Positions 1 to 64,000 of a stretch of 64,000 nt of DNA are shown in pieces. The position numbers were made by a program, and so were the translations under genes. The DNA comes from Candidatus Omnitrophota bacterium. Lineage in GTDB: Bacteria; Omnitrophota; Gorgyraeia; Zapsychrales; Zapsychraceae. Each line of letters begins with the position of its first letter. Position 1 is the first letter of the stretch. The DNA is taken from the NCBI GenBank assembly GCA_029261055.1, contig JAJDCA010000015.1, positions 83,998 through 147,997 on the forward strand, read 5' to 3'. The notes under the pieces were generated by a model, which was not told the origin of the DNA, made no database searches, and worked only from the letters and a program-made list of their open reading frames with translations.

Positions 1-17
1 ATGAGGGATGGGATGAA

Positions 18-2636
18 GTGAAGAAGTCTGTAAAAGATTTAGCCTTGTTAGCAACCCCACTCGAGCAAGATGAAGAGATGCGCGATATGGATAAGGCGGA
101 ACTGATTGATACGGCTAAGACAATGATGAGAAATGGTGGAAAGGGTTATTGGGTGGGTTTAAAAAAATTAGAGAAAAAATTATCTAAAGACGAAGCAGAG
201 AAAATAGCAGTGGACATAAACACGGAGTTGCTAGAGGAAAGTCTTGGGACAAATTTAATAGGCGGGGTAGACGAGGAGGAACAAGACTTTACAATCGATT
301 TTGAAAAACTTATTGAATCTGCACAACGTTTGGGTAATTTGGGGCAGCGTAGTGTTATTCTGAAGGCGCGTTCTCTGTTAGGTGAATTGGGTTCTAAGAA
401 GCCATGGAGTCAGTTTAAGAAACTCCTTGATGTTTTTGTTCAGCTTGGGATGAATAATGTCAGTAAGTCTTTTATGGAAGAAGATTCTAATGTTTTAATG
501 GAAGATGTTATTGATACTTTAGAGCAGGAAAAAAGTAGTTTTCCAGAGGTCGCGGTCAAAGAATGGATAGATTATTGGCGAGATTCTGTTAAAGGAGATG
601 AGTCTTTTTTTACAGAAATTTGGCAAGAATTTGATCCTTATTTGAATCAGGTGATAGGTTTAACATTGCAGCAAAAACTTAAGTTGTATGAATCTATATT
701 ACAAGAAGAAAAATTTAAGGATGAAGAAGAGTTATTAACTATTTTGTTAGACAGAAGTGAAGCATTAGAAGAGTTAATAGAATTAGAAGTGAAAAATGAT
801 CGTACTTTTGAACTTGAACCTGAGGGTTTGAAATATCGTTTTGAATATGAAACGTTTGATCAGGATTTAACAAAAACGGAGGAGCTAATAAATAAGGTTA
901 CAGTGGGGGCAAGAAAAGTTATAAAGGATATGGAATTAATGGGAGGAATAAATGATGATGAGTTTACTATAGATGTCGATTTTAAAATAGACAAGTTTAA
1001 TCCATCCGCTTTCAGATTAAGGTTCACATATCAGGGAAGACTGCAAGATGATGACATCCATGCACGATTTCTGTACGCAGCGCAAAAAACCGTTATGGCG
1101 TTGCATCCGCAATATATTTCCAAGGATTATGAGTTTTTAAATAAAGAAAACAACTTTACAAATTATTCCATCACATTCGTCCTCAGAAGTAGTATAGACG
1201 ATCAAGAAATTAAAACATTAATTCAAAAAGAAATCGCGTTGGCTGAAGAGGTGAAGAAGCGGGACCTGGCTTTGTTGGTTCCTGTGGTGGTGAATGGTTT
1301 GCGGAAGAAGTTACTGGAATATGGTGAAAAAATTATTAAGGAGGATGTGAAGAAAGAATATGGAAAAGTAGTCAGAGATTTGTATATCCGGTCAGAGGTT
1401 GATGCTTCTTTTAATAACGCGGCAACCCTGTTAAATAACTTTGAGGAGAAGCAGAGTATTGTAAATATTATGACCACAGCGGCCGATGAAATCGTTAAAA
1501 TAATAACGACATATCATTCGAAATATGGTCAGGGTTTGAAAGAATTTCTAGGGACGGATTTTTTGATGCCGATTATTGAGGAGGCTTTTAAATATCAGAA
1601 TAAAAGCGACACAAATAATGTGCCCGAAAATTATCAAATTATCATTAGACGTATATTTGCGGCATTAGAAAGTGAGTTGTTTATGCCTTGGGAAGAGGAT
1701 TTGAGTGATGAATTTGCAATCCACAAGGATCAAATAAAGGCGGCCATTGTTGGAAAAATATCCAGCGGTTTTGATAGTGATGAGGAAAATTCCCTGGGGG
1801 TAAGTGATATCCTAGGTGACATAAGCGCCATCCATGCACTAAGAAAATTAGTATCGTTAGATTATGTGAAAAGGAATGTGGCCGTGATAGGGGTAGACAC
1901 AAACACAGTGGAGGCCGTCCAAACATTGTTGAACAAGGTGGAAGGGGAGATCGATGCAATTGTTCCTTTTATGGAACGTGTGGTAACGGCGATGAATCAG
2001 AAAATTACTGAAAATGAATCCCGAGAGGTTGGAGCAGCTCCTGTAGAGAGTGATCTAAAAAATAAACACACAACTTTTGCCTTTATTGTTGATTTTCTTG
2101 ATGCCAACATAGCCAAAGATGATCAACTGGAGCAGTTGGAATCAATTACATCGTTAATTGAAAGCGGGCAGTTGCTTACACGGGATGATCCTAAGTGGGA
2201 CAACATGAAGGATCCTGCGAAAGATGATTGGAGTAACAAGGAGGAAGAAGAGCGGAAAGAAGACGTGGCTATGAAGGTGGGTACGGCGGAACAGGTGAAG
2301 ATTCCGGATACCATTGAGGATATGCTCGAGTTGTTTGATAAGGATCTGATACATGGGGGTATTAATTTAAACGCAGCAGCGTTTGATTTGCAGATTAAGC
2401 GTGACGGACGTGGGGTGCCGTTGCCGTTGGAGTTTCAGTCTTTGGGGGATGTGCATGTAGAAGGATTCTTACCGATTATTATGAATATTACCCCGATTAA
2501 TTTGCCTCAGCTTTTGGGGTTGGTCATTCCTGAATCAATGCCAGCGCAGGATGCGGTGGATGAGGCCAACGACATTCCCGATTATTACCGCGAAGAAGAC
2601 TTTGTCGCGCGTGATCCAATGGAGATTCAAGCATAA
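18..2636 (+). CDS. Large acidic (Glu/Asp-rich), helix-rich hypothetical protein with no recognisable domain. The reading frame is open to the window edge, so the true start may lie upstream.
   Basis: 872-codon ORF with the first start (GTG) at 18. The same frame has no stop back to position 3. Composition is D/E/K-rich and I recognise no catalytic motifs. A rho-independent terminator follows. Confidence 0.55.
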   Translation: MKKSVKDLALLATPLEQDEEMRDMDKAELIDTAKTMMRNGGKGYWVGLKKLEKKLSKDEAEKIAVDINTELLEESLGTNLIGGVDEEEQDFTIDFEKLIESAQRLGNLGQRSVILKARSLLGELGSKKPWSQFKKLLDVFVQLGMNNVSKSFMEEDSNVLMEDVIDTLEQEKSSFPEVAVKEWIDYWRDSVKGDESFFTEIWQEFDPYLNQVIGLTLQQKLKLYESILQEEKFKDEEELLTILLDRSEALEELIELEVKNDRTFELEPEGLKYRFEYETFDQDLTKTEELINKVTVGARKVIKDMELMGGINDDEFTIDVDFKIDKFNPSAFRLRFTYQGRLQDDDIHARFLYAAQKTVMALHPQYISKDYEFLNKENNFTNYSITFVLRSSIDDQEIKTLIQKEIALAEEVKKRDLALLVPVVVNGLRKKLLEYGEKIIKEDVKKEYGKVVRDLYIRSEVDASFNNAATLLNNFEEKQSIVNIMTTAADEIVKIITTYHSKYGQGLKEFLGTDFLMPIIEEAFKYQNKSDTNNVPENYQIIIRRIFAALESELFMPWEEDLSDEFAIHKDQIKAAIVGKISSGFDSDEENSLGVSDILGDISAIHALRKLVSLDYVKRNVAVIGVDTNTVEAVQTLLNKVEGEIDAIVPFMERVVTAMNQKITENESREVGAAPVESDLKNKHTTFAFIVDFLDANIAKDDQLEQLESITSLIESGQLLTRDDPKWDNMKDPAKDDWSNKEEEERKEDVAMKVGTAEQVKIPDTIEDMLELFDKDLIHGGINLNAAAFDLQIKRDGRGVPLPLEFQSLGDVHVEGFLPIIMNITPINLPQLLGLVIPESMPAQDAVDEANDIPDYYREEDFVARDPMEIQA

Positions 2637-2665
2637 TTTTTTCGATGTTTCTAACAATTAAAGAG

Positions 2666-2693
2666 GCCCAAACATTTAGTTTGGGCTTTTTTT
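2666..2693 (+). terminator. Rho-independent terminator after the first ORF
   Basis: GCCCAAAC / GTTTGGGC stem with a 5-nt loop, followed by a TTTTTTT tract, 30 nt after the stop codon. Confidence 0.6.
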
Positions 2694-2694
2694 G

Positions 2695-2735
2695 TTGATA
2701 TAAAATATGGCATATGTATGATTATATGGTATAAT
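2695..2735 (+). promoter_or_regulatory. Putative sigma70-type promoter plus palindromic operator for the brnTA pair
   Basis: TTGATA (-35-like) at 2695-2700, TATGAT 16 nt downstream and TATAAT at about 2730. A CATATG...ATATG inverted repeat overlaps the -10. The start codon lies less than 25 nt downstream. Confidence 0.3.
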
Positions 2736-2740
2736 TTTTA

Positions 2741-3028
2741 GTGATGAACATAACATTTGAATGGGATGCTTCAAAGGACAGGTTAAATCAAAAGAAACAT
2801 AATGTTTCTTTTTTCTTGGCGCAGCAGGCTTTTTTAGATAAAAATCGTATTGTTGCCCGAGATTTAGTACATAGTTGTACGGAGGAACGTTATTTTTGTA
2901 TTGGAAAAATTGGTGAGGGTATTATGACAGTTCGTTTTACATACAGAGGAGATGTTATTAGAATTATTGGAGCTGGATATTGGAGAAAAGGAAAGGTGTT
3001 TTATGAAAAAGAAAATAAAATATACTAA
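2741..3028 (+). CDS. brnT: BrnT-family (DUF497) type II toxin, a RelE-fold ribonuclease
   Basis: About 95 aa. It carries the FEWD...KHxVSF...HS..E.R...G...RIIGAGYW pattern typical of BrnT. It overlaps the downstream antitoxin gene. Confidence 0.75.
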   Translation: MMNITFEWDASKDRLNQKKHNVSFFLAQQAFLDKNRIVARDLVHSCTEERYFCIGKIGEGIMTVRFTYRGDVIRIIGAGYWRKGKVFYEKENKIY

Positions 3029-3230
3029 TGAAGCTATGGATTTTGAAATCCTTAAGGATTTTCTTCCTCCTCCGGAGAAGCTTGCTTTGAGAGAAGAAAC
3101 AGTTAAGGTTACGATTGGATTAAGCAAGTCAAGTGTGGACTTCTTTAAAATGTTTGCCAAAAAAAAACATGGTCATTATCAGACTATGATCAGAAAAATT
3201 CTAGATTCATATGTTGCGCATTATCATTAA
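3003..3230 (+). CDS. brnA: BrnA-family antitoxin (RHH/CopG-like); the likely start is the internal ATG at 3003 within ORF 2952-3230
   Basis: The C-terminus, VTIGLSKSSVDFFK...HGHYQTMIRKILDSYV, matches the BrnA ribbon-helix-helix region. It overlaps the brnT 3' end by 26 nt. Its stop codon abuts the ATG of the next gene. Confidence 0.65.
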   Translation: MKKKIKYTNEAMDFEILKDFLPPPEKLALREETVKVTIGLSKSSVDFFKMFAKKKHGHYQTMIRKILDSYVAHYH

Positions 3231-6200
3231 ATGATTAATCAACACAACACAAAAGGTTTTCGGGCATTATTAACGACGCAGTTCTTGGGGGCGTTTAATG
3301 ATAATGCGTTTAAGTTTGTTATTGCCGCGTTCATTGTAGATTTGATGGATCAGGCTGGAGGAGGGACAGGGTATTTGGCCCTTTCCGGTGTTGTATTTGT
3401 CCTACCGTTTTTACTTTTTTCCACATTGGGAGGTTATTTAGCGGATCGGTTTAGTAAGCAGAAGATCATTGTGGGTACAAAGATCTTTGAGCTGATGGTT
3501 ATGGCGGTGGGATTTTGGGCCTTGCTGAGTGGGCATATTGGACCGATGTTGGTCGTGCTGTTTTTTATGGGTTTGCAAAGTTCTCTTTTTGGGCCTTCCA
3601 AATATGGAATCCTGCCGGAGATGTTAGATGATAAAGAGTTATCCGAGGGCAACGGTTTGCTGCAGATGTGGACGTATGTAGCGGTTCTCCTTGGACAGAT
3701 GAGTTATGGATTTATTATGCAAGTGACACAGCCGCACTATTACAGGGCGGCTTTTATTTTTATGGCTATTTCGGTATGTGGAATTTTGGCCAGTTTATTC
3801 GTAACGAAAGTAAAACCTTCGGGGAGTGTGCGTCGTCATCAGATGAATGTTTTTAAAGAGGTGTATCAAAACATTCAATGGATCAAAAAAGACAGAGGCA
3901 TATTTCTTTCGATCATTGGATTGATGTATTTTGGTTTTCTGGGCGGCTTGTTTCAACCGAATGTCTTGTTGTTTGCACGAAAGATTCTTCACGTCAGCCA
4001 TTTACAAACAGGTTTGCTGATTTCTTGTATGACGATTGGTCTTGGTCTTGGGTGCATGGTAGCAGGAAAGTTGTCGGATAGAAAAGTGGAGCTTGGCCTG
4101 GTGCCTATGGGGGCGATTGGTTTAAGTGTGTTTTCTATTGGGTTGGGGGTGGTGGCGAATTCGTATGTTTTATCTTTAATTGATATTTTTCTTTTAGGCC
4201 TTTCTTGCGGGTTTTACATTGTCCCTTTAAATACCTTGATTCAGCAGAGGAGTCCGAAAGAAAATAGAGGGCAAATATTAGCGACCAATAGTGTTTTATC
4301 TTTTTGTGCGATTCTTATTGGATCGCTTTTTTTGTATGTACTTCGAGATATTGTCCATCTTAATGCCGCGCAGATTTTTATTTTTACAGGACTGCTGACC
4401 ATTGTTGGTACGGGATACATCACCTCTTTATTACCCTATGCCCTTATTCGCTTTATCATTTGGATGATTACACATACCATCTACCGGATTAAAAGTGTGA
4501 ATCGTCAAAATGTGCCTGAACAGGGTGGAGCGCTTTTGGTATCAAATCATGTGGCCTACATTGATGCCGTGATGATGATCGTTACGGTGCCAAGGACGAT
4601 TCGGTTTATGGTGTACCGCGAGATTTATTACATCAAATGGCTGAATCCATTATTTCGACTAGCAGGCGCCATCCCTGTAGCTGGTATTGATCGTCCTAAA
4701 GAAATTATGAAAGCTATCCACACGGCACGGGAGGCCATTGCGCAAGGAGAGTTGGTCTGTATTTTTCCTGAGGGGCAATTAACACGGACAGGGAATATGT
4801 TGAAGTTTAACCGGGGGATGGAAAAGATTATGAAGGGATTGGATTGTCCGATTATCCCTGTGCATCTCGACCGTGTGTGGGGAAGTATTTTCAGTTATGA
4901 GCGTGGAAAGTATTTCTTTAAAATGCCAAAGACGATTCCGTATCCGATTACGGTATCTTACGGTACCCCCATGCCGGCGGAATCAACGGCCTATGCGGTG
5001 AGAAATAAAATTATGGAATTGGGCGCAGATTCTTTGCCGCATCGTTTATCGGAGAAATTAACATTACCAGAAGCTTTTTTTCAAGAAGCGCGTAAACATC
5101 CGAAACAATTTTGTGCGGCGGATTCAAGTGGAAAGAAATTAAGTTTTGCCGAAGTTCTAATTTCTTCTGTGGTTTTATCTTTAAAGTTAAAACCTACCCT
5201 TAACGATCAATCGAATATTGGTATTCTCATTCCGCCTTCAATCGGTGGTGTTATTTCGAATGTTGCAGTCGCTATTTTGAATAAGGTTCCGGTCAATATT
5301 AATTACACGGCTTCCAAAGAAGCGCTTCAATCTGTGTGTGAGCAATGTCAGATGACACATATTTTAACATCGCGGACCTTTATGGATAAGATAAAGATCG
5401 ATTTGCCGGTTGAGCCGATTTATATCGAAGATATCGTTAAGCATATTTCAAAATTTGATCAAGTTATTTCTGCGATAAAATCATTTATGTGGCCGCGGTT
5501 TATTTCGTATACATTGATTTTTGGAAGCAAAAAGAAACGGCATATTTCTGATTTAGCGACCATTATGTTTACCAGTGGTAGTACAGGACAGCCCAAGGGG
5601 GTGATGTTAACGCATGCGAATATCACATCAAATCTTGAAGGGTTGTATCAAATTTTTCATGTAAATAAAGAGGATAGCGTAATGGGTATCCTTCCATTTT
5701 TTCATTCCTTTGGATTTACAGCCACACTTTGGTTTCCCTTAATAAGCGGGATGGGCGCCGTGTATCATGCTAATCCTTTGGACGCCAAGATGATTGGCAA
5801 GTTAGTTGCCAAGCACAAAGCCACTATTTTGATGAGCACGCCGACATTTCTTAATGCTTATATTCGTCGATGTGAAAAAGAGCAATTTGTAAGTTTACGT
5901 ACTGTTGTCGTTGGGGCGGAGAAGCTAAAGGAGCAGGTGGCTCAAGCCTTTAAAGAAAAATTTAATCTTGAGGCCATGGAAGGATACGGCTGTACAGAAT
6001 TGGCGCCTATTGTTTCATTAAATCTTCCGGATTATCGTGCTAAGGGCGTGCGTCAAAAAGCACATAAGCAGGGTAAGATCGGGCTGCCGCTTCCCGGGAT
6101 TGCCGTGAAAGTTTTAAATCCGGATACATTGCAGCCAGTGGAAGTGAATCAAAATGGATTATTGTTTGTTAAAGGGCCGAATGTGATGAAGGGGTACTTA

Positions 6201-6626
6201 AACAAAGATGATTTGACCAAAGAAGTGATACACGATGGATGGTATACTACCGGGGATGTAGCCAATATGGATGAAGATGGATTCTTGATGATTACCGACC
6301 GCATGAGCCGTTTTAGCAAGATTGCCGGCGAGATGGTGCCGCATATTAAGATTGAAGAAACAATTCATGCCATTTTAAACTCTTCGGAGCAAGTCTGTGT
6401 GGTCACATCGGTGCCTGATGAGAAAAAAGGCGAGAAGCTAGCCGTGTTATGTTTGCGCGACGTGGATGTACCTTCTTTGGTGGATGAATTAAAAAATAGT
6501 GATCTCCCAAATTTATGGATACCCGATATTACGATGTTCCACCCCATAGATGCGATTCCTATTTTGGGAACAGGGAAATTGGATTTAGGGGCCATCAAAC
6601 AAAAGGCGAGGGACGTATTTGTTTAG
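3231..6626 (+). CDS. aas: Tri-functional fusion: MFS lysophospholipid transporter (LplT-like), 2-acyl-GPE / 1-acylglycerol-3-phosphate acyltransferase (PlsC domain) and AMP-binding acyl-ACP synthetase (Aas-like)
   Basis: 1131 aa. The N-terminal roughly 400 aa form a 12-TM MFS domain with an LplT-like N-terminus. The PlsC HX4D motif is NHVAYIDAV. The C-terminus has the AMP-binding signature TSGSTGQPKGV and an acyl-adenylate core. Confidence 0.85.
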   Translation: MINQHNTKGFRALLTTQFLGAFNDNAFKFVIAAFIVDLMDQAGGGTGYLALSGVVFVLPFLLFSTLGGYLADRFSKQKIIVGTKIFELMVMAVGFWALLSGHIGPMLVVLFFMGLQSSLFGPSKYGILPEMLDDKELSEGNGLLQMWTYVAVLLGQMSYGFIMQVTQPHYYRAAFIFMAISVCGILASLFVTKVKPSGSVRRHQMNVFKEVYQNIQWIKKDRGIFLSIIGLMYFGFLGGLFQPNVLLFARKILHVSHLQTGLLISCMTIGLGLGCMVAGKLSDRKVELGLVPMGAIGLSVFSIGLGVVANSYVLSLIDIFLLGLSCGFYIVPLNTLIQQRSPKENRGQILATNSVLSFCAILIGSLFLYVLRDIVHLNAAQIFIFTGLLTIVGTGYITSLLPYALIRFIIWMITHTIYRIKSVNRQNVPEQGGALLVSNHVAYIDAVMMIVTVPRTIRFMVYREIYYIKWLNPLFRLAGAIPVAGIDRPKEIMKAIHTAREAIAQGELVCIFPEGQLTRTGNMLKFNRGMEKIMKGLDCPIIPVHLDRVWGSIFSYERGKYFFKMPKTIPYPITVSYGTPMPAESTAYAVRNKIMELGADSLPHRLSEKLTLPEAFFQEARKHPKQFCAADSSGKKLSFAEVLISSVVLSLKLKPTLNDQSNIGILIPPSIGGVISNVAVAILNKVPVNINYTASKEALQSVCEQCQMTHILTSRTFMDKIKIDLPVEPIYIEDIVKHISKFDQVISAIKSFMWPRFISYTLIFGSKKKRHISDLATIMFTSGSTGQPKGVMLTHANITSNLEGLYQIFHVNKEDSVMGILPFFHSFGFTATLWFPLISGMGAVYHANPLDAKMIGKLVAKHKATILMSTPTFLNAYIRRCEKEQFVSLRTVVVGAEKLKEQVAQAFKEKFNLEAMEGYGCTELAPIVSLNLPDYRAKGVRQKAHKQGKIGLPLPGIAVKVLNPDTLQPVEVNQNGLLFVKGPNVMKGYLNKDDLTKEVIHDGWYTTGDVANMDEDGFLMITDRMSRFSKIAGEMVPHIKIEETIHAILNSSEQVCVVTSVPDEKKGEKLAVLCLRDVDVPSLVDELKNSDLPNLWIPDITMFHPIDAIPILGTGKLDLGAIKQKARDVFV

Positions 6627-8019
6627 AAATTATTTTATAAAAATTGTTTTGTGTGTGTGTATTTTCTTAATAGGCATTAACGCACACTCAGGAGAAGAAC
6701 GGATGTTGCATAAAAAGCCAAAGCATTTTATTTTTCTTATCCACGGTATCGGAGGGAATAAAACTCATTTTGGATACATGGCGAAGGCTCTTTCAAGAAT
6801 TCTCAATCAAAAAGACCCCACCACGAAATATTTTATTAAAAATATTGAATATGATACGGGCAATAATGAAAAGACGCCATATGATTTTGCCAAGGATATT
6901 GATTTAGAGATTAAAAAGGTGACCGCATCAGGAAAATTTAAGAAAGAAGACAAAATTTCTCTGATTATGCATTCTCAGGGAGGTTTGATCGGTTCCATTT
7001 GGATGTTCCAATCTTTGATGGCAACGCCTGGGTACAGTACGCCAAAAACAATTGAACACCTTGACGCCTTTATCACGTTAGGGACTCCTTTTTGGGGCGC
7101 CAAGACAGCACGCTGGGGCAAGGAAATTAAGAATTTAACCGATAAGCTGGGTGTGGATGTTCCTTTGCCTTATGGCAAACAAGAATTAGAACAGATGACC
7201 TTTGGCAGTGATATGATTTATGATTTTCGTATGGCCATGATGGACCCGCAATATCAAAAGCATATTGATTATTTAAGGACAAATGTCCGGTTTCTCAATA
7301 TTGTTGGTGTAGCCGATTTACTCAATCCCTTAGGCATTTTTGTTTCCGGGACGGGGAAATATGAGGATGATGGCGCAGTCCCTCTCGCCAGTGCACGGTT
7401 CGATTTCTTATTTAGTCAATCTATCAAAGAGCAATATGAAGACCAGGATAGAGTTTCGCTGAAACAGGTGCAAGAAATCAAAATGGCACCGTATGTCGTT
7501 GTTAATGCCATGCACAGATCACCATTACCGGAATTAGATAATTTTGCAGGGATTGCACAAATTAAGAAAGATTGTATTAAGAATGCGAACTGCAAGCATC
7601 CTACGTTTCCTTATTTGTGGAAACATATTCTTGGGCATGACATCAAACAGCTAGATGAAAGCTTGGGAGATTTTAAGACATTTTTATTGGATGTAAATGT
7701 AAGAGTTCAATCTGAGCAAGAGTATCCTTGTCGTGATATTAAAATTGATTTATTAAAATTAAATGGGGATCCTTTAGATAAGGCTAATATCGAAGTCTCC
7801 AAATTTTTCGAGTTTTATTCCAAAGGAAAGAACGTCTCCAAAAAATACCCTAATCAATGCCGCTTTTATTTTACCGGAAGCATTAAAAAATCATTAGGAA
7901 ACAGACAAGAAGCCGTATTGCTAAAAATAGCCGGCAAAAACTTGAAAACACGATTTGTAGAGATTCAGCTCAAAGAAACTTATTCCTCGTTTGTAGATGT
8001 GAATTTGGTTGAGAAATGA
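6619..8019 (+). CDS. Secreted alpha/beta-hydrolase lipase/esterase (Lipase_2 / PGAP1-like) with a C-terminal extension
   Basis: N-terminal signal peptide, then the HGIGG oxyanion region and a GHSQGG-type nucleophile elbow (IMHSQGG). The start overlaps the aas stop by 8 nt. Confidence 0.7.
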   Translation: MFRNYFIKIVLCVCIFLIGINAHSGEERMLHKKPKHFIFLIHGIGGNKTHFGYMAKALSRILNQKDPTTKYFIKNIEYDTGNNEKTPYDFAKDIDLEIKKVTASGKFKKEDKISLIMHSQGGLIGSIWMFQSLMATPGYSTPKTIEHLDAFITLGTPFWGAKTARWGKEIKNLTDKLGVDVPLPYGKQELEQMTFGSDMIYDFRMAMMDPQYQKHIDYLRTNVRFLNIVGVADLLNPLGIFVSGTGKYEDDGAVPLASARFDFLFSQSIKEQYEDQDRVSLKQVQEIKMAPYVVVNAMHRSPLPELDNFAGIAQIKKDCIKNANCKHPTFPYLWKHILGHDIKQLDESLGDFKTFLLDVNVRVQSEQEYPCRDIKIDLLKLNGDPLDKANIEVSKFFEFYSKGKNVSKKYPNQCRFYFTGSIKKSLGNRQEAVLLKIAGKNLKTRFVEIQLKETYSSFVDVNLVEK

Positions 8020-8103
8020 AAAAGATCGCAAGTCTGATTAATCTAAGTTTATATTGAAAATATACACTTTATGTTGTATATTTATCCTAGGAGGATAAAC
8101 TTT

Positions 8104-9405
8104 ATGGCGATTAACCGGCAGTTGTTACGAGATGTGATTGTTGACCAATCAAAAGCTTCACTTGATCCGGGAAGTATTCCGCGGGAGAAGTTCAATGATT
8201 TAGTCCGTTTTTCAAAAACAGGGCAAGTTATTATTATTAGCGGATTACGGCGTTGTGGTAAGTCTACGTTGCTGCAGCAAATAAGGGCAGAAAACTCTGA
8301 AGTTGATTATTATCTTAATTTTGATGATGATCGTTTATGTCAGTTTACGTTGGAAGACTTTCAGCAGCTTTTGGAGGTGTTTATCGAGCTTTTTGGTGTG
8401 CAAAAGACATGTTATTTTGATGAAATTCAAAATATTCAAGGATGGGAAAGGTTTGTGCGGCGGCTACATGATGAAAAATATTCGATATTTGTAACCGGTT
8501 CAAATGCTTCGATGTTATCGAAAGAATTGGGAACGCATTTAACCGGACGTCATTTACAGTTGGAGTTATTTCCATTCTCATTTAGGGAATATTTATTGTA
8601 CAAGAAGAAAAAACAAGATTATGTGATTGATAGACTTACGACAGCTCAAAAAGGGGTTTTGAAATCACATTGGAATAAATATTTAAAAGTAGGAGGCTTG
8701 CCTGAATATTTTAAAATGCAGCAGAAAGAATATTTACACTATTTGTATGAAGGAATTTTATATCGAGATATTATTACGCGCTATTCACTCTCAAAAGAAA
8801 AGACATTGAAGGAATTGTGTTTTTATTTGGCGAGTAATGTGTCAATGGAAGTGAGTTTTAATTCATTAAGGAAGTTGTTACATGTTGGTAGTCCAAGAAC
8901 GATATCAGAATATTGTGGATATTTGGAGAATGCCTATTTGATATTTCTTGTTCCGAGATATAATCGATCACTGAAGAAGCAAATCCATTTTAATAAGAAA
9001 ATTTATTTTTCAGATACAGCATTAGCTGAGGCTATTGGTTTTCGCTGGAGTGAGGATAGGGGGCGTATGTTAGAAAATAGTGTTTTTCTTGAGCTTCGCA
9101 GGAGAGGAGGCAATATTTATTTTCATAAAGAAAAAAATGAATGTGATTTTTTGTTGAGAGAAGGATTAAAAATAAAAAAGGCCATACAGGTTACGGTTCA
9201 TTTAGATAATGAAAAGACACGGACACGCGAATTTTTAGGTATCAAAGAAGCCATAGAAACTTATGGATTAAAGGAAGGTTTTATTCTTACAGACAACACT
9301 GAAGGGGTCGAAACTATAAATACATCACGGGGAAAGAAGAAAATATGGATTGTGCCTGTGTGGAAACACAATATCGATCTAACGATAGTGTCAAAAAATA
9401 AATGA
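8104..9405 (+). CDS. AAA_14 / DUF4143 family ATPase
   Basis: Walker A GLRRCGKST and a DUF4143-like C-terminal region. An AGGAGGA RBS lies 9 nt upstream of the ATG at 8104 (ORF track start 8071). The gene is AT-rich compared with its neighbours. Confidence 0.7.
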   Translation: MAINRQLLRDVIVDQSKASLDPGSIPREKFNDLVRFSKTGQVIIISGLRRCGKSTLLQQIRAENSEVDYYLNFDDDRLCQFTLEDFQQLLEVFIELFGVQKTCYFDEIQNIQGWERFVRRLHDEKYSIFVTGSNASMLSKELGTHLTGRHLQLELFPFSFREYLLYKKKKQDYVIDRLTTAQKGVLKSHWNKYLKVGGLPEYFKMQQKEYLHYLYEGILYRDIITRYSLSKEKTLKELCFYLASNVSMEVSFNSLRKLLHVGSPRTISEYCGYLENAYLIFLVPRYNRSLKKQIHFNKKIYFSDTALAEAIGFRWSEDRGRMLENSVFLELRRRGGNIYFHKEKNECDFLLREGLKIKKAIQVTVHLDNEKTRTREFLGIKEAIETYGLKEGFILTDNTEGVETINTSRGKKKIWIVPVWKHNIDLTIVSKNK

Positions 9406-9428
9406 AAGAAAATAAAAAGAAATTTATC

Positions 9429-9486
9429 GGTGTTGCGCAAAAGCGTTCGCAACACCTCATGTCAAAATGCAAGAATGCATTTTGAC
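9429..9486 (+). promoter_or_regulatory. Stem-loop (GGTGTTGCG...CGCAACACC) followed by a perfect 11-bp palindrome GTCAAAATGCA-agaa-TGCATTTTGAC, a candidate operator
   Basis: Read directly from the sequence. It lies 16 nt upstream of the RBS/ATG of the 9502 gene. Confidence 0.35.
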
Positions 9487-9501
9487 TGCCAGGAGTAAAT
9501 C

Positions 9502-11742
9502 ATGATATTTTTAAGCATATGGCTCATATCTATCATTGTCACCATGGTTATTGCGGATAAAAGGAATGCGAATGTTGTGGTGTATTTTTTTCTTTCTGTT
9601 TTTTTTGGGCCTTTGGCATTGCTTATTCTTTTGATTGAGGCTGGTTTTTCTAAAAAATCAAAAATATCAGAAGGTGTTTTTGATGTCGAAAGTACTAGGA
9701 GAGAGATTGAGGGGTTCAGAAATCATATTCAACAATTACAACGCAAGATAACGCAGTTGGAGTTAAAGCTTAATAAAATAAGTGGAGAAGATGAAAAAGA
9801 AAGTGTCGAAAAATTAAGACCAAAAGATATTCAGAAATGTGTTAATCAGGCTAAGACGGCAGAGGGGCGTACTGGACAAAAAGTTGCCTCTAAAAAGCGG
9901 GAAGTTTCGGGTGATATTGAATCGAGGTTGGGACGGTTTTGGCTTAATAAATTGGGTATCGTTATTTTTACTCTCGGGATGGGGTTTTTGATTAGGTACA
10001 CCTTTAAGTACACGCCGCCTTTTTTGAAAATTCTTTTTGGGTATATTGTGAGTGCAGCGATGTTTGTTTTTGGAAACAAAATATCTAAGAAAGAAGGATT
10101 TCGGCAATTTGGATATGCCTTATTAGGCGGTGGCTGGGCCTTAACGTATTTTACGACTTATGCGATGCATCATTTTGAGGCATCCCGGATTATTGAAAGT
10201 CAGTGGGTGGATATTGGTCTTTTAGGTATTGTTATCTTGGGCATGTTTAAACATGCTTTGAAATTTAAATCCGAGGCGGTGATCGCTATGGCGCTGTTTG
10301 TGGCTTTTGTCACAACCACGATTGGACACATCACGCCTTTTACGCTTATTTCATTGATATTATTGTCAGCTGTTGTTTTGGTTTTGGTGTACAAGTTTAA
10401 GTGGACGAATATCCTTTTTCTTGGCATAGGTTTAACCTACCTCATTCATTATTTTTGGGTTATTCCAAACAGCCCTCAGCAGGGGAGTCATTTAAATTTT
10501 GCTTTTTTGTGTATGTATGGGTTTAGTTATTTTCTTGGGACACACATAATCAAAATTCCTTCACGAGGTGCTAAACATATTTCGGAACGGTTATCCGCAG
10601 CCAATGTAGGCAATTTTGTTTTCTTTAGTATGATCGGGTATCCCCTCATGACAAAATTGTTTTTTACGCAGAGGTTTTTGATTGTTCTCGCTGTAGGGGC
10701 TGTTTATTTAGCCGCCGCTTTTTGGATGAAACAGAGGAAGAGTCAAAATATTTTTGTCAGCGATGTGGTAATCGGTATTTTAGCCATCACGATGGCCATT
10801 CCTTTAAAATTTGATTATTCGACGACCCTTTTGTTGTGGTTGGTGGAAATACCATTTTTACTTTACGCCGGATTTCATTTTCGGCAGAGTGTTTATCGAT
10901 ATCTTAGTTATGCGGTGACCGTGGTTCAAGTTGGCCGGTTTGTTTTTGAATGCGCGAGTAGCCACATAACGGTACGGATGAGTTTTCTGGGAATGACGTT
11001 AAGCTGGGTTGAATTTATGCTTTTATCAGCGGCTATTGCGTTTGCGGTGTGTTCTTACATCGGGCAAAAATTTAAAATAGAAAAGGTGGCTACGGAGGAA
11101 GATAATTTTTTTAATCATGTCTTTTCTGCGCTTTCGTGGATTAGCCTAACGGCATGGATATGGTCCGTTGCATATGATCACTGGCTGACGTTTCATTTGT
11201 CTTTGGAAGCGGTTCTTATTTTTGGCATCGGCATGCTGTTTTCGTTGAAACGGTTTTATGTGTATGCGTATTGTTTATTGGTGACTGCTTTGGGGCTCTT
11301 TATAGTTGTCAACGATTTTCCCACAACGTTTGGACTTAAATGGATGGTTTTGGTTTTTGAGGCGTGCAGCTATTTTCTGATTTATGTTTTGTCTAAGTAC
11401 GTCATCCCAAGAATCAAGAGCAGCAAGGTACCGGAAAATGAATATCATGCCGTTTTTATTGGTGGGTTAATTTTTTTGGCGTACGGTATTTTTAAGTATG
11501 TTTTTGCCGGCTGGATATCTTTGGTATTAGGCATTACAGGTGTTCTTTTTAATCTTGTAGGATTGTTAGCAAGGGATAAACCCGCTAGAATAGGCGGTTT
11601 AGTTTTTTTAGGAATAACATTACTACGCGTTTTTCTAGTCGATTTATCTCAGATGGATATTGTAATTAAAATTATTAGTTTTATGGTTTTAGGAGTGCTA
11701 TTTGTAGGCGTATCGTTTCTTTACAATAAGTATTCTAAATAA
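9502..11742 (+). CDS. Large polytopic membrane protein (DUF2339-like) with an N-terminal TM, a coiled-coil segment and about 20 predicted TM helices
   Basis: 746 aa. The run of hydrophobic segments is interrupted by a coiled-coil segment (...QQLQRKITQLELKLNKISGE...) at residues 70-140. The RFWLNKLGIVIFTLG motif resembles DUF2339. Confidence 0.55.
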   Translation: MIFLSIWLISIIVTMVIADKRNANVVVYFFLSVFFGPLALLILLIEAGFSKKSKISEGVFDVESTRREIEGFRNHIQQLQRKITQLELKLNKISGEDEKESVEKLRPKDIQKCVNQAKTAEGRTGQKVASKKREVSGDIESRLGRFWLNKLGIVIFTLGMGFLIRYTFKYTPPFLKILFGYIVSAAMFVFGNKISKKEGFRQFGYALLGGGWALTYFTTYAMHHFEASRIIESQWVDIGLLGIVILGMFKHALKFKSEAVIAMALFVAFVTTTIGHITPFTLISLILLSAVVLVLVYKFKWTNILFLGIGLTYLIHYFWVIPNSPQQGSHLNFAFLCMYGFSYFLGTHIIKIPSRGAKHISERLSAANVGNFVFFSMIGYPLMTKLFFTQRFLIVLAVGAVYLAAAFWMKQRKSQNIFVSDVVIGILAITMAIPLKFDYSTTLLLWLVEIPFLLYAGFHFRQSVYRYLSYAVTVVQVGRFVFECASSHITVRMSFLGMTLSWVEFMLLSAAIAFAVCSYIGQKFKIEKVATEEDNFFNHVFSALSWISLTAWIWSVAYDHWLTFHLSLEAVLIFGIGMLFSLKRFYVYAYCLLVTALGLFIVVNDFPTTFGLKWMVLVFEACSYFLIYVLSKYVIPRIKSSKVPENEYHAVFIGGLIFLAYGIFKYVFAGWISLVLGITGVLFNLVGLLARDKPARIGGLVFLGITLLRVFLVDLSQMDIVIKIISFMVLGVLFVGVSFLYNKYSK

Positions 11743-11750
11743 AAAATAAA

Positions 11751-11884
11751 AGACAAAGAAGTAAGAAGTAAAGAGGCCAGAGGCAGAGCCTCAAAGAGGC
11801 AAGATGCAGAGAAGTAAAAAGGTAAGGTGCAGAGAAATAGGATATAAAGTTATTTTTTTCTTTGCTTCTTACTTCTTTATCTCT
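11751..11884. repeat. Structured intergenic element: imperfect roughly 24-bp inverted repeat (AGACAAAGAAGTAAGAAGTAAAGAG / CTTTGCTTCTTACTTCTTTATCTC) enclosing reiterated GAGGCA / GCAGAG motifs and a T-tract
   Basis: Seen in the sequence. It fills the 171-nt gap between the DUF2339 gene and the small-ORF operon. Confidence 0.4.
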
Positions 11885-11913
11885 ATGCCTCTCTTACACA
11901 AGGAGATAATGCT

Positions 11914-12177
11914 ATGTCAAATTTGAGGGAAATATTTCATGAAATAGGTAATTGGCACAATAAAATAAGTATTGTGGCCGGTGTGACAAGAGATATATTG
12001 ACAGGCGAGGATATAGATGCCTTATCAAAAGATGAAATAAAAGAAAAAATTACAAAAATGGTTGATGGATTTAAGAAGATCGAAGATTATGTAATCAACA
12101 CGGATAAGACAATGAGCCATTTGAAGGCTTTTGTTTACAAACAATTAGATCCTGATGCAGAATGCAAGGCGGATTGA
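11914..12177 (+). CDS. Small acidic hypothetical protein (87 aa)
   Basis: Strong RBS (AAGGAGA, 7 nt spacer). I recognise no domain. It heads a three-gene + strand module. Confidence 0.45.
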   Translation: MSNLREIFHEIGNWHNKISIVAGVTRDILTGEDIDALSKDEIKEKITKMVDGFKKIEDYVINTDKTMSHLKAFVYKQLDPDAECKAD

Positions 12178-12186
12178 GGTAATAGG

Positions 12187-12408
12187 ATGTTTAGTTTTTA
12201 TGTTGTCGTATTTGGAATACTTTGCCTGATGCTATTGCTGCGTTCTAGCATAAGTTTGAAAGGCAAAGTTATTGGATTAGTAATAATAACTTCGGTTTTA
12301 TTATGGGTTGAAAAAACCCAATGGTGCACCTCATTAGCCTGGCGCGTGTGGTCGATGTTAAAATACTACGTAGCCCTTGCCGTTTATCATCTCAAGAATT
12401 TCCTATAA
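12187..12408 (+). CDS. Small hydrophobic (2-TM) hypothetical membrane protein (73 aa)
   Basis: GAGGT RBS 6 nt upstream. It starts 9 nt after the previous stop. Two hydrophobic helices. Confidence 0.4.
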   Translation: MFSFYVVVFGILCLMLLLRSSISLKGKVIGLVIITSVLLWVEKTQWCTSLAWRVWSMLKYYVALAVYHLKNFL

Positions 12409-12489
12409 AATACCCTCGCCAGTCATTTTTGATTTTCATATGTTATACTTCTTAATGAATATATATTAATATTAGAAGAAGTAATTATT

Positions 12490-14739
12490 ATGTTAAAAAG
12501 ACGACACAATCTATTGTTCCGTTTGATGGCTGTATTTGTGATAGGGGCGTTTTCGTTAAACCTTATCATACTGCCCGCACAATCTTACGCGCAGAGCCGG
12601 TCTTCTGCCAATCTACCTGTTCCTGGGACGATGATTCATCCGAGCGAGCCTTTTTCACCTGTCTTAATCAAAGGGGTAAAGGTCTTTTCAGATAATCCTT
12701 TTCGGTTTGATTTTATTGTTAATCCTGGAGATGATGATTTAGAAGGGGATGCTTTGAAGGAAGAGTCGAATCGATTAATTAAATATTTTTTGGCCTCGTT
12801 AACAATTCCAGAGAAGGATATGTGGGTGAATCTTTCGCCGTATGAGGCTGATCGGATTATTCCGGGAAAGTTTGGTGAAACAGAGATGGGGCGTGATATG
12901 TTAGCGCAAGATTACATTTTGAAACAATTGACAGCATCTTTGATGTACCCGGAAGGGGAGATCGGCGAAAAATTTTGGGAACGTGTGTACGCAGAGGCGT
13001 ACGAAAAATATGGTATTACAGATATTCCAGTTGATACATTCCATAAAGTGTGGATTTTGCCAGCCAAAGCTGTGGTGTATGAAAATGCAGAAAATAACAC
13101 GGCGTTTGTGATGGAGAGTCGATTGAAGGTGATGCTGGAGGAGGACTATTTGGCGATGGCGAATAATATGAATCGTAGGGGTTTGATTCATCAAACCCAA
13201 GACAAGGGCATGATAAATCATGCCCCTACGACAACCATCCTTCGCGAAATTATCCTCCCCGAAATCGAACGCGAAGTCAACGAAGGCAAACACTTCGCCC
13301 CTTTACGCCAAATCTATCATTCCCTTATCCTCGCCACATGGTTCAAACGCAATTTACAAGAAAGCCTTTTAGGCCAGGGATATGTCGGTAAGAATAAAGT
13401 CGAAGGCGTCAATATCGAAGACAAAAATGCCAAAGAAAAAATTTATCAACAGTATGTCGATGCCTTTAAAAAGGGCGTCTATGATTTAATCCGAGAAGAG
13501 TATGATCCTAATACCCAAGAAATTGTGCCACGTAAGTATTTTTCGGGGGGAATTGTGACGAATTTGAATGTGGGGGAGGTTTATGAGAGTCAAAAAGAGA
13601 ATTTTGATGTGGCGATGATGAATGATTCTAAGAAATTAATACAAGTAATTACAAATTTTATTAAATTAAATGAAGAGGATTTAATTTACAAAAATTTTCC
13701 TCTTGAAACAGGGCTTAATTTTGGAAAGATATCAAAATTAATTTCGGAGAAGGCTCATCAAACATTTCTTGATAACCACAAGAATGAGTTTGAATCTATG
13801 GGGTTTACAAATTTAAGACTTCGAGATGATATAGATAAAATGAAAGGAAAATCCGGGGCATATTTTTTTCGAGCAAAAGATAAGGAAAAGAAAGAAGTTA
13901 TGATTCGTATAGGAAATGGGATATTCCCCATTATTCACTTATTTAAAGGAAAGAAATCTCATCCTAATATTATGCAGGTTTATAAAAATGGAGAGCTAAA
14001 GGATGGACAGGGATTTATTGTCTTAGAATTTATAGAAGGAGAGAATCTTTCAGATTTTATTCAGAGAAAAGATCATATTACAGGTGAGGAGATTAAACGT
14101 GTTTTTTATCAACTTCTTTCTGCGCTTGAATATTTTATTCTTAATGACATTATATTTTCTGATTTTAAACCTGATAATATTAGAATTTCCAAAGATAAAA
14201 AGCAGGTTACTGTTATTGATTTTCATTCCGCAAAGAGTATGTATGATAAAGAATTTCAGAAGGATATTCAATTAGAACAGCCATTAGTGTTTATGAGTCG
14301 TGTAATTTTTAAATTAACACAACAATCTGTAAAAAATAATAGTGAATTGATTGAAATAAGAAAAGTAATAAATAGCATTCATGAATATTCTCAATATTTG
14401 GAAGAAAAAAATAAATTTGGAAATATCGAAGAAAAAAAAGATGTGTTTTTAGGTCGAATAAATATGTTTAAAGAATATGTCTCTGATCAAGCATCTCTTG
14501 TGAATAATGATCCGCTTGGTGGTATTGACTTTAATCCGCAGGACTTAGCTATTGAGACGCAGGGGGATGGGGTGCGTATGGGGTTAGGATTGAATAGTGT
14601 TCCTTGTGAGGAAGAGGGTGCAGATAGCTCTAAGCCCTGTCAGCGTTGGGATCCTCAGGTATTGGAGAGGTCGACAGGTTTAAGTCCTGTTATTTTGAAT
14701 GTTGTTCCGCTGGATGATTTATCTGCTTTCCTTAATTAA
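12490..14739 (+). CDS. Sec-exported 749-aa protein with an unknown N-terminal domain and a C-terminal degenerate protein-kinase-like (Hanks-type) domain
   Basis: Signal peptide (KRR...AQSYA). It carries kinase-like subdomain strings: HPNIMQVY; FIVLEFIEGENLSDFI; YQLLSALEYF...IIFSDFKPDNI (compare HRDLKPEN); VTVIDFH (compare DFG). There are marked compositional shifts within the gene. Confidence 0.6.
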   Translation: MLKRRHNLLFRLMAVFVIGAFSLNLIILPAQSYAQSRSSANLPVPGTMIHPSEPFSPVLIKGVKVFSDNPFRFDFIVNPGDDDLEGDALKEESNRLIKYFLASLTIPEKDMWVNLSPYEADRIIPGKFGETEMGRDMLAQDYILKQLTASLMYPEGEIGEKFWERVYAEAYEKYGITDIPVDTFHKVWILPAKAVVYENAENNTAFVMESRLKVMLEEDYLAMANNMNRRGLIHQTQDKGMINHAPTTTILREIILPEIEREVNEGKHFAPLRQIYHSLILATWFKRNLQESLLGQGYVGKNKVEGVNIEDKNAKEKIYQQYVDAFKKGVYDLIREEYDPNTQEIVPRKYFSGGIVTNLNVGEVYESQKENFDVAMMNDSKKLIQVITNFIKLNEEDLIYKNFPLETGLNFGKISKLISEKAHQTFLDNHKNEFESMGFTNLRLRDDIDKMKGKSGAYFFRAKDKEKKEVMIRIGNGIFPIIHLFKGKKSHPNIMQVYKNGELKDGQGFIVLEFIEGENLSDFIQRKDHITGEEIKRVFYQLLSALEYFILNDIIFSDFKPDNIRISKDKKQVTVIDFHSAKSMYDKEFQKDIQLEQPLVFMSRVIFKLTQQSVKNNSELIEIRKVINSIHEYSQYLEEKNKFGNIEEKKDVFLGRINMFKEYVSDQASLVNNDPLGGIDFNPQDLAIETQGDGVRMGLGLNSVPCEEEGADSSKPCQRWDPQVLERSTGLSPVILNVVPLDDLSAFLN

Positions 14740-14799
14740 GAGATTGGCCAAAAAAATGTTCTGCCAATCTCCAAAGCGGCTTTAATTCCCCGAGGTGGT

Positions 14800-15075
14800 T
14801 TATTCCATGAGTTTTTTGATAGCGTCTTTTTTTTCTTCGGGAAGGCATTTGTGGGAAGGAGGGGAGTCTTTTTCTAGGGCGGAGGTATATTGACCAAAAA
14901 TTTTATGAAAGCCGCGGAGTTGGCGGCGGTATTTGATGCACATTCGGCACATTATTAAATGTACATTGAGTTTTATGGTTTCACCGAAGGTTAGCTTTTC
15001 CTCAAGGCTTTTGGAAATCAATTCCGTGGCAATTCTACACGATGTAATATCTTTTAATTTCATGCTTTTATCCAA
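14800..15075 (-). CDS. Anti-sigma factor, zinc-binding ZAS type (RsrA/ChrR-like), soluble
   Basis: HxxxCxxC motif (HLIMCRMC) plus additional Cys residues. It overlaps the 3' end of the ECF sigma gene by 16 nt. Confidence 0.6.
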   Translation of the reverse strand: MDKSMKLKDITSCRIATELISKSLEEKLTFGETIKLNVHLIMCRMCIKYRRQLRGFHKIFGQYTSALEKDSPPSHKCLPEEKKDAIKKLME

Positions 15076-15647
15076 TGGGTATCAATGCAGTCCCTTAATA
15101 GGGAACGGGCGCGGTGGAGTAGTACGTAAAGGTTAGACGTCGTTATTCCCAGAATATTACAAATTTCTTTAACATTCATATGCTCAACTTCACGCATGGT
15201 GAATGCTTGAGCCCCTACAGCAGCGAGTTTTCCCAGGCACATCTCAAAAATTTTCCAGAATTCTTTTTTCTCTAGAAGTTCGTTTGGATTAGGAATCCAA
15301 TTGGACGGGCTTTTTTTGTGGCATTCTCGTTGCGCCATTTTAAATAAATGATCCACCGATAAATCGTCTATGTTGATTTGTTCTGATGAACGTGTTTTGT
15401 ATTTTGCCCGCAGAAAATCCATAATTTTATTTTTGAGAATACTGATCAACCAGGAAAATTCTGAGGCTTCACCACGGTATTGTTCACGTGCTTTAAAGGC
15501 GGAAAGAAATGTTTCCTGCACGAGGTCTTGAGCCACTTCGACTTTATTAATGCGTGATAAAGCGTAACGATAAAGGCGGTCGCCGTATAAATCCACCCAT
15601 TGTTTGGCATCCTGTGAAGAGTATTTTTTTGGAGAATTGTCTGTCAT
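15060..15647 (-). CDS. ECF (group IV) RNA polymerase sigma-70 factor
   Basis: Region 2 (DLVQETFLSAFKA...) and a region 4 HTH (ICNILGITTSNLYVLLHRARSLLR). Confidence 0.85.
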   Translation of the reverse strand: MTDNSPKKYSSQDAKQWVDLYGDRLYRYALSRINKVEVAQDLVQETFLSAFKAREQYRGEASEFSWLISILKNKIMDFLRAKYKTRSSEQINIDDLSVDHLFKMAQRECHKKSPSNWIPNPNELLEKKEFWKIFEMCLGKLAAVGAQAFTMREVEHMNVKEICNILGITTSNLYVLLHRARSLLRDCIDTHWIKA

Positions 15648-15655
15648 GATATTTC

Positions 15656-15725
15656 ATACCAAATCCATTAAATAATTGTACTATCTTTAGCAAGGATTTT
15701 GGTCATTATTTAATGGATTTGGTAT
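15656..15725. promoter_or_regulatory. Perfect 21-bp inverted repeat (ATACCAAATCCATTAAATAAT ... ATTATTTAATGGATTTGGTAT) with a 28-nt spacer, immediately upstream of the ECF sigma start codon in the divergent sigma/luxR region
   Basis: Seen in the sequence. The left arm starts 9 nt from the sigma ATG. Confidence 0.45.
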
Positions 15726-15836
15726 CATTATAGTCAATTTTCTGAAAATTGGAAAATTTTTGTAAGAAAAAGGTTAGTTTTGCGTCTTCCCATTAAGAGA
15801 TTGTCCAAAAACAACTTGGACAACTCCTAAACACAA

Positions 15837-16217
15837 ATGAAAATGATGGGAGGAACAATGAAGAAACAACAAAGATTTGAAGAACACGTTAACGCCAATA
15901 TTAAGAATATTCTATTACCGCTTGTTGAGAAATTAATACTGCGATATGGGCAAGGCAAGGATTTGTTGCAGTTAAAAAAGGAGATTGAAAATATTGTCTC
16001 ATCTTATGGGATCACAATATCAGACCCAGCCTTCAGATTAACACGTAGAGAAATAGAAATTTGTAATATGATCCGAAATGGATTGACAACAAAGCAGATT
16101 GCCGATTTAATAAATATTTCGCCTATCACGGTCGAAAGGCATCGGAACAACATTCGAAAGAAATTTGGTATAAATAATGAAAAAGAAGTATTATCTGATT
16201 ATCTGCGAAGACTTTAG
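15837..16217 (+). CDS. LuxR/GerE-family HTH transcriptional regulator
   Basis: C-terminal HTH: LTRREIEICNMIRNGLTTKQIADLINISPITVERHRNNIRKK. Confidence 0.8.
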   Translation: MKMMGGTMKKQQRFEEHVNANIKNILLPLVEKLILRYGQGKDLLQLKKEIENIVSSYGITISDPAFRLTRREIEICNMIRNGLTTKQIADLINISPITVERHRNNIRKKFGINNEKEVLSDYLRRL

Positions 16218-16317
16218 TGCATGTTTTTTACAGGTTGTTAGGTTTTATATTTGTTGATATACTAAATTTTTTATAATCCTAAATATTTGGAAAATAATGA
16301 GTTAAAAGAATAAAGAT

Positions 16318-17445
16318 ATGTCTGCACATTTTCAAAGAAATGATATTGATTCAAATTCTTCTGTTTTCAAAATCAGCGGTGTTTTGAATTCAAAATCGGT
16401 GGGGCCGGTCTGGCGTCAAGCCATGCTTGCTTTAGATGATAATCCTCCTAAGAATCTCACTATCGATACTTCTGAGGTTGAGTATTGTGACGGGGCGGGG
16501 ATAGGATTGTTTATTGAGTTGAACCGGCGTCAAAATGAGAAGAAATTTGGTTTTGAAATTGTTGGTTTGAAAGAAGAGTTTCAGCGTTTATTGAATGTTT
16601 TTGATACAGGAAAAGGCATACAAAAGTTAAAAGGTCCAGAAAAGCAAGAAGACGGCCTATTTGTAAACTGGGGCAAGAGTTTTTGCAGCCTTTTGAAGCA
16701 GTTATCTGAAGAGATTATTTTTATCGGATCGCTTTCCTGTGCCATGATTCAGGCGATAAGATCACCTAAAAAGAAAATTCGTTGGAAAGATATGTGGGGG
16801 GCCGTTATCGAAGGCGGAATCGGCGCGCTACCGATTGTTGTCTTAATCAATTTCTTAGTAGGCCTTATTATGGCTTTTCAGGCGGCCATTCCGATGAAAC
16901 AGTTTGGAGCGGATATTTTTGTGGCTGATTTGGTGTCCTTATCTATTTTAAGGGAATTGGGCCCACTTATGACGGCGATTGTATTAGCGGGACGCACCGG
17001 TTCGGCTTTTGCTGCTGAATTGGGAACAATGAAAGTTAATGAAGAAATTGATGCGCTGCATACCATGGGGCTTAATCCGATTAACTTTCTTGTCATCAAT
17101 CGTGTTTTTGCCGTTATTATTTTTATGCCGATCTTAACACTTTTTGCTGATTTAGCCGGATTAATGGGGGGGTCGGTTGTTTTTACATCATTCGGCTATC
17201 CGATGATCACATATTTTAATCAAATCATAAATGCCGTTCAGTTGCACGATTTTCTGGGTGGATTTGTAAAATCATTTGCGTTTGCTTTAATTATAGCCTC
17301 TGTCGGATGTCTTAAAGGTTTAGAAACAAAAACAGGCGCAAGCGCCGTAGGAAAGTCTGCCACCAATGCCGTTGTGACCGGACTAATCCTTATTATTTTA
17401 ACCGATGGAATATTTTCCATCATTTATTATTTTTTAGGAATTTAA
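16318..17445 (+). CDS. mlaE: STAS-domain (MlaB-like) fused to the MlaE/YrbE ABC permease
   Basis: The N-terminal roughly 110 aa form a STAS/anti-sigma-antagonist fold. The C-terminal permease has the conserved MlaE core (LGPLMTAIVLAGRTGSAFAAELGTMKVNEEIDAL). Confidence 0.8.
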   Translation: MSAHFQRNDIDSNSSVFKISGVLNSKSVGPVWRQAMLALDDNPPKNLTIDTSEVEYCDGAGIGLFIELNRRQNEKKFGFEIVGLKEEFQRLLNVFDTGKGIQKLKGPEKQEDGLFVNWGKSFCSLLKQLSEEIIFIGSLSCAMIQAIRSPKKKIRWKDMWGAVIEGGIGALPIVVLINFLVGLIMAFQAAIPMKQFGADIFVADLVSLSILRELGPLMTAIVLAGRTGSAFAAELGTMKVNEEIDALHTMGLNPINFLVINRVFAVIIFMPILTLFADLAGLMGGSVVFTSFGYPMITYFNQIINAVQLHDFLGGFVKSFAFALIIASVGCLKGLETKTGASAVGKSATNAVVTGLILIILTDGIFSIIYYFLGI

Positions 17446-17453
17446 TGAGACAC

Positions 17454-17708
17454 GAAATCGCTTTCGAGAAAAGATTAACGCATTCGGCTCAGAAGAGATC
17501 TCCTTCTGGTCGATCTCTAATTCGTCTCATGCCTCAATCTTTTCTCTACGCGATTACGGCGCTTAATTTATAAAGTATCGGTCAACCCGTCTTATCAAGA
17601 GGTTGTGTTAAAGCCTGCAGGCGAATTGGAGGCCGAGCAGAACGAGGTCTCCTCTGAGCCGGAAGGTTTTAACACAACCTCCAATAGACGGGTTGACTTG
17701 AAAGTGTC
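17454..17708. repeat. Structured GC-rich intergenic repeat, copy A (about 255 bp), with a long nested hairpin GTCAACCCGTCT...AGACGGGTTGAC
   Basis: It shares its 5' module (GAAATCGCTTTCGAG.AAAGATTAACGCATTCGGCTCAGA), a CGCGATTACG core, and the terminal hairpin plus the TTGAAAGT tail with copy B. Confidence 0.6.
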
Positions 17709-17736
17709 TTTTAATTTTGACGCTATGGTTTAAATT

Positions 17737-18513
17737 ATGACTGAAAAGAAAAAAATTATTGAAGCTCGGAATATGAGTGTTGGGTATGGGGATACTGTTA
17801 TTCTTAAGGAAGTAACATTTCACGTCAATGAAGGGGAGATATTTATTATTCTTGGCGGGTCCGGTTGTGGGAAGAGTACTTTGTTAAAGAATCTTATTGG
17901 GCTTTATGACATTATTTCCGGGGATGCTTTGATTGATGGGCAGAATATTGGTAAAGCAGAAGGTCAGGAGTTGGTGAATATATTTAATAAAATTGGTGTT
18001 AGTTATCAAAGTGGGGCTTTATTTGGGTCTATGACTTTATTGGAAAATGTTATGCTTCCTTTAGAAGAGTTTACCGATCTTCCCCAAGATGCACGAGAGA
18101 TGATTGCGGCTATGAAGTTGCGGTTGGTTAATTTGGAAGGGTTTGAACATTTTATGCCATCTGAAATTTCCGGAGGGATGCAGAAGAGGGCGGCCATTGC
18201 CAGGTCCATGGCATTAGATCCACAAATTATATTTTTGGATGAGCCGTCAGCCGGGTTGGATCCGATAACATCGGCAGAGTTAGACCAATTGATTATGCGG
18301 TTAGCCAAGAATTTAGGCATTACTTTTGTTATTGTTACGCATGAGTTGGATAGTGTTTTTACCATTGCAGATCGATGTATTTTTTTAGATAAAGTATCCA
18401 AAGGGATTATTGCGGAAGGTCATCCGAAAGAATTGAAAGAACATTCAAAGGTAGACTTTGTTAAACGATTTTTTAATAGAGAAGTTGAAACAAATCAAAA
18501 GGAAAAAATATGA
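17737..18513 (+). CDS. mlaF: MlaF-like ABC transporter ATP-binding protein
   Basis: Walker A GGSGCGKST, signature LSGGMQKR, Walker B IIFLDEP. Confidence 0.85.
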   Translation: MTEKKKIIEARNMSVGYGDTVILKEVTFHVNEGEIFIILGGSGCGKSTLLKNLIGLYDIISGDALIDGQNIGKAEGQELVNIFNKIGVSYQSGALFGSMTLLENVMLPLEEFTDLPQDAREMIAAMKLRLVNLEGFEHFMPSEISGGMQKRAAIARSMALDPQIIFLDEPSAGLDPITSAELDQLIMRLAKNLGITFVIVTHELDSVFTIADRCIFLDKVSKGIIAEGHPKELKEHSKVDFVKRFFNREVETNQKEKI

Positions 18514-19358
18514 GTCAAAAAACACAGTATTTTAAAATTGGATTATTTATTCTTATTGGGAGTAGTATCCTTGTCGCCGGTATCATTGTATTAGGCGCCG
18601 GGAAAATATTTGAGAAGAAAATATATGTTGAAACATATTTTTCTACTTCAGTTCAGGGTATTGATATCGGAACGCCTATCAAATGCCGTGGGGTTAAAAT
18701 AGGAAAAGTCGATCAAATTAATATTGTTGGGGATGCTTATGATTTTGGTGGGGATATGGATAAATTTCGTAAATACGGGCTTTATGTGAGAGTACGAGGA
18801 GCTTTAAAAATCGGAGCGATATCCCTTATTACACAAAAATTAAACCAAAAGGAAATTGATCATTTAGTGCAAAATGAAGGTTTAAGATTAAAAATGGTTC
18901 CTTTGGGCATTACGGGGTTGTCATATTTAGAACTTGATTTCGGTAACGGCGAATATCCTCTTATGGATATTATTTGGAAACCAAAATTGGTGTATATTCC
19001 CTCGGTGCCCAATGAATTTGAAATGTTCATTAGAGGTTTGATGACTTTTTCAAAATCAATGAACGAAGACATTAAACCTATTTTGGAAAATTTACGGGAA
19101 GCATCGAAAAGTTTTCCTGAGACGACAAAAAATATCAATAAGGGCTTAGGAAGTGTTTCCGAATTAAGCACGAATTTAAATAGTGCTGTTATTAATGCGA
19201 ATAAGATTATGGGAGAGAATCAGCAGAATCTTAAAGAGACAATGAATAATATTAAATTTATTACCAATGATCTTCGGGATGTCTCTCAAGAATTAAAAAA
19301 TAATCCTTCGCGTGTCATTTTTGGAGAGGCCCCACCCAAACAGGGAGTTGAACGATAA
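18510..19358 (+). CDS. mlaD: MlaD / MCE-domain substrate-binding protein
   Basis: N-terminal TM anchor followed by an MCE domain. It overlaps the mlaF stop by 4 nt. Confidence 0.8.
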   Translation: MSQKTQYFKIGLFILIGSSILVAGIIVLGAGKIFEKKIYVETYFSTSVQGIDIGTPIKCRGVKIGKVDQINIVGDAYDFGGDMDKFRKYGLYVRVRGALKIGAISLITQKLNQKEIDHLVQNEGLRLKMVPLGITGLSYLELDFGNGEYPLMDIIWKPKLVYIPSVPNEFEMFIRGLMTFSKSMNEDIKPILENLREASKSFPETTKNINKGLGSVSELSTNLNSAVINANKIMGENQQNLKETMNNIKFITNDLRDVSQELKNNPSRVIFGEAPPKQGVER

Positions 19359-19969
19359 TGAAAAAAATATTTTTATATTGTATGTTATTTGCTAATTTTG
19401 TATTTTTAACGGGATGTGTGAGTCTAAACAAAGATTATCCGGACGTAAAAAGTTATTCCATTCGTATTCTTCGGGAAAAGAATAATGTTGTTCCCTCCAA
19501 AAGAATTACATTAAAGATTAATGCATTTGATATTGCAGAGCAGTTTGCAACCAAAAATCTTGTGTATAAAAAAGAGAAGTTGAATTTTAATGCGGATTAT
19601 TACAATCGATTCACATCTTATCCAGAAATCATGTTAGCTGATCAAATGCGTGAATGGTTCAGTAAAGCTCCCTTTATTAAAGAGGTAATCCTTCCCGAAG
19701 ACTCCAGAACAGCCAATTATTCAATCAATGCGTATATCAGTGAAATTTATGGTGATTTTTCTAAGCAAGAAAAACTCAAAGCTGTTATTAGCATAAAGTT
19801 AACTGTATTAGATGTTCAGAATGATGCAGTGGTTTTATCTAAGTTATACCGTGAAGAAATTAATCTTAAGAAAATGACAGTTTCAGAATTAATAGAAGGC
19901 TATCAGTCTGCTTTTAGGAAAGTTTTAGGGGTATTTGAATCGGATATAAATAAATTCACACATATTTAA
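19358..19969 (+). CDS. Lipoprotein, ABC-transport auxiliary component (DUF330-like) of the Mce/Mla operon
   Basis: Lipobox FLTGC after the signal peptide. About 200 aa. It abuts the mlaD stop. Confidence 0.6.
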   Translation: MKKIFLYCMLFANFVFLTGCVSLNKDYPDVKSYSIRILREKNNVVPSKRITLKINAFDIAEQFATKNLVYKKEKLNFNADYYNRFTSYPEIMLADQMREWFSKAPFIKEVILPEDSRTANYSINAYISEIYGDFSKQEKLKAVISIKLTVLDVQNDAVVLSKLYREEINLKKMTVSELIEGYQSAFRKVLGVFESDINKFTHI

Positions 19970-20010
19970 ATTAAAATTACTGTGTTGACGGAAAACATTA
20001 TGAAAGATAT

Positions 20011-20232
20011 GAAATCGCTTTTGAGCAAAGATTAACGCATTCGGCTCAGAGGAGGCCTCGTTCTGCTCGGCCTCCAATGGTTCGACAAGCTCACCACTAT
20101 TTTAGGCTTGTCGAATAAGTTCGCCTCATGCGCCAATTTTTGCTTTGCGCGATTACGATTCTTAAATTTTTATACTGTCGGTCATCCCGTCTTAACATAA
20201 ACTTCGATAGACGGGATGACTTGAAAGTATCC
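20011..20232. repeat. Structured intergenic repeat, copy B (about 220 bp), with hairpin GTCATCCCGTCT...AGACGGGATGAC and an inverted GGAGGCCGAGCAG module
   Basis: See copy A. Its 5' and 3' modules are about 85-90% identical to copy A. The internal module is in the opposite orientation. Confidence 0.6.
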
Positions 20233-20275
20233 GGTAATTTGAATAGCCAAGAAATAATTTAGAAAGGAAAAGATA

Positions 20276-21139
20276 ATGGTAAAGAATATTTATGAGGATC
20301 AGAATTATCCGGAAGCGGTATTGCCTTCGTGTCCGATTGACAAAAAGTTGAAAGGACAAACGGCCATAGTCACAGGGGCCAGTTCAGGTATTGGGCAATC
20401 TATTGCATTGGCGATGGGGCGTGCCGGAGCTAATGTGATTATTAATTACATATCTGGTGATGAGGCTTTAAAGGAAATGGTGCCGGAGATTGAGCGTTGT
20501 GGAGGCAAGGCTATTGGGTTTCAGGCTGATGTTTCGAAAGAAGATCAAGTTCAGGCCATATTTGCCAAGGCATGTGAAGAATTTGGGACGGTGGATATTC
20601 TGGTGAATAATGCCGGTTTACAGCAAGATGCCGCTTTTGATGAAATGACGCTGGCCCAATGGCAAAAGGTGATTGATGTGAATTTAACGGGGCAATTTTT
20701 GTGTGCGCGAGAGGCTGTGCGTGAATTTAAAAAAAGTGGTGTAAAAAAAGAAGTGTCGTGTGCGGCTGGAAAGATTATTTGTGTTAGCTCGGTGCATGAA
20801 GTCATTCCTTGGGCGGGCCATGTCAATTATGCAGCCTCCAAAGGTGGAGTTATGCTTATGATGAAAAGTATTGCCCAAGAATGTGCTCCGTTTCGAATTC
20901 GCATAAACAGCATATGCCCCGGGGCGATTAAAACACCTATTAACACAGAGGCATGGTCCACACCTGAAGCACAAAAAGAATTGCTTAAACTTATTCCTTA
21001 TCAGCGTGTCGGGGAAACGGCTGATATTGCACGAGTCGCCGTATGGTTGGCCTCTGATGATTCCGATTACATTAATGGAACCAGTATTTTTGTAGATGGG
21101 GGGATGTGCCTATATCCGGGGTTTGCTACTGGAGGATAA
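20276..21139 (+). CDS. Short-chain dehydrogenase/reductase (glucose-1-dehydrogenase-like SDR)
   Basis: TGASSGIG cofactor motif, NNAG, catalytic YAASK. Confidence 0.8.
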   Translation: MVKNIYEDQNYPEAVLPSCPIDKKLKGQTAIVTGASSGIGQSIALAMGRAGANVIINYISGDEALKEMVPEIERCGGKAIGFQADVSKEDQVQAIFAKACEEFGTVDILVNNAGLQQDAAFDEMTLAQWQKVIDVNLTGQFLCAREAVREFKKSGVKKEVSCAAGKIICVSSVHEVIPWAGHVNYAASKGGVMLMMKSIAQECAPFRIRINSICPGAIKTPINTEAWSTPEAQKELLKLIPYQRVGETADIARVAVWLASDDSDYINGTSIFVDGGMCLYPGFATGG

Positions 21140-21212
21140 TGGTGCAAAAATATTTTCACTTTGTAAGGAAATGCATTCTTGATCGACAAACTGGATAACT
21201 AATTGCTATATT

Positions 21213-21344
21213 ATTTCAGAAATTCTTGAAGCGTCTAAGGCCACCGCGGTGTATGCCGTGCTCAAACAGCCGAGCAGAGCTCGGAAACTGCGCGCGGCAT
21301 ACCCCACAATGCCCTTTTAACGACGCTTCAAGAATTTCTGAAAT
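21213..21344. repeat. 132-bp palindromic element: perfect 23-bp terminal inverted repeats (ATTTCAGAAATTCTTGAAGCGTC / GACGCTTCAAGAATTTCTGAAAT) enclosing an 86-bp GC-rich core with internal stems and a GCCGAGCAGAG motif shared with repeats A and B
   Basis: Seen in the sequence. It lies between the SDR gene and the GH15 gene. Confidence 0.55.
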
Positions 21345-21386
21345 TATCTAATACCAGATGAAGGTCGTTAATGGAGGGAATAAAAC

Positions 21387-23183
21387 ATGTCGAATTATCA
21401 ACCAATCGAAAATTATGGTATTATCGGTGATCTACACACCATTGCTTTAGTGGGGATGGACGGATCCATTGATTTTATGTCGTTTCCGCATTTTGACTCG
21501 CCGACGATATTTGCGGCCTTACTTGATCATGAAAAAGGTGGACGCTTTCAAATTTGTCCCAAGCTGGACCAGGCACGCCACAAACAGCTTTATCTTCCGG
21601 ATACAAATATATTGTTAACACGCTTTTTATCAGAAAGCGGTGTAGCTGAAATTTCTGATTTTATGCCTATCGAAGAATGTTGTGCGCACAGGATTGTGCG
21701 TCGTGTCAAAACGATTCGCGGAGAAGTCACCTACCAAATGAAATTTGCCCCAAAGTTCAATTATGCCCGGGATACCCATAAAGTCGAGGAAAAGGAAAAA
21801 GGGATTCTGTTCATCTCGGAAGGTGAAGACAAACAGACCATTTTTCTTCGATGCTCTGTGCCGGTAAAGATTGTTAATGGCGAAGCTGTCGCGGAATTTA
21901 AGTTGCATGCCGGCGAAACAGCTTCATTTATTTTAGAGCAGTATTCAGCCAACGGATCACCGGCCGATGCGCCGGATTACATATCCCGGTCATTTAAATC
22001 CACGGTCAATTTTTGGCGTAATTGGATAGCCAAGTCAAATTACAAAGGACGTTGGCGGGAAATGGTAGATCGCTCTGCGCTTGTTTTAAAGCTTCTGACT
22101 TCAAAGCCACATGGTTCCATTGTAGCCGCCCCAACATTTGGATTGCCGGAAGAGCTCGGTGGTGAACGGAATTGGGATTATCGCTATACATGGATTCGGG
22201 ATGCGTCTTTCACCTTGTATGGATTAATACGGCTTGGATTTACCGATGAAGCTGCTTCTTTTATGAAATGGATTGAAGCACGTTGCGGTGAATTAAATCC
22301 CGACGGTTCTCTTCAGATTATGTATGGCATTGATGGACGTCACAAATTAACAGAAATAACTTTAGATCATTTTGAAGGATATAAAAAATCTGCGCCTGTG
22401 CGTATTGGAAATGGCGCTTATGATCAATTGCAATTAGATATTTATGGCGAGCTAATGGATTCTGTTTATCTGTATGATAAATACGGATCACAAATATCGT
22501 ATGACTTGTGGCAAAATCTCATTCGGTTGGTGGATTGGGTGTGTGATAATTGGCATAAAACAGATGAAGGAATTTGGGAAGTGCGTGGTGGGCAACAAGA
22601 GTTTTTGTATTCCCGGTTGATGTGCTGGGTAGCCCTTGACCGAGGCATTCGACTTGCGCGGAAACGATCTTACCCTGCACCCATTCAAAAATGGAAGTCT
22701 GTTCGTAATGAAATTTATAATGCGATTTTTACTGATTTTTGGAGTGACGATTTAAAGGCTTTTACGCAATACAAGGGATCATCAACCCTTGATGCTTCGA
22801 ATCTTTTGATGCCGATGGTACGTTTTATCAGTCCGACCGATCCTCGCTGGATATCCACCTTAAACGCCATTCAAAAAGAGCTGGTTGATGATTCTCTGGT
22901 GTACCGCTACAAGGTTCAAGAAGGCGCTTCAGATGGTTTGTCCGGCGAAGAGGGCACATTCTGCATGTGTTCATTTTGGAATGTGGAATGCCTTTCGCGT
23001 TCGGGAGATGTGAAGAAGGCCAGGTTTTTATTTGAGAAAATGTTGGGTTATGCCAATCATTTGGGTCTTTATGCCGAGGAGCTTGGGCCAAGTGGAGAGC
23101 ATTTGGGGAATTTTCCGCAAGCATTCACACATTTGGCGCTGATTAGTGCAGCGTATGATTTGAATAAACGATTAGGGGAATAA
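21387..23183 (+). CDS. Glycoside hydrolase family 15 (glucoamylase / trehalase-like)
   Basis: 598 aa. GH15 signatures: NWDYRYTWIRDASFTLYGL and a C-terminal (alpha/alpha)6-barrel region. Confidence 0.8.
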   Translation: MSNYQPIENYGIIGDLHTIALVGMDGSIDFMSFPHFDSPTIFAALLDHEKGGRFQICPKLDQARHKQLYLPDTNILLTRFLSESGVAEISDFMPIEECCAHRIVRRVKTIRGEVTYQMKFAPKFNYARDTHKVEEKEKGILFISEGEDKQTIFLRCSVPVKIVNGEAVAEFKLHAGETASFILEQYSANGSPADAPDYISRSFKSTVNFWRNWIAKSNYKGRWREMVDRSALVLKLLTSKPHGSIVAAPTFGLPEELGGERNWDYRYTWIRDASFTLYGLIRLGFTDEAASFMKWIEARCGELNPDGSLQIMYGIDGRHKLTEITLDHFEGYKKSAPVRIGNGAYDQLQLDIYGELMDSVYLYDKYGSQISYDLWQNLIRLVDWVCDNWHKTDEGIWEVRGGQQEFLYSRLMCWVALDRGIRLARKRSYPAPIQKWKSVRNEIYNAIFTDFWSDDLKAFTQYKGSSTLDASNLLMPMVRFISPTDPRWISTLNAIQKELVDDSLVYRYKVQEGASDGLSGEEGTFCMCSFWNVECLSRSGDVKKARFLFEKMLGYANHLGLYAEELGPSGEHLGNFPQAFTHLALISAAYDLNKRLGE

Positions 23184-24167
23184 ATGCACACAGAAGATCA
23201 AACAGTAAAATTGACACAGGAAGATATTTATGGCTGGCCTGGGTATAGAATGAGTGTTGGTGACATCAGCCTGGGCATTACCCCCCAAATTGGCGGACGG
23301 ATTATATCACTCACGCATAAGGATGAAGAATTATTCTTTGCTCAAGATGAGCATAAAGGGGAAATATATAATTTTGAAAATGTAGCAGATTTAAAATCTG
23401 AAAAGAAACGTTTAGGCTTTCGTCTTTGGGGAGGGGATAAAACATGGGTTTCTCCGCAAGGCACTTGGTGGGAAAAAATTCCTCCGCTTGAAATAGATGC
23501 CGGTCAATATACCTTCACTAAGGTCGAAGAATTGCCTACATCTGTGACGCTGGAAATGACAAGTCTTGTTTGTCGTGAAACAAATTTACAAGTTACGCGG
23601 TGTATTCAATTAAGAGATGATGAATCCATTCATCTTAAACAAACGTTTTGCAATCATGCAAATGAGGATGTTCGTCTTGGCATATGGAATGTGACGCAAA
23701 TGCTAAGGCCATTTAATGTGTATTTCCCGACAAACAAGTCAAAAATACGTGCATATAAGGATGAAGGGTTAATTGAGGATGCGGAAGCAAAGATTACGGA
23801 AAATAATAATTGGGTCAAGATTTGTTGTGATGATAATACGCATTTTAAGTTTGGAGGGGCCCTTGATTTTGGCGTTAGTGTGGCCTTACGAAATTATCAC
23901 CTGGATGTTCGTCAAGAATCTGTAGAGACATTAGCTTTTGTAAAGCTGTTTGACATTGATTATGGGGCATCTTATGCCCATGATGCCGTTGCCGAAGTTT
24001 ATAATTCTCCCAAATATAATTATTTGGAGTTAGAAGTTCATGCGCCTTTTTATGTTTTAAAAAAAGGTGAAGAATATTCTCACAGTCAGGCTTGGCGTAT
24101 TGGAAGACTCGAAGGGGACGTGACACCTAAACAGGCTTTGGAGGCTTTGACAAAAGGGTATGCATGA
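23184..24167 (+). CDS. Hypothetical protein co-transcribed with GH15; possibly a sugar-binding or mutarotase-like accessory protein
   Basis: Its start abuts the GH15 stop and its end overlaps the aquaporin start by 4 nt. I recognise no motifs. Confidence 0.5.
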   Translation: MHTEDQTVKLTQEDIYGWPGYRMSVGDISLGITPQIGGRIISLTHKDEELFFAQDEHKGEIYNFENVADLKSEKKRLGFRLWGGDKTWVSPQGTWWEKIPPLEIDAGQYTFTKVEELPTSVTLEMTSLVCRETNLQVTRCIQLRDDESIHLKQTFCNHANEDVRLGIWNVTQMLRPFNVYFPTNKSKIRAYKDEGLIEDAEAKITENNNWVKICCDDNTHFKFGGALDFGVSVALRNYHLDVRQESVETLAFVKLFDIDYGASYAHDAVAEVYNSPKYNYLELEVHAPFYVLKKGEEYSHSQAWRIGRLEGDVTPKQALEALTKGYA

Positions 24168-24958
24168 TCAATGCTTTGCGTAAACATTGGCCGGAATATT
24201 TAATGGAAGCGTGGGGATTGGGGATGTTCATGGTCTCAGCTTGTCTTTTTGCTGCTCTTTTAGAATATCCAGGATCTCCGGTCAGGCAGATGATTGAGAG
24301 TTCTATTGTACGTCGTGCTTTTATGGGATTAGCCATGGGGTTAACAGCCGTAGGCATTATTTATTCTCCATGGGGCCAGCAATCAGGAGCGCATATCAAT
24401 CCGGCTTTTACTTTTACATTTTATCGTCTTGGAAAAATTGCTTCATGGGATGCCTTTTTTTATATTGTTTTCCAATTTCTTGGGGCTGTTTTAGGCGTTG
24501 CAGTATCTGCATTCTTTTTATCGAAATATGTTACGGATCCTGCCGTCAATTACGTTGTGACAATCCCTGGTGCTGCAGGAACTATTATTGCATTTATTTC
24601 AGAGATGCTGATGTCGTTTGGTTTAATGCTGATGGTATTAATCGTCACGAATCATAAAAAATTATCCGCCTATACCGGTTATTTTGCCGGTATATTTTTG
24701 TTATTTTATATTACTTTTGAAGCCCCCCTATCAGGTATGAGCATTAATCCGGCGCGTACGTTTGGGTCAGCTTTACCGTCAGGTGTGTGGGATGCCTGGT
24801 GGCTTTATATGATTGCTCCTTTAATAGGGATGATGTTGGCCGCAGAATTATATGTTCGTCGCGTAGGTTTAAAAAATATTTTTTGTGCGAAATTAAATCA
24901 TGACAATCATAAACGGTGTATTTTTTTCTGCGGATGCGGGAACTATAGAGGGAGATAA
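24164..24958 (+). CDS. MIP-family channel (aquaporin / aquaglyceroporin)
   Basis: Two NPA motifs (GAHINPAFT and MSINPARTF), six TM segments, 264 aa. Confidence 0.85.
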   Translation: MINALRKHWPEYLMEAWGLGMFMVSACLFAALLEYPGSPVRQMIESSIVRRAFMGLAMGLTAVGIIYSPWGQQSGAHINPAFTFTFYRLGKIASWDAFFYIVFQFLGAVLGVAVSAFFLSKYVTDPAVNYVVTIPGAAGTIIAFISEMLMSFGLMLMVLIVTNHKKLSAYTGYFAGIFLLFYITFEAPLSGMSINPARTFGSALPSGVWDAWWLYMIAPLIGMMLAAELYVRRVGLKNIFCAKLNHDNHKRCIFFCGCGNYRGR

Positions 24959-25060
24959 AAAAATATTGTCATCCCCGAATGTTTTAGTCGGGGATCAATG
25001 ATTTTCAACTGGATTCCCGCCTGCGCGGGAATGACAGGTTTTAAAATAAGGAGGTTATTA

Positions 25061-26245
25061 ATGTCAGCTAACGAAAAATATGATGTCATTATTATTGGAA
25101 CCGGCGCCGGAGGAGGGACTCTGGCTACAGAACCTGAACGCAGCGAACCGTATGCTCATGCACCTTTACGGCATGAACCGCGTATTCAAGAATTATATGA
25201 TGATTTAAAACGCATCGGACATAATCCATTCCCACTTCCGATTGGCGTACGTCTTGGTGACGATAAATCATACCCGCAACCGGATTATGTTATGGGAAAA
25301 TTTGATGGGTTTCCTGACCCAACCGAATCTAAAGCAGATGCGCATGTGTGCGCCGTGAATCCGGCTTTGGAACACAATAATGTCACTTTGTTAACAGATT
25401 GTTATGTCGAGCGTTTGGAAACAGATGCTTCCGGCCGCGCAATTAAAACTGTGCATGCCCTACACAAGGGACAAGCCGCTATTTTTTCAGCAGATACCGT
25501 CGTTGTTTCTTGTGGAGCGATTAATTCCGCAGCCTTATTATTGCGTTCCGCAAACGACAAACACCCCAACGGTTTAGCGAACAGTTCAGATGTTGTCGGT
25601 CGACACTATATGTGTCATAACAATTCTGCGATGCTTGCCCTTTCGAAGCATCCTAATCCAACAAAATTTGGAAAAACATTCGCGCTTAATGATTTTTATT
25701 TCGACAGCGATGATTTTGAATATCCGTTGGGACATATTCAAATGTTAGGAAAGTCCGATGCGGAAATGTTGAAAGGTGATGCGCCGGCCTTTGCTCCGGG
25801 CATGGCATTGGATTATATGGCTAAACACGCGGTTGATTTTTGGATGACATCCGAAGATTTGCCTGACCCGAATAATCGCGTGACATTAAATGACAATGGC
25901 GAAATTGTCCTGCAGTATACAGAAAATAATTTGGAAGGGCATACGCGCCTCATTGCGAAATTAAAAGGAATGCTTAATGAGTTAGGATGCCAAAATCATC
26001 TTTTTCCTTGTCAGGCTTATTTAGGCAAAAAAATTCCTTTGGCAGGGACAGCCCATCAGTGTGGAACAATCCGCTTTGGAAAAGATCCCAAGACATCGGC
26101 TTTAGATGAAAATTGCAAAGCCCATGATGTGGATAATCTTTATGTTGTTGATGGTAGCTTTTTTCCATCGAGCACCGCTGTTAATCCTGGACTGACTATT
26201 ATGGCTAATGCTTTAAGAGTTGGGAATCATCTTTTAAGAAAATAG
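25061..26245 (+). CDS. GMC-family oxidoreductase, unusually short: it lacks the segment normally following the N-terminal FAD-binding GxGxxG. It may be a degenerate gene.
   Basis: N-terminus DVIIIGTGAGGGTLA. The C-terminal GMC_oxred_C-like region reads HQCGTIRFG...VVDGSFFPSSTAVNPGLTIMANAL. The likely start is the ATG at 25061 with an AAGGAGG RBS (ORF track start 24998). The product is 394 aa against about 520-560 aa for typical family members. Confidence 0.6.
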   Translation: MSANEKYDVIIIGTGAGGGTLATEPERSEPYAHAPLRHEPRIQELYDDLKRIGHNPFPLPIGVRLGDDKSYPQPDYVMGKFDGFPDPTESKADAHVCAVNPALEHNNVTLLTDCYVERLETDASGRAIKTVHALHKGQAAIFSADTVVVSCGAINSAALLLRSANDKHPNGLANSSDVVGRHYMCHNNSAMLALSKHPNPTKFGKTFALNDFYFDSDDFEYPLGHIQMLGKSDAEMLKGDAPAFAPGMALDYMAKHAVDFWMTSEDLPDPNNRVTLNDNGEIVLQYTENNLEGHTRLIAKLKGMLNELGCQNHLFPCQAYLGKKIPLAGTAHQCGTIRFGKDPKTSALDENCKAHDVDNLYVVDGSFFPSSTAVNPGLTIMANALRVGNHLLRK

Positions 26246-26354
26246 GAAAGGAGAATAGACCATAGAAAATAAATAAAATGAAAATACTTAGAATGAATAA
26301 ATAATAAAGTTTATTTTTAAACGGGTTATGTATAGCCCACAAAAAGGAGAGAAA

Positions 26355-26954
26355 ATGAAAAAAAGAATTATGGCATTATTAGCAGTAATGGTTTTAGGGA
26401 GTGTAACGATGGCTTCCGCTGGGGTGAAATACAAGTTGGATTATCCGCATACATCCATTGGATTTAAAGTAAAACATCTTGGAATCAGTTCGGTAAAAGG
26501 TAAATTTGATTCTTTCGACGGAGAACTTCAATTTGATGGCGAAAAATTAGTTTCTTTAGAGGGTAAAGTGGAAATTAACAGCGTTAACACGGGAAATGAA
26601 AAGCGTGACACACATCTTAAATCTGATGATTTCTTTTCGGCTAATACATTTCCATCCATGATGTTTAAAAGTACAAAGATTACTCACGAAGGCGATGATC
26701 TGTCTGTTGTTGGAGAATTGACTATCCGTGATGTTACAAAAGTTGTGACGCTTAAGGGTGAGTTTAATGGATTTGCCGATATGGAAATGAATGGAATGAA
26801 GATGAAAAAAACGGGTTTAGCTCTTCAAGGTTCAATCAATCGTAAGGATTTTGGATTAGCTTTTAATATGCTTAACGGCGCAGGGAATAAAGTTGTCGAT
26901 GATAAAGTCAATTTGACAATTGAAATTGAAGGTAATATGGATATGGGAATGTAG
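26355..26954 (+). CDS. YceI-like periplasmic protein (polyisoprenoid-binding family)
   Basis: Signal peptide followed by a YceI domain (HTSIGFKVKHLGISSVKGKF). AAGGAGAG RBS before the ATG at 26355 (ORF track start 26328). Confidence 0.75.
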   Translation: MKKRIMALLAVMVLGSVTMASAGVKYKLDYPHTSIGFKVKHLGISSVKGKFDSFDGELQFDGEKLVSLEGKVEINSVNTGNEKRDTHLKSDDFFSANTFPSMMFKSTKITHEGDDLSVVGELTIRDVTKVVTLKGEFNGFADMEMNGMKMKKTGLALQGSINRKDFGLAFNMLNGAGNKVVDDKVNLTIEIEGNMDMGM

Positions 26955-27042
26955 GTAGGTAATTCTTGAAGATAAATCCTCCTGGGAATTGAGAAGGTTT
27001 CATTTCCAGGAGGATATAAAAAATATTTTTGGAGATATTTTG

Positions 27043-29688
27043 ATGACAAAAGAAGAAATAAGGCTTCAGGAAGATAAAGAAAAAAAAGTTCATTGGCGGC
27101 GATGGGGGCCTTATTTAAGTGAACGTCAATGGGGAACTGTGCGTGAAGATTACAGTGCCGATGGGGAAGCCTGGACTTTTTTTCCGCATGATCATGCCCG
27201 TTCACGTGCGTATCGTTGGGGGGAAGATGGTATTGCCGGCATATCGGATAATCATCAACGTCTGTGTTTTTCGTTAGCTTTTTGGAATGAAAAGGATGAC
27301 ATTCTCAAAGAGAGAATATTTGGACTTAATGGCAGCGAAGGGAACCATGGGGAAGATGTTAAAGATTATTATTTTTATTTAGACAGCACACCGACGCATT
27401 CGTATATGAAGTATCTTTACAAGTATGCGCAAAATAAATTTCCTTATCGGGAATTAGTTGAGGAGAATCAAAAACGAAGTTTACAAGAGCCCGAACATGA
27501 ATTATTGGACACACATATTTTTGACGATAATAAATACTTTGATATTGTTGTTGAATACGCCAAGGCCGACGCGGAAGATACGCTTATTAAAATTTCTGTA
27601 ACCAATCGTGGGATCGATGCGCATGCCATTCATATTCTTCCCACATTGTGGTTTCGTAATACATGGTCCTGGACGGATGAGGCAAAACGTCCTTCAATGA
27701 AATTGACCCAAACAAAGAATTTTGCCCATGTTGAATCCAAACATGAAACATTGGGAACGCGCTGGTTATATTGCCCGAAAACAGAGGCCTATTTATTTAC
27801 AGAAAACGAAACGAATCATGATCGCTTATTTAACCAAAAGAATGCCACCCCCTATGTAAAAGATGCCTTTCATGCATATTTGATTAATGAACAAAAGGAT
27901 GCGGTTAATCCCGAACAAGTCGGAACAAAAATGTCGCCGCATTATGTGCTTAATATAAAACCCGGACAAACAGAAGTCCTCACGCTTAGGCTTTCTGATA
28001 AAGGTTCTTTGAAAGATCCCTTAGGAAAAGATTTTGAAGATATTTTTGCCAAGCGGCTTTCAGAAGCCAATGAATTTTATGATGCCGTTGGACATAAAAA
28101 TTTATCGGATGATCAGCGGAATATTCAACGCCAAGCTTTTGCCGGAATGCTTTGGAGCAAACAGTATTACCATTATGTGATAGAAGATTGGCTTGATGGT
28201 GATGTTCTTACGCCTCCGGAAGAACGAAAGTCGGGACGAAATAGTCACTGGAGACATCTTTATAATGAAGATATTCTTTCCATGCCGGATAAATGGGAGT
28301 ACCCCTGGTTTGCCGCCTGGGATTCCGCCTTTCACATGATTCCGTTCGCTATGATTGATCCTGAATTTGCCAAGAAACAATTGTCGCTTTATACACGGGA
28401 ATGGTACATGCATCCAAATGGTCAAATTCCTGCGTATGAATGGGATTTTAGTGATGTCAATCCTCCTGTCCATGCCTGGGCCACGATGAGAGTTTTTAAA
28501 ATTGATAAGAAAAAAAGCGGTAAGGGGGATTATGATTTTCTGGAGCGTGTTTTTCATAAGTTATTGTTAAATTTTACGTGGTGGGTGAATCGTAAAGATA
28601 AAGAAGGGCGTAATATATTTGAAGGTGGATTTCTGGGAATGGACAATATCGGTATTTTCGATCGTAGCCAACCCTTACCTATCGGAGGAGACCTTCATCA
28701 GGCCGATGGTACCAGCTGGATGGCCATGTACAGCCTCAATATGCTCAGTATTGCCATGGAATTGGCTTTACATAATAAGGCGTATGAAGATATCGCCAGC
28801 AAATTTTTTGAACACTTTCTGCATATTGCTAATGCTATCAATAATGTCGATAAGGCGGGCGTAAGTCTGTGGGATGAAGAAGAAGGTTTTTATTATGACG
28901 CGGCCCACGTGGATGGTAAGCAAATTCCATTTAAAATCAGATCCATGGTCGGGCTTATTCCTTTATTTGCCATTGAGGTATTAAAACCCGAAACCATTGA
29001 TAAGTTGCCGGCCTTTAAAAAACGGATGAATTGGTTTATCAAACATCGGCCTGATTTATGTAAACATATTTCATGTCCGAACGCAGAGGGGGTTGAGAAA
29101 CGGCGGGTATTATCGTTGGTTAATCCTGAAAAGTTAAAACGTATTTTAGAGAAAATGTTGTGTGAAAAGAATTTCTTCAGTTCATACGGCATTCGCACGG
29201 TGTCGAAGCGTCATGATGAAAATCCTTACGTATTTAAGACGGATGATGGTAAACACTTTCAAGTGAAATATACGCCTGGAGAGTCGGATGTCAGTCTTTT
29301 CGGAGGAAATTCAAATTGGCGTGGGCCGATATGGTTTCCTGTAACGTATCTGCTTATTGAATCTCTACAAAAGTTTCATTTTTATTTAGGCGATGATTAT
29401 AAGATTGAGGCACCTACGGGCTCAGGAAACATGTTAACGTTATGGGAAGTTTCTTTACTTATTGCTGAGCGACTCATTAAAATTTTTGAGAAGGATGAAA
29501 ATGGACACCGGCCTGTTTATCATGAGTTAGAAAAGTTTAAACAAGACCCTAGCTGGTCGGAGAATATTCTGTTTTTTGAATATTTTCACGGTGATACAGG
29601 TAGAGGCGTCGGGGCTCAGCATCAAACAGGGTGGACAGGCCTTGTAGCTAAACTCATTCAACAATGTGCGCAGTATAAGAACACGTAA
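27043..29688 (+). CDS. GH63-family alpha-glucosidase (processing glucosidase I / glucosyl- or mannosyl-glycerate hydrolase-like)
   Basis: N-terminal WRRWGPYLSERQWGTVRED and a central (alpha/alpha)6 region (WYMHPNGQIPAYEWDFSDVNPPVHAWA). Start at 27043 with a GGAG RBS (ORF track start 26989). Confidence 0.7.
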   Translation: MTKEEIRLQEDKEKKVHWRRWGPYLSERQWGTVREDYSADGEAWTFFPHDHARSRAYRWGEDGIAGISDNHQRLCFSLAFWNEKDDILKERIFGLNGSEGNHGEDVKDYYFYLDSTPTHSYMKYLYKYAQNKFPYRELVEENQKRSLQEPEHELLDTHIFDDNKYFDIVVEYAKADAEDTLIKISVTNRGIDAHAIHILPTLWFRNTWSWTDEAKRPSMKLTQTKNFAHVESKHETLGTRWLYCPKTEAYLFTENETNHDRLFNQKNATPYVKDAFHAYLINEQKDAVNPEQVGTKMSPHYVLNIKPGQTEVLTLRLSDKGSLKDPLGKDFEDIFAKRLSEANEFYDAVGHKNLSDDQRNIQRQAFAGMLWSKQYYHYVIEDWLDGDVLTPPEERKSGRNSHWRHLYNEDILSMPDKWEYPWFAAWDSAFHMIPFAMIDPEFAKKQLSLYTREWYMHPNGQIPAYEWDFSDVNPPVHAWATMRVFKIDKKKSGKGDYDFLERVFHKLLLNFTWWVNRKDKEGRNIFEGGFLGMDNIGIFDRSQPLPIGGDLHQADGTSWMAMYSLNMLSIAMELALHNKAYEDIASKFFEHFLHIANAINNVDKAGVSLWDEEEGFYYDAAHVDGKQIPFKIRSMVGLIPLFAIEVLKPETIDKLPAFKKRMNWFIKHRPDLCKHISCPNAEGVEKRRVLSLVNPEKLKRILEKMLCEKNFFSSYGIRTVSKRHDENPYVFKTDDGKHFQVKYTPGESDVSLFGGNSNWRGPIWFPVTYLLIESLQKFHFYLGDDYKIEAPTGSGNMLTLWEVSLLIAERLIKIFEKDENGHRPVYHELEKFKQDPSWSENILFFEYFHGDTGRGVGAQHQTGWTGLVAKLIQQCAQYKNT

Positions 29689-29699
29689 TAAAGTTATTT

Positions 29700-31178
29700 A
29701 TGAAAGAATATACAAATACTTATCTTTATGAAATCAATACATTTGTATTTTTGGATAAATTATCTGAACAATTGAACAAGAAGATTTCACTTAAGAATAT
29801 TCCTGATACGGTTTGGAAAGATTTAAAAAGTAAAGGGTTTCAATATGTTTGGCTTATGGGAGTATGGCAGCGGAGTCAGCAATCCCGTTCATTTTCGTTA
29901 ACTTCACCGGAATTAAAGAAAGAATACACCGAAGTTCTGGGGGATTGGACAGACGAAGATGTGTCGGGCTCGCCATATGCTATTAGTGAATATAAACCTG
30001 ATTCACGTTTTGGTGACTTTACAGATTTGAAAAAATTGAAGGAGAAGCTTAACAATTTAGGATTAAAATTAATTTTAGACTTTGTTCCTAACCATATGGG
30101 GCTGGATAATGCATGGTTAAAAATGCATCCCGAAAGATTTCTTTCAAATAAAAATTATATTGAGCATGGGAAAGATCCTTACTTTGCTCCTTGGCGAGAT
30201 ACATTACAAATTAACTATGCTTCAAGTGAAACACGGAAAGCTTTGAGTAAATTATTGCTTGATATAGGGCAATATTGTGACGGGCTAAGATGCGATATGG
30301 CGATGCTTGTTATCAATCGTATTTTTGAGCAAACATGGGCGCATCTTTTAGGCGGGACACAGATGCCTCGGGAAGAATTCTGGAGCGCAGCAATTGCAAA
30401 AGTAAAAGGCAAGTTTCCAAATTTTATTTTTATGGCTGAAGCCTATTGGGGCGTAGAGTGGGAATTGCAGCAAATGGGATTTGATTACACGTATGATAAA
30501 ACGTTTTATGATCGCCTAGTAGAATCCGACGCTAATGATATTCGCGGACATTTACGTGCGGATATTGATTACCAAAATAGATCCGTTCGTTTTATTGAAA
30601 ATCATGATGAGCTACGATCTTTATTGTCCATGCCGCAAGAACGCGCCGAAGCTGCTGCCGTGATTGCAATGACTGTTCCCGGTCTTAAGATGGTTTTTGA
30701 TGGCCAGTTTGAAGGGAAGAAAATTCGCATTCCGGTTCATCTTAAGCGTGAACCCCTCGAAGAAGTTAATGAACGAAGTGAATTATTTTATCAGAAGTTA
30801 ATGGATTTTGTACGCCATCAGGAATTTGCTTCAGGAGATTGGAAGTTGATAGATGTCAATAAAGCAGGGAATGGCAATGAAAGTTTTAATAATATCCTTG
30901 CATGGATTTGGACGCATAACAACCATTCAAAAATAGTTGTTGTTAATTTCTCTGATGTTGAATCTCAAGCTTGGTTAGATGTTTCTTTTTTAAATGGTAA
31001 AAATGAAGAGCTTCAACTGAAAGAGTGGTCTACGCAAGAAATTTATGAACGGAATTTAGAAGACATTAAAGAGCAAGGGCTTTATGTGGCTCTTAAGCCG
31101 TGGCAATCTCATTTATTTTTTTGTGTGGGCCTCTTTTTAGAAAGTAGCCAGATTGAGAAAATGCAGGTAACTTTATGA
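29700..31178 (+). CDS. GH13 alpha-amylase-superfamily enzyme
   Basis: Conserved region I LILDFVPNH and a (beta/alpha)8 catalytic core. 492 aa. Confidence 0.7.
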   Translation: MKEYTNTYLYEINTFVFLDKLSEQLNKKISLKNIPDTVWKDLKSKGFQYVWLMGVWQRSQQSRSFSLTSPELKKEYTEVLGDWTDEDVSGSPYAISEYKPDSRFGDFTDLKKLKEKLNNLGLKLILDFVPNHMGLDNAWLKMHPERFLSNKNYIEHGKDPYFAPWRDTLQINYASSETRKALSKLLLDIGQYCDGLRCDMAMLVINRIFEQTWAHLLGGTQMPREEFWSAAIAKVKGKFPNFIFMAEAYWGVEWELQQMGFDYTYDKTFYDRLVESDANDIRGHLRADIDYQNRSVRFIENHDELRSLLSMPQERAEAAAVIAMTVPGLKMVFDGQFEGKKIRIPVHLKREPLEEVNERSELFYQKLMDFVRHQEFASGDWKLIDVNKAGNGNESFNNILAWIWTHNNHSKIVVVNFSDVESQAWLDVSFLNGKNEELQLKEWSTQEIYERNLEDIKEQGLYVALKPWQSHLFFCVGLFLESSQIEKMQVTL

Positions 31179-32038
31179 GTTTTGAATATTGGTTTATGTT
31201 TCCAGTTTCCATTGTTGTGGCGATTATCGCGATGGCGTCCGGAGTGGAAGGTGCAACATTTTTCGCTCCTATTTTTATGCTTGGTTTAGGGTTTCCTCCG
31301 GAAGTAGCCATTGGAGTCGGATTAATAACAGAGGTCTTTGGATTTACCAGCGGATTGACGGCTTATGTGCGAAAAAAACTTATTGATTATCGATTGGGTA
31401 AAAATCTTTTAATGGTAGCTATTCCTGCAGCTTTATTAGGAAGTTTATTGTCGGGCCATGTCAGACCGGATATTTTAAAGGTTATTTTAGGAATGGGTTT
31501 ACTTGCGGTTTCTTTTAGTTTTCTTAGGAAACCCGAACCTGAAGATATTAAAAAAATAAATGAAGCTAATACCAATCGGTTTGCCAAACAAAAGACAGAG
31601 ACATGTTTAGTGTCAGCTCAAGGAGAAAAACTTTGTTACACAGTTTGCAATAAAACAGAAGGCATGATGTCAGCGGGAATAGGAGGCTTATTTATGGGCC
31701 TTATTTCAACAGGGTTGGGTGAACTCAATGGTTTTTTTCTCCTCCAACGTTGCCGGGTTCCAAGTAAAGTGGCCGTGGCAACAAGTGTTTTTGTCGTCGC
31801 TGTTTCAGCACTATGCGCAGCCACTGTTCATTTGTATAAATTTGTTCAAGTTGGAGGAGAAGTCTTAAACACAGTATTCAGTGTTGTTATTTTTACTGTA
31901 CCTGGTGTGCTTATTGGTGCTCAAGTCGGAGCATCGGTTGCCAGCCGTATTCCACAAAAATTATTAGAGAAAATTTTAGCCATTTTATTTATCATCATTG
32001 CCTTATTTTTTATCGGGCAAGTTGCATTAGGGGTTTAG
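31175..32038 (+). CDS. TauE/SafE (DUF81) family anion exporter
   Basis: Duplicated 4-TM halves with glycine-rich motifs. It overlaps the GH13 stop by 4 nt. Confidence 0.7.
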   Translation: MSFEYWFMFPVSIVVAIIAMASGVEGATFFAPIFMLGLGFPPEVAIGVGLITEVFGFTSGLTAYVRKKLIDYRLGKNLLMVAIPAALLGSLLSGHVRPDILKVILGMGLLAVSFSFLRKPEPEDIKKINEANTNRFAKQKTETCLVSAQGEKLCYTVCNKTEGMMSAGIGGLFMGLISTGLGELNGFFLLQRCRVPSKVAVATSVFVVAVSALCAATVHLYKFVQVGGEVLNTVFSVVIFTVPGVLIGAQVGASVASRIPQKLLEKILAILFIIIALFFIGQVALGV

Positions 32039-32040
32039 TT

Positions 32041-33225
32041 ATGGAACATAATTATGATCAAGAATCTGTTGAACTCCATAAGAAGTTATCCGGAAAGATT
32101 GCAATTCATTCCAAATATCCTGTTAACGATATGCGAGATCTTTCGCTTATTTATACTCCTGGAGTGGCGCAAGTGTGTAAGGAAATTCATAAAGATCCGA
32201 CTAAAGTTTATGATTTAACGATTAAGCGAAATATGGTAGCGATCGTCACAGATGGATCTGCTGTTCTTGGTTTAGGTAACATTGGGCCTGAAGCGGCACT
32301 TCCTGTTATGGAGGGAAAAGCTGTTTTATTTAAACAGTATGCCAATATTGATGCCTTTCCCATTTGTTTGAAAACACAGGAAACAACAGAAATTATTAAT
32401 ATTGTTAGAAATATCAGTCCTGTTTTTGGCGGTATTAATTTAGAAGATATTGCCGCTCCACGTTGTTTTGAGATTGAAGAAGCCTTGCAAGATTTAGGGA
32501 TTCCGGTTTTTCATGATGATCAACACGGTACGGCCATTGTTCTATTGACCGGGCTTATTAATGCAGCAAAACTTGCTAATAAAGAATTGTCTGATCTTAA
32601 GGTGGTCGTTAATGGAGCTGGCGCTGCCGGAACAGCGATTGTCAATCTCCTTTTATGTTCGGGTTTCAATAAAGAAAAGTGTCATTCTGTTAAGGAAATT
32701 CTTGTTTGTGATTCGAAAGGCATTATTTCCAAACAACGGCAAGATATCAGACAAAATGCTGCAAAGAATCAACTTGCAAATATGACGAATTCAGGAAATA
32801 TTGAAGGGTTTTTAACAGATGCGGTTAAGGACGCAGATGTTTTTGTGGGAGTTAGTGTCGGGAATGCCCTTACACAAGATATGGTTCGTTCAATGAGCAA
32901 AGACCCGATTGTTTTTGCCTTGGCTAATCCTACTCCTGAAATTGAACCTGAATTAGCTTATGAAGCAGGAGCTTTTATTGTTGCAACAGGTAGGAGTGAT
33001 TATCCAAATCAGGTTAACAATGCACTTGTGTTTCCCGGTATTTTTCGTGGAGCGCTCGATGCGCGAGCCGGAGTTATTACAAAAGAAATGAAGCTTGCGG
33101 CTGCTTTTGCATTAGCCGAAAGTGTGAAAGAACCCAAAAAAGAAAAAATTATTCCTGGGGTTTTAGAGAAAAACGTGGCAGAGTACGTTGCTGCTGCAGT
33201 TAGTAATGCGTATTCAATGAACTAA
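32041..33225 (+). CDS. NAD(P)-dependent malic enzyme (short form)
   Basis: LSLIYTPGVAQVC, the NAD-binding GAGAAG motif and the malic-enzyme fold. 394 aa. Confidence 0.85.
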   Translation: MEHNYDQESVELHKKLSGKIAIHSKYPVNDMRDLSLIYTPGVAQVCKEIHKDPTKVYDLTIKRNMVAIVTDGSAVLGLGNIGPEAALPVMEGKAVLFKQYANIDAFPICLKTQETTEIINIVRNISPVFGGINLEDIAAPRCFEIEEALQDLGIPVFHDDQHGTAIVLLTGLINAAKLANKELSDLKVVVNGAGAAGTAIVNLLLCSGFNKEKCHSVKEILVCDSKGIISKQRQDIRQNAAKNQLANMTNSGNIEGFLTDAVKDADVFVGVSVGNALTQDMVRSMSKDPIVFALANPTPEIEPELAYEAGAFIVATGRSDYPNQVNNALVFPGIFRGALDARAGVITKEMKLAAAFALAESVKEPKKEKIIPGVLEKNVAEYVAAAVSNAYSMN

Positions 33226-33241
33226 AAAATGGAGGAAGTTT

Positions 33242-33934
33242 ATGACTAAAAAGAAAATGATTATTTCGATTATTGTCCTGGCGGCTGTCGTCGGCGGAAT
33301 TATTTGGGGAACACAGCAGCATAAGGAACATTGTGCTGTGTGTTTTGTAAAATCACTCAATGCGGATGTTATTAAACATTATATTGAAAGCTTTGGTCCA
33401 TGGGCGATTCTGGTCTATGTTGGTTTGTATACGCTTAATACGTTGACACTCATTCCACCCATTGCATTTATGTCTTTATCAGCCGGGGCTTTATTCGGTC
33501 CGATATGGGGGACGGTGGCTTTAACGTTAGGTTCTTTTTGTGGAACAACAACGACATTTATTATTTCACGATTTTTTGGAGGCAAACTGGTTGATAAATT
33601 TGTTAAGGGGAAAGCGGCTGACTTTAATGAAAAATTAAGTAAGAAGGGTTTTGTTGTTCTTCTTCCTATGAGATTAATTGGATTTCCTCCGTATGAATTT
33701 GTTAACTATGCTTGCGGTTTATCAAAAATACCTTATAAGGATTATATCTCAGCTACTATGCTCGGGATGTCTCCGGCGATTATTATTCAAGTTTTGTTAG
33801 CTGATCGATTGGCTAATTTTAGTTGGAAAGATCCTGTGTTGTATTTGGTTATTGCTTTATTTATTGGCATGGGTGTGATCACAGGGAGAATTATTAAAAA
33901 ACAACAACAAGAAGAAAAAGCCCTCCAAAGTTAA
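33242..33934 (+). CDS. TVP38/TMEM64 (DedA superfamily) membrane protein
   Basis: Motif LLPMRLIGFPPYEFVNYACGLSKI. 230 aa. Confidence 0.75.
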   Translation: MTKKKMIISIIVLAAVVGGIIWGTQQHKEHCAVCFVKSLNADVIKHYIESFGPWAILVYVGLYTLNTLTLIPPIAFMSLSAGALFGPIWGTVALTLGSFCGTTTTFIISRFFGGKLVDKFVKGKAADFNEKLSKKGFVVLLPMRLIGFPPYEFVNYACGLSKIPYKDYISATMLGMSPAIIIQVLLADRLANFSWKDPVLYLVIALFIGMGVITGRIIKKQQQEEKALQS

Positions 33935-34000
33935 AAACTTTGGAGAGGACTCGCCATCCGTTAGGATGGCGGTCAGCTTTTACAAAAATAGGAGATTGGA

Positions 34001-35443
34001 ATGGCAAAATATGAGTATGATTTAATTGTTATTGGTGGGGGAGCGGGGGGATTAACGGCAGCTACTTTTGCAGGTCAATCAGCGGCCAAAACTCTTTTAA
34101 TCGAGAAAGAAGAAAAATTAGGTGGTGATTGTCTGCATTATGGGTGTGTGCCTTCTAAATCACTTATTAAAAGTGCTTATGTTGCTAATGTCATTCGTCA
34201 TTCAGAAAAATATGGTTTACCGAAGGTTTCAATGGGTAAAGTGGATTACAGTAAGGTGAGTAAACGTATCCACGATATTATCGGAACTATTCAGCCACAT
34301 GATGAACCTGAGTATATTCAAAAAAAATATAATGTGGAAACAAAGTTTGGTTTGCCAAAGTTCGTTGACGATCATACCATTGATTTAAATGGCGAAACGA
34401 TTACATCGCGTTATTTTGTTGTTGCGACGGGGTCATCTGCATTTATTCCGCCTATTGAAGGTCTTGGAGATGTTCCTTATCTTACAAATGTGAATATTTT
34501 CTCATTGGATAAATTACCTGAATCCATGATTGTTCTTGGAGGCGGGCCGATTGGTTTAGAAATGGCACAATCATTTCAACGGCTTGGATCAAAAGTGACG
34601 GTTCTTGAAGGCGGGCCTAAATTTCTTCCTAAAGAAGATGAAGACATTTCTGAATTTATTAAAGAACGATTGGAAGCTGATGGCATAAAAATTCAGTTAA
34701 ATTCTTTGGCTAAAAGTGTCAAAAAGGAAGGGAATGATATTGTATTGACGTATGATTGCAAAAAATCAGGTAAATTGGAAACGATTAAAGCGGAAGCTTT
34801 GCTTGTGGCCACCGGACGAAAGGCTAATGTCAGTGGAATGGATTTAGAAAAAGCAGGCGTAGAATATGATCGATCGATTAAAGTCAATGCAAAGATGCAA
34901 ACTTCAAAGAAACATATTTATTCAGTAGGTGATGTGGCCGGGGGATATCAGTTTACGCATGTGGCCAGTTATGAAGCGGTTGTCGCTATCTATAACTGCA
35001 TTCTAAAAATTCCTAAAAAAGCAGATGCCACAAATACGCCGTGGTGTACTTACCTTGACCCCGAGGTGGCTTCCATTGGATACAATGAACAAAGAGCTAA
35101 AGCAGCTGGGATTGAATATATCAAGCATGTAGAAGAAATTACGCACAATGATCGCGCCCTTGCCGAAGGGGAAAATAAGGGGCTCATTAAGATCATAATG
35201 AACAAAAAAGGCAAAGTGATTGGTGTTCAAATTGTCAGTTTTCATGCGGGTGATTTAATTTCAGAATGGATTCCTGTTTTAAACGGGAATGTTAAATTAG
35301 CAACAATTACCGATGCCATTCATCCATATCCGACGATGTCGGAAATTAACAAGAATGCCAGCGTAAATTATCTAGTTTCCACTATTCCGCCATGGACAAA
35401 GAAGTTAACCAAGATGCTGTTTGGCTATCAGGGGAAAGTTTAA
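34001..35443 (+). CDS. Class I pyridine nucleotide-disulfide oxidoreductase (dihydrolipoamide dehydrogenase / mercuric-reductase-like)
   Basis: FAD motif GGGAGG, redox-active CxxxxC (GGDCLHYGCVPSK) and a dimerisation domain with HPYPTMSE. Confidence 0.8.
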   Translation: MAKYEYDLIVIGGGAGGLTAATFAGQSAAKTLLIEKEEKLGGDCLHYGCVPSKSLIKSAYVANVIRHSEKYGLPKVSMGKVDYSKVSKRIHDIIGTIQPHDEPEYIQKKYNVETKFGLPKFVDDHTIDLNGETITSRYFVVATGSSAFIPPIEGLGDVPYLTNVNIFSLDKLPESMIVLGGGPIGLEMAQSFQRLGSKVTVLEGGPKFLPKEDEDISEFIKERLEADGIKIQLNSLAKSVKKEGNDIVLTYDCKKSGKLETIKAEALLVATGRKANVSGMDLEKAGVEYDRSIKVNAKMQTSKKHIYSVGDVAGGYQFTHVASYEAVVAIYNCILKIPKKADATNTPWCTYLDPEVASIGYNEQRAKAAGIEYIKHVEEITHNDRALAEGENKGLIKIIMNKKGKVIGVQIVSFHAGDLISEWIPVLNGNVKLATITDAIHPYPTMSEINKNASVNYLVSTIPPWTKKLTKMLFGYQGKV

Positions 35444-35453
35444 GAGGTAATTT

Positions 35454-35930
35454 ATGGATAATAAAAATCGAGCAATAACGATGCGTTTTTTAGCGCAACC
35501 TACTGATGCTAATTTTGGCGGGAAGGTGCATGGAGGCTCAGTCATGAAATGGATAGACGAGGCCGGATATGCATGTGCCGTTAATTGGAGTGAAAAATAC
35601 TGTGTAACTGTTTTTATGGGGGATTTAAAATTTAAGGCCCCAATTTCCATTGGTGATCTGGTTGAGGTTAATGCCAAAATCATTCATACCGGAAAAACAA
35701 GTATACATATTGGGATTGAGGTTCAAACATCAGACCCGCGTAAAAACAAATTTAGTAAAACAACAGATTGTATCATTGTGTTTGTTGCTGTTGATGAAAA
35801 TGGAAAATCAATAGGTGTGCCGAAGTGGGAGCCCAAAGAAAAAGAAGATAAGTGTCTGGAAGATTATGCCATAAAATCCATGAATATACGTAAAGAAATG
35901 GAAGGGCAATTACAATCATGCTTACTTTGA
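35454..35930 (+). CDS. Acyl-CoA thioesterase (hotdog fold, YciA-like)
   Basis: FGGKVHGGSVMKWIDEAGYACA motif. Confidence 0.8.
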   Translation: MDNKNRAITMRFLAQPTDANFGGKVHGGSVMKWIDEAGYACAVNWSEKYCVTVFMGDLKFKAPISIGDLVEVNAKIIHTGKTSIHIGIEVQTSDPRKNKFSKTTDCIIVFVAVDENGKSIGVPKWEPKEKEDKCLEDYAIKSMNIRKEMEGQLQSCLL

Positions 35931-35994
35931 TTCCTTATCTGCACGGCAACTCTTGTCTAAATTTTAGAAAATAATATAAATAAGGTGGAGAAAT

Positions 35995-36759
35995 ATGGGC
36001 GCTATTATAGGGTTGCTTCTTATCTTAACCATATCGCTAACGATTGTGCGTATTGGGAGTATTTCATTGGAATTAACGGGATTATCTTCGGAAGTTTCCG
36101 GATTTCAGGCACAGTCAGCATTTTCAGGCGCAGGGTTTACGACGTCTGAATCTGAAAGTATTGTCACTCATCCTGTTCGTCGGAAAATTATTCGCATCCT
36201 TATGCTTATAGGGAGTGTTGGCGTTATATCAACGGGAGCAACGCTCATTGTTGCTTTGATAGGGACGAATAATGAGAATTTTGCATTAAGAGGTGTTTTT
36301 TTAATCGGAGGCCTTTTGGCGTGTTACATTTTAGCTCGATCAAAAATTGTGTATCATCTTATGAAAAAAATAATTGTGGGAATATTAAGCAGAAGCAAGG
36401 CATTACAGTTGCATGATTATCACGATATTTTAGCTATTAGTAAAGGGTACTCTATTTCGCGTATACGTGTACAGCCGGAGAATTGGCTTATTGGCAAAAA
36501 ATTAAAAGAATTAGGTATTCAAAAAGAAGGAACGACCATTTTAGCGATAACCCGTAGGGTTAATGCGCAGGAAAAACATATTATTCCTCATGGAGAAACA
36601 ATGATTGAGGAGGGGGATTTATTGACTATTTATGGTCGCTGTACAGCGATGGATTGTTTGTTTATGCGGCCTAAAGGAGAGAAAGGTGATATGGCCCATC
36701 AAATGCGTAAACAACAAAGAGAATCGCTCATTAATTTAGGAAATACTGAAAGTGTTTAA
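35995..36759 (+). CDS. Membrane protein with a C-terminal TrkA-C (RCK_C) domain
   Basis: N-terminal TM segments. The C-terminus (VQPENWLIGKKLKELGI...GDLLTIYG) matches RCK_C. Confidence 0.6.
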   Translation: MGAIIGLLLILTISLTIVRIGSISLELTGLSSEVSGFQAQSAFSGAGFTTSESESIVTHPVRRKIIRILMLIGSVGVISTGATLIVALIGTNNENFALRGVFLIGGLLACYILARSKIVYHLMKKIIVGILSRSKALQLHDYHDILAISKGYSISRIRVQPENWLIGKKLKELGIQKEGTTILAITRRVNAQEKHIIPHGETMIEEGDLLTIYGRCTAMDCLFMRPKGEKGDMAHQMRKQQRESLINLGNTESV

Positions 36760-36779
36760 AAAGGTAGAGAAAGGATTTC

Positions 36780-38378
36780 ATGATTAAAAAAGTTTTTTGG
36801 ATTTTTACAGCTATGGTGGGTATTGGCAGCGTTTTAGCTTATTTGTTTTTTCCTCCGCTTTTATGGCTACTGGTTATTTTTCTCCCCATAATTTTTCTTG
36901 GTCTGAAAGATATGACTCAAACCAGCCATACCATTTTGCGTAATTATCCTGTCCTGGGACATTTTCGTTATTTGTTAGAGGAGATTCGACCTGAAATTAA
37001 TCAATATTTTGTTGAATCCAATCATGATGGGCGGCCATTTGCCCGGGAAGATCGAACTTTAGTTTATCAACGGGCAAAAGGTGTTTTGGATACGTTACCG
37101 TTTGGAACACAGAAAAATGTTTATGAGCATGGATATGAATGGGTTAATCATTCCTGGAAACCTGTAGAGGTTGACCCAAAAGATTTGCGCGTCACGATTG
37201 GTGGTCCGGATTGCAAAAAGCCTTATAGTGCAAGCATTCTTAACATCAGTGCTATGAGTTATGGGGCGTTAAGTCAGCCGGCTATAATGGCCCTTAATCA
37301 AGGGGCCAAAATGGGGGGATTTGCGCACAATACAGGAGAAGGAAGTGTGAGTCCATATCATCAAAAGGGCGGCGATTTAATTTGGCAAATTGGGACAGGG
37401 TATTTTGGCTGCCGTACAGCGGACGGGAATTTTAATGAAGAAACTTTTGCAAAAAAAGCACAGCTGGATGAAATTAAAATGATTGAAATTAAAATTTCTC
37501 AAGGGGCTAAACCCGGGCATGGAGGGATTTTGCCAGCCGCAAAATTAACAGAAGAAATTGCTGAGATTCGCCATGTGCCAATGGGTGAAGACGTTATGTC
37601 ACCCCCAGCACATAAAGCATTCTCGACGCCGCTTGAATTTGTGGGTTTTATTAAGAAATTGCGCGATTTGTCCGGTGGAAAACCTGTTGGTTTTAAATTT
37701 TGTGTCGGGCGAAGGCGTGAGTTTCTCGCCGTGTGTAAAGCTATGTTAAAAACAGGCATTACGCCGGATTTTATTACGGTGGATGGGGGAGAAGGTGGGA
37801 CAGGTGCGGCCCCGTTAGAATATTCTAATAGTATAGGATGTCCTCTTATGGAGGGATTAATTTTTGTTCATAATTCTCTCGTCGGGAGTGGTTTGCGTGA
37901 CAAAATAAAGATTATAACAAGTTCTAAAGTCTCCACGGGATATGGCATTATTAAACGTCTTGCTGTCGGGGCTGATGTATGTTATTCCGCCCGGGCGATG
38001 ATGATGGCTTTGGGATGTATTCAAGCTTTAAAGTGCAATTCTAATAAATGCCCGACAGGTGTTGCAACGCAAGACTCAGCATTGGCAAAAGGTTTAGTTG
38101 TTGACGACAAAAATAAACGTGTTGCCAATTTTCATAAGGAGACAGTTGAGAGTGTCGCCGAAATGTTAGGTTCCATGGGGTTAGAACATACGAGTGAATT
38201 ACGGCCATGGCATGTTATGCGTCGAGTTAATCCAACAGAAACAAAACATTATGGAGAACTGTATAGATATTTAAAACCCGGCGTATTGTGTGGGGATGAT
38301 ATTCCAGCGCACTATAAAAGAGCCTGGGATTCGGCTTGTCCGACAAGTTTTGACCATGTTACTCTAATTAAGAAATAA
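36780..38378 (+). CDS. Membrane-anchored FMN-binding glutamate-synthase-family protein (GltB domain-2 homologue, PF01645-like)
   Basis: Two N-terminal TM helices followed by the GltS FMN domain (ITVDGGEGGTGAAPLEYSNSIGCP). Confidence 0.8.
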   Translation: MIKKVFWIFTAMVGIGSVLAYLFFPPLLWLLVIFLPIIFLGLKDMTQTSHTILRNYPVLGHFRYLLEEIRPEINQYFVESNHDGRPFAREDRTLVYQRAKGVLDTLPFGTQKNVYEHGYEWVNHSWKPVEVDPKDLRVTIGGPDCKKPYSASILNISAMSYGALSQPAIMALNQGAKMGGFAHNTGEGSVSPYHQKGGDLIWQIGTGYFGCRTADGNFNEETFAKKAQLDEIKMIEIKISQGAKPGHGGILPAAKLTEEIAEIRHVPMGEDVMSPPAHKAFSTPLEFVGFIKKLRDLSGGKPVGFKFCVGRRREFLAVCKAMLKTGITPDFITVDGGEGGTGAAPLEYSNSIGCPLMEGLIFVHNSLVGSGLRDKIKIITSSKVSTGYGIIKRLAVGADVCYSARAMMMALGCIQALKCNSNKCPTGVATQDSALAKGLVVDDKNKRVANFHKETVESVAEMLGSMGLEHTSELRPWHVMRRVNPTETKHYGELYRYLKPGVLCGDDIPAHYKRAWDSACPTSFDHVTLIKK

Positions 38379-38390
38379 AGGGGATTAATA

Positions 38391-40034
38391 ATGAAGGCAT
38401 CGGATTTATTTATTAAAGCATTAGAAAATGAAGGCGTTGAATATATTTTTGGAATTCCAGGTGAGGAGAACTTGGATTTTTTGAATTCATTAAAAGATTC
38501 AAAGATTAAACTTATTCTAACGCGGCATGAACAAGCCGCCGGTTTTATGGCCGCCACGTATGGACGGCTTACAGGAAAGGCCGGGGTTTGTCTTTCTACA
38601 TTAGGGCCGGGAGCAACCAATTTTGTGACGGCCGCAGCGTATGCCCAGCTTGGCGGGATGCCCATGCTGATGATAACGGGGCAAAAACCGATTAAGACAA
38701 GTAAACAAGGGCAGTTTCAGATAGTTGATATTGTGGACATGATGAAGCCGTTAACAAAATATACGAAGCAGATAGTCGATGGCGATAATATTCCTTCACG
38801 GGTTAGAGAAGCATTTCGGCTTGCACAAGAAGAGCGGCCGGGGGCTGTTCATTTAGAATTGCCTGAAGATATTGCAAAAGAAGATACGCAAGAATCATTA
38901 TTTGCTCGAAGCCTTGCGCGTCGACCTGTTGCCGAACAAAAAGCTGTCAGCAAAGCGATTGAGTTGATTGAACAAGCTAAAACGCCATTGCTTCTTATCG
39001 GCGCGGGGGCGAATCGGAAGTTGACATCCAAGATGCTTAAAAAATTTGTGGATACCTTTCAAATTCCGTTTGTGAGCACGCAAATGGGTAAAGGTGTGAT
39101 TGATGAACGGCATCCTTTACATTTAGGGAATGCATCACTGTCGGATAAAGATTTTGTTCATTGTGCGATTAATAAAGCTGATTTGATTATCAATGTTGGA
39201 CATGATGTTGTTGAGAAGCCTCCATTTTTTATGCAACACGGGGGTATAAAAGTTATTCATATTAATTTCTTAAGTGCATCTGTTGATCCGGTTTATTTTC
39301 CGCAAGTAGAAGTTATTGGTGATATCGCTAATAGTATTTGGCAGATTAAAGAAAAATTAACGAAACAAGAGCAATGGAATTTTTCTGATGTTTTAAAAAT
39401 TAAGCAAGAATTAGACGCACATTTGAAGATAGGTGTTGATGACAATAGATTTCCAGTTATTCCACAAAGATTCGTGGCCGAGGTGAGAAAAGCAATGCCT
39501 TCCGACGGAATCATTGCCCTGGACAATGGCGTTTATAAGATTTGGTTTGCGCGAAATTATATGGCGCACGAGCCTAATACTGTTTTGTTAGATAACGCAC
39601 TGGCCACCATGGGCGCAGGGTTGCCGTCTGCCATGGGCGCGAAGATTGTTCATCCCGATAGAAAGGTGATGGCGATTTGTGGCGATGGTGGTTTTATGAT
39701 GAATTCACAAGAATTAGAAACATCCGTTCGTTTGAAATTAAATATTGTGGTTCTTATTTTACGGGATAATGCTTATGGTATGATCAAATGGAAACAAACA
39801 GGAATGGGTTTTGAAAATTGGGGTTTGGATTATGGCAACCCTGATTTTGTTAAATATGCGGAAAGTTATGGAGCTAACGGACATCGTGTTAATGCCATTG
39901 AAGAGCTGGGTGCAATACTTGAAAAAAGTATTAATGAAGATGGTGTGCACCTTATAGAGGTTCCTGTTGATTATTCTGAAAATGAAAAAGTGTTAATTAA
40001 AGAGCTACATGGGCGAACATGCTCATCTGGATAG
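38391..40034 (+). CDS. Thiamine-diphosphate enzyme of the acetolactate synthase / pyruvate oxidase family
   Basis: N-terminal Pyr domain (GIPGEENLDFLNSL...GPGATN) and TPP-binding GDGGFMMNSQELET...N. Confidence 0.85.
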   Translation: MKASDLFIKALENEGVEYIFGIPGEENLDFLNSLKDSKIKLILTRHEQAAGFMAATYGRLTGKAGVCLSTLGPGATNFVTAAAYAQLGGMPMLMITGQKPIKTSKQGQFQIVDIVDMMKPLTKYTKQIVDGDNIPSRVREAFRLAQEERPGAVHLELPEDIAKEDTQESLFARSLARRPVAEQKAVSKAIELIEQAKTPLLLIGAGANRKLTSKMLKKFVDTFQIPFVSTQMGKGVIDERHPLHLGNASLSDKDFVHCAINKADLIINVGHDVVEKPPFFMQHGGIKVIHINFLSASVDPVYFPQVEVIGDIANSIWQIKEKLTKQEQWNFSDVLKIKQELDAHLKIGVDDNRFPVIPQRFVAEVRKAMPSDGIIALDNGVYKIWFARNYMAHEPNTVLLDNALATMGAGLPSAMGAKIVHPDRKVMAICGDGGFMMNSQELETSVRLKLNIVVLILRDNAYGMIKWKQTGMGFENWGLDYGNPDFVKYAESYGANGHRVNAIEELGAILEKSINEDGVHLIEVPVDYSENEKVLIKELHGRTCSSG

Positions 40035-40044
40035 GAGAAAGAAT

Positions 40045-41439
40045 ATGTCTGAAAAAATAAAAGTAACGTCACCCTATGATGGGCATTTGATTAAAGAGAT
40101 TGATCTGGATGATTGGGCAAAAGTTGATGGGATGTTGGCAACGGCTAAATCATTAGCCGATGACAGACGTCAATGTTTAATGATTCCTGAACGTATTAAA
40201 ATTTTAGAAAAGACGGCACAGTTAGTTGAAGATCGTCTAGAAAATTTTGCATTGCAAGCCGCTGAAGAAGGAGGGAAGCCGCTTATTGATTCTCGTGTGG
40301 AGTTAGTACGTGCGGTTAACGGTATTCAGGAAGCTGCGCGATCTCTTAATCATTTGGTGGGGCGTGAAATTCCGATGAATCTTAATGCCGCTTCACTGAA
40401 TCGCATGGCGTATACATTAAGAGAGCCGATAGGGGTTGTTATTGCCGTTAGTGCCTTTAACCATCCTTTTAATCTTATTGTGCATCAGGTTATTCCCGCT
40501 GTTGCAGTTGGTTGTCCGGTTATCGTTAAGCCAGCGGAGACAACCCCGATTTCATGTATCAATTTATTGAATTGTCTTTATGAAGCCGGCTTGCCTAAAG
40601 AATGGGCGCAAATGACGTTATGTAATTTAGAGAATGCAGAAAAATTGGTTACGGATTCTCGGGTGGCTTTTTTGACTTTTATCGGTTCGGCGAAGGTGGG
40701 TTGGATGTTACGGTCAAAAGTAAATCCCGGTGTGCGTTGTGTCCTGGAGCATGGTGGGGCGGCACCTGTTATTGTTGAACCGGATGCAGATATCGATGCG
40801 ATGTTGCCGCTTTTAACTAAAGGTGGATTTTATCATGCAGGTCAGGTTTGTGTTTCTGTTCAGAGAGTTTTTGTGCACGAGTCGATAGTGGATAAGGTTT
40901 CTAAGGGATTGGTTGAATTAGCCAAGAAATTAGTTGTTGGTGATCCTTCGGATACAAAAACAGAAATCGGTCCGCTTATTTTGGAACGCGAAGTTGACCG
41001 CGTTGATCAATGGGTGCAAGAGGCAAAGCAAGGTGGCGCTGAAATTCTAACCGGGGGTAAAAAACAAGGAACAACTTGTTATGAACCGACAATTATTTTG
41101 AATCCTCCCAAAGCCGCTAAAGTTTCTACCGAAGAAATTTTTGGACCTGTGGTATGTATTTATTCATACAAAGATCGCGATGAAGCGATTAAACAGGCGA
41201 ATGATGTTCCGTTTTCTTTTCAAGCGTCCGTGTTTACAAAAAATTTAGATGTGGCCTTAGATACCATGAAACGCTTGGAGGCCCTTACCGTCATGATCAA
41301 CGACCATACCGCTTTTCGTGTTGACTGGATGCCTTTTGGTGCCCGTAAGAAGTCAGGATTAGGTGTTGGCGGCATTGTTCCTACTATGGAAGAAATGACA
41401 GAAGAAAAAATGTTTGTGATAAAAACTGTTGAACAATAA
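40045..41439 (+). CDS. NAD(P)-dependent aldehyde dehydrogenase
   Basis: ALDH fold with the catalytic Cys region (GQVCVS) and Glu region (LEHGG). Start at 40045 after an AGGAGAAAG RBS (ORF track start 40009). Confidence 0.85.
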   Translation: MSEKIKVTSPYDGHLIKEIDLDDWAKVDGMLATAKSLADDRRQCLMIPERIKILEKTAQLVEDRLENFALQAAEEGGKPLIDSRVELVRAVNGIQEAARSLNHLVGREIPMNLNAASLNRMAYTLREPIGVVIAVSAFNHPFNLIVHQVIPAVAVGCPVIVKPAETTPISCINLLNCLYEAGLPKEWAQMTLCNLENAEKLVTDSRVAFLTFIGSAKVGWMLRSKVNPGVRCVLEHGGAAPVIVEPDADIDAMLPLLTKGGFYHAGQVCVSVQRVFVHESIVDKVSKGLVELAKKLVVGDPSDTKTEIGPLILEREVDRVDQWVQEAKQGGAEILTGGKKQGTTCYEPTIILNPPKAAKVSTEEIFGPVVCIYSYKDRDEAIKQANDVPFSFQASVFTKNLDVALDTMKRLEALTVMINDHTAFRVDWMPFGARKKSGLGVGGIVPTMEEMTEEKMFVIKTVEQ

Positions 41440-41445
41440 AAAGGA

Positions 41446-41688
41446 GTGACAATGAATGAGTTAACTTTATACTACAAACAAACGTGTCCGTATTGCAGTA
41501 AAGTCCTTCATTTTATGCAAGAAAAGGATATAAAGGTTGAACTTAAAAGTACGGAAAATGATGATAATAGAAATGAATTAATTCAGCTGGGCGGCAAACC
41601 ACAGGTGCCTTGTCTTGTCATCAAAGGAACAGCAATGTATGAATCAGATGATATTATTCAATGGTTTCAAGAAAATTTAGCCTCATGA
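41446..41688 (+). CDS. Glutaredoxin
   Basis: CPYC active site (TCPYCSKV). 80 aa. Confidence 0.8.
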   Translation: MTMNELTLYYKQTCPYCSKVLHFMQEKDIKVELKSTENDDNRNELIQLGGKPQVPCLVIKGTAMYESDDIIQWFQENLAS

Positions 41689-42509
41689 GAAAATATAATT
41701 TAATAATTTTAGCTGGTGGTGAGGATGAAGACTGGTGTCATCAGTACGGCTGTAAAAGAAAAGCTGAATTGCCGCTTTATGGTAAGCCGATGATTGATTT
41801 GGTTGTCGATGCTTTTCATAAAAGTTCATATATCGATCAAATTATAGTTGTTGGGCCTAAAGATCTTGATCAACTGAAATCAATGAAGCATGTTCATAAG
41901 CGGCTTAATGAAGGGAAGTCATTTATTCAAAATCTTCTTAAGGCCGTATATTACATTAAATCGTCGATTTACAAATTTTCTAATAATCATAATGGTTATC
42001 TTATTTCGTTTTGTGATGCAGCCCATCTCAATACAAAGATTATTAATGCAACTTTAGAAAATATGTCTCGGCATGATGCGGGGCTTGTTTTGCATTATGT
42101 AGAAAAAGAAACTATTTCTCAAAGTGGCTTTCCAATTGAAAATCGCACTTTTTTACCTATTGGCGGAAAAAAATATTCAGGTTCTAATATCTATTACGTA
42201 AAGAAAGCCCGGTCGCTGCTGAATGTGGTGTGGGATATTATTAATCTTCGGAAATTACGCAAAGAACCGAAAGAATTTTTAAAATATTTAGATTGTGAAG
42301 AGGGGGGTTGGCCAAAAATTGAAAAAGTTGTAGAACAACATATGCGAACAAAAGTTAAAGTTTTTGTGTCTCCTTTTGCAGAAATGGGTGTGGACGTCGA
42401 TAAACCAATTGATTATGAATTAGCCAAACTGCATACAGCCAAATCGCGCAAGAAGTTTTTAAAGCAGAATGAAGCATCCTCAAGTAACCTCATGCATAGT
42501 CAGAGATAA
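41685..42509 (+). CDS. MobA-like NTP-transferase family nucleotidyltransferase
   Basis: N-terminal LIILAGG nucleotide-binding motif. ATGA overlap with the glutaredoxin stop. Confidence 0.6.
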   Translation: MRKYNLIILAGGEDEDWCHQYGCKRKAELPLYGKPMIDLVVDAFHKSSYIDQIIVVGPKDLDQLKSMKHVHKRLNEGKSFIQNLLKAVYYIKSSIYKFSNNHNGYLISFCDAAHLNTKIINATLENMSRHDAGLVLHYVEKETISQSGFPIENRTFLPIGGKKYSGSNIYYVKKARSLLNVVWDIINLRKLRKEPKEFLKYLDCEEGGWPKIEKVVEQHMRTKVKVFVSPFAEMGVDVDKPIDYELAKLHTAKSRKKFLKQNEASSSNLMHSQR

Positions 42510-42652
42510 GTATCCTTTCCAAACCCTGTCCGGCAACCGTTATGTCAAACGATTCAACGGCTGGAATCAGCTAACAACTCTTTTGTATGCCCAAGTATTC
42601 CCCCATAATTACCTTTCTTGACAATAAACGAACGATCGTTTAATATCGCAAA

Positions 42653-43228
42653 ATGCGACAATCAGATGAAAATAAAAAAATAGCTATTGGAAAAGCGGCC
42701 ATTCAACTTATTAATTCGGTTGGGTTTGATGGTGCGTCTATATCAAAAATTGCAAAGGTTGCAAATGTTTCACCTGCGACTATCTATACATACTTTGAAA
42801 ACAAGGAAGATATGTTGCTTAAGCTTTATGTGATGGTTAAAAAAGAGCTTGCCATTGCTTTACTTCAGGGTTTAGACGAATCATTGGATATTAAAAAAGG
42901 TATACATTTGATGTTTGAAAGTTTAATTGCCTATTCTGAGAAAAACATTGAAAGTTTTGCGTTTAAAGAGCAATTTGCAAATTGTCCGCTTGTGGCAAAT
43001 GTTTGTGAAGATGAAGAGTTGAGAGCTGTCATTGAGCCGTTAAAATCGTTTATAGAAAAAGGCAAGAGGCAAAATATTCTTAAAGAGGTGTCGATTGAAT
43101 ATATTGGAGCATATCTTTTTCATCCAATTTCAACTCTTATTAAAAGAAAGTATGCCCACCAAGAAAAATTGACAGAAGAAGAAAAGAATCTTATGTTCGC
43201 AATGGGATGGGATGCTATTAGGAAATAA
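42653..43228 (+). CDS. TetR-family transcriptional regulator
   Basis: N-terminal HTH (ISKIAKVANVSPATIYTYF). Confidence 0.8.
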   Translation: MRQSDENKKIAIGKAAIQLINSVGFDGASISKIAKVANVSPATIYTYFENKEDMLLKLYVMVKKELAIALLQGLDESLDIKKGIHLMFESLIAYSEKNIESFAFKEQFANCPLVANVCEDEELRAVIEPLKSFIEKGKRQNILKEVSIEYIGAYLFHPISTLIKRKYAHQEKLTEEEKNLMFAMGWDAIRK

Positions 43229-43240
43229 AGGAGAATCATC

Positions 43241-44338
43241 ATGCAAAAAAATAAATTGATACATACCGTAACACTTTCCTTAACATTGATCGGTTTGTGT
43301 TTGTCAGCTATCGGATGTTCTAAAAAGGCTAAAGCGGAAGATCCTAAACCATCCGGGCCTATGTCTGTTAACGTGGTTGGTTTTAAAACACTTCAAAAAG
43401 ATTTATCCGACACTATTTTTGTTGTAGGAACGCTTGTAGCTAATGAATCGGTCAATATCACCAACGAGATTAACGGTATTATTCAAAGTATTAATTTTAA
43501 AGAAGGTCAAAAGGTTGAGAAAGGCGATGTTTTGTTTCAGATTGAAAAGAATAAACTGCAGGCCGGATATGACCAGGCTGTAGCGAATTTGAGGTTGGCG
43601 GAATCGACGGCTAAGCGTTATAAAAATTTGGTGCAGTCCAAGGCTGTATCTCAACAGGAATATGATGAGACGGTGGCAACTCTTGCCTCGAATCGGGCAG
43701 CAGTTCAATTGGCGAAAGAACAACTGGAAGACGCAACGATTATTGCCCCCTTTAGCGGAGTGATGGGTGAACGAATGATCAGCATAGGACAGTTTGTCTC
43801 ACCTGGAGCCCAGTTGAGTTCTTTGTACAATCAAGATCCGATTAAGGTTGCCTTTCATGTGCCGGAGAGGTATCTCGGTGATGTTGCTATCGGACAAATG
43901 ATCGAAATGAAAGTGGCTTCTTATAGTGACAAAACCTACAACGGGGATGTGTATTTTATTGATCCCAAGATTGATGAAACCACGCGTACAGTTTTGGTTA
44001 AAGCGTACGTCGATAACCCCACAGGTGAACTGCGCGAAGGCATGTTTGCCAATATTGAATTAATTGTAGAGATTCGTAAAGATGCTATTTTGATTCCGGA
44101 AACCGCGCTGATTGTCAAAGCTGATGAGGTGTTTGTTTATGTGGTCAAAGAAGATCAAACGGTTGAATTACGTTCAATTCAGACGGGGGCCCGAAATAAG
44201 GGAATGGTGGGTGTTCGTGAAGGATTAAGTAAAGAGGAAGTTGTTATTGTGGAGGGGTATCAAAAATTAGGACCGGGATCTCCGGTTAATGTACGCTTCG
44301 AAGATGTGACTGAGAAAAAACCTTATGAAATTATCTGA
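43241..44338 (+). CDS. RND efflux periplasmic adaptor (membrane fusion protein) lipoprotein
   Basis: Lipobox (AIGCS), biotinyl/lipoyl-like and beta-barrel MFP domains. It overlaps the RND start. Confidence 0.8.
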   Translation: MQKNKLIHTVTLSLTLIGLCLSAIGCSKKAKAEDPKPSGPMSVNVVGFKTLQKDLSDTIFVVGTLVANESVNITNEINGIIQSINFKEGQKVEKGDVLFQIEKNKLQAGYDQAVANLRLAESTAKRYKNLVQSKAVSQQEYDETVATLASNRAAVQLAKEQLEDATIIAPFSGVMGERMISIGQFVSPGAQLSSLYNQDPIKVAFHVPERYLGDVAIGQMIEMKVASYSDKTYNGDVYFIDPKIDETTRTVLVKAYVDNPTGELREGMFANIELIVEIRKDAILIPETALIVKADEVFVYVVKEDQTVELRSIQTGARNKGMVGVREGLSKEEVVIVEGYQKLGPGSPVNVRFEDVTEKKPYEII

Positions 44339-47300
44339 AATAAGTATTAAACGCCCTGTGTTAGCCACGATGATGAATTTGTTGTTGATTCTCTTTGGAG
44401 TGGTTGGCTTATCCCGTCTTCCGGTGCGTGAGCTGCCGGATATTGACCCACCGATTGTCAATGTGCAAACGGTTTATCCAGGGGCCAGTGCCCAGGTTAT
44501 TGAAACTCAGGTGACTGAACCGTTGGAAGATGCTTTAACCAGTGTCGAGGGGATCAAAAAAATTACGAGTGAAAACCGGGAACAATTAAGTTCTATCACG
44601 ATTGAATTTAATTTATCCGAGGATGTGAACGTGGCGGCTCAGGATGTGAGGGATCGTGTTGCAAGAGTACGCGGGCGTTTACCTGATGATATTGACGAAC
44701 CCATTGTGTCAAAGCAAGACGCCGACGCGAGCCCGTCGATTTGGGTGGCGTTGTTTAGTGAACGATTTTCTACGCTTGAGCTTACGACGATTGCAGAAAA
44801 TTTATTTAAGGATCGTTTACAAACCGTTCCCGGTGTGAGTTCTGTTATTCTCGGTGGATCCAAACGTTTTGCTATTCGTATTCGGCTTGATTCCAAAAAG
44901 ATGGCAGCGCGTGGCCTTAGTGTGCTTGATGTAGACCGTGCCTTAACTGAGCAAAGTGTTGAGCTTCCCAGTGGACGTATTGAAAGTCTGCAACGTGAGC
45001 TGTCCATTGAAACGCGCGGACAGCTCAAAAATCCTGACGAATATAATAATCTTGTTATCCGACGTGAGGGCGATGATCTAGTCAGGCTTAAAGATATCGG
45101 TTTTGCTGAAATCGGTGTGGAGGACGAACGGTCTATAGCGCGTTATAACGGCAAACCTGCCGTCGGGATTGGGGTTATTAAGCAGTCTAAGGCCAATATT
45201 ATTGATGTGGCCACAGCACTCAAAGTTGAGCTCGAACGTATCCAGCCCATGATTCCAGAGGGGATTAATTATAATATTCCTTATGACGAATCGATTTATA
45301 TTGAGAAGTCTATTAAGGAAGTTTGGATCACTCTTGCGATAGCGTTTATTTTGGTTATTGGGGTAATCTATATTTTTCTGCACAATGTTCGCTCCACATT
45401 GATTCCGAGTATTACGATTCCTATTTCTATTATTGCCACGTTCGGCATTTTATATTTTTTCGGATATTCTATTAATATTGTGACCATGCTCGCGTTTGTT
45501 TTGGCGATCGGACTTGTGGTAGATGATGCGATTGTTGTTCTGGAAAATATTCACCGGCATATTGAAGAGGGCTTATCGCCGTTTCAGGCATCTTTGCTCG
45601 GGATGAAGGAAATCGGATTTGCTGTTATTGCGACAACGGTTGCCCTTGTGGCTGTATTTCTTCCCATGGCGTTTCAGACAAGTGATACCGGACGGTTATT
45701 TATTGAATTTGCGGTTGCGATTTCATTCAGTGTGATTATTTCGACATTTGTCGCGTTAACTCTTGCGCCGATGATGTGTGCTCGGGTTTTAAAACCTCAT
45801 CATGAAAATCAACGCCAATCATTTCTTTTGAAATTTGAACAATGGTTGTACCGCCGGCGTAAAGGTTATTTAAAAATGTTGGGTTTTACGTTTCGTCATA
45901 TGAGCATTGTGTTTGGTATTTGTGTTTTAGCCGTGGCGGGCGCGTTTTATTTCTACTTAAATTTGGAAAGTGAGTTTCTTCCCGAGGAAGATAAAGGGCG
46001 ATTGTTTTGTATTGTCCTGGCGCCTGAGGGATCAACCAGTGAATATACGGATCGCATGGTGCGAAAGATGGAAGCTATTATACAATCGACACCGGAAGTT
46101 GACGGGTTTTTTACAGCCGTGGCTTTGGCGCGCGGCGGTCCGGGGCAGGCTGCGCAAGGATTATCCTTTATTCGGTTAAAAGAAAAGCGAGACCGTCATG
46201 TACGGGATATTGTCGGCGGACCGACGGGTTTTCGCTCACAGTTCTTTACAACCATTGAAGGTTCATTGGTGATCCCGATTATTCCCAAAGCCATCGGCGG
46301 TGGTTTTTCTCAACCTTATCAGCTTGTCCTTCAGCATCAGGATTTACATGAATTAAATCGTATTGCTGAAGAGTTTAGTAATACTTTGCGTCAGGAAGGG
46401 TTTCTTTTAAATGTGCGTTCTACATTTGAATTAAATAAACCTGAATTACGCGTGCACATTAACCGTAACCGTGCGGCGGTTCTTGGTGTTTCGGTTCAGG
46501 ACATATCACGTGTTTTACAAATTCTTTTCGGTGGATTGGATTTGGCTAAAGTAAATTTAGAGGGGAAGGAATATGATGTTATTGTTCAGTTGGAACGTGC
46601 ATCACGTTTATCTCCGTCGGATTTGGAAAAGATTTATATTCGCAATAATAATGGACAATTGATTCAGTTGAATAATGTCATTGATTATGAAACAGGAGGC
46701 GGGCCTAGTGCGATCAATCACTTCAATCGTCTGCGTTCAGCCACGATTGAGGCCACACCGTTGGATATTCCATTGGGGACGGCGATAGAACGGACTGAGA
46801 AATTATTAAAGGAAAGCAATATCCAAGGGCTTCGATATGAATGGAATGGGGAGGCTTTGGATTTAAAAGAGTCTGGAAGCGAAACGGTCTTTGTCATCCT
46901 GCTTGCGATTTTGATTATTTACATGGTTTTGGCGGCCCAGTTTGAAAGTTTAAAAGATCCACTGGTGATTATGTTTACTCTTCCACTTGCGGTCTTCGGG
47001 GCTTTGGGTTCCTTATGGTTGTTGGCGTATGTGGACCGTATGGCTGTTTCGGGCGTTAGCTTTTTACCGCGTATTCCGGCCATGGGCATCAATCTGTTCA
47101 GTCAGATTGGAATTATTATGCTGATCGGTATTATTACAAAAAATGGTATTCTTTTGGTGGATTTTGCCAATCAGGAAATGGCAAAAGGACAAGATGCGAT
47201 GCGCGCTATGTTGGGTGCGGGTAAGATGCGTTTTCGTCCGATTCTTATGACGGCGTTTTCAACCATAGCAGGGATTTTACCGATTGCCATTGGTTTTGGG

Positions 47301-48875
47301 GCCGGCGCTGAAAGTCGTCGTCCGTTAGGGGTTGCCGCCGTTGGAGGTATTGCTTTAGGCACATTTTTAACCCTGTTTGTTGTTCCCGTGGTGTATGTGT
47401 TATTGAATAGAACAAGGAAAGACAAGCTGCGATTAAAAAAACAGACAGTGGCAGCATTATCTGTCATTACAATTTTACCGATGCTATTGACCGGATGTTC
47501 CCCAATTTTAGGAGAAGACTATGTCCGTCCTGATGTAACCTTACCGGTGGATTGGGAATACCGGAGGGAGTATGAAAACTGGAAAGCCGCTACGCCCATA
47601 GATCATCATACTAAAGGACAATGGTGGGAAATTTTTGAAGATGATACACTCAACTATTTACAAAAACAAGCTTTAACGCATAACCATAATTTAAAAAGTG
47701 CCATGGCAAGCGTGCGTCAAGCGCGTGCGCTGGCTCGGATGGATAAGGCTGGGTTTTATCCAACGATTGAAAGTAATCCTGCGTTTGAACGTTCCCGTAC
47801 AACCAAAAACAGTTTTACTTCAACCTCGGCAGGTATAAGTAGTTTTACTTCCGAGCGTTATGAAATTCCGTTTGATTTTAGTTACGAATTGGATTTGTGG
47901 GGGCGTGTTCAACGGGCCTTTGAAGCAGGTGTGGCTCGCGCTGAAGGGACATTGGCGCAATATTACACCGTTATGTTGACGTTAAATGCAGATGTGGCAC
48001 GTCATTATTTTGACTTACGCGAGTTAGAGAAAGAAGTCAAAATTATTGATGAGACCATTAAACTCAGAGAGTATGCCGTTAATGTGGTCGACGAACGCGT
48101 CCAAGGAGGATTAACCAGCGAGTTGGATTTCAATCGCGCTAAAACCGAATTAGCCAAAGTCAAAACGGAACGTATTGATGTGCTGCGCCGCCGGCTGGAA
48201 ACTGAAAATGCATTAGCGGTGTTATGCGGTCAGCTTCCATCGGAATTCTCTTTGGATTTTACAGCCCCGATTATTGATGTTCCGGAAATTCCATTATATA
48301 TCCCATCGGAATTACTTGAGCGACGTCCGGATATTGCCGAAGCAGAACGTAAAGTAGAAGAAGCCAATGCCCAAATCGGTGTCGCTGAGGGGGCTATGTT
48401 TCCTAGAATCAGTTTAACGGCGACGGGAGGTCTTAAGAGCATTGAGATTGATTCGCTATGGGATTTGGAAAGCCGATTTTGGTCGTTAGGGCCGAACATA
48501 TCTATTCCTTTATTTACCGGTGGTAGAGGCAGGGCCAATGTGTGGGCTGTCGAAGCTAAATATGATCAAACGGTTGAAGATTACCGCCAAACAGTTTTAA
48601 CCGCTATTGAAGAAGTTGAAACATCTTTATCTAATGTAAAAATGTTTGGCCAGCAAGGAGTGTCCCAGGAGGAAGTCCTAAAATCGTCCCGCCAAACCGC
48701 AGAACTATCTATCTTTCGTTATAAAGAAGGATTGGTTACATTTTTGGAAGTTATTGATTCTGAGCGCTCCCGATTAGATGCGGAATTGCAAGCTGCACGG
48801 ATATTGAATCAACAGTTGATAGCGACAGTTCACCTGATTAAAGCCCTCGGAGGCAGCTGGAAGGCTAGTCATTAA
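44325..48875 (+). CDS. RND permease (AcrB-like, residues 1 to about 1035) in frame with a TolC/OprM-like outer membrane factor lipoprotein (residues about 1035-1516). No stop codon separates the two modules.
   Basis: One 1516-codon ORF. The AcrB-like 12-TM architecture ends at ...VVYVLLNRTRKDKLR. Then comes a complete lipoprotein signal (RLKKQTVAALSVITILPMLLTGC), followed by two OMF repeat halves. A possible internal start (CTG at 47427) sits 5 nt after AAGGAAAG. Confidence 0.75.
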   Translation: MKLSEISIKRPVLATMMNLLLILFGVVGLSRLPVRELPDIDPPIVNVQTVYPGASAQVIETQVTEPLEDALTSVEGIKKITSENREQLSSITIEFNLSEDVNVAAQDVRDRVARVRGRLPDDIDEPIVSKQDADASPSIWVALFSERFSTLELTTIAENLFKDRLQTVPGVSSVILGGSKRFAIRIRLDSKKMAARGLSVLDVDRALTEQSVELPSGRIESLQRELSIETRGQLKNPDEYNNLVIRREGDDLVRLKDIGFAEIGVEDERSIARYNGKPAVGIGVIKQSKANIIDVATALKVELERIQPMIPEGINYNIPYDESIYIEKSIKEVWITLAIAFILVIGVIYIFLHNVRSTLIPSITIPISIIATFGILYFFGYSINIVTMLAFVLAIGLVVDDAIVVLENIHRHIEEGLSPFQASLLGMKEIGFAVIATTVALVAVFLPMAFQTSDTGRLFIEFAVAISFSVIISTFVALTLAPMMCARVLKPHHENQRQSFLLKFEQWLYRRRKGYLKMLGFTFRHMSIVFGICVLAVAGAFYFYLNLESEFLPEEDKGRLFCIVLAPEGSTSEYTDRMVRKMEAIIQSTPEVDGFFTAVALARGGPGQAAQGLSFIRLKEKRDRHVRDIVGGPTGFRSQFFTTIEGSLVIPIIPKAIGGGFSQPYQLVLQHQDLHELNRIAEEFSNTLRQEGFLLNVRSTFELNKPELRVHINRNRAAVLGVSVQDISRVLQILFGGLDLAKVNLEGKEYDVIVQLERASRLSPSDLEKIYIRNNNGQLIQLNNVIDYETGGGPSAINHFNRLRSATIEATPLDIPLGTAIERTEKLLKESNIQGLRYEWNGEALDLKESGSETVFVILLAILIIYMVLAAQFESLKDPLVIMFTLPLAVFGALGSLWLLAYVDRMAVSGVSFLPRIPAMGINLFSQIGIIMLIGIITKNGILLVDFANQEMAKGQDAMRAMLGAGKMRFRPILMTAFSTIAGILPIAIGFGAGAESRRPLGVAAVGGIALGTFLTLFVVPVVYVLLNRTRKDKLRLKKQTVAALSVITILPMLLTGCSPILGEDYVRPDVTLPVDWEYRREYENWKAATPIDHHTKGQWWEIFEDDTLNYLQKQALTHNHNLKSAMASVRQARALARMDKAGFYPTIESNPAFERSRTTKNSFTSTSAGISSFTSERYEIPFDFSYELDLWGRVQRAFEAGVARAEGTLAQYYTVMLTLNADVARHYFDLRELEKEVKIIDETIKLREYAVNVVDERVQGGLTSELDFNRAKTELAKVKTERIDVLRRRLETENALAVLCGQLPSEFSLDFTAPIIDVPEIPLYIPSELLERRPDIAEAERKVEEANAQIGVAEGAMFPRISLTATGGLKSIEIDSLWDLESRFWSLGPNISIPLFTGGRGRANVWAVEAKYDQTVEDYRQTVLTAIEEVETSLSNVKMFGQQGVSQEEVLKSSRQTAELSIFRYKEGLVTFLEVIDSERSRLDAELQAARILNQQLIATVHLIKALGGSWKASH

Positions 48876-49093
48876 CGAGAACGGAGCAGATAACATTAGT
48901 AAAGATTAGCAAACAACAGTCGCATTCCATTCCATTTTTACAAAAAAAATTGTAAGATTTCCCTCTCAATCCCGACTAACCTCTTAATGGAACGCATAAA
49001 CAAGATCTTGTTAGTATCTACATGTTTTATGCAGGTTGCAGAATAATTATTAATATTTATAATATATAACTTTATTGTCATGAAGGAGTTATT

Positions 49094-49426
49094 TTGAAGA
49101 AAATTGTCTCCATATTCCACAAAGAAACGGGTGAGCTCATTGCGGAAGGTCCTCTTGGCTGGGGAATTATGCCTTTTGAAGGGAATTATTACATTCAAAA
49201 GAGGTATTTAAAAACAAAAGGATTTAAAAATACTTGGTTTCCCGGTCTGTGTATTTATAAATTTTTTTATGTTTGGTTAAATTTTCAAAGAAAAGATGGG
49301 GACGTGGATAAAATGCTTGGATGGCTTTATTTTTTACCGAACCCTTTGTTTCCGTTTATTTGGTTTAGGGTAGCTTTGCCGGGACATCATGAGGCATTAA
49401 GAATTGACGTTACAGAAATTATATAA
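49094..49426 (+). CDS. Hypothetical Trp/Phe-rich small protein (110 aa)
   Basis: ORF with a GGAG RBS. I recognise no domain. Confidence 0.4.
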   Translation: MKKIVSIFHKETGELIAEGPLGWGIMPFEGNYYIQKRYLKTKGFKNTWFPGLCIYKFFYVWLNFQRKDGDVDKMLGWLYFLPNPLFPFIWFRVALPGHHEALRIDVTEII

Positions 49427-49447
49427 ACCGTAAAAATAGGAGAAAAA

Positions 49448-50293
49448 ATGTCGCAGACTAAAGAAGTTCAATTTTCAGATTTAGATTTATCTTTATGGGA
49501 AGCCTCCCGGGATACCATTCATCAGTATGCTAAATTGTTAGGCAAAATTCGAGCCGCGTTAACCCCAAAACAAAAACATTGGTGGAATGTTAGTTTGCGC
49601 GCATCAGCGGTAGGATTTACGACCACACCGATTGCTATTTTTGATCAAAACAAATCCATTGAATTAGAGTTAAATTGTGTGAAACATAAAATTGTGATTA
49701 GTTCATCTAATGGGGAAAAGCAGTGTATTGATCTTGAAGGACAGTCGATTAAGAAAATGTATGAAAATGTTTTATCCATTTTGGCCGATATGAAGGTGCA
49801 ACCAAAACTTGATGAAAGCTTATTTTCAGGTGAGGAAAATTTGCAATATGATCGCACACGCATTGAATCATTTTGGAAATCTTTCGCCCAGATAGATCTT
49901 ATTTTTAAAGAATTTAAAGGCGGGTTACGACAAGAAACAAGTCCTGTCCAGTTATGGCCGCATCATTTTGATTTAGCATTTTTATGGTTTTCAGGTAATC
50001 TTGTACCCGATCAAGATCCAAATAATGAAGAGTATGCGGATGAACAAATGAATTTTGGTTTTTCAACGGGGGATGAAAGTATTAATGAGCCATATTTTTA
50101 TATTACAGCCTATCCCTTGCCGGAACTCCTCCCTAAAATTGCATTACCTCAAGGCGCTTATTGGGAGACAAAAGCATTTAATGGGGCGATTCTTAAATAC
50201 AAAGAACTAACCCAATCAACTAACCCACGAAATACGCTCATCAATTTTCTAAAAGCAGTACAGGATGCGGGTTCAGAGTTTATGTTAAAGTAA
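49448..50293 (+). CDS. Conserved hypothetical protein (281 aa)
   Basis: ORF with an AGGAGA RBS. It contains a LWPHHFDLA motif. Function unknown. Confidence 0.5.
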   Translation: MSQTKEVQFSDLDLSLWEASRDTIHQYAKLLGKIRAALTPKQKHWWNVSLRASAVGFTTTPIAIFDQNKSIELELNCVKHKIVISSSNGEKQCIDLEGQSIKKMYENVLSILADMKVQPKLDESLFSGEENLQYDRTRIESFWKSFAQIDLIFKEFKGGLRQETSPVQLWPHHFDLAFLWFSGNLVPDQDPNNEEYADEQMNFGFSTGDESINEPYFYITAYPLPELLPKIALPQGAYWETKAFNGAILKYKELTQSTNPRNTLINFLKAVQDAGSEFMLK

Positions 50294-50421
50294 TACCAAT
50301 TCCATTAAATAATGACCATAATCTATTCGGCTTTTCTCGAACGTTTCTACGAGAATAGCCACTACCAAAAGGGGAATTATTTAATGGAATTGGTATAAAA
50401 AATCTTAAACAAAGGATAATT

Positions 50422-52392
50422 ATGAGCAAAGACACTAAAAAGATAGTTTGGCATAAAGCTCTTGAAAAAGATGAGTTTCCTGAAGGTCGAGTAAAATCAA
50501 TTACTTTGGGGCATGTAACCGTGGCCCTTACGCATTTTGAGGGAAAGTATGGGGCGCTTAATAATAAATGTCCTCATCAAGGTGGGCCTTTGGGTGAAGG
50601 GTCGATTGAGAATGGTCTTTTGCGATGTCCGTGGCATGGATGGGATTTTTGTCCGCATAGTGGAAATACACCGGGATATGATGATGGTGTTGATGCTTAT
50701 GCCGTCGAGGTGCGAGATGATGGTATTTATGTCGGTCTTGAAGAAGAAGCGCCGCATGTGACAACTGTTTCAGATGTGATGACCGAAACTATGACCAACT
50801 GGGGCGTTAAGCATGTTTTTGGAATTGTTGGGCATTCAAATTTAGGGTTGGCGGATGGATTGCGTATGCAGGCAGAAAAAGGAAATTTGAAGTTTTATGG
50901 CGTTCGTCATGAACTAGCCGCTGCATTTGCGGTATCGGCTTATGGAAAGTTGACAGGTCGTCCTGCGGCATGTCTTTCCATTGCAGGGCCGGGGGCAACG
51001 AATTTATTAACGGGTTTATGGGATGCCAATGTGGATCGTTCACCAGCGATTGCCTTAACTGGGCAAGTGGATACGCAAGTTGTAGGGGCTGGAGCTTTTC
51101 AGGAAGTTGATTTACAAGGGGCATTTGGAACAGTAGCGCAATGGGCGCAACCGGTTTTGCATTCGAGTAAACATGCCGAGTTGATGAATTTAGCCTGCAA
51201 GAGTTCTATTTTGAACCGAGGTGTTTCACATTTGATTTTTCCTGATAATGTTCAGCATATGCCAGCCCCTGAGGGAGAAACGGCCGGAGGCCCAGAGGGA
51301 AGAATTACTTCCGTGGCTATTCGTCCGCCGAAAGAATCTGTTGATAAAGCGGTCGCCTTATTATCAAAATCTGAGCGTCCAACGATTATTGTCGGACATG
51401 GTGCACGGTTTAATATGCCGGCGATTATTCAATTGGCCGAGAGCTTGAATTGTCCGGTGTTAACGACGTTTAAAGGCAAGGGATTGATCCCGGATAGTCA
51501 TCCGTTGGGTTGTGGTGTTTTAGGTAGAAGTGGAACGCCAATTGCCAGTTATTTTATGAATGAATCAGATTGTCTGTTAGTCTTTGGTTCCAGTTTCAGT
51601 AATCATACAGGAATCACGGATCACAAACCAACCATTCAAGTAGATTTTGATGCCATGACTTTAGGCAAGTTTCACAAAATTGATGTACCTGTCTGGGGAG
51701 AAATTGGAGAAACTGTCGAAGTTTTGCAAAACGAATTAAAAGGTAAAACAAAGACCAAAGACCGTCGTGAGGAAATTTCTGCGCGTTGGACCATTTGGCG
51801 CAAAGAAAAGAAAAGCCGGGAAGATGATGATTCTGGTAAGGGGATTAATTCCGCATCCATTTTTTCTGCCTTATCGAGGCATGTTTCTAAAGAGGCTATC
51901 ATGGCCGTTGATGTAGGGAATAATACTTATTCTTTTGGTCGATATTTTGAATGTGAAAACCAAGCTGTATTAATGTCTGGATATCTTGGTTCAATCGGGT
52001 TTTCCTTGCCGGCTGCCATGGGTGCCTGGGCGGCCACGCAAGAAGAGGATGCTCGATTCAAAGGAAGGCCGGTTGTGTCGATTTCCGGAGATGGTGGATT
52101 TGGGCAATGCATGGCGGATGTATCCACCGCCGTAAAATACAAAATGAATATTACGCATATTTTACTCAATAATCATGAATTAGGAAAAATCAGCAAAGAG
52201 CAGCGTGCCGCCAAATGGGATGTCTGGCAAACGTCGCTGGTGAATCCAAATTTTTCCGAGTATGTTACCTCTTATGGGGCATTAGGTATTCGCGTTGAGA
52301 AAAAGGAAGATTTGGATGACGCCATAACAAAGGCCTTGAATCATGAAGGCTTTAGTTTAGTCGAAATCATGTCGGATGCTTTATTAATGTAG
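50422..52392 (+). CDS. Fusion of an N-terminal Rieske [2Fe-2S] domain with a thiamine-diphosphate enzyme of the pyruvate oxidase / acetolactate synthase family
   Basis: Rieske ligand boxes CPHQGG and CPWHGW in the first 110 aa. Then the TPP-enzyme Pyr domain (GPGATNLLTGLWDA) and the TPP-binding motif GDGGFGQCMADV...N. Confidence 0.8.
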   Translation: MSKDTKKIVWHKALEKDEFPEGRVKSITLGHVTVALTHFEGKYGALNNKCPHQGGPLGEGSIENGLLRCPWHGWDFCPHSGNTPGYDDGVDAYAVEVRDDGIYVGLEEEAPHVTTVSDVMTETMTNWGVKHVFGIVGHSNLGLADGLRMQAEKGNLKFYGVRHELAAAFAVSAYGKLTGRPAACLSIAGPGATNLLTGLWDANVDRSPAIALTGQVDTQVVGAGAFQEVDLQGAFGTVAQWAQPVLHSSKHAELMNLACKSSILNRGVSHLIFPDNVQHMPAPEGETAGGPEGRITSVAIRPPKESVDKAVALLSKSERPTIIVGHGARFNMPAIIQLAESLNCPVLTTFKGKGLIPDSHPLGCGVLGRSGTPIASYFMNESDCLLVFGSSFSNHTGITDHKPTIQVDFDAMTLGKFHKIDVPVWGEIGETVEVLQNELKGKTKTKDRREEISARWTIWRKEKKSREDDDSGKGINSASIFSALSRHVSKEAIMAVDVGNNTYSFGRYFECENQAVLMSGYLGSIGFSLPAAMGAWAATQEEDARFKGRPVVSISGDGGFGQCMADVSTAVKYKMNITHILLNNHELGKISKEQRAAKWDVWQTSLVNPNFSEYVTSYGALGIRVEKKEDLDDAITKALNHEGFSLVEIMSDALLM

Positions 52393-52404
52393 AAGGAGGA
52401 TTCA

Positions 52405-52800
52405 ATGGGCACTTTAGGGGCATACTTTGCACCATTATTATTAATTAATGGCGTAGGATTGATTTTATTATCAACGGCATCGCGGTACATGAATGTTAAA
52501 GCCGAAATTCAAAAATTAACACCGGAAGATTGTGCTAAGAAAAAAGAAGAGTTAGGTCGTGAAATAAAGCGAGCTCACCTTTTTCATCGAGCCATGGTAG
52601 GACTTTATTTAAGCATCGGTTTTTTCTCTTCGTCAGCCTTAATCGGGACGTTAATAAAAAATTATCCCCAAGTGGCTGACTTTATATTAAACTCTTTTAC
52701 AATTGCTGGCGTGGCTTGCACTGTTTTTGCGTCATTTCAGTTGATTGTGGAGTCTTTTTTAACGATGGAAATTGTCAAGAAACATGCTGATAAAAAATAG
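52405..52800 (+). CDS. Small 3-TM membrane protein (DUF2721-like)
   Basis: 131 aa with an AGGAGG RBS. The hydropathy pattern is consistent with DUF2721. Confidence in the family assignment is low. Confidence 0.45.
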   Translation: MGTLGAYFAPLLLINGVGLILLSTASRYMNVKAEIQKLTPEDCAKKKEELGREIKRAHLFHRAMVGLYLSIGFFSSSALIGTLIKNYPQVADFILNSFTIAGVACTVFASFQLIVESFLTMEIVKKHADKK

Positions 52801-52811
52801 AAGGGGGAATA

Positions 52812-53162
52812 ATGGAGCATAATATGTTTAAAGGAATTTTTGAATCCGCTTCTGTGGTGATTGATATTGCAGGGGTTTCTATTTTGATTTGGGGGTTTGT
52901 TTTAGCTTTTATTAGTTTGATCAAATGGGAAATATCCAAATTTGTTGGCAAGAAAACCCTGGAAGGAGCTCAGAAAATTAGATGTGTTTTGGGAACTTAC
53001 ATTTTAATCGGGCTCGAATTTATGATTATTTCCGACATCATCCAAACCGTCATCAGTCATTCTAAAGATGATTTGATGTTTCTTGGCGTCATAGTGTTCT
53101 TAAGAACAACCATTGGATTTTTCCTGGGTAAAGAGTTGGAACAAATTAAAAGTGAAAAATAA
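52812..53162 (+). CDS. Small membrane protein (DUF1622-like)
   Basis: 116 aa. The GLEFMIISDIIQTV segment resembles DUF1622. Confidence 0.45.
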   Translation: MEHNMFKGIFESASVVIDIAGVSILIWGFVLAFISLIKWEISKFVGKKTLEGAQKIRCVLGTYILIGLEFMIISDIIQTVISHSKDDLMFLGVIVFLRTTIGFFLGKELEQIKSEK

Positions 53163-53173
53163 AAGGGGATGTT

Positions 53174-54784
53174 ATGAAAAAAATTAGTATTGCGAAATTT
53201 TCGGAGCTTGAAGATAAAAAACCGGCGTATGCTTTAGTCGCCAATGTTGATTTGGTCATTATTAAATATGATGACAATGTTTCTGTATTGTATGGACGGT
53301 GCGCCCATCGTGGGGCTTTGATGTCGGATGGAACAATTCAGGGTAATGATATTATTTGTGGTGTGCATGGATGGGATTACAAGTTTGATACAGGGGTGAG
53401 TGCGTACAATAATGAAGAGAAGCTTCCGAAATTTAATGCCTGGATTGAAAATGGTGATGTACTTGTGGATGAAGATGAAATTGCGGCTTGGGAAGAAAAG
53501 AATCCACAGGCTTACAATCGTGATGCCTATCAAGGGCTTTACAAAGATTTACACGGCGGGCCAGAAGAGCCGCATTACAAATTTATTCAGCAATTAGCCA
53601 AAGATGGATTGTCTAAGTTTGGTCATCATGGTCCGGCCTCGGCCATGGGGGTAGCTCGTCAAGAGTTGCCGCAATGGGATGATATTCAATTTTTGACGGC
53701 GCAGTTAGCTACCTTACCACAGCTGGATGATGTTGCAGTAGGATCTGAGATTGTTATTGGTCCTAAGGCGAAAAAGCCGTTAACATTGAAGATTCCATTG
53801 TTTGTTTCCGATATGAGTTTTGGAGCTTTATCTGAAGAGGCCAAGATAGCTTTAGCTAAAGGGGCTGAGATAGCCGGCACAGGTATTTGCAGTGGAGAAG
53901 GGGGGATGCTTCCCGAGGAACAAGCTGCCAATGCGCGTTATTTTTATGAATTAGCCTCAGGCCGGTTTGGGTATTCTATTGATAAAGTCAAAAAATGTCA
54001 GGCCTTTCATTTTAAAGGAGGGCAAGGAGCTAAGACGGGAACCGGCGGACATTTGCCAGGTTCAAAAGTGAAGGGAAAAATCGCCAAAGTTAGAGGGCTG
54101 AATGAAGGCGAAGCGGCTATTTCACCGCCACGGTTTCCTGACTGGGATGATATCAAATATCTTAAAGAGTTTGCCGTTATGATCAAAGAAGAAACCGGCG
54201 GTATTCCAGTAGGTTACAAATTGTCCGCACAGCATATTGAGAAAGATATTGATGCCGCATTGGATATCGGCTGTGATTACATTATTCTTGATGGTCGCGG
54301 TGGTGGGACAGGCGCCGCGCCATTGATTTTCCGCGACAATATTTCTGTACCGACCATTCCTGCTTTAGCCCGGGCCAGAAAACATTTAGACAAAACGGAT
54401 AAAAATGTTACCCTAATCATCACCGGAGGCTTGCGTGTTCCGGCTGATTTTGCCAAGGCATTAGCGTTAGGAGCGGATGCGATCGCGGTATCCAATTCGG
54501 CTATTCAAGCGATTGGATGTTTAGGGATGCGGGCGTGTCACACGAATAATTGTCCTGTGGGTATTGCGACACAAAAAGAAGATTTAAGAAAACGGATTAT
54601 GATTGACGAGTCAGCCAAACGGTTGGCTAATTTTTTTAATGCGTCCGTTGATTTAATGAAAGTTTTAGCCCGAGCCTGTGGGTATACCGATTTTAATCAG
54701 TTTAATAGTGAAAACTTGACAACGTTTAAAAGGGATATGGCTTATCTGACAGGGGTTAATTACGGTGGGGTTGTTTCTGTCTAA
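53174..54784 (+). CDS. Fusion of an N-terminal Rieske [2Fe-2S] domain with an FMN-binding glutamate-synthase-family (GltB domain-2-like) domain
   Basis: Rieske boxes CAHRGA and CGVHGW. GltS domain: ILDGRGGGTGAAPLIFRDNISVPT and a C-terminal Cys cluster (CHTNNCPVGIATQ). Confidence 0.8.
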   Translation: MKKISIAKFSELEDKKPAYALVANVDLVIIKYDDNVSVLYGRCAHRGALMSDGTIQGNDIICGVHGWDYKFDTGVSAYNNEEKLPKFNAWIENGDVLVDEDEIAAWEEKNPQAYNRDAYQGLYKDLHGGPEEPHYKFIQQLAKDGLSKFGHHGPASAMGVARQELPQWDDIQFLTAQLATLPQLDDVAVGSEIVIGPKAKKPLTLKIPLFVSDMSFGALSEEAKIALAKGAEIAGTGICSGEGGMLPEEQAANARYFYELASGRFGYSIDKVKKCQAFHFKGGQGAKTGTGGHLPGSKVKGKIAKVRGLNEGEAAISPPRFPDWDDIKYLKEFAVMIKEETGGIPVGYKLSAQHIEKDIDAALDIGCDYIILDGRGGGTGAAPLIFRDNISVPTIPALARARKHLDKTDKNVTLIITGGLRVPADFAKALALGADAIAVSNSAIQAIGCLGMRACHTNNCPVGIATQKEDLRKRIMIDESAKRLANFFNASVDLMKVLARACGYTDFNQFNSENLTTFKRDMAYLTGVNYGGVVSV

Positions 54785-54794
54785 AGGAGGAGGT

Positions 54795-56057
54795 ATGAAG
54801 GTAGAGATGAAAGAAAGAACGATTGTTGATCAGTATTTAAAAGTGCGTCGATTCAGTGAGAGTTTATCGGCACATTTAGAGCCTGAAGATTGTGTGATAC
54901 AAACCATGCCGGATATCAGTCCGACCAAATGGCATTTGGCCCATACGACTTGGTTGTTTGAAACTTTTATTCTCAAGGCAAAGGTGCCTAATTATCAACC
55001 CTTTCATCCACAGTATGAATATCTTTTTAATTCTTATTACAACAGCGTCGGAAGGCAGTTTTTTCGACCGCATCGCGGGCATTTGTCACGTCCAACAGTG
55101 GCTGAGGTCAATAAATATCGACAGGCCATTGATCAACGCATGGTAGAGCTTCTTCAAAATTGTAAAGAAGAGGATCAGCCTGAAGCGCGATCACTTGTTG
55201 AATTAGGATTGCATCATGAACAACAGCATCAAGAGTTGATGGTGACGGATATTAAACATGTTTTTTCCTGCAATCCATTGCATCCGGTGTATTGGAATTG
55301 CCCTGTGCTTTATGCCGATGCCACGCCGGCCTTAACCTTTAAGTCTTTTGAAAAAGATGTTTATTGGATAGGGCATGAAGGAGAAGGGTTTGGGTATGAC
55401 AATGAGTTTCCTCGGCATGAAAAGCTTGTTCATGGATTTAAAATCGGATCACGTTTGATTACCAATGCGGAGTACATGGAATTTATCAATGATGGGGGTT
55501 ACACAAAGTCTGAATTTTGGTTGTCTGATGCCTGGGCTATGGTCAATCAACAGCAATGGACCGCTCCATTGTATTGGCAGAAAGAGGGCGAAGAGTGGTT
55601 TTATTTCACTTTGAATGGTTATGTGAAGGTGAACCCCTACACGCCGGTGTGTCATGTTAGTTTTTATGAAGCTGATGCTTATGCCCGCTGGGCGGGTAAA
55701 CGACTTCCGACGGAAGAAGAATGGGAAATTGCGTTTCGGGATGATCCGATCGAAGGTAATTTTGTTGAATCGCAATGTTTTTCACCGCTTGCGTTAAATA
55801 GTCAGGATATCAAAAAAACACAGGCGTATGGAGATGTATGGGAGTGGACGGGATCACCGTATGTCGGTTATCCAGGTTACAAAGCGGCCGCAGGGGCCAT
55901 TGGGGAATACAATGGAAAGTTCATGAACAATCAAAGGGTATTAAAAGGCGGGTCGTGTGCCACTTCGCAATCGCATATGCGTCCAACCTATCGAAATTTT
56001 TTCTTCCCTGAGCAAAGATGGCAATTTATGGGAATCAGATTAGCAGAGGATTTATGA
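54795..56057 (+). CDS. egtB: EgtB-like sulfoxide synthase (DinB_2 plus FGE-sulfatase domains), the ergothioneine biosynthesis hercynine oxygenase
   Basis: N-terminal DinB-like metal site (WHLAHTTWLFETF). The C-terminal FGE-sulfatase fold reads RGGSCATSQSHMRPTYRNFF. 420 aa. AAGGAGGAGG RBS. Confidence 0.8.
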   Translation: MKVEMKERTIVDQYLKVRRFSESLSAHLEPEDCVIQTMPDISPTKWHLAHTTWLFETFILKAKVPNYQPFHPQYEYLFNSYYNSVGRQFFRPHRGHLSRPTVAEVNKYRQAIDQRMVELLQNCKEEDQPEARSLVELGLHHEQQHQELMVTDIKHVFSCNPLHPVYWNCPVLYADATPALTFKSFEKDVYWIGHEGEGFGYDNEFPRHEKLVHGFKIGSRLITNAEYMEFINDGGYTKSEFWLSDAWAMVNQQQWTAPLYWQKEGEEWFYFTLNGYVKVNPYTPVCHVSFYEADAYARWAGKRLPTEEEWEIAFRDDPIEGNFVESQCFSPLALNSQDIKKTQAYGDVWEWTGSPYVGYPGYKAAAGAIGEYNGKFMNNQRVLKGGSCATSQSHMRPTYRNFFFPEQRWQFMGIRLAEDL

Positions 56058-57025
56058 AACAGCCAAAAGAAGAAATAACTTTTCATGATTTATCACCGGA
56101 AAAAGAAATTTTTTTAAACGATGTTTGTGATGGTTTATCTAAACCACAAAAAACATTGCCATGTAAATATTTTTACAATGAAGTCGGCTCTAGATTATTC
56201 AACGCCATTTGTCGGACCGTTGAATATTACCCGACACGGACGGAACTCGGTATTATGAAGACGTACGCCGGTGAAATGGCTGATATGCTAAAGCCAGGCT
56301 GTTTGTTTATTGAATATGGCAGTGGCATCGGTGAAAAGGTTCGGCTTTTGTTGGAGCACCTAAAGGAACTTTCAGGATATGTGCCGATTGATATTTCTAA
56401 AGAGCATCTTAAAGAAGCGGCAGAAGATTTGAACCGCGATTATCCGGATCTTGAAGTTCTGGCGGTGTGCGCTGATTTTACAAAAGAATTTTCAATTCCG
56501 GCTCCACAAAAAAACGTTACACAGAAAGTTATTTATTTTCCAGGATCCACGATTGGAAATTTTCATAAAGAAGCAGCTTGTCATCTTTTGGAAAATATGG
56601 CAAATTCTCTGGAAAGCGGAGACGGTTTATTAATCGGTATTGATTTAAAGAAAAACGAAGAAATATTAATCCAGGCCTACAATGACAATTCAAGCTTTAC
56701 AGAAGCATTTAATCGTAATATCCTGTTACGGATTAATAAAGAATTAGACGGGGATTTTCAATTAGATTGGTTCGATCATGAAGCGTTTTATGAAGAATCA
56801 AAGGGGTGTGTTGAGATGCACTTAGTGAGCCGCCGGGAGCATAAAGTTACCATTCACGGTCAAACATTTCAGTTTTTGAAAGGCGAAAGCATTCACACGG
56901 AATCCTCCCATAAATACACGATTGACGAATTTTCCGCACTGGCAAAACAAGCCAATTTTAATCTGAAAAAATCCTGGATTGATGAAAATGATTTTTTTGG
57001 AGTTTTGTATTTGGAAGTTATCTAA
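56054..57025 (+). CDS. egtD: EgtD-like SAM-dependent L-histidine N-alpha-methyltransferase
   Basis: YFYNEVGSRLFNAICRTVEYYPTRTE, YVPIDIS and GSTIGNF motifs characteristic of Methyltransf_33 / EgtD. ATGA overlap with the egtB stop. Confidence 0.8.
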   Translation: MKQPKEEITFHDLSPEKEIFLNDVCDGLSKPQKTLPCKYFYNEVGSRLFNAICRTVEYYPTRTELGIMKTYAGEMADMLKPGCLFIEYGSGIGEKVRLLLEHLKELSGYVPIDISKEHLKEAAEDLNRDYPDLEVLAVCADFTKEFSIPAPQKNVTQKVIYFPGSTIGNFHKEAACHLLENMANSLESGDGLLIGIDLKKNEEILIQAYNDNSSFTEAFNRNILLRINKELDGDFQLDWFDHEAFYEESKGCVEMHLVSRREHKVTIHGQTFQFLKGESIHTESSHKYTIDEFSALAKQANFNLKKSWIDENDFFGVLYLEVI

Positions 57026-57089
57026 TAGATATCCTATTGTGATGAATTGTCAGACTCATTTATGACATAATTTTAATGAAGGGGTAGGT

Positions 57090-57698
57090 ATGAAATCATT
57101 AAATGATCTTTTTGAAAGAAATGCAGCTTGGGCGGAGGGGATTAAGGAAAAGGATCCTGAGTTTTTTGCGCAGTTATCTAAGCAGCAGGCTCCTGAATAT
57201 CTTTGGATAGGTTGTTCAGACAGCCGTGTTCCTGCAAACCAGATAGTCAATTTGCGGCCCGGTGAAATTTTTGTTCATCGTAATATTGCCAATGTTGTTG
57301 TCCCTACAGATTTGAATTGTCTTTCTGTCGTACAATACGCTGTTGAGGTGCTTAAGGTGAAGCATATTATTGTCTGTGGTCATTATGGATGTGGCGGCAT
57401 AAAGGCGGCTTTAGATGATCAAGATCATGGTCTTATGGATGGTTGGCTTCAGCACATTAAAGGTGTCCGTCAGATTCATGCCGAGAAATTAAAGGATTTG
57501 GAGCTTGATCAAAAGCATGATTTGCTCTGCGAGTTAAATGTCATAGAGCAGGTTAAAAATGTGTGTAATACAACGATTGTACAAAATGCCTGGAAAGCAG
57601 GATCAGAACTCTTCGTTCATGGATGGATTTACGACATTCAAAACGGGATTCTAAAAAATTTGGATGCAGACAATACATCAAATGGGGAGAAGAAATGA
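57090..57698 (+). CDS. Beta-class carbonic anhydrase
   Basis: Zinc ligands CSDSRV and HYGCGG. 202 aa. Confidence 0.85.
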   Translation: MKSLNDLFERNAAWAEGIKEKDPEFFAQLSKQQAPEYLWIGCSDSRVPANQIVNLRPGEIFVHRNIANVVVPTDLNCLSVVQYAVEVLKVKHIIVCGHYGCGGIKAALDDQDHGLMDGWLQHIKGVRQIHAEKLKDLELDQKHDLLCELNVIEQVKNVCNTTIVQNAWKAGSELFVHGWIYDIQNGILKNLDADNTSNGEKK

Positions 57699-58294
57699 GT
57701 GACGAACAAGAAGTAGATTATGGGCCGTTGAAGGCATTAATAGGTGTTTGGAAAGGGGACAAAGGGCTTGATGTTGCGCCGGAACCGGATGGGGCTGAAA
57801 ATAATCCTTATTACGAAACGATTATTTTTACAGCGGTTGGTGACGTAAGCAATGCGGAAACGCAAGTTTTATCCGTTGTGCGTTACCATCAGGTTGTTCA
57901 GCGTGTGTCCAATAATAAAGTGTTTCACGATCAAACAGGATATTGGATGTGGGATCCAAAGGCAGAAACAGTGATGCATTCTCTGGTTATTCCACGCGCT
58001 GTATGTGTGCTCGCCGGAGGGGAATACAAAGGACAAAAAGACGCAGAAGGAAATGTGGTCTTAGATGTTTCAGCTAAAATGAATGATGAGAATTGGGGCA
58101 TAATTCAATCTCCTTTCATGAAAAAGAATGCCTGCACGACTGAATTTCGCCAGCAAATGACAATATCCAACGAAGCATTATCCTATGCACAAACCATAGT
58201 GGTTGAAATTTATGGAAAAACTTTTGAACACACAGATCAAAATAAGTTGATACTTCAGAAATCATATGCCGAAAATATTACAACAACTTCCTGA
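57695..58294 (+). CDS. Nitrobindin / THAP4-like heme-binding beta-barrel protein (DUF1794-like)
   Basis: N-terminal GPLKALIGVWKGDKG motif. Start at the ATG at 57695, overlapping the carbonic anhydrase stop (ORF track start 57623). Confidence 0.5.
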   Translation: MSDEQEVDYGPLKALIGVWKGDKGLDVAPEPDGAENNPYYETIIFTAVGDVSNAETQVLSVVRYHQVVQRVSNNKVFHDQTGYWMWDPKAETVMHSLVIPRAVCVLAGGEYKGQKDAEGNVVLDVSAKMNDENWGIIQSPFMKKNACTTEFRQQMTISNEALSYAQTIVVEIYGKTFEHTDQNKLILQKSYAENITTTS

Positions 58295-59402
58295 AGATTT
58301 TCTGGAACCTGTCGGTTCCGGGGAATGTTCCATTTCGTCTCCGACGCAGCTTTCTGTTGAGAATTCGTTGGATGAAATATTTGTCTTTGCGCGTCAACAG
58401 CAGGCGTCAGATATTCATATTTCTGCGAATAATCCGATTATTTTACGGAAATTTTCTAAACTTATTCCAGTTACTGAAGCAAAAATTTCCAAAGAACGTA
58501 TTCAAAAAATTATTGAAGAGGGAGTCGGTCAAAAATTATTGTCTGAATTTCTTGAATGCGGCGATTTAGAATTTGTTCATTCGATTAATGGGGCAGGGCG
58601 GTATCGGGTTACGCTCATGAAGCAGCGCTTTGGATGGGATTTAACAGCCCGTGTCATTGCACAATCGATCCGTTCTTTTGAGGATTCCGGTATGCCAGCT
58701 TCTTGTCAAGGCCTTACGAAATGGGCGCAAGGACTTGTGTTAGTGACGGGTCCGGCAGGGTGTGGCAAGACAAGCTCGCTGGCAACGCTCGTCGAACTCA
58801 TCAATGCCACCCGTAATGAACACATTATTACTATTGAAAATCCTATTGAGATGATTTATGAATCTCAAAAGTGTCAGATCACTCAACGGCAAATTGATCG
58901 GCATACGCTCTCCCAGGAAAATGCTTTAAAGGCTGCTTTGCGTGAAGATCCGGATATTTTGGTCATTAGTGAATTGCGTGATTTAGCAAGTATTCAGCTA
59001 GCCGTCACTGCGGCTGAAACAGGTCATCTCGTATTCGGTACGATGAATACGAATAATGCATCACAAACAATTTCTCGTCTTATTGATTCTTTTCCTCCGG
59101 ACGAACAAGCCGTTATTCAGAATATGATTTCTGAATCTCTTAGAGGGGTTATTTGTCAGCAACTTATTCCTAAGAAAGATGGATCAGGGGTTGTTCCAGC
59201 TTTTGAAATTCTTGTTGTCAACATGGCGGTGGCTAATATGATCCGTCTAAAAAATATTCAAAACATTAACAATCTGATTGCCACTGGAAAGAATGACGGC
59301 ATGGTTCTCATTGATGCTTCATTAAGCGAGCTTGTCAACCAAGGCATCATCGATAAAGAAGAAGCCCGTCAAAGGGCCATTAATCCAAAATTATTTAGTT
59401 AG
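58266..59402 (+). CDS. PilT/PilU-family type IV pilus retraction ATPase (divergent paralogue)
   Basis: Walker A GPAGCGKTSS, Asp box and His box (TGHLVFGTMNTN). 378 aa. Confidence 0.75.
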   Translation: MPKILQQLPEDFLEPVGSGECSISSPTQLSVENSLDEIFVFARQQQASDIHISANNPIILRKFSKLIPVTEAKISKERIQKIIEEGVGQKLLSEFLECGDLEFVHSINGAGRYRVTLMKQRFGWDLTARVIAQSIRSFEDSGMPASCQGLTKWAQGLVLVTGPAGCGKTSSLATLVELINATRNEHIITIENPIEMIYESQKCQITQRQIDRHTLSQENALKAALREDPDILVISELRDLASIQLAVTAAETGHLVFGTMNTNNASQTISRLIDSFPPDEQAVIQNMISESLRGVICQQLIPKKDGSGVVPAFEILVVNMAVANMIRLKNIQNINNLIATGKNDGMVLIDASLSELVNQGIIDKEEARQRAINPKLFS

Positions 59403-59407
59403 AAATC

Positions 59408-60454
59408 ATGGCACAAATCGACGCCCTTTTCCAAAAACTCATTGAATGCGAAGGTTCCGACCTTCATCTTAAACAAGGCCAGAAACCCAAGATGCGTCGT
59501 CATGGTCATCTGGAAGAATTAGATGGGCATGATTCATTATCTCAAGATCATTTGGTCGGTTTGCTTAAAGAAATGGCGAGTGAAGAGGGCTGGAAAGAAT
59601 TTGAACAAAAGGGAGATTTGGATTTTGCTTATTCTCTGGGAGAGACCGCCCGTTTTCGCGCGAATTTCTTTCGTCACTATTTTGGATTCGGCGCGATTTT
59701 TCGACATATTCCCTCAAAAATTTTGTCTTTAGATGAATTGGAAGCTCCAGAGGTTCTCAACAAGCTTGCGGAGCTATCTTCCGGGCTTGTCCTCGTCACT
59801 GGACCAACAGGAAGTGGGAAATCGACCACGTTAGCCAGTATGATTGATCATATTAATGCGACATTATCCAAAAAAATTGTCACCATTGAAGAGCCTGTTG
59901 AATTTACGCATACACCCAAAAAGTCGATCATTACGCATCGCGAGGTTGGATTAGACACCGTCTCATTTGCCAGTGGTTTACGTAATGCGATTAAGAGTGA
60001 TGTGGATGTGATTCTTGTCGGTGAAATGCGTGACCGGGAAACGATTGAATTAGCTCTTACAGCTTCTGAGATGGGCATCTTGGTTTTTGGAACCTTGCAT
60101 ACCAATTCAGCGTCTAAAACCATCGACAGGATTATTGACGTCTTTCCGGCGGCCAAAAAGAATCAAATCCGCATGATTTTAGCCAACGCGCTTCAAGGTG
60201 TCGTGGCCCAACAATTATTACGTAGCGCAGATGGTCAAAGACGCTGGGCCGCCCATGAAATTTTGCTAAAAACTCCAGCCCTCACGCCCATCATCCAAAC
60301 TGGGGAAACAATGAAGCTTACCTCAGAAATCCAGCTTAATGGCCAAATCGGCATGGTTCTCATGGACGCCTGCCTCCAGCAACTTGTGGCAAATGGCAAA
60401 GTCAGCCAAGAAGAAGCCTACAAAAAAGCTTTGGATAAAGAGAGCTTTGCGTAA
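59408..60454 (+). CDS. pilT: Twitching motility ATPase PilT
   Basis: GPTGSGKSTT, DVILVGEMRD and ASEMGILVFGTLHTNSASKTIDRI align well with canonical PilT. 348 aa. Confidence 0.85.
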   Translation: MAQIDALFQKLIECEGSDLHLKQGQKPKMRRHGHLEELDGHDSLSQDHLVGLLKEMASEEGWKEFEQKGDLDFAYSLGETARFRANFFRHYFGFGAIFRHIPSKILSLDELEAPEVLNKLAELSSGLVLVTGPTGSGKSTTLASMIDHINATLSKKIVTIEEPVEFTHTPKKSIITHREVGLDTVSFASGLRNAIKSDVDVILVGEMRDRETIELALTASEMGILVFGTLHTNSASKTIDRIIDVFPAAKKNQIRMILANALQGVVAQQLLRSADGQRRWAAHEILLKTPALTPIIQTGETMKLTSEIQLNGQIGMVLMDACLQQLVANGKVSQEEAYKKALDKESFA

Positions 60455-60647
60455 TCTGTTTTAAAAATCCATTGATTCCGCTTAGAGGGTGTGTTATGAT
60501 TTTGCCGATTTTTAAGAGACACCCCGGACCATCCTACTTCGCTCCAAAATTTTCGTCCTTCAGCTCGCTTCGCTCGCTTAGGACTTCATTTGGGAGCTTC
60601 GTAGGATTGGCCCAAAATTTTTCTAAATAAAATAATATTGTCATTTT

Positions 60648-60720
60648 GGGCCATTAGCTCATCTGGTAGAGCAGCTGACTCTTAATCAGCGGGCGGTAGG
60701 TTCGAGTCCTGCATGGCCCA
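60648..60720 (+). tRNA. tRNA-Lys (anticodon CTT)
   Basis: 73-nt cloverleaf folded by hand. Acceptor GGGCCAT/ATGGCCC, D-stem GCTC/GAGC, anticodon stem GCTGA/TCAGC with loop CTCTTAA, T-stem GTAGG/CCTGC with loop TTCGAGT, discriminator A. No encoded CCA. Confidence 0.85.
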
Positions 60721-60723
60721 TTA

Positions 60724-60744
60724 GTTTTTTGCTCCGCAAAAAAC
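60724..60744 (+). terminator. Perfect 9-bp hairpin GTTTTTTGC-tcc-GCAAAAAAC immediately 3' of the tRNA
   Basis: Seen in the sequence. It is followed by two further hairpins, one with a T-tract at about 60813-60851. Confidence 0.4.
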
Positions 60745-60886
60745 AAAGTCTGTCACGCAATGTTTTAATGCGTGATAGACCAATACTTTGCGAAGAAAAA
60801 ACTAAAGGTGTTGTCCCGATGTTTTTACGGGACTACACCCTAGTTTTTTTTATTCAACCCTCAACCAAACAACCCCAAGGAGAAAC

Positions 60887-61711
60887 GTGTCTACTCAAAA
60901 TATTGATATTGAAAAGCTCAAGTTGCAAGCCCTCCAAAACCGTAAAGACATTTTAGAAACTATTAACGCTGCAGGATCTGGACATCCAGGGGGGTCGCTT
61001 TCGGCTGTTGAAATTCTTTTAAGTCTTTACAGTTACAAGATGAATCACAAGCCGGATGATCCTACGTGGGAAGATCGTGATCGTCTCATTGTTTCAAAAG
61101 GGCACGTTTCACCGGTGGTTTATGTGACGCTGGCCAATGCAGGATATTTTCCTAAAGAAGAATTAAAAACATTTCGTAAATTTCAAAGTCGTTTGCAAGG
61201 ACATGTGCACACGAAAGTGCCTGGGATTGAATTTAATACCGGTTCTTTAGGTCATGGCCTTTCCGTGGCTAATGGCATTGGCCTTGGCGCCAGGATGGCC
61301 AAGAAAAATTTTAATACGTATTGCTTGATGGGTGATGGGGAGATTCAGGAAGGATCTGTTTGGGAGGCGGCTATGACCTCGACGCATCAGAAAATTAACA
61401 ATGTATGCGCCATCGTAGATTACAACAAAGTGCAGGAAAATGGTCCGGTCAGTGAGATTAAAGGGTTAGAACCTCTTGCAGATAAATGGAAAAGTTTTGG
61501 ATGGCATGTTGAGGAAATTATTGGTCACAATTTTAAGCAGCTCATTGCGGCTTTGGATAAATTTGACACGGTCAAAGATAAACCCTTTGTCATTATTGCC
61601 CACACGATTAAAGGAAAGGGCATTTCATTTATGGAAGGCGAAAAAGGATGGCACGGTAAGGCGCCGAATGATGAGCAATTACAAGAAGCTTTAGCGGAAC
61701 TAAATTCTTAA
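60887..61711 (+). CDS. tkt: Transketolase, N-terminal (TPP-binding) subunit of a split enzyme
   Basis: GHPGGSLS and the TPP motif GDGEIQEG. 274 aa. Confidence 0.85.
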   Translation: MSTQNIDIEKLKLQALQNRKDILETINAAGSGHPGGSLSAVEILLSLYSYKMNHKPDDPTWEDRDRLIVSKGHVSPVVYVTLANAGYFPKEELKTFRKFQSRLQGHVHTKVPGIEFNTGSLGHGLSVANGIGLGARMAKKNFNTYCLMGDGEIQEGSVWEAAMTSTHQKINNVCAIVDYNKVQENGPVSEIKGLEPLADKWKSFGWHVEEIIGHNFKQLIAALDKFDTVKDKPFVIIAHTIKGKGISFMEGEKGWHGKAPNDEQLQEALAELNS

Positions 61712-61721
61712 GGAGATAAAT

Positions 61722-62693
61722 ATGAGTAAGAAAATTCCTACCCGCGATGGGTTTGGTAAAGAATTGGTGGAAGTCGGCAAGGTTAATGACAAGGTCGTGG
61801 TGGTTTCGGCGGATTTGGAAGATGCCACACGGGCGGAATATTTTCGTGATGCGCATCCGGAGCGATTTTTTACGGTCGGGATTGCTGAACAGGATATGGT
61901 AGGGACAGCTGCGGGGTTGGCTTTAGTTGGATTTGTGCCCTTTATTAATTCCTTTGCCGTTTTTATGACCAACCGTGCGTATGACATGCTGCGGTTAGAC
62001 CTTTGTTACAATAACACGAACGTTAAAGTGATTTGTTCTCATGCCGGTGTCACGGTTGGACCGGACGGCGCCACGGCGCAATGTCTGGAAGATTACGCCA
62101 TCATGCGAGTGTTGCCGAACATGAAAGTGGTTTGTCCGGTGGATGATTTTGAAGCACGAAAAGCTACGCGTCTATTTGCTGAAGAATTTGGTCCGATGTA
62201 CATGCGTACCAGCCGAGCGCCGATGCCGGTACTAACGAAAGAAGATGATCCTTTTGTGATTGGAAAGGCGAATGTCATGCGTGAAGGAAAAGATGTCACC
62301 ATCATTGCCTGCGGTGTCATGGTGTCCGAGGCTCTTGCGGCCGCTGAAATGTTAAAGAAAGACAATATTGAAGCGAAGGTGGTTAATATGCACACCATTA
62401 AGCCTATTGATCAGGAGTGTATTATTGCTTCTGCTAAAGAAACTGGAGCTATTGTAACGGCGGAAGAGCATCAAATTAATGGTGGCTTGGGTAGTGCCGT
62501 GGCTGAAGTCGTCGTGAAAGAATGTCCTGTGCCGATGGAAATGGTAGCTGTTGCGGATACCTTTGGCCAATCGGGTTCTCCGGATGAATTGCTTGCAGAA
62601 TATCATTTAAAAGATGTCGATATTGCGGCGGCTGTCCGTAAGGTTGTTAAAAGAAAAGAGGGATCTAAAAAAGAGGAGACTGTAAACACATGA
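61722..62693 (+). CDS. tkt: Transketolase, C-terminal (Pyr/transketolase_C) subunit
   Basis: FFTVGIAEQDMVGTAAGLA motif. 323 aa. Confidence 0.85.
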   Translation: MSKKIPTRDGFGKELVEVGKVNDKVVVVSADLEDATRAEYFRDAHPERFFTVGIAEQDMVGTAAGLALVGFVPFINSFAVFMTNRAYDMLRLDLCYNNTNVKVICSHAGVTVGPDGATAQCLEDYAIMRVLPNMKVVCPVDDFEARKATRLFAEEFGPMYMRTSRAPMPVLTKEDDPFVIGKANVMREGKDVTIIACGVMVSEALAAAEMLKKDNIEAKVVNMHTIKPIDQECIIASAKETGAIVTAEEHQINGGLGSAVAEVVVKECPVPMEMVAVADTFGQSGSPDELLAEYHLKDVDIAAAVRKVVKRKEGSKKEETVNT

Positions 62694-63823
62694 CACAATC
62701 CAGAATGCAAGAATTAGCGGAATTCGGACAGAGTATTTGGTTAGATTACATTGACCGACCATTATTAGAGACGGGAAAATTAAAAAATCTTATTGCGCAA
62801 GGCTTGCGTGGAATGACGTCTAATCCTTCAATATTTAATCAAGCCATTGGCTCCGGTAGCGATTACGATCAGAAAATTAGTCGATTGGCGTCTGAAGGAA
62901 AATCGACATTTGAAATCTACGACGAATTAACCATTCAAGATATTCAAGAAGCCGCTGATCAGTTTAAAGATGTGTTCGAACATACTAAGGGGCTGGATGG
63001 GTATGTGAGTCTTGAAATTAATCCTAAAATTGCGCATGAAATTGATCAGCAAATTCAGGAAGGTTTACGGTTAGATAAAAAAGTTAATCGTCCAAATGTC
63101 ATGATCAAAGTACCTTCGACAGAGGCCGGGTTAAAGGTTATTGAAGAGTTAACCGCTAAAGGTGTTAATGTGAATGCAACACTTATTTTTTCACAGTCCC
63201 AATATGAAAATGTCGCGAAGGCGTATTTAAAAGGGTTAAGCCGTTTGTCGGAATCTACAGCCGATTTGAGTAATGTGCGTTCTGTGGCTAGTGTTTTTAT
63301 TAGTCGTATTGATACAGCTGTGGATAATTTGATTGATGAAAAATTGGCGCAGGCAAAGGATGAAGTTCAGACGGCCCAGTTGCAGGCTTTAAAGGGAAGG
63401 GCTGCAGTGGCCAATTCACGGATTATTTTTGAGAAATTTAAAGGGCTTTTGATTACAGAGCAGGCCAAACAACTGACTACTCAAAATGCTAACGCTCAAC
63501 GCGTTTTGTGGGCCTCTACGGGAACAAAAAATTCAAGTTACAGCGATGTGAAATATGTTACAGAATTGATTACAGCTCCGACGGTGAATACCCTTCCGGA
63601 AAAAACGCTTAATGCTTTCTGTGATCACGGCAAGGTAGGAGAGGCGTTTGAGGCTGATGCCACAGAAGCCACGGAAATTATTGCTTCATTAAAAGCGTGG
63701 GATATTGACACGGATGCTATTTGTCAAGATCTCTTGGATCAAGGCGTGAAGGCCTTCGAAGATGCTTTTGATCAGTTATTTGCTTCGATTGAAGATAAGG
63801 TAAAAGTTTTGACGAGTGTCTGA
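62690..63823 (+). CDS. tal: Transaldolase (long, actinobacterial-type)
   Basis: MTSNPSIF and catalytic-Lys KVPST motifs. 377 aa. Confidence 0.85.
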   Translation: MTQSRMQELAEFGQSIWLDYIDRPLLETGKLKNLIAQGLRGMTSNPSIFNQAIGSGSDYDQKISRLASEGKSTFEIYDELTIQDIQEAADQFKDVFEHTKGLDGYVSLEINPKIAHEIDQQIQEGLRLDKKVNRPNVMIKVPSTEAGLKVIEELTAKGVNVNATLIFSQSQYENVAKAYLKGLSRLSESTADLSNVRSVASVFISRIDTAVDNLIDEKLAQAKDEVQTAQLQALKGRAAVANSRIIFEKFKGLLITEQAKQLTTQNANAQRVLWASTGTKNSSYSDVKYVTELITAPTVNTLPEKTLNAFCDHGKVGEAFEADATEATEIIASLKAWDIDTDAICQDLLDQGVKAFEDAFDQLFASIEDKVKVLTSV

Positions 63824-63828
63824 TATTT

Positions 63829-63907
63829 AAAGTGATCAGTGGTCAGTGGTCAGAAAATGTGAAAAGGCAGATTGCTGATCACTGAAACCTGACCACTGAC
63901 CACTTTT
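63829..63907 (+). terminator. Complex dyad-symmetry element after tal. Tandem GTGGTCAG repeats and a GTGATCAG box have mirror copies in swapped order, so alternative hairpins or a pseudoknot are possible. T-run at the 3' end.
   Basis: Seen in the sequence. It lies 5-85 nt after the tal stop codon. Confidence 0.45.
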
Positions 63908-64000
63908 AAATTTCTAAGAAAATCGAGGTTTCACGTGTTGCACACCACCGGTTACATTCAACCTAAAATACTTAAAGAATTGTGGTTTCATACAGGGTCG

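Follow-up and report, generated by a model that had tools for sequence, protein, structure and literature searches.

What could two enzymes with fused Rieske [2Fe-2S] domains have in common with the ergothioneine genes, carbonic anhydrase (CA) and nitrobindin encoded directly behind them? The question was raised by a sequence-only reading of the window, the whole 64,000-nucleotide stretch of Candidatus Omnitrophota DNA analysed here. The answer proposed below is built on direct observations: the genes present, the motifs of their cofactor ligands, their conservation, the statistics of their neighbourhoods and a shared promoter motif.

Organization and limits of the gene cluster

Open reading frames, Pfam and NCBIfam bore out the gene content and tight packing described by the sequence-only reading (Table 1). 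The start codons of three genes were corrected by Shine-Dalgarno sequences and database gene calls. The corrected egtB begins 10 nt past the g4 stop, and the corrected starts of egtD and the nitrobindin gene form ATGA overlaps with the stops of egtB and the CA gene, respectively. By this overlap, the nitrobindin gene is judged to be translationally coupled to the CA gene. After correction, the spacings from g1 to g8 are 12, 11, 11, 10, -4, 64 and -4 nt; a GGAGG-like ribosome-binding site precedes each start, and nucleotide composition is even throughout the operon.

Table 1. Features of the cluster and its borders (positions in the window)
Feature	Coordinates	Strand	Basis or remark
ECF-sigma-type promoter-like motif, TTGTAAG-N16-CGACT	48950..48977	+	Intergenic, 3' of AcrB-OEP gene, upstream of small ORF and DUF5996 gene
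Small ORF, 110 aa	49094..49426	+	TTG start; GAAGGAG ribosome-binding site; possible first gene of unit
DUF5996 protein, 281 aa	49448..50293	+	PF19459, 198.8 bits
Dispersed palindromic repeat element, 21-bp perfect arms	50293..50396		Inserted in DUF5996/g1 spacer
g1, Rieske [2Fe-2S] + pyruvate-oxidase/PoxB-like TPP enzyme, 656 aa	50422..52392	+	Pfam Rieske + TPP_enzyme_N/M/C
g2, DUF2721 small membrane protein, 131 aa	52405..52800	+	PF11026; hydropathy, 2-3 hydrophobic segments
g3, DUF1622 small membrane protein, 116 aa	52812..53162	+	PF07784; hydropathy, ~3 hydrophobic segments
g4, Rieske [2Fe-2S] + glutamate-synthase FMN/[3Fe-4S] synthase domain, 536 aa	53174..54784	+	Pfam Rieske + Glu_synthase
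g5, EgtB, type II (cysteine-dependent) hercynine sulfoxide synthase, 420 aa	54795..56057	+	Pfam FGE-sulfatase + DinB_2; TIGR03440; corrected ATG start
g6, EgtD, histidine N-alpha-methyltransferase	56054..57025	+	Pfam Methyltransf_33; TIGR03438; corrected ATG start
g7, Can-type beta-carbonic anhydrase	57090..57698	+	Pfam Pro_CA; NF007756
g8, nitrobindin-like THAP4 heme-binding beta-barrel protein	57695..58294	+	PF08768 (THAP4_heme-bd), 82.8 bits; corrected ATG start
Terminator-like hairpin	58297..58326	+	13-pair stem called by scan, directly 3' of nitrobindin stop

The cluster was confirmed, but the unit probably starts upstream of the eight genes (50422-58294) first proposed, with the DUF5996 gene and the small ORF. 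The small ORF, which has no Pfam family even at E <= 1, is missing from the sister loci, so its membership in the unit is uncertain. Between the DUF5996 gene and g1 lies a palindromic element (fold free energy -46.2 kcal/mol, z = -8.4) whose arms are found again at 15657-15724; in the sister lineage this spacer is just 20 nt long. The element was rejected as a canonical terminator because no U-run follows the hairpin. The hairpin behind the nitrobindin gene is probably the 3' end of the unit. The PilT family match of the next ORF begins at residue 35, which places the pilT start probably near 58368, after a spacer of ~70 nt. Scans for consensus sigma-70 promoters and terminators gave matches no better than chance. 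Transcription units could be separated at the 64-nt gap between egtD and the CA gene and at the palindromic element.

The unit probably begins at an ECF-sigma-type promoter motif, of which the window holds only two exact copies. The second (15760-15787) sits divergent from the window's ECF sigma gene. When one mismatch was allowed, five matches were found against 0.31 expected. The exact motif also occurs in the sigma/DUF5996 intergenic region of three sister loci (L090, L092 and L093), and in 0 of 170 other loci. In this sister lineage, genes for an ECF sigma factor and an HxxxCxxC anti-sigma factor are divergent from the DUF5996 gene; the window holds the orthologous pair, and its sigma factor is 59% identical to that of the sister lineage. 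TTGTAAG-N16-CGWCT, a motif based on few sequences, is common to the upstream regions of the sigma-divergent gene and of the operon, which lies 34 kb from the window's ECF sigma gene. From these features we infer co-transcription and regulation; the composite operon is probably stress-regulated.

The two Rieske-fused enzymes

The closest solved structure to g1 is E. coli PoxB (3EY9/3EYA, E = 1.6e-65), and Lactobacillus pyruvate oxidase also matches (E = 1e-54). Among 18 cross-phylum homologues (mean column identity 78%), the CPH...CPWH Rieske ligands, the catalytic Glu of RHE and the GDGG...NN TPP motif are invariant. The position of PoxB Phe465, which we take to be an electron relay between TPP and FAD, is occupied in the Rieske-TPP family by an invariant Lys inside an invariant GKISKEQ. 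The Rieske-TPP enzyme is presumably also a flavoenzyme. The synthase domain of g4 (PF01645, 303 bits) aligns to glutamate synthase (GltS) large chains (7MFM, E = 1.1e-35). It retains the three [3Fe-4S] cysteines (GCLGMRACHTNNCPVG) and the QGAK..GG..LPG motif, all near-invariant among 37 homologues. GltS Glu975 and Gln978 are replaced in the family by Thr and His, respectively, and both replacements are invariant. Together with the Phe465-to-Lys change, this indicates that the chemistry of the two enzymes may depart from that of both namesakes.

The fusions had been taken as non-standard architectures. Both proved to be abundant and strongly conserved, and neither is characterised. Rieske-TPP was found in at least 578 species-level genomes from at least 12 phyla, at 61-73% identity. 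At the core of the operon stands a pair of Rieske-fused enzymes that is widespread and strongly conserved, yet uncharacterised.

Partners and distribution of the double-Rieske module

Among 48 fully flanked loci, Rieske-TPP has Rieske-GltS as a same-strand neighbour in 22 (46%) and DUF5996 in 18. The 80 loci collected from the GltS side contain Rieske-TPP in 14, DUF5996 in 19 (tblastn; 13 by ORF clustering), an Na+/H+ exchanger in 19 and a ferric-reductase-Rieske membrane protein in 8. Roughly half of the TPP loci and most GltS loci carry only one of the two enzymes, so the pair is not obligate. A DUF5996 homologue adjoins one or the other Rieske enzyme in 28 of 79 genome loci, and from the DUF5996 side two of three contexts show the association. 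DUF5996 is the third conserved partner of the module, and the cluster should be extended upstream to include it; its AlphaFold2 model (pLDDT 94) gave no match to the PDB by Foldseek.

The small membrane proteins had been expected to go with the Rieske enzymes, and they do: DUF1622 or DUF2721 recurs in Nitrospirales, Thiodiazotropha, Cyclobacteriaceae and sister lineages. Homologues of DUF2721 lie in the module clusters of L036, L077, L082 and L090-L092, and those of DUF1622 in L015, L020, L082, L089, L090, L094, L146, L149 and the P0004 contig. The recurrent neighbours of the module are thus DUF5996, DUF1622, DUF2721, the ferric-reductase-Rieske protein and the Na+/H+ exchanger. In Engelhardtia mirabilis, genes for the GltS-like enzyme, the TPP enzyme, a small transmembrane protein and the ferric-reductase-Rieske protein form a single cluster. 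The Rieske domain of such ferric-reductase-Rieske proteins is 30% identical to that of g1, and a C-x-H-Q-x-GPLGEG motif is present in both.

Other metabolic genes are found beside some modules. A TPP enzyme and aldehyde dehydrogenase pair lies immediately upstream of the module on the P0004 contig, and in Poribacteria the genes immediately upstream of Rieske-TPP encode a PLP beta-eliminating (PALP) enzyme and an aminotransferase. The window itself also carries a paralogous non-Rieske triad (36780-41439) of a GltS-like enzyme, an ALS-like TPP enzyme and an aldehyde dehydrogenase.

The ergothioneine, carbonic anhydrase and nitrobindin genes

Both ergothioneine assignments held on inspection of active-site residues. 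EgtB scores 566 bits for TIGR03440 (curated cut-off 360), is ~60% identical to Chloracidobacterium thermophilum EgtB (8QF6/6QKI/6O6L; E = 8.7e-148) and retains the NSYY tyrosine pair and the His motifs. EgtD scores 384 bits for TIGR03438 (curated cut-off 291), matches M. smegmatis EgtD (4PIM, E = 4e-54) and keeps equivalents of the substrate-binding residues Y56, N166, Y206, E282 and S284. As the earlier reading stated, no egtE-like C-S lyase is present: among window ORFs of at least 150 aa, no PLP C-S lyase (Aminotran_5 or similar) was found.

The view that egtBD, CA and nitrobindin are conserved parts of the module did not stand. Beside the module, egtBD is missing in 77 of the 79 genome loci and in 79 of the 80 loci from metagenomes. 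L082, the closest relative for which enough sequence is available (85% identity), has TPP-DUF2721-DUF1622-GltS but neither egtBD nor the CA or nitrobindin gene. The EgtB sequences most similar to this one (67% identity) come from plain egtB-egtD pairs in unrelated contexts, with no Rieske neighbours. However, egtBD directly adjoins the module in a Thiodiazotropha-like lineage (L036 and L131) and in Gemmatimonadales (L057). Since EgtB is only 47-49% identical between the module-linked lineages, against ~70% for the module enzymes, egtBD appears to have been recruited independently. It is an autonomous cassette joined to the core in a few lineages and does not depend on it; the recurrent adjacency nevertheless suggests a loose shared role, which is probably in redox or thiol stress.

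The CA exceeds the curated cut-off for carbonate dehydratase (NF007756, 273 against 251 bits), matches E. coli Can (1I6O, E = 6e-74) and contains the CSDSR and HYGCGG zinc-site motifs. No CA homologue was found near the module in 160 other loci. Nitrobindin does recur: in Ca. Parabeggiatoa (L003) a 70%-identical homologue is encoded between Rieske-GltS and Rieske-TPP, and at another locus (L097) a 36%-identical one adjoins Rieske-GltS.

Proposed function and alternative explanations

The region from ~48.95 to 58.33 kb may be one composite operon, a double-Rieske core with attached genes that works by the mechanism proposed here; we regard this as an even call. The core (DUF5996, the Rieske-PoxB-like TPP enzyme, DUF2721, DUF1622 and the Rieske-GltS-type enzyme) would act as a redox module, to which the type-II egtB-egtD cassette, the Can-type CA and nitrobindin would have been attached in this lineage. 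We infer the substrates and the direction of electron flow. The GltS-like enzyme would use its FMN site to interconvert an amino acid and the corresponding 2-oxoacid, and the POX-like enzyme would oxidatively decarboxylate a 2-oxoacid, the intermediate common to both. The non-Rieske triad and the TPP-aldehyde dehydrogenase pair of the P0004 contig speak for a 2-oxoacid on which GltS-like and TPP enzymes both act. The fused Rieske cluster may provide each enzyme with a built-in one-electron exit or entry wire, linking the flavin site to a shared partner. This is most likely a membrane component, which would be the DUF1622/DUF2721 proteins here and the ferric-reductase-Rieske cytochrome in other lineages. 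The Rieske domains would not serve EgtB. The egtB-egtD cassette would convert His, SAM, Cys and O2 to hercynylcysteine sulfoxide, and ergothioneine would be completed by an unlinked C-S lyase. The links to ergothioneine, nitrobindin and an ECF-sigma/zinc-anti-sigma promoter point to a shared role in redox/thiol stress, not to a shared reaction.

Three other explanations were weighed. The g1-g4 module, egtBD and CA-nitrobindin may be unrelated units lying head-to-tail by chance. Nearly all ORFs of at least 150 aa in the window are on the + strand, so co-orientation is little informative; egtBD occurs in many contexts, the CA was never found again with the module, and the closest relative lacks the downstream genes. 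Such a juxtaposition is nevertheless unlikely. The 10-nt g4/egtB spacer holds a ribosome-binding site and leaves no space for an intergenic promoter, and only ~0.04 immediate egtBD adjacencies are expected by chance in 79 loci (an estimate), while two other lineages have them, with divergent EgtB. Moreover, nitrobindin, DUF5996, DUF1622 and DUF2721 were each found again with the module elsewhere. Alternatively, the two Rieske enzymes may form a closed couple, in which POX-like oxidation of pyruvate to an acyl product and CO2 would drive, by Rieske-to-Rieske transfer, GltS-like reductive amination of 2-oxoglutarate. With free NH3 as the amino source, this would be a glutamate synthase independent of NAD(P)H and ferredoxin. 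The C-S lyase reaction releases pyruvate and ammonia; those from the ergothioneine C-S lyase step would be recycled, and the CA would handle the CO2. The frequent same-strand adjacency of the Rieske genes, the retention of the synthase-site motifs and the [3Fe-4S] entry cluster without a glutaminase domain, the Poribacteria PALP enzyme and aminotransferase, and the presence of a CA gene in the operon are consistent with such a couple. We find it rather improbable, because each enzyme frequently occurs alone, the recurring ferric-reductase-Rieske partner suggests electron exit to the membrane, catalytic GltS residues 975 and 978 are both altered, and the CA does not recur beside the module.

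The remaining explanation is that the Rieske enzymes are dedicated to electron delivery for EgtB or to a modified ergothioneine pathway, with the small membrane proteins anchoring the complex, as the sequence-only reading had suggested. The tight same-strand packing with coupled starts and the egtBD adjacency in two further lineages favour it, and some link to ergothioneine genes was upheld. The delivery idea found only partial support, and we consider it very improbable. In EgtB-type sulfoxide synthases, oxidation of the substrates matches the four-electron reduction of O2 and no external donor is needed, so dedicated delivery has no mechanistic basis. The C. thermophilum EgtB is active in vitro without a reductase, and the EgtB found here is an ordinary type-II enzyme whose nearest relatives lack Rieske neighbours. 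Most modules, including that of the closest relative, have no egtBD beside them.

Comparison with known systems

The Rieske-TPP enzyme shares with PoxB and Lactobacillus pyruvate oxidase the three-domain TPP fold of the POX/ALS superfamily, the catalytic Glu and the GDGG...NN diphosphate-binding motif, and oxidative decarboxylation with electron exit via a flavin would transfer from PoxB. In contrast to PoxB, g1 has gained an N-terminal Rieske domain and lacks the C-terminal lipid-binding tail; it falls far short of the equivalog cut-off (379 against 742 bits). Pyruvate:ferredoxin oxidoreductase (PFOR) is similar in concept, as a TPP enzyme passing single electrons to an iron-sulfur cluster, but it comes from another TPP lineage, depends on CoA and has oxygen-sensitive [4Fe-4S] clusters, whereas g1 combines a POX scaffold with a Rieske cluster. 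The fused domains of g1 and g4 are of the small NirD/ferredoxin Rieske type.

Domain 2 of the glutamate synthase large subunit (GltB) is recognizable in g4 by its [3Fe-4S] cysteines and its QGAK...GG..LPG and SGEGG motifs. However, g4 lacks the glutamine amidotransferase, central and GXGXG domains, reaches 143 bits against a cut-off of 1047, and carries its Rieske domain where a ferredoxin or a beta subunit would supply electrons to Fd-GltS or NADPH-GltS. The co-clustered fusions of a Ferric_reduct transmembrane domain with a Rieske domain (7 of 80 and 8 of 80 loci) resemble the MsrQ/YedZ and NOX/STEAP ferric-reductase cytochromes; the window encodes none, and the unit's only membrane proteins here are DUF2721 and DUF1622. 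The egtBD enzymes are those of the C. thermophilum-type type-II pathway, with the 4-nt overlap of other egtBD pairs; only their genomic context is unusual, and the window has no egtE. Finally, cyanobacteria reportedly use a bypass through 2-oxoglutarate decarboxylase and succinic-semialdehyde dehydrogenase. Its order, in which an ALS-like TPP enzyme precedes an aldehyde dehydrogenase, is also seen at 38391-41439, here after a GltS-like gene. This bypass is the source of the analogy for the Rieske pair, which would convert an amino acid to a 2-oxoacid and then to a shortened acid. Unlike the bypass, the pair would merge decarboxylation and oxidation in one POX-type step, and the electrons would reach Fe-S clusters instead of NAD(P)+.

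Results

Gene organization and probable extent of the operon

All eight ORFs named in the sequence-only reading were found on the forward strand, and every domain call was upheld by Pfam (see table). Three starts were corrected by junction reading: egtB begins at ATG 54795, 10 nt past the stop of the Rieske-GltS (glutamate synthase-like) gene g4, with a AAGGAGGAGG site ahead; egtD begins at 56054 in an ATGA overlap; and the nitrobindin gene begins at 57695, where an ATGA overlaps the stop of the carbonic anhydrase (CA) gene. With these starts the spacings from g1 to g8 are 12, 11, 11, 10, -4, 64 and -4 nt, which bears out the tight packing reported before, and a Shine-Dalgarno site lies ahead of each junction start. 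Because a 13-pair hairpin stands 3' of the last stop and the PilT family match of the next ORF begins only at its residue 35, an end of the unit at 58294 is plausible. Apart from this hairpin at 58297, generic promoter and terminator scans were not used to bound transcription units; they performed no better than chance, both for sigma-70 promoters (33 vs 28.7±5.4 in shuffled sequence) and for intrinsic terminators (14 vs 11.1±3.2). A search of Rfam for riboswitches or leader RNAs at E<=1 returned chance-level matches only. Co-orientation is weaker evidence for an operon here because of the very strong strand bias of the window: 33 of the 34 ORFs of at least 150 aa before 50.4 kb, and all annotated genes after it, lie on the + strand. 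GC skew is about +0.2 throughout the window, at 40% GC. A recent horizontal transfer of egtBD-CA-nitrobindin found no compositional support, as GC, GC3 and skew are even along the operon.

Features of the window and their positions
Feature	Position	Strand	Description
872-aa ORF	18-2636	+	no Pfam family
1131-aa fusion	3231-6626	+	MFS transporter + acyltransferase + AMP-binding enzyme
Anti-sigma	14800-15075	-	91 aa, VHLIMCRMC
ECF sigma	15060-15647	-	regions 2 and 4 domains present
Palindrome arms	15657-15724		20-21 bp, beside sigma gene
Motif copy 1	15760-15787	+	exact; divergent from sigma gene, ahead of regulator gene
Regulator gene	15837-16217	+	126 aa, LuxR/GerE-type
Motif copy, one mismatch	21161-21188	+	precedes GH15 glycoside-hydrolase gene at 21387
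TauE/SafE gene	31175-32038		sulfite exporter
Non-Rieske triad	36780-41439	+	GltS-like FMN protein, ALS-like TPP enzyme, aldehyde dehydrogenase
TetR gene	42653-43228		upstream of 1516-aa ORF
HlyD/MFP gene	43241-44338		upstream of 1516-aa ORF
1516-aa ORF	44325-48875	+	complete AcrB-type RND pump (PF00873, residues 4-1027) + TolC-like outer-membrane factor (PF02321, residues to 1509)
Motif copy 2	48950	+	exact; upstream of orf49094-DUF5996-g1
orf49094	49094-49426	+	110 aa, no Pfam family; between putative ECF promoter and DUF5996
DUF5996 gene	49448-50293
Palindromic repeat	50293-50396		between DUF5996 and g1
g1, Rieske-TPP	50422-52392	+	Rieske + TPP_enzyme_N/M/C
g2		+	DUF2721
g3		+	DUF1622
g4, Rieske-GltS	53174-54784	+	Rieske + Glu_synthase
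g5, EgtB		+	FGE-sulfatase/DinB_2
g6, EgtD		+	Methyltransf_33
g7, CA		+	Pro_CA
g8, nitrobindin		+	THAP4_heme-bd
Hairpin	58297-58326		3' of last stop

The Rieske fusions

Both Rieske fusions had been regarded as non-standard for their partner families. Architecture and neighbourhood searches showed that both are frequent; what stands of the claim is that no characterised member is known to have such a fusion and motifs. The best 120 of 8000 matches to the g1 protein all have the Rieske+TPP architecture, with 69-86% identity (the query's own entry, at 100%, left out) and 95-100% query coverage. A scan of one genome per species gave at least 578 confirmed Rieske-TPP loci. The best 80 of these are 61-73% identical and are carried by Nitrospirales, Acidobacteriota, Gemmatimonadota, Poribacteria, Myxococcota, Planctomycetota, Nitrospinaceae, Deinococcota, Bacteroidota/Rhodothermales, Spirochaetales, Actinomycetota, cyanobacteria and the gammaproteobacterial sulfur oxidisers Parabeggiatoa and Thiodiazotropha. 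Mean column identity was 78% in an alignment of 18 g1 homologues from different phyla, in which the Rieske ligands CPH...CPWH (C-x-H ... C-x-x-H), the catalytic Glu of the RHE motif (E164) and the GDGG...NN TPP motif (G556-D557-G558, N584) were invariant. By Pfam, g1 has three TPP-enzyme domains, as in pyruvate oxidase/PoxB. No equivalog-level match to pyruvate oxidases or dehydrogenases was found (best model NF006377, 379 bits vs a cut-off of 742), and all 56 NCBIfam TPP models that match g1 score below cut-off.

The g4 protein matches the FMN synthase domain of GltS (PF01645) at 303 bits and reaches 143 against NF008730, with a cut-off of 1047. Its Rieske ligands, CAH...CGVH, are at least 90% conserved in the homologue alignment. 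Both g1 and g4 are members of known superfamilies and fail equivalog tests. Their Rieske domains score 57 and 46 bits against PF00355; they are 26% identical over 65 residues, which rules out a recent duplication as the source of both. The g1 Rieske domain is 30% identical to the ferric-reductase-fused Rieske domain, and a C-x-H-Q-x-GPLGEG motif is common to the two. The small membrane proteins g2 and g3 have 2-3 hydrophobic segments each.

Gene neighbourhoods of the module

The neighbourhoods of 79 Rieske-TPP genome loci were tabulated by tblastn and clustering of all ORFs (L numbers below denote loci carrying either fusion outside the window). A Rieske-GltS homologue (62-74% identical) lay nearby in 35 of the 79, or in 22 of the 48 that are flanked by 5 kb or more on each side; it was on the same strand as Rieske-TPP in 34 of the 35 and mostly immediately upstream. 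A DUF5996 gene was present in 28 of the 79. Around g4 homologues, 80 of 574 metagenome loci were surveyed. Rieske-TPP was a neighbour in 14 of the 80, and DUF5996 in 19 according to tblastn or 13 when ORFs were clustered; 19 loci encode a member of the Na+/H+-exchanger family directly upstream, and 8 encode a protein in which a Rieske domain is joined to a ferric-reductase transmembrane domain. The same ferric-reductase-Rieske protein also occurs in seven TPP-centred loci (L076, L053, L059, L077, L015, L008 and L034); in the cultured Engelhardtia mirabilis Pla133 (L076), GltS, TPP, a small TM protein and the ferric-reductase-Rieske protein form one cluster. From the DUF5996 side, 2 of 3 contexts show a Rieske-GltS or Rieske-TPP neighbour, and DUF1622 and DUF2721 recur beside the module in several lineages. 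On this evidence the fusions are frequent and constitute a flexible but real gene-neighbourhood module, made up of DUF5996, Rieske-TPP, DUF2721/DUF1622 and Rieske-GltS. A full-text literature search found no paper mentioning either Rieske fusion or DUF5996.

Some loci showed further companions. At the seven TPP-centred loci and the eight metagenome loci named above (L155 among the latter), the Rieske domain of the ferric-reductase protein is C-terminal; the usual companions of this protein are a 266-aa protein without a family and a 91-aa small membrane protein, in "triple-Rieske" clusters. In one of the contexts seen from the DUF5996 side (P0209; L085/L086), a BrxC/YtxJ-type monothiol redoxin gene (PF11009) lies between Rieske-TPP and DUF5996, a further protein of thiol redox chemistry found with the module. 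Four Poribacteria loci (L012, L014, L018, L030) have Rieske-TPP without a GltS neighbour; a threonine-dehydratase-like PLP enzyme and a class-III aminotransferase precede it, and a membrane-anchored FGE-sulfatase-domain protein is encoded a few kb downstream.

The AlphaFold2 model of DUF5996 (pLDDT 94) shows an alpha+beta fold in two lobes. His, Asp, Glu and Tyr residues are conserved in it, and a Foldseek search of the PDB returned no match. DUF5996 was ruled out as the missing C-S lyase, as it accompanies the module in many loci without egtBD.

Ergothioneine genes, CA and nitrobindin

EgtB, EgtD and CA are ordinary members of their own families. In NCBIfam, EgtB scores 566 bits with TIGR03440 (cut-off 360), with the SenA and OvoA models below their cut-offs, and EgtD scores 384 bits with TIGR03438 (cut-off 291). 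EgtB shares about 60% identity with its solved type-II counterpart from Chloracidobacterium thermophilum (E = 8.7e-148; 8QF6/6QKI/6O6L), and active-site inspection against these entries found the His motifs KWHLxHT and HHEQQHQEL and the Tyr-Tyr motif FNSYY kept. The NSYY pair and the His ligands of the DinB-like N-domain are features of the cysteine-dependent C. thermophilum EgtB. Because the His motifs and the NSYY pair are kept, the EgtB of the window should use cysteine directly, without need for EgtA or EgtC. In EgtD, the equivalents of the five substrate-binding residues Y56, N166, Y206, E282 and S284 (M. smegmatis numbering) are all conserved relative to 4PIM, so both original assignments survived inspection. 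PLP C-S lyase families were not found among the ORFs of at least 150 aa in the 64-kb window, in line with the earlier remark that egtE is missing from it. The CA is of the Can type (NF007756, 273 bits vs a cut-off of 251; E = 6e-74 to E. coli Can) with a full zinc site, CSDSR + HYGCGG. The nitrobindin-like g8 scores 82.8 bits with PF08768 (gathering score 25) and 115.9 with NCBIfam heme_bind_FMP, below the cut-off of 150; sequence search detected no solved relative.

From the co-occurrence of the Rieske fusions with EgtB, the sequence-only reading had suggested a dedicated redox or electron-delivery arrangement. The idea of dedicated electron delivery to EgtB is unsupported: egtBD is autonomous, and by established enzymology EgtB is not known to need an external reductant. 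The cassette is considered autonomous because, in the closest relative with enough sequence (L082, g1 85% identical), TPP-DUF2721-DUF1622-GltS is followed by unrelated genes, and because the closest EgtB relatives (67% identity) belong to plain egtB-egtD pairs in unrelated contexts. The association of egtBD with the module is nevertheless not pure chance, as two cases of immediate adjacency were seen beyond the window vs about 0.04 by chance in 79 loci (a rough estimate). In a Thiodiazotropha genome (L036), one strand carries the tightly packed series GltS-TPP-Na+/H+ exchanger-DUF2721-DUF5996-EgtB-EgtD; GltS-EgtB-EgtD stands on a related metagenome contig (L131); and a Gemmatimonadales genome (L057) has egtB-egtD in divergent orientation to GltS-TPP-DUF5996. 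EgtB is only 47-49% mutually identical across the three lineages (the window, L036/L131 and L057), whereas their module enzymes are about 70% identical, which indicates that egtBD was recruited to the module independently in each. In Ca. Parabeggiatoa (L003), GltS and TPP flank a 70% identical nitrobindin; CA was the only attached gene that never recurred beside the module in the other loci searched. Among the arrangements of this widespread module, the composite operon belongs to the minority. Full-text searches on the genomic context of egtB/egtD, and on ergothioneine with Rieske, returned nothing relevant.

A putative ECF regulon

In a sister lineage (L090-L093, 86% identical), an ECF sigma and a 90-aa HxxxCxxC anti-sigma are encoded divergently from DUF5996, which is followed after a 20-nt gap by Rieske-TPP-DUF2721-DUF1622. 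The window has the orthologous ECF sigma (59% identical to that of the sister) and anti-sigma 34 kb upstream; the HxxxCxxC motif of this anti-sigma is also found in L090, and its zf-HC2 match is only weak (E = 0.011). The promoter-like sequence TTGTAAG-N16-CGWCT occurs in two exact copies in the window; with at most one mismatch it has 5 matches vs 0.31 expected, a significant excess. L090, L092 and L093 also have exact copies between their sigma and DUF5996 genes; 0 of 170 other loci had one. Because of the sister layout, the orthologous sigma and anti-sigma and the shared motif, we think that the unit probably spans about 48.95-58.33 kb and belongs to an ECF/zinc-anti-sigma regulon. Such regulons are often linked to thiol or oxidative stress. 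The motif copies suggest a small regulon that may include the LuxR/GerE-type regulator gene and the GH15 gene along with the operon. In other metagenome loci, the ECF sigmas encoded near Rieske-GltS share only 24-28% identity with that of the window, so the regulatory proposal is limited to the window lineage and its sister.

The DUF5996/g1 gap is 128 nt in the window and is filled by a palindromic repeat with 21-bp arms (TACCAATTCCATTAAATAAT; free energy -46 kcal/mol, z = -8.4), the arms of which recur directly upstream of the sigma gene. A terminator was ruled out, as there is no U-run on either strand. The element looks like an inserted dispersed repeat, and its two copies may be traces of a rearrangement by which sigma gene and operon became separated.

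A paralogous triad and other features

The window also contains a triad without Rieske domains. Its GltS-like FMN protein (532 aa) shares 32% identity with g4, and its ALS-like TPP enzyme, which scores 927 bits with PRK08322, shares 27% with g1. The third member is an aldehyde dehydrogenase, for which the best-scoring models are those of lactaldehyde, sulfoacetaldehyde and phosphonoacetaldehyde dehydrogenases, each with a score below its cut-off. Since a TauE/SafE gene lies nearby, the triad may belong to a sulfonate-related or 2-oxoglutarate-bypass pathway. Directly ahead of Rieske-GltS-DUF1622-Rieske-TPP on the contig of a g1 relative (84% identical), a plain TPP enzyme and an aldehyde dehydrogenase are encoded. 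This repeated pairing of GltS-type and TPP enzymes argues that the two have a 2-oxoacid intermediate in common: interconversion of an amino acid and its 2-oxoacid would fall to the GltS-type enzyme, and decarboxylation of that 2-oxoacid to the TPP enzyme.

Two other ORFs encode large fusions. The 1131-aa fusion looks like an LplT-Aas-type lysophospholipid recycling fusion. An inner-membrane pump and outer-membrane channel in one polypeptide, as in the 1516-aa ORF, is topologically unusual.

Discussion

The most likely mechanism within the overall explanation, which we hold tentatively, is that both Rieske enzymes are dehydrogenases on consecutive steps. An amino acid would be converted to a 2-oxoacid and NH3 at the FMN/[3Fe-4S] enzyme (g4), and the 2-oxoacid to a shortened acid and CO2 at the TPP/(FAD) enzyme (g1), while the fused Rieske clusters would hand single electrons to a membrane partner. 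This model is favored because ferric-reductase-Rieske, DUF1622, DUF2721 and Na+/H+-exchanger neighbours recur, because either enzyme often occurs alone, and because of the paralogous non-Rieske triad. The main rival is a closed couple, in which oxidation of the 2-oxoacid would drive NH3-dependent glutamate formation. Ergothioneine C-S lyase releases pyruvate and NH3, and the closed couple fits both products as well as the adjacent CA; on balance it appears unlikely.

A joint reading, quite improbable as a whole, would make the Rieske-POX-like and Rieske-GltS-like enzymes a novel oxygen-tolerant and self-contained redox couple. Oxidative decarboxylation of a 2-oxoacid (e.g. pyruvate) would directly power reductive amination, or in reverse amino-acid oxidation would feed a membrane cytochrome, with electrons passing via the two fused Rieske clusters and with no part for NAD(P)H, ferredoxin, lipoate or CoA. 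As the third component of this stress-induced 2-oxoacid/glutamate bypass in many marine phyla and symbionts, DUF5996 would serve in catalysis or assembly, and ergothioneine synthesis would be coupled to it via the pyruvate and NH3 of the C-S lyase.

The value of these results lies in the module itself rather than in special ergothioneine chemistry. Rieske-fused members were shown to be abundant in two very large superfamilies, that of the POX/ALS TPP enzymes and that of the glutamate-synthase FMN domains, and they keep about 70% identity across at least 12 phyla. So high a degree of conservation usually signals a function that is important and tightly constrained. Among the carriers are symbionts of sponges and lucinid clams, large sulfur bacteria, Nitrospirales, Planctomycetes and cyanobacteria; three cultured ones, Engelhardtia mirabilis Pla133, Xenococcus sp. 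PCC 7305 and Leptothoe kymatousa, make the module testable. Should the enzyme pair prove to be a 2-oxoacid/amino-acid redox system that is independent of pyridine nucleotides and linked to redox stress and low-molecular-weight thiols, central metabolism would gain a new node, and this would explain why ergothioneine genes have repeatedly been drawn to the pair.

Of the known systems, E. coli PoxB comes nearest to g1 (E = 1.6e-65), followed by lactobacillal pyruvate oxidase. The alignment stops at PoxB residue 526 of 572, and the lipid/membrane-binding C-terminus of PoxB is absent from g1. PoxB F465, the Phe between TPP and FAD, aligns to K589 of g1, an invariant Lys within the invariant GKISKEQ motif. 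In the case of g4, which consists only of Rieske and PF01645, the glutamine amidotransferase, central and GXGXG domains of GltS are absent, nor are they encoded anywhere in the operon. Because active-site residues have changed, the substrates may be neither pyruvate nor glutamate. All three [3Fe-4S] cysteines of GltS are kept in g4, where GCLGMRACHTNNCPVG aligns to the GltS motif GCVMMRACHLDTCPVG, and so is the FMN-site motif QGAK..GG..LPG, whereas Glu975 and Gln978 of GltS are replaced by Thr and His.
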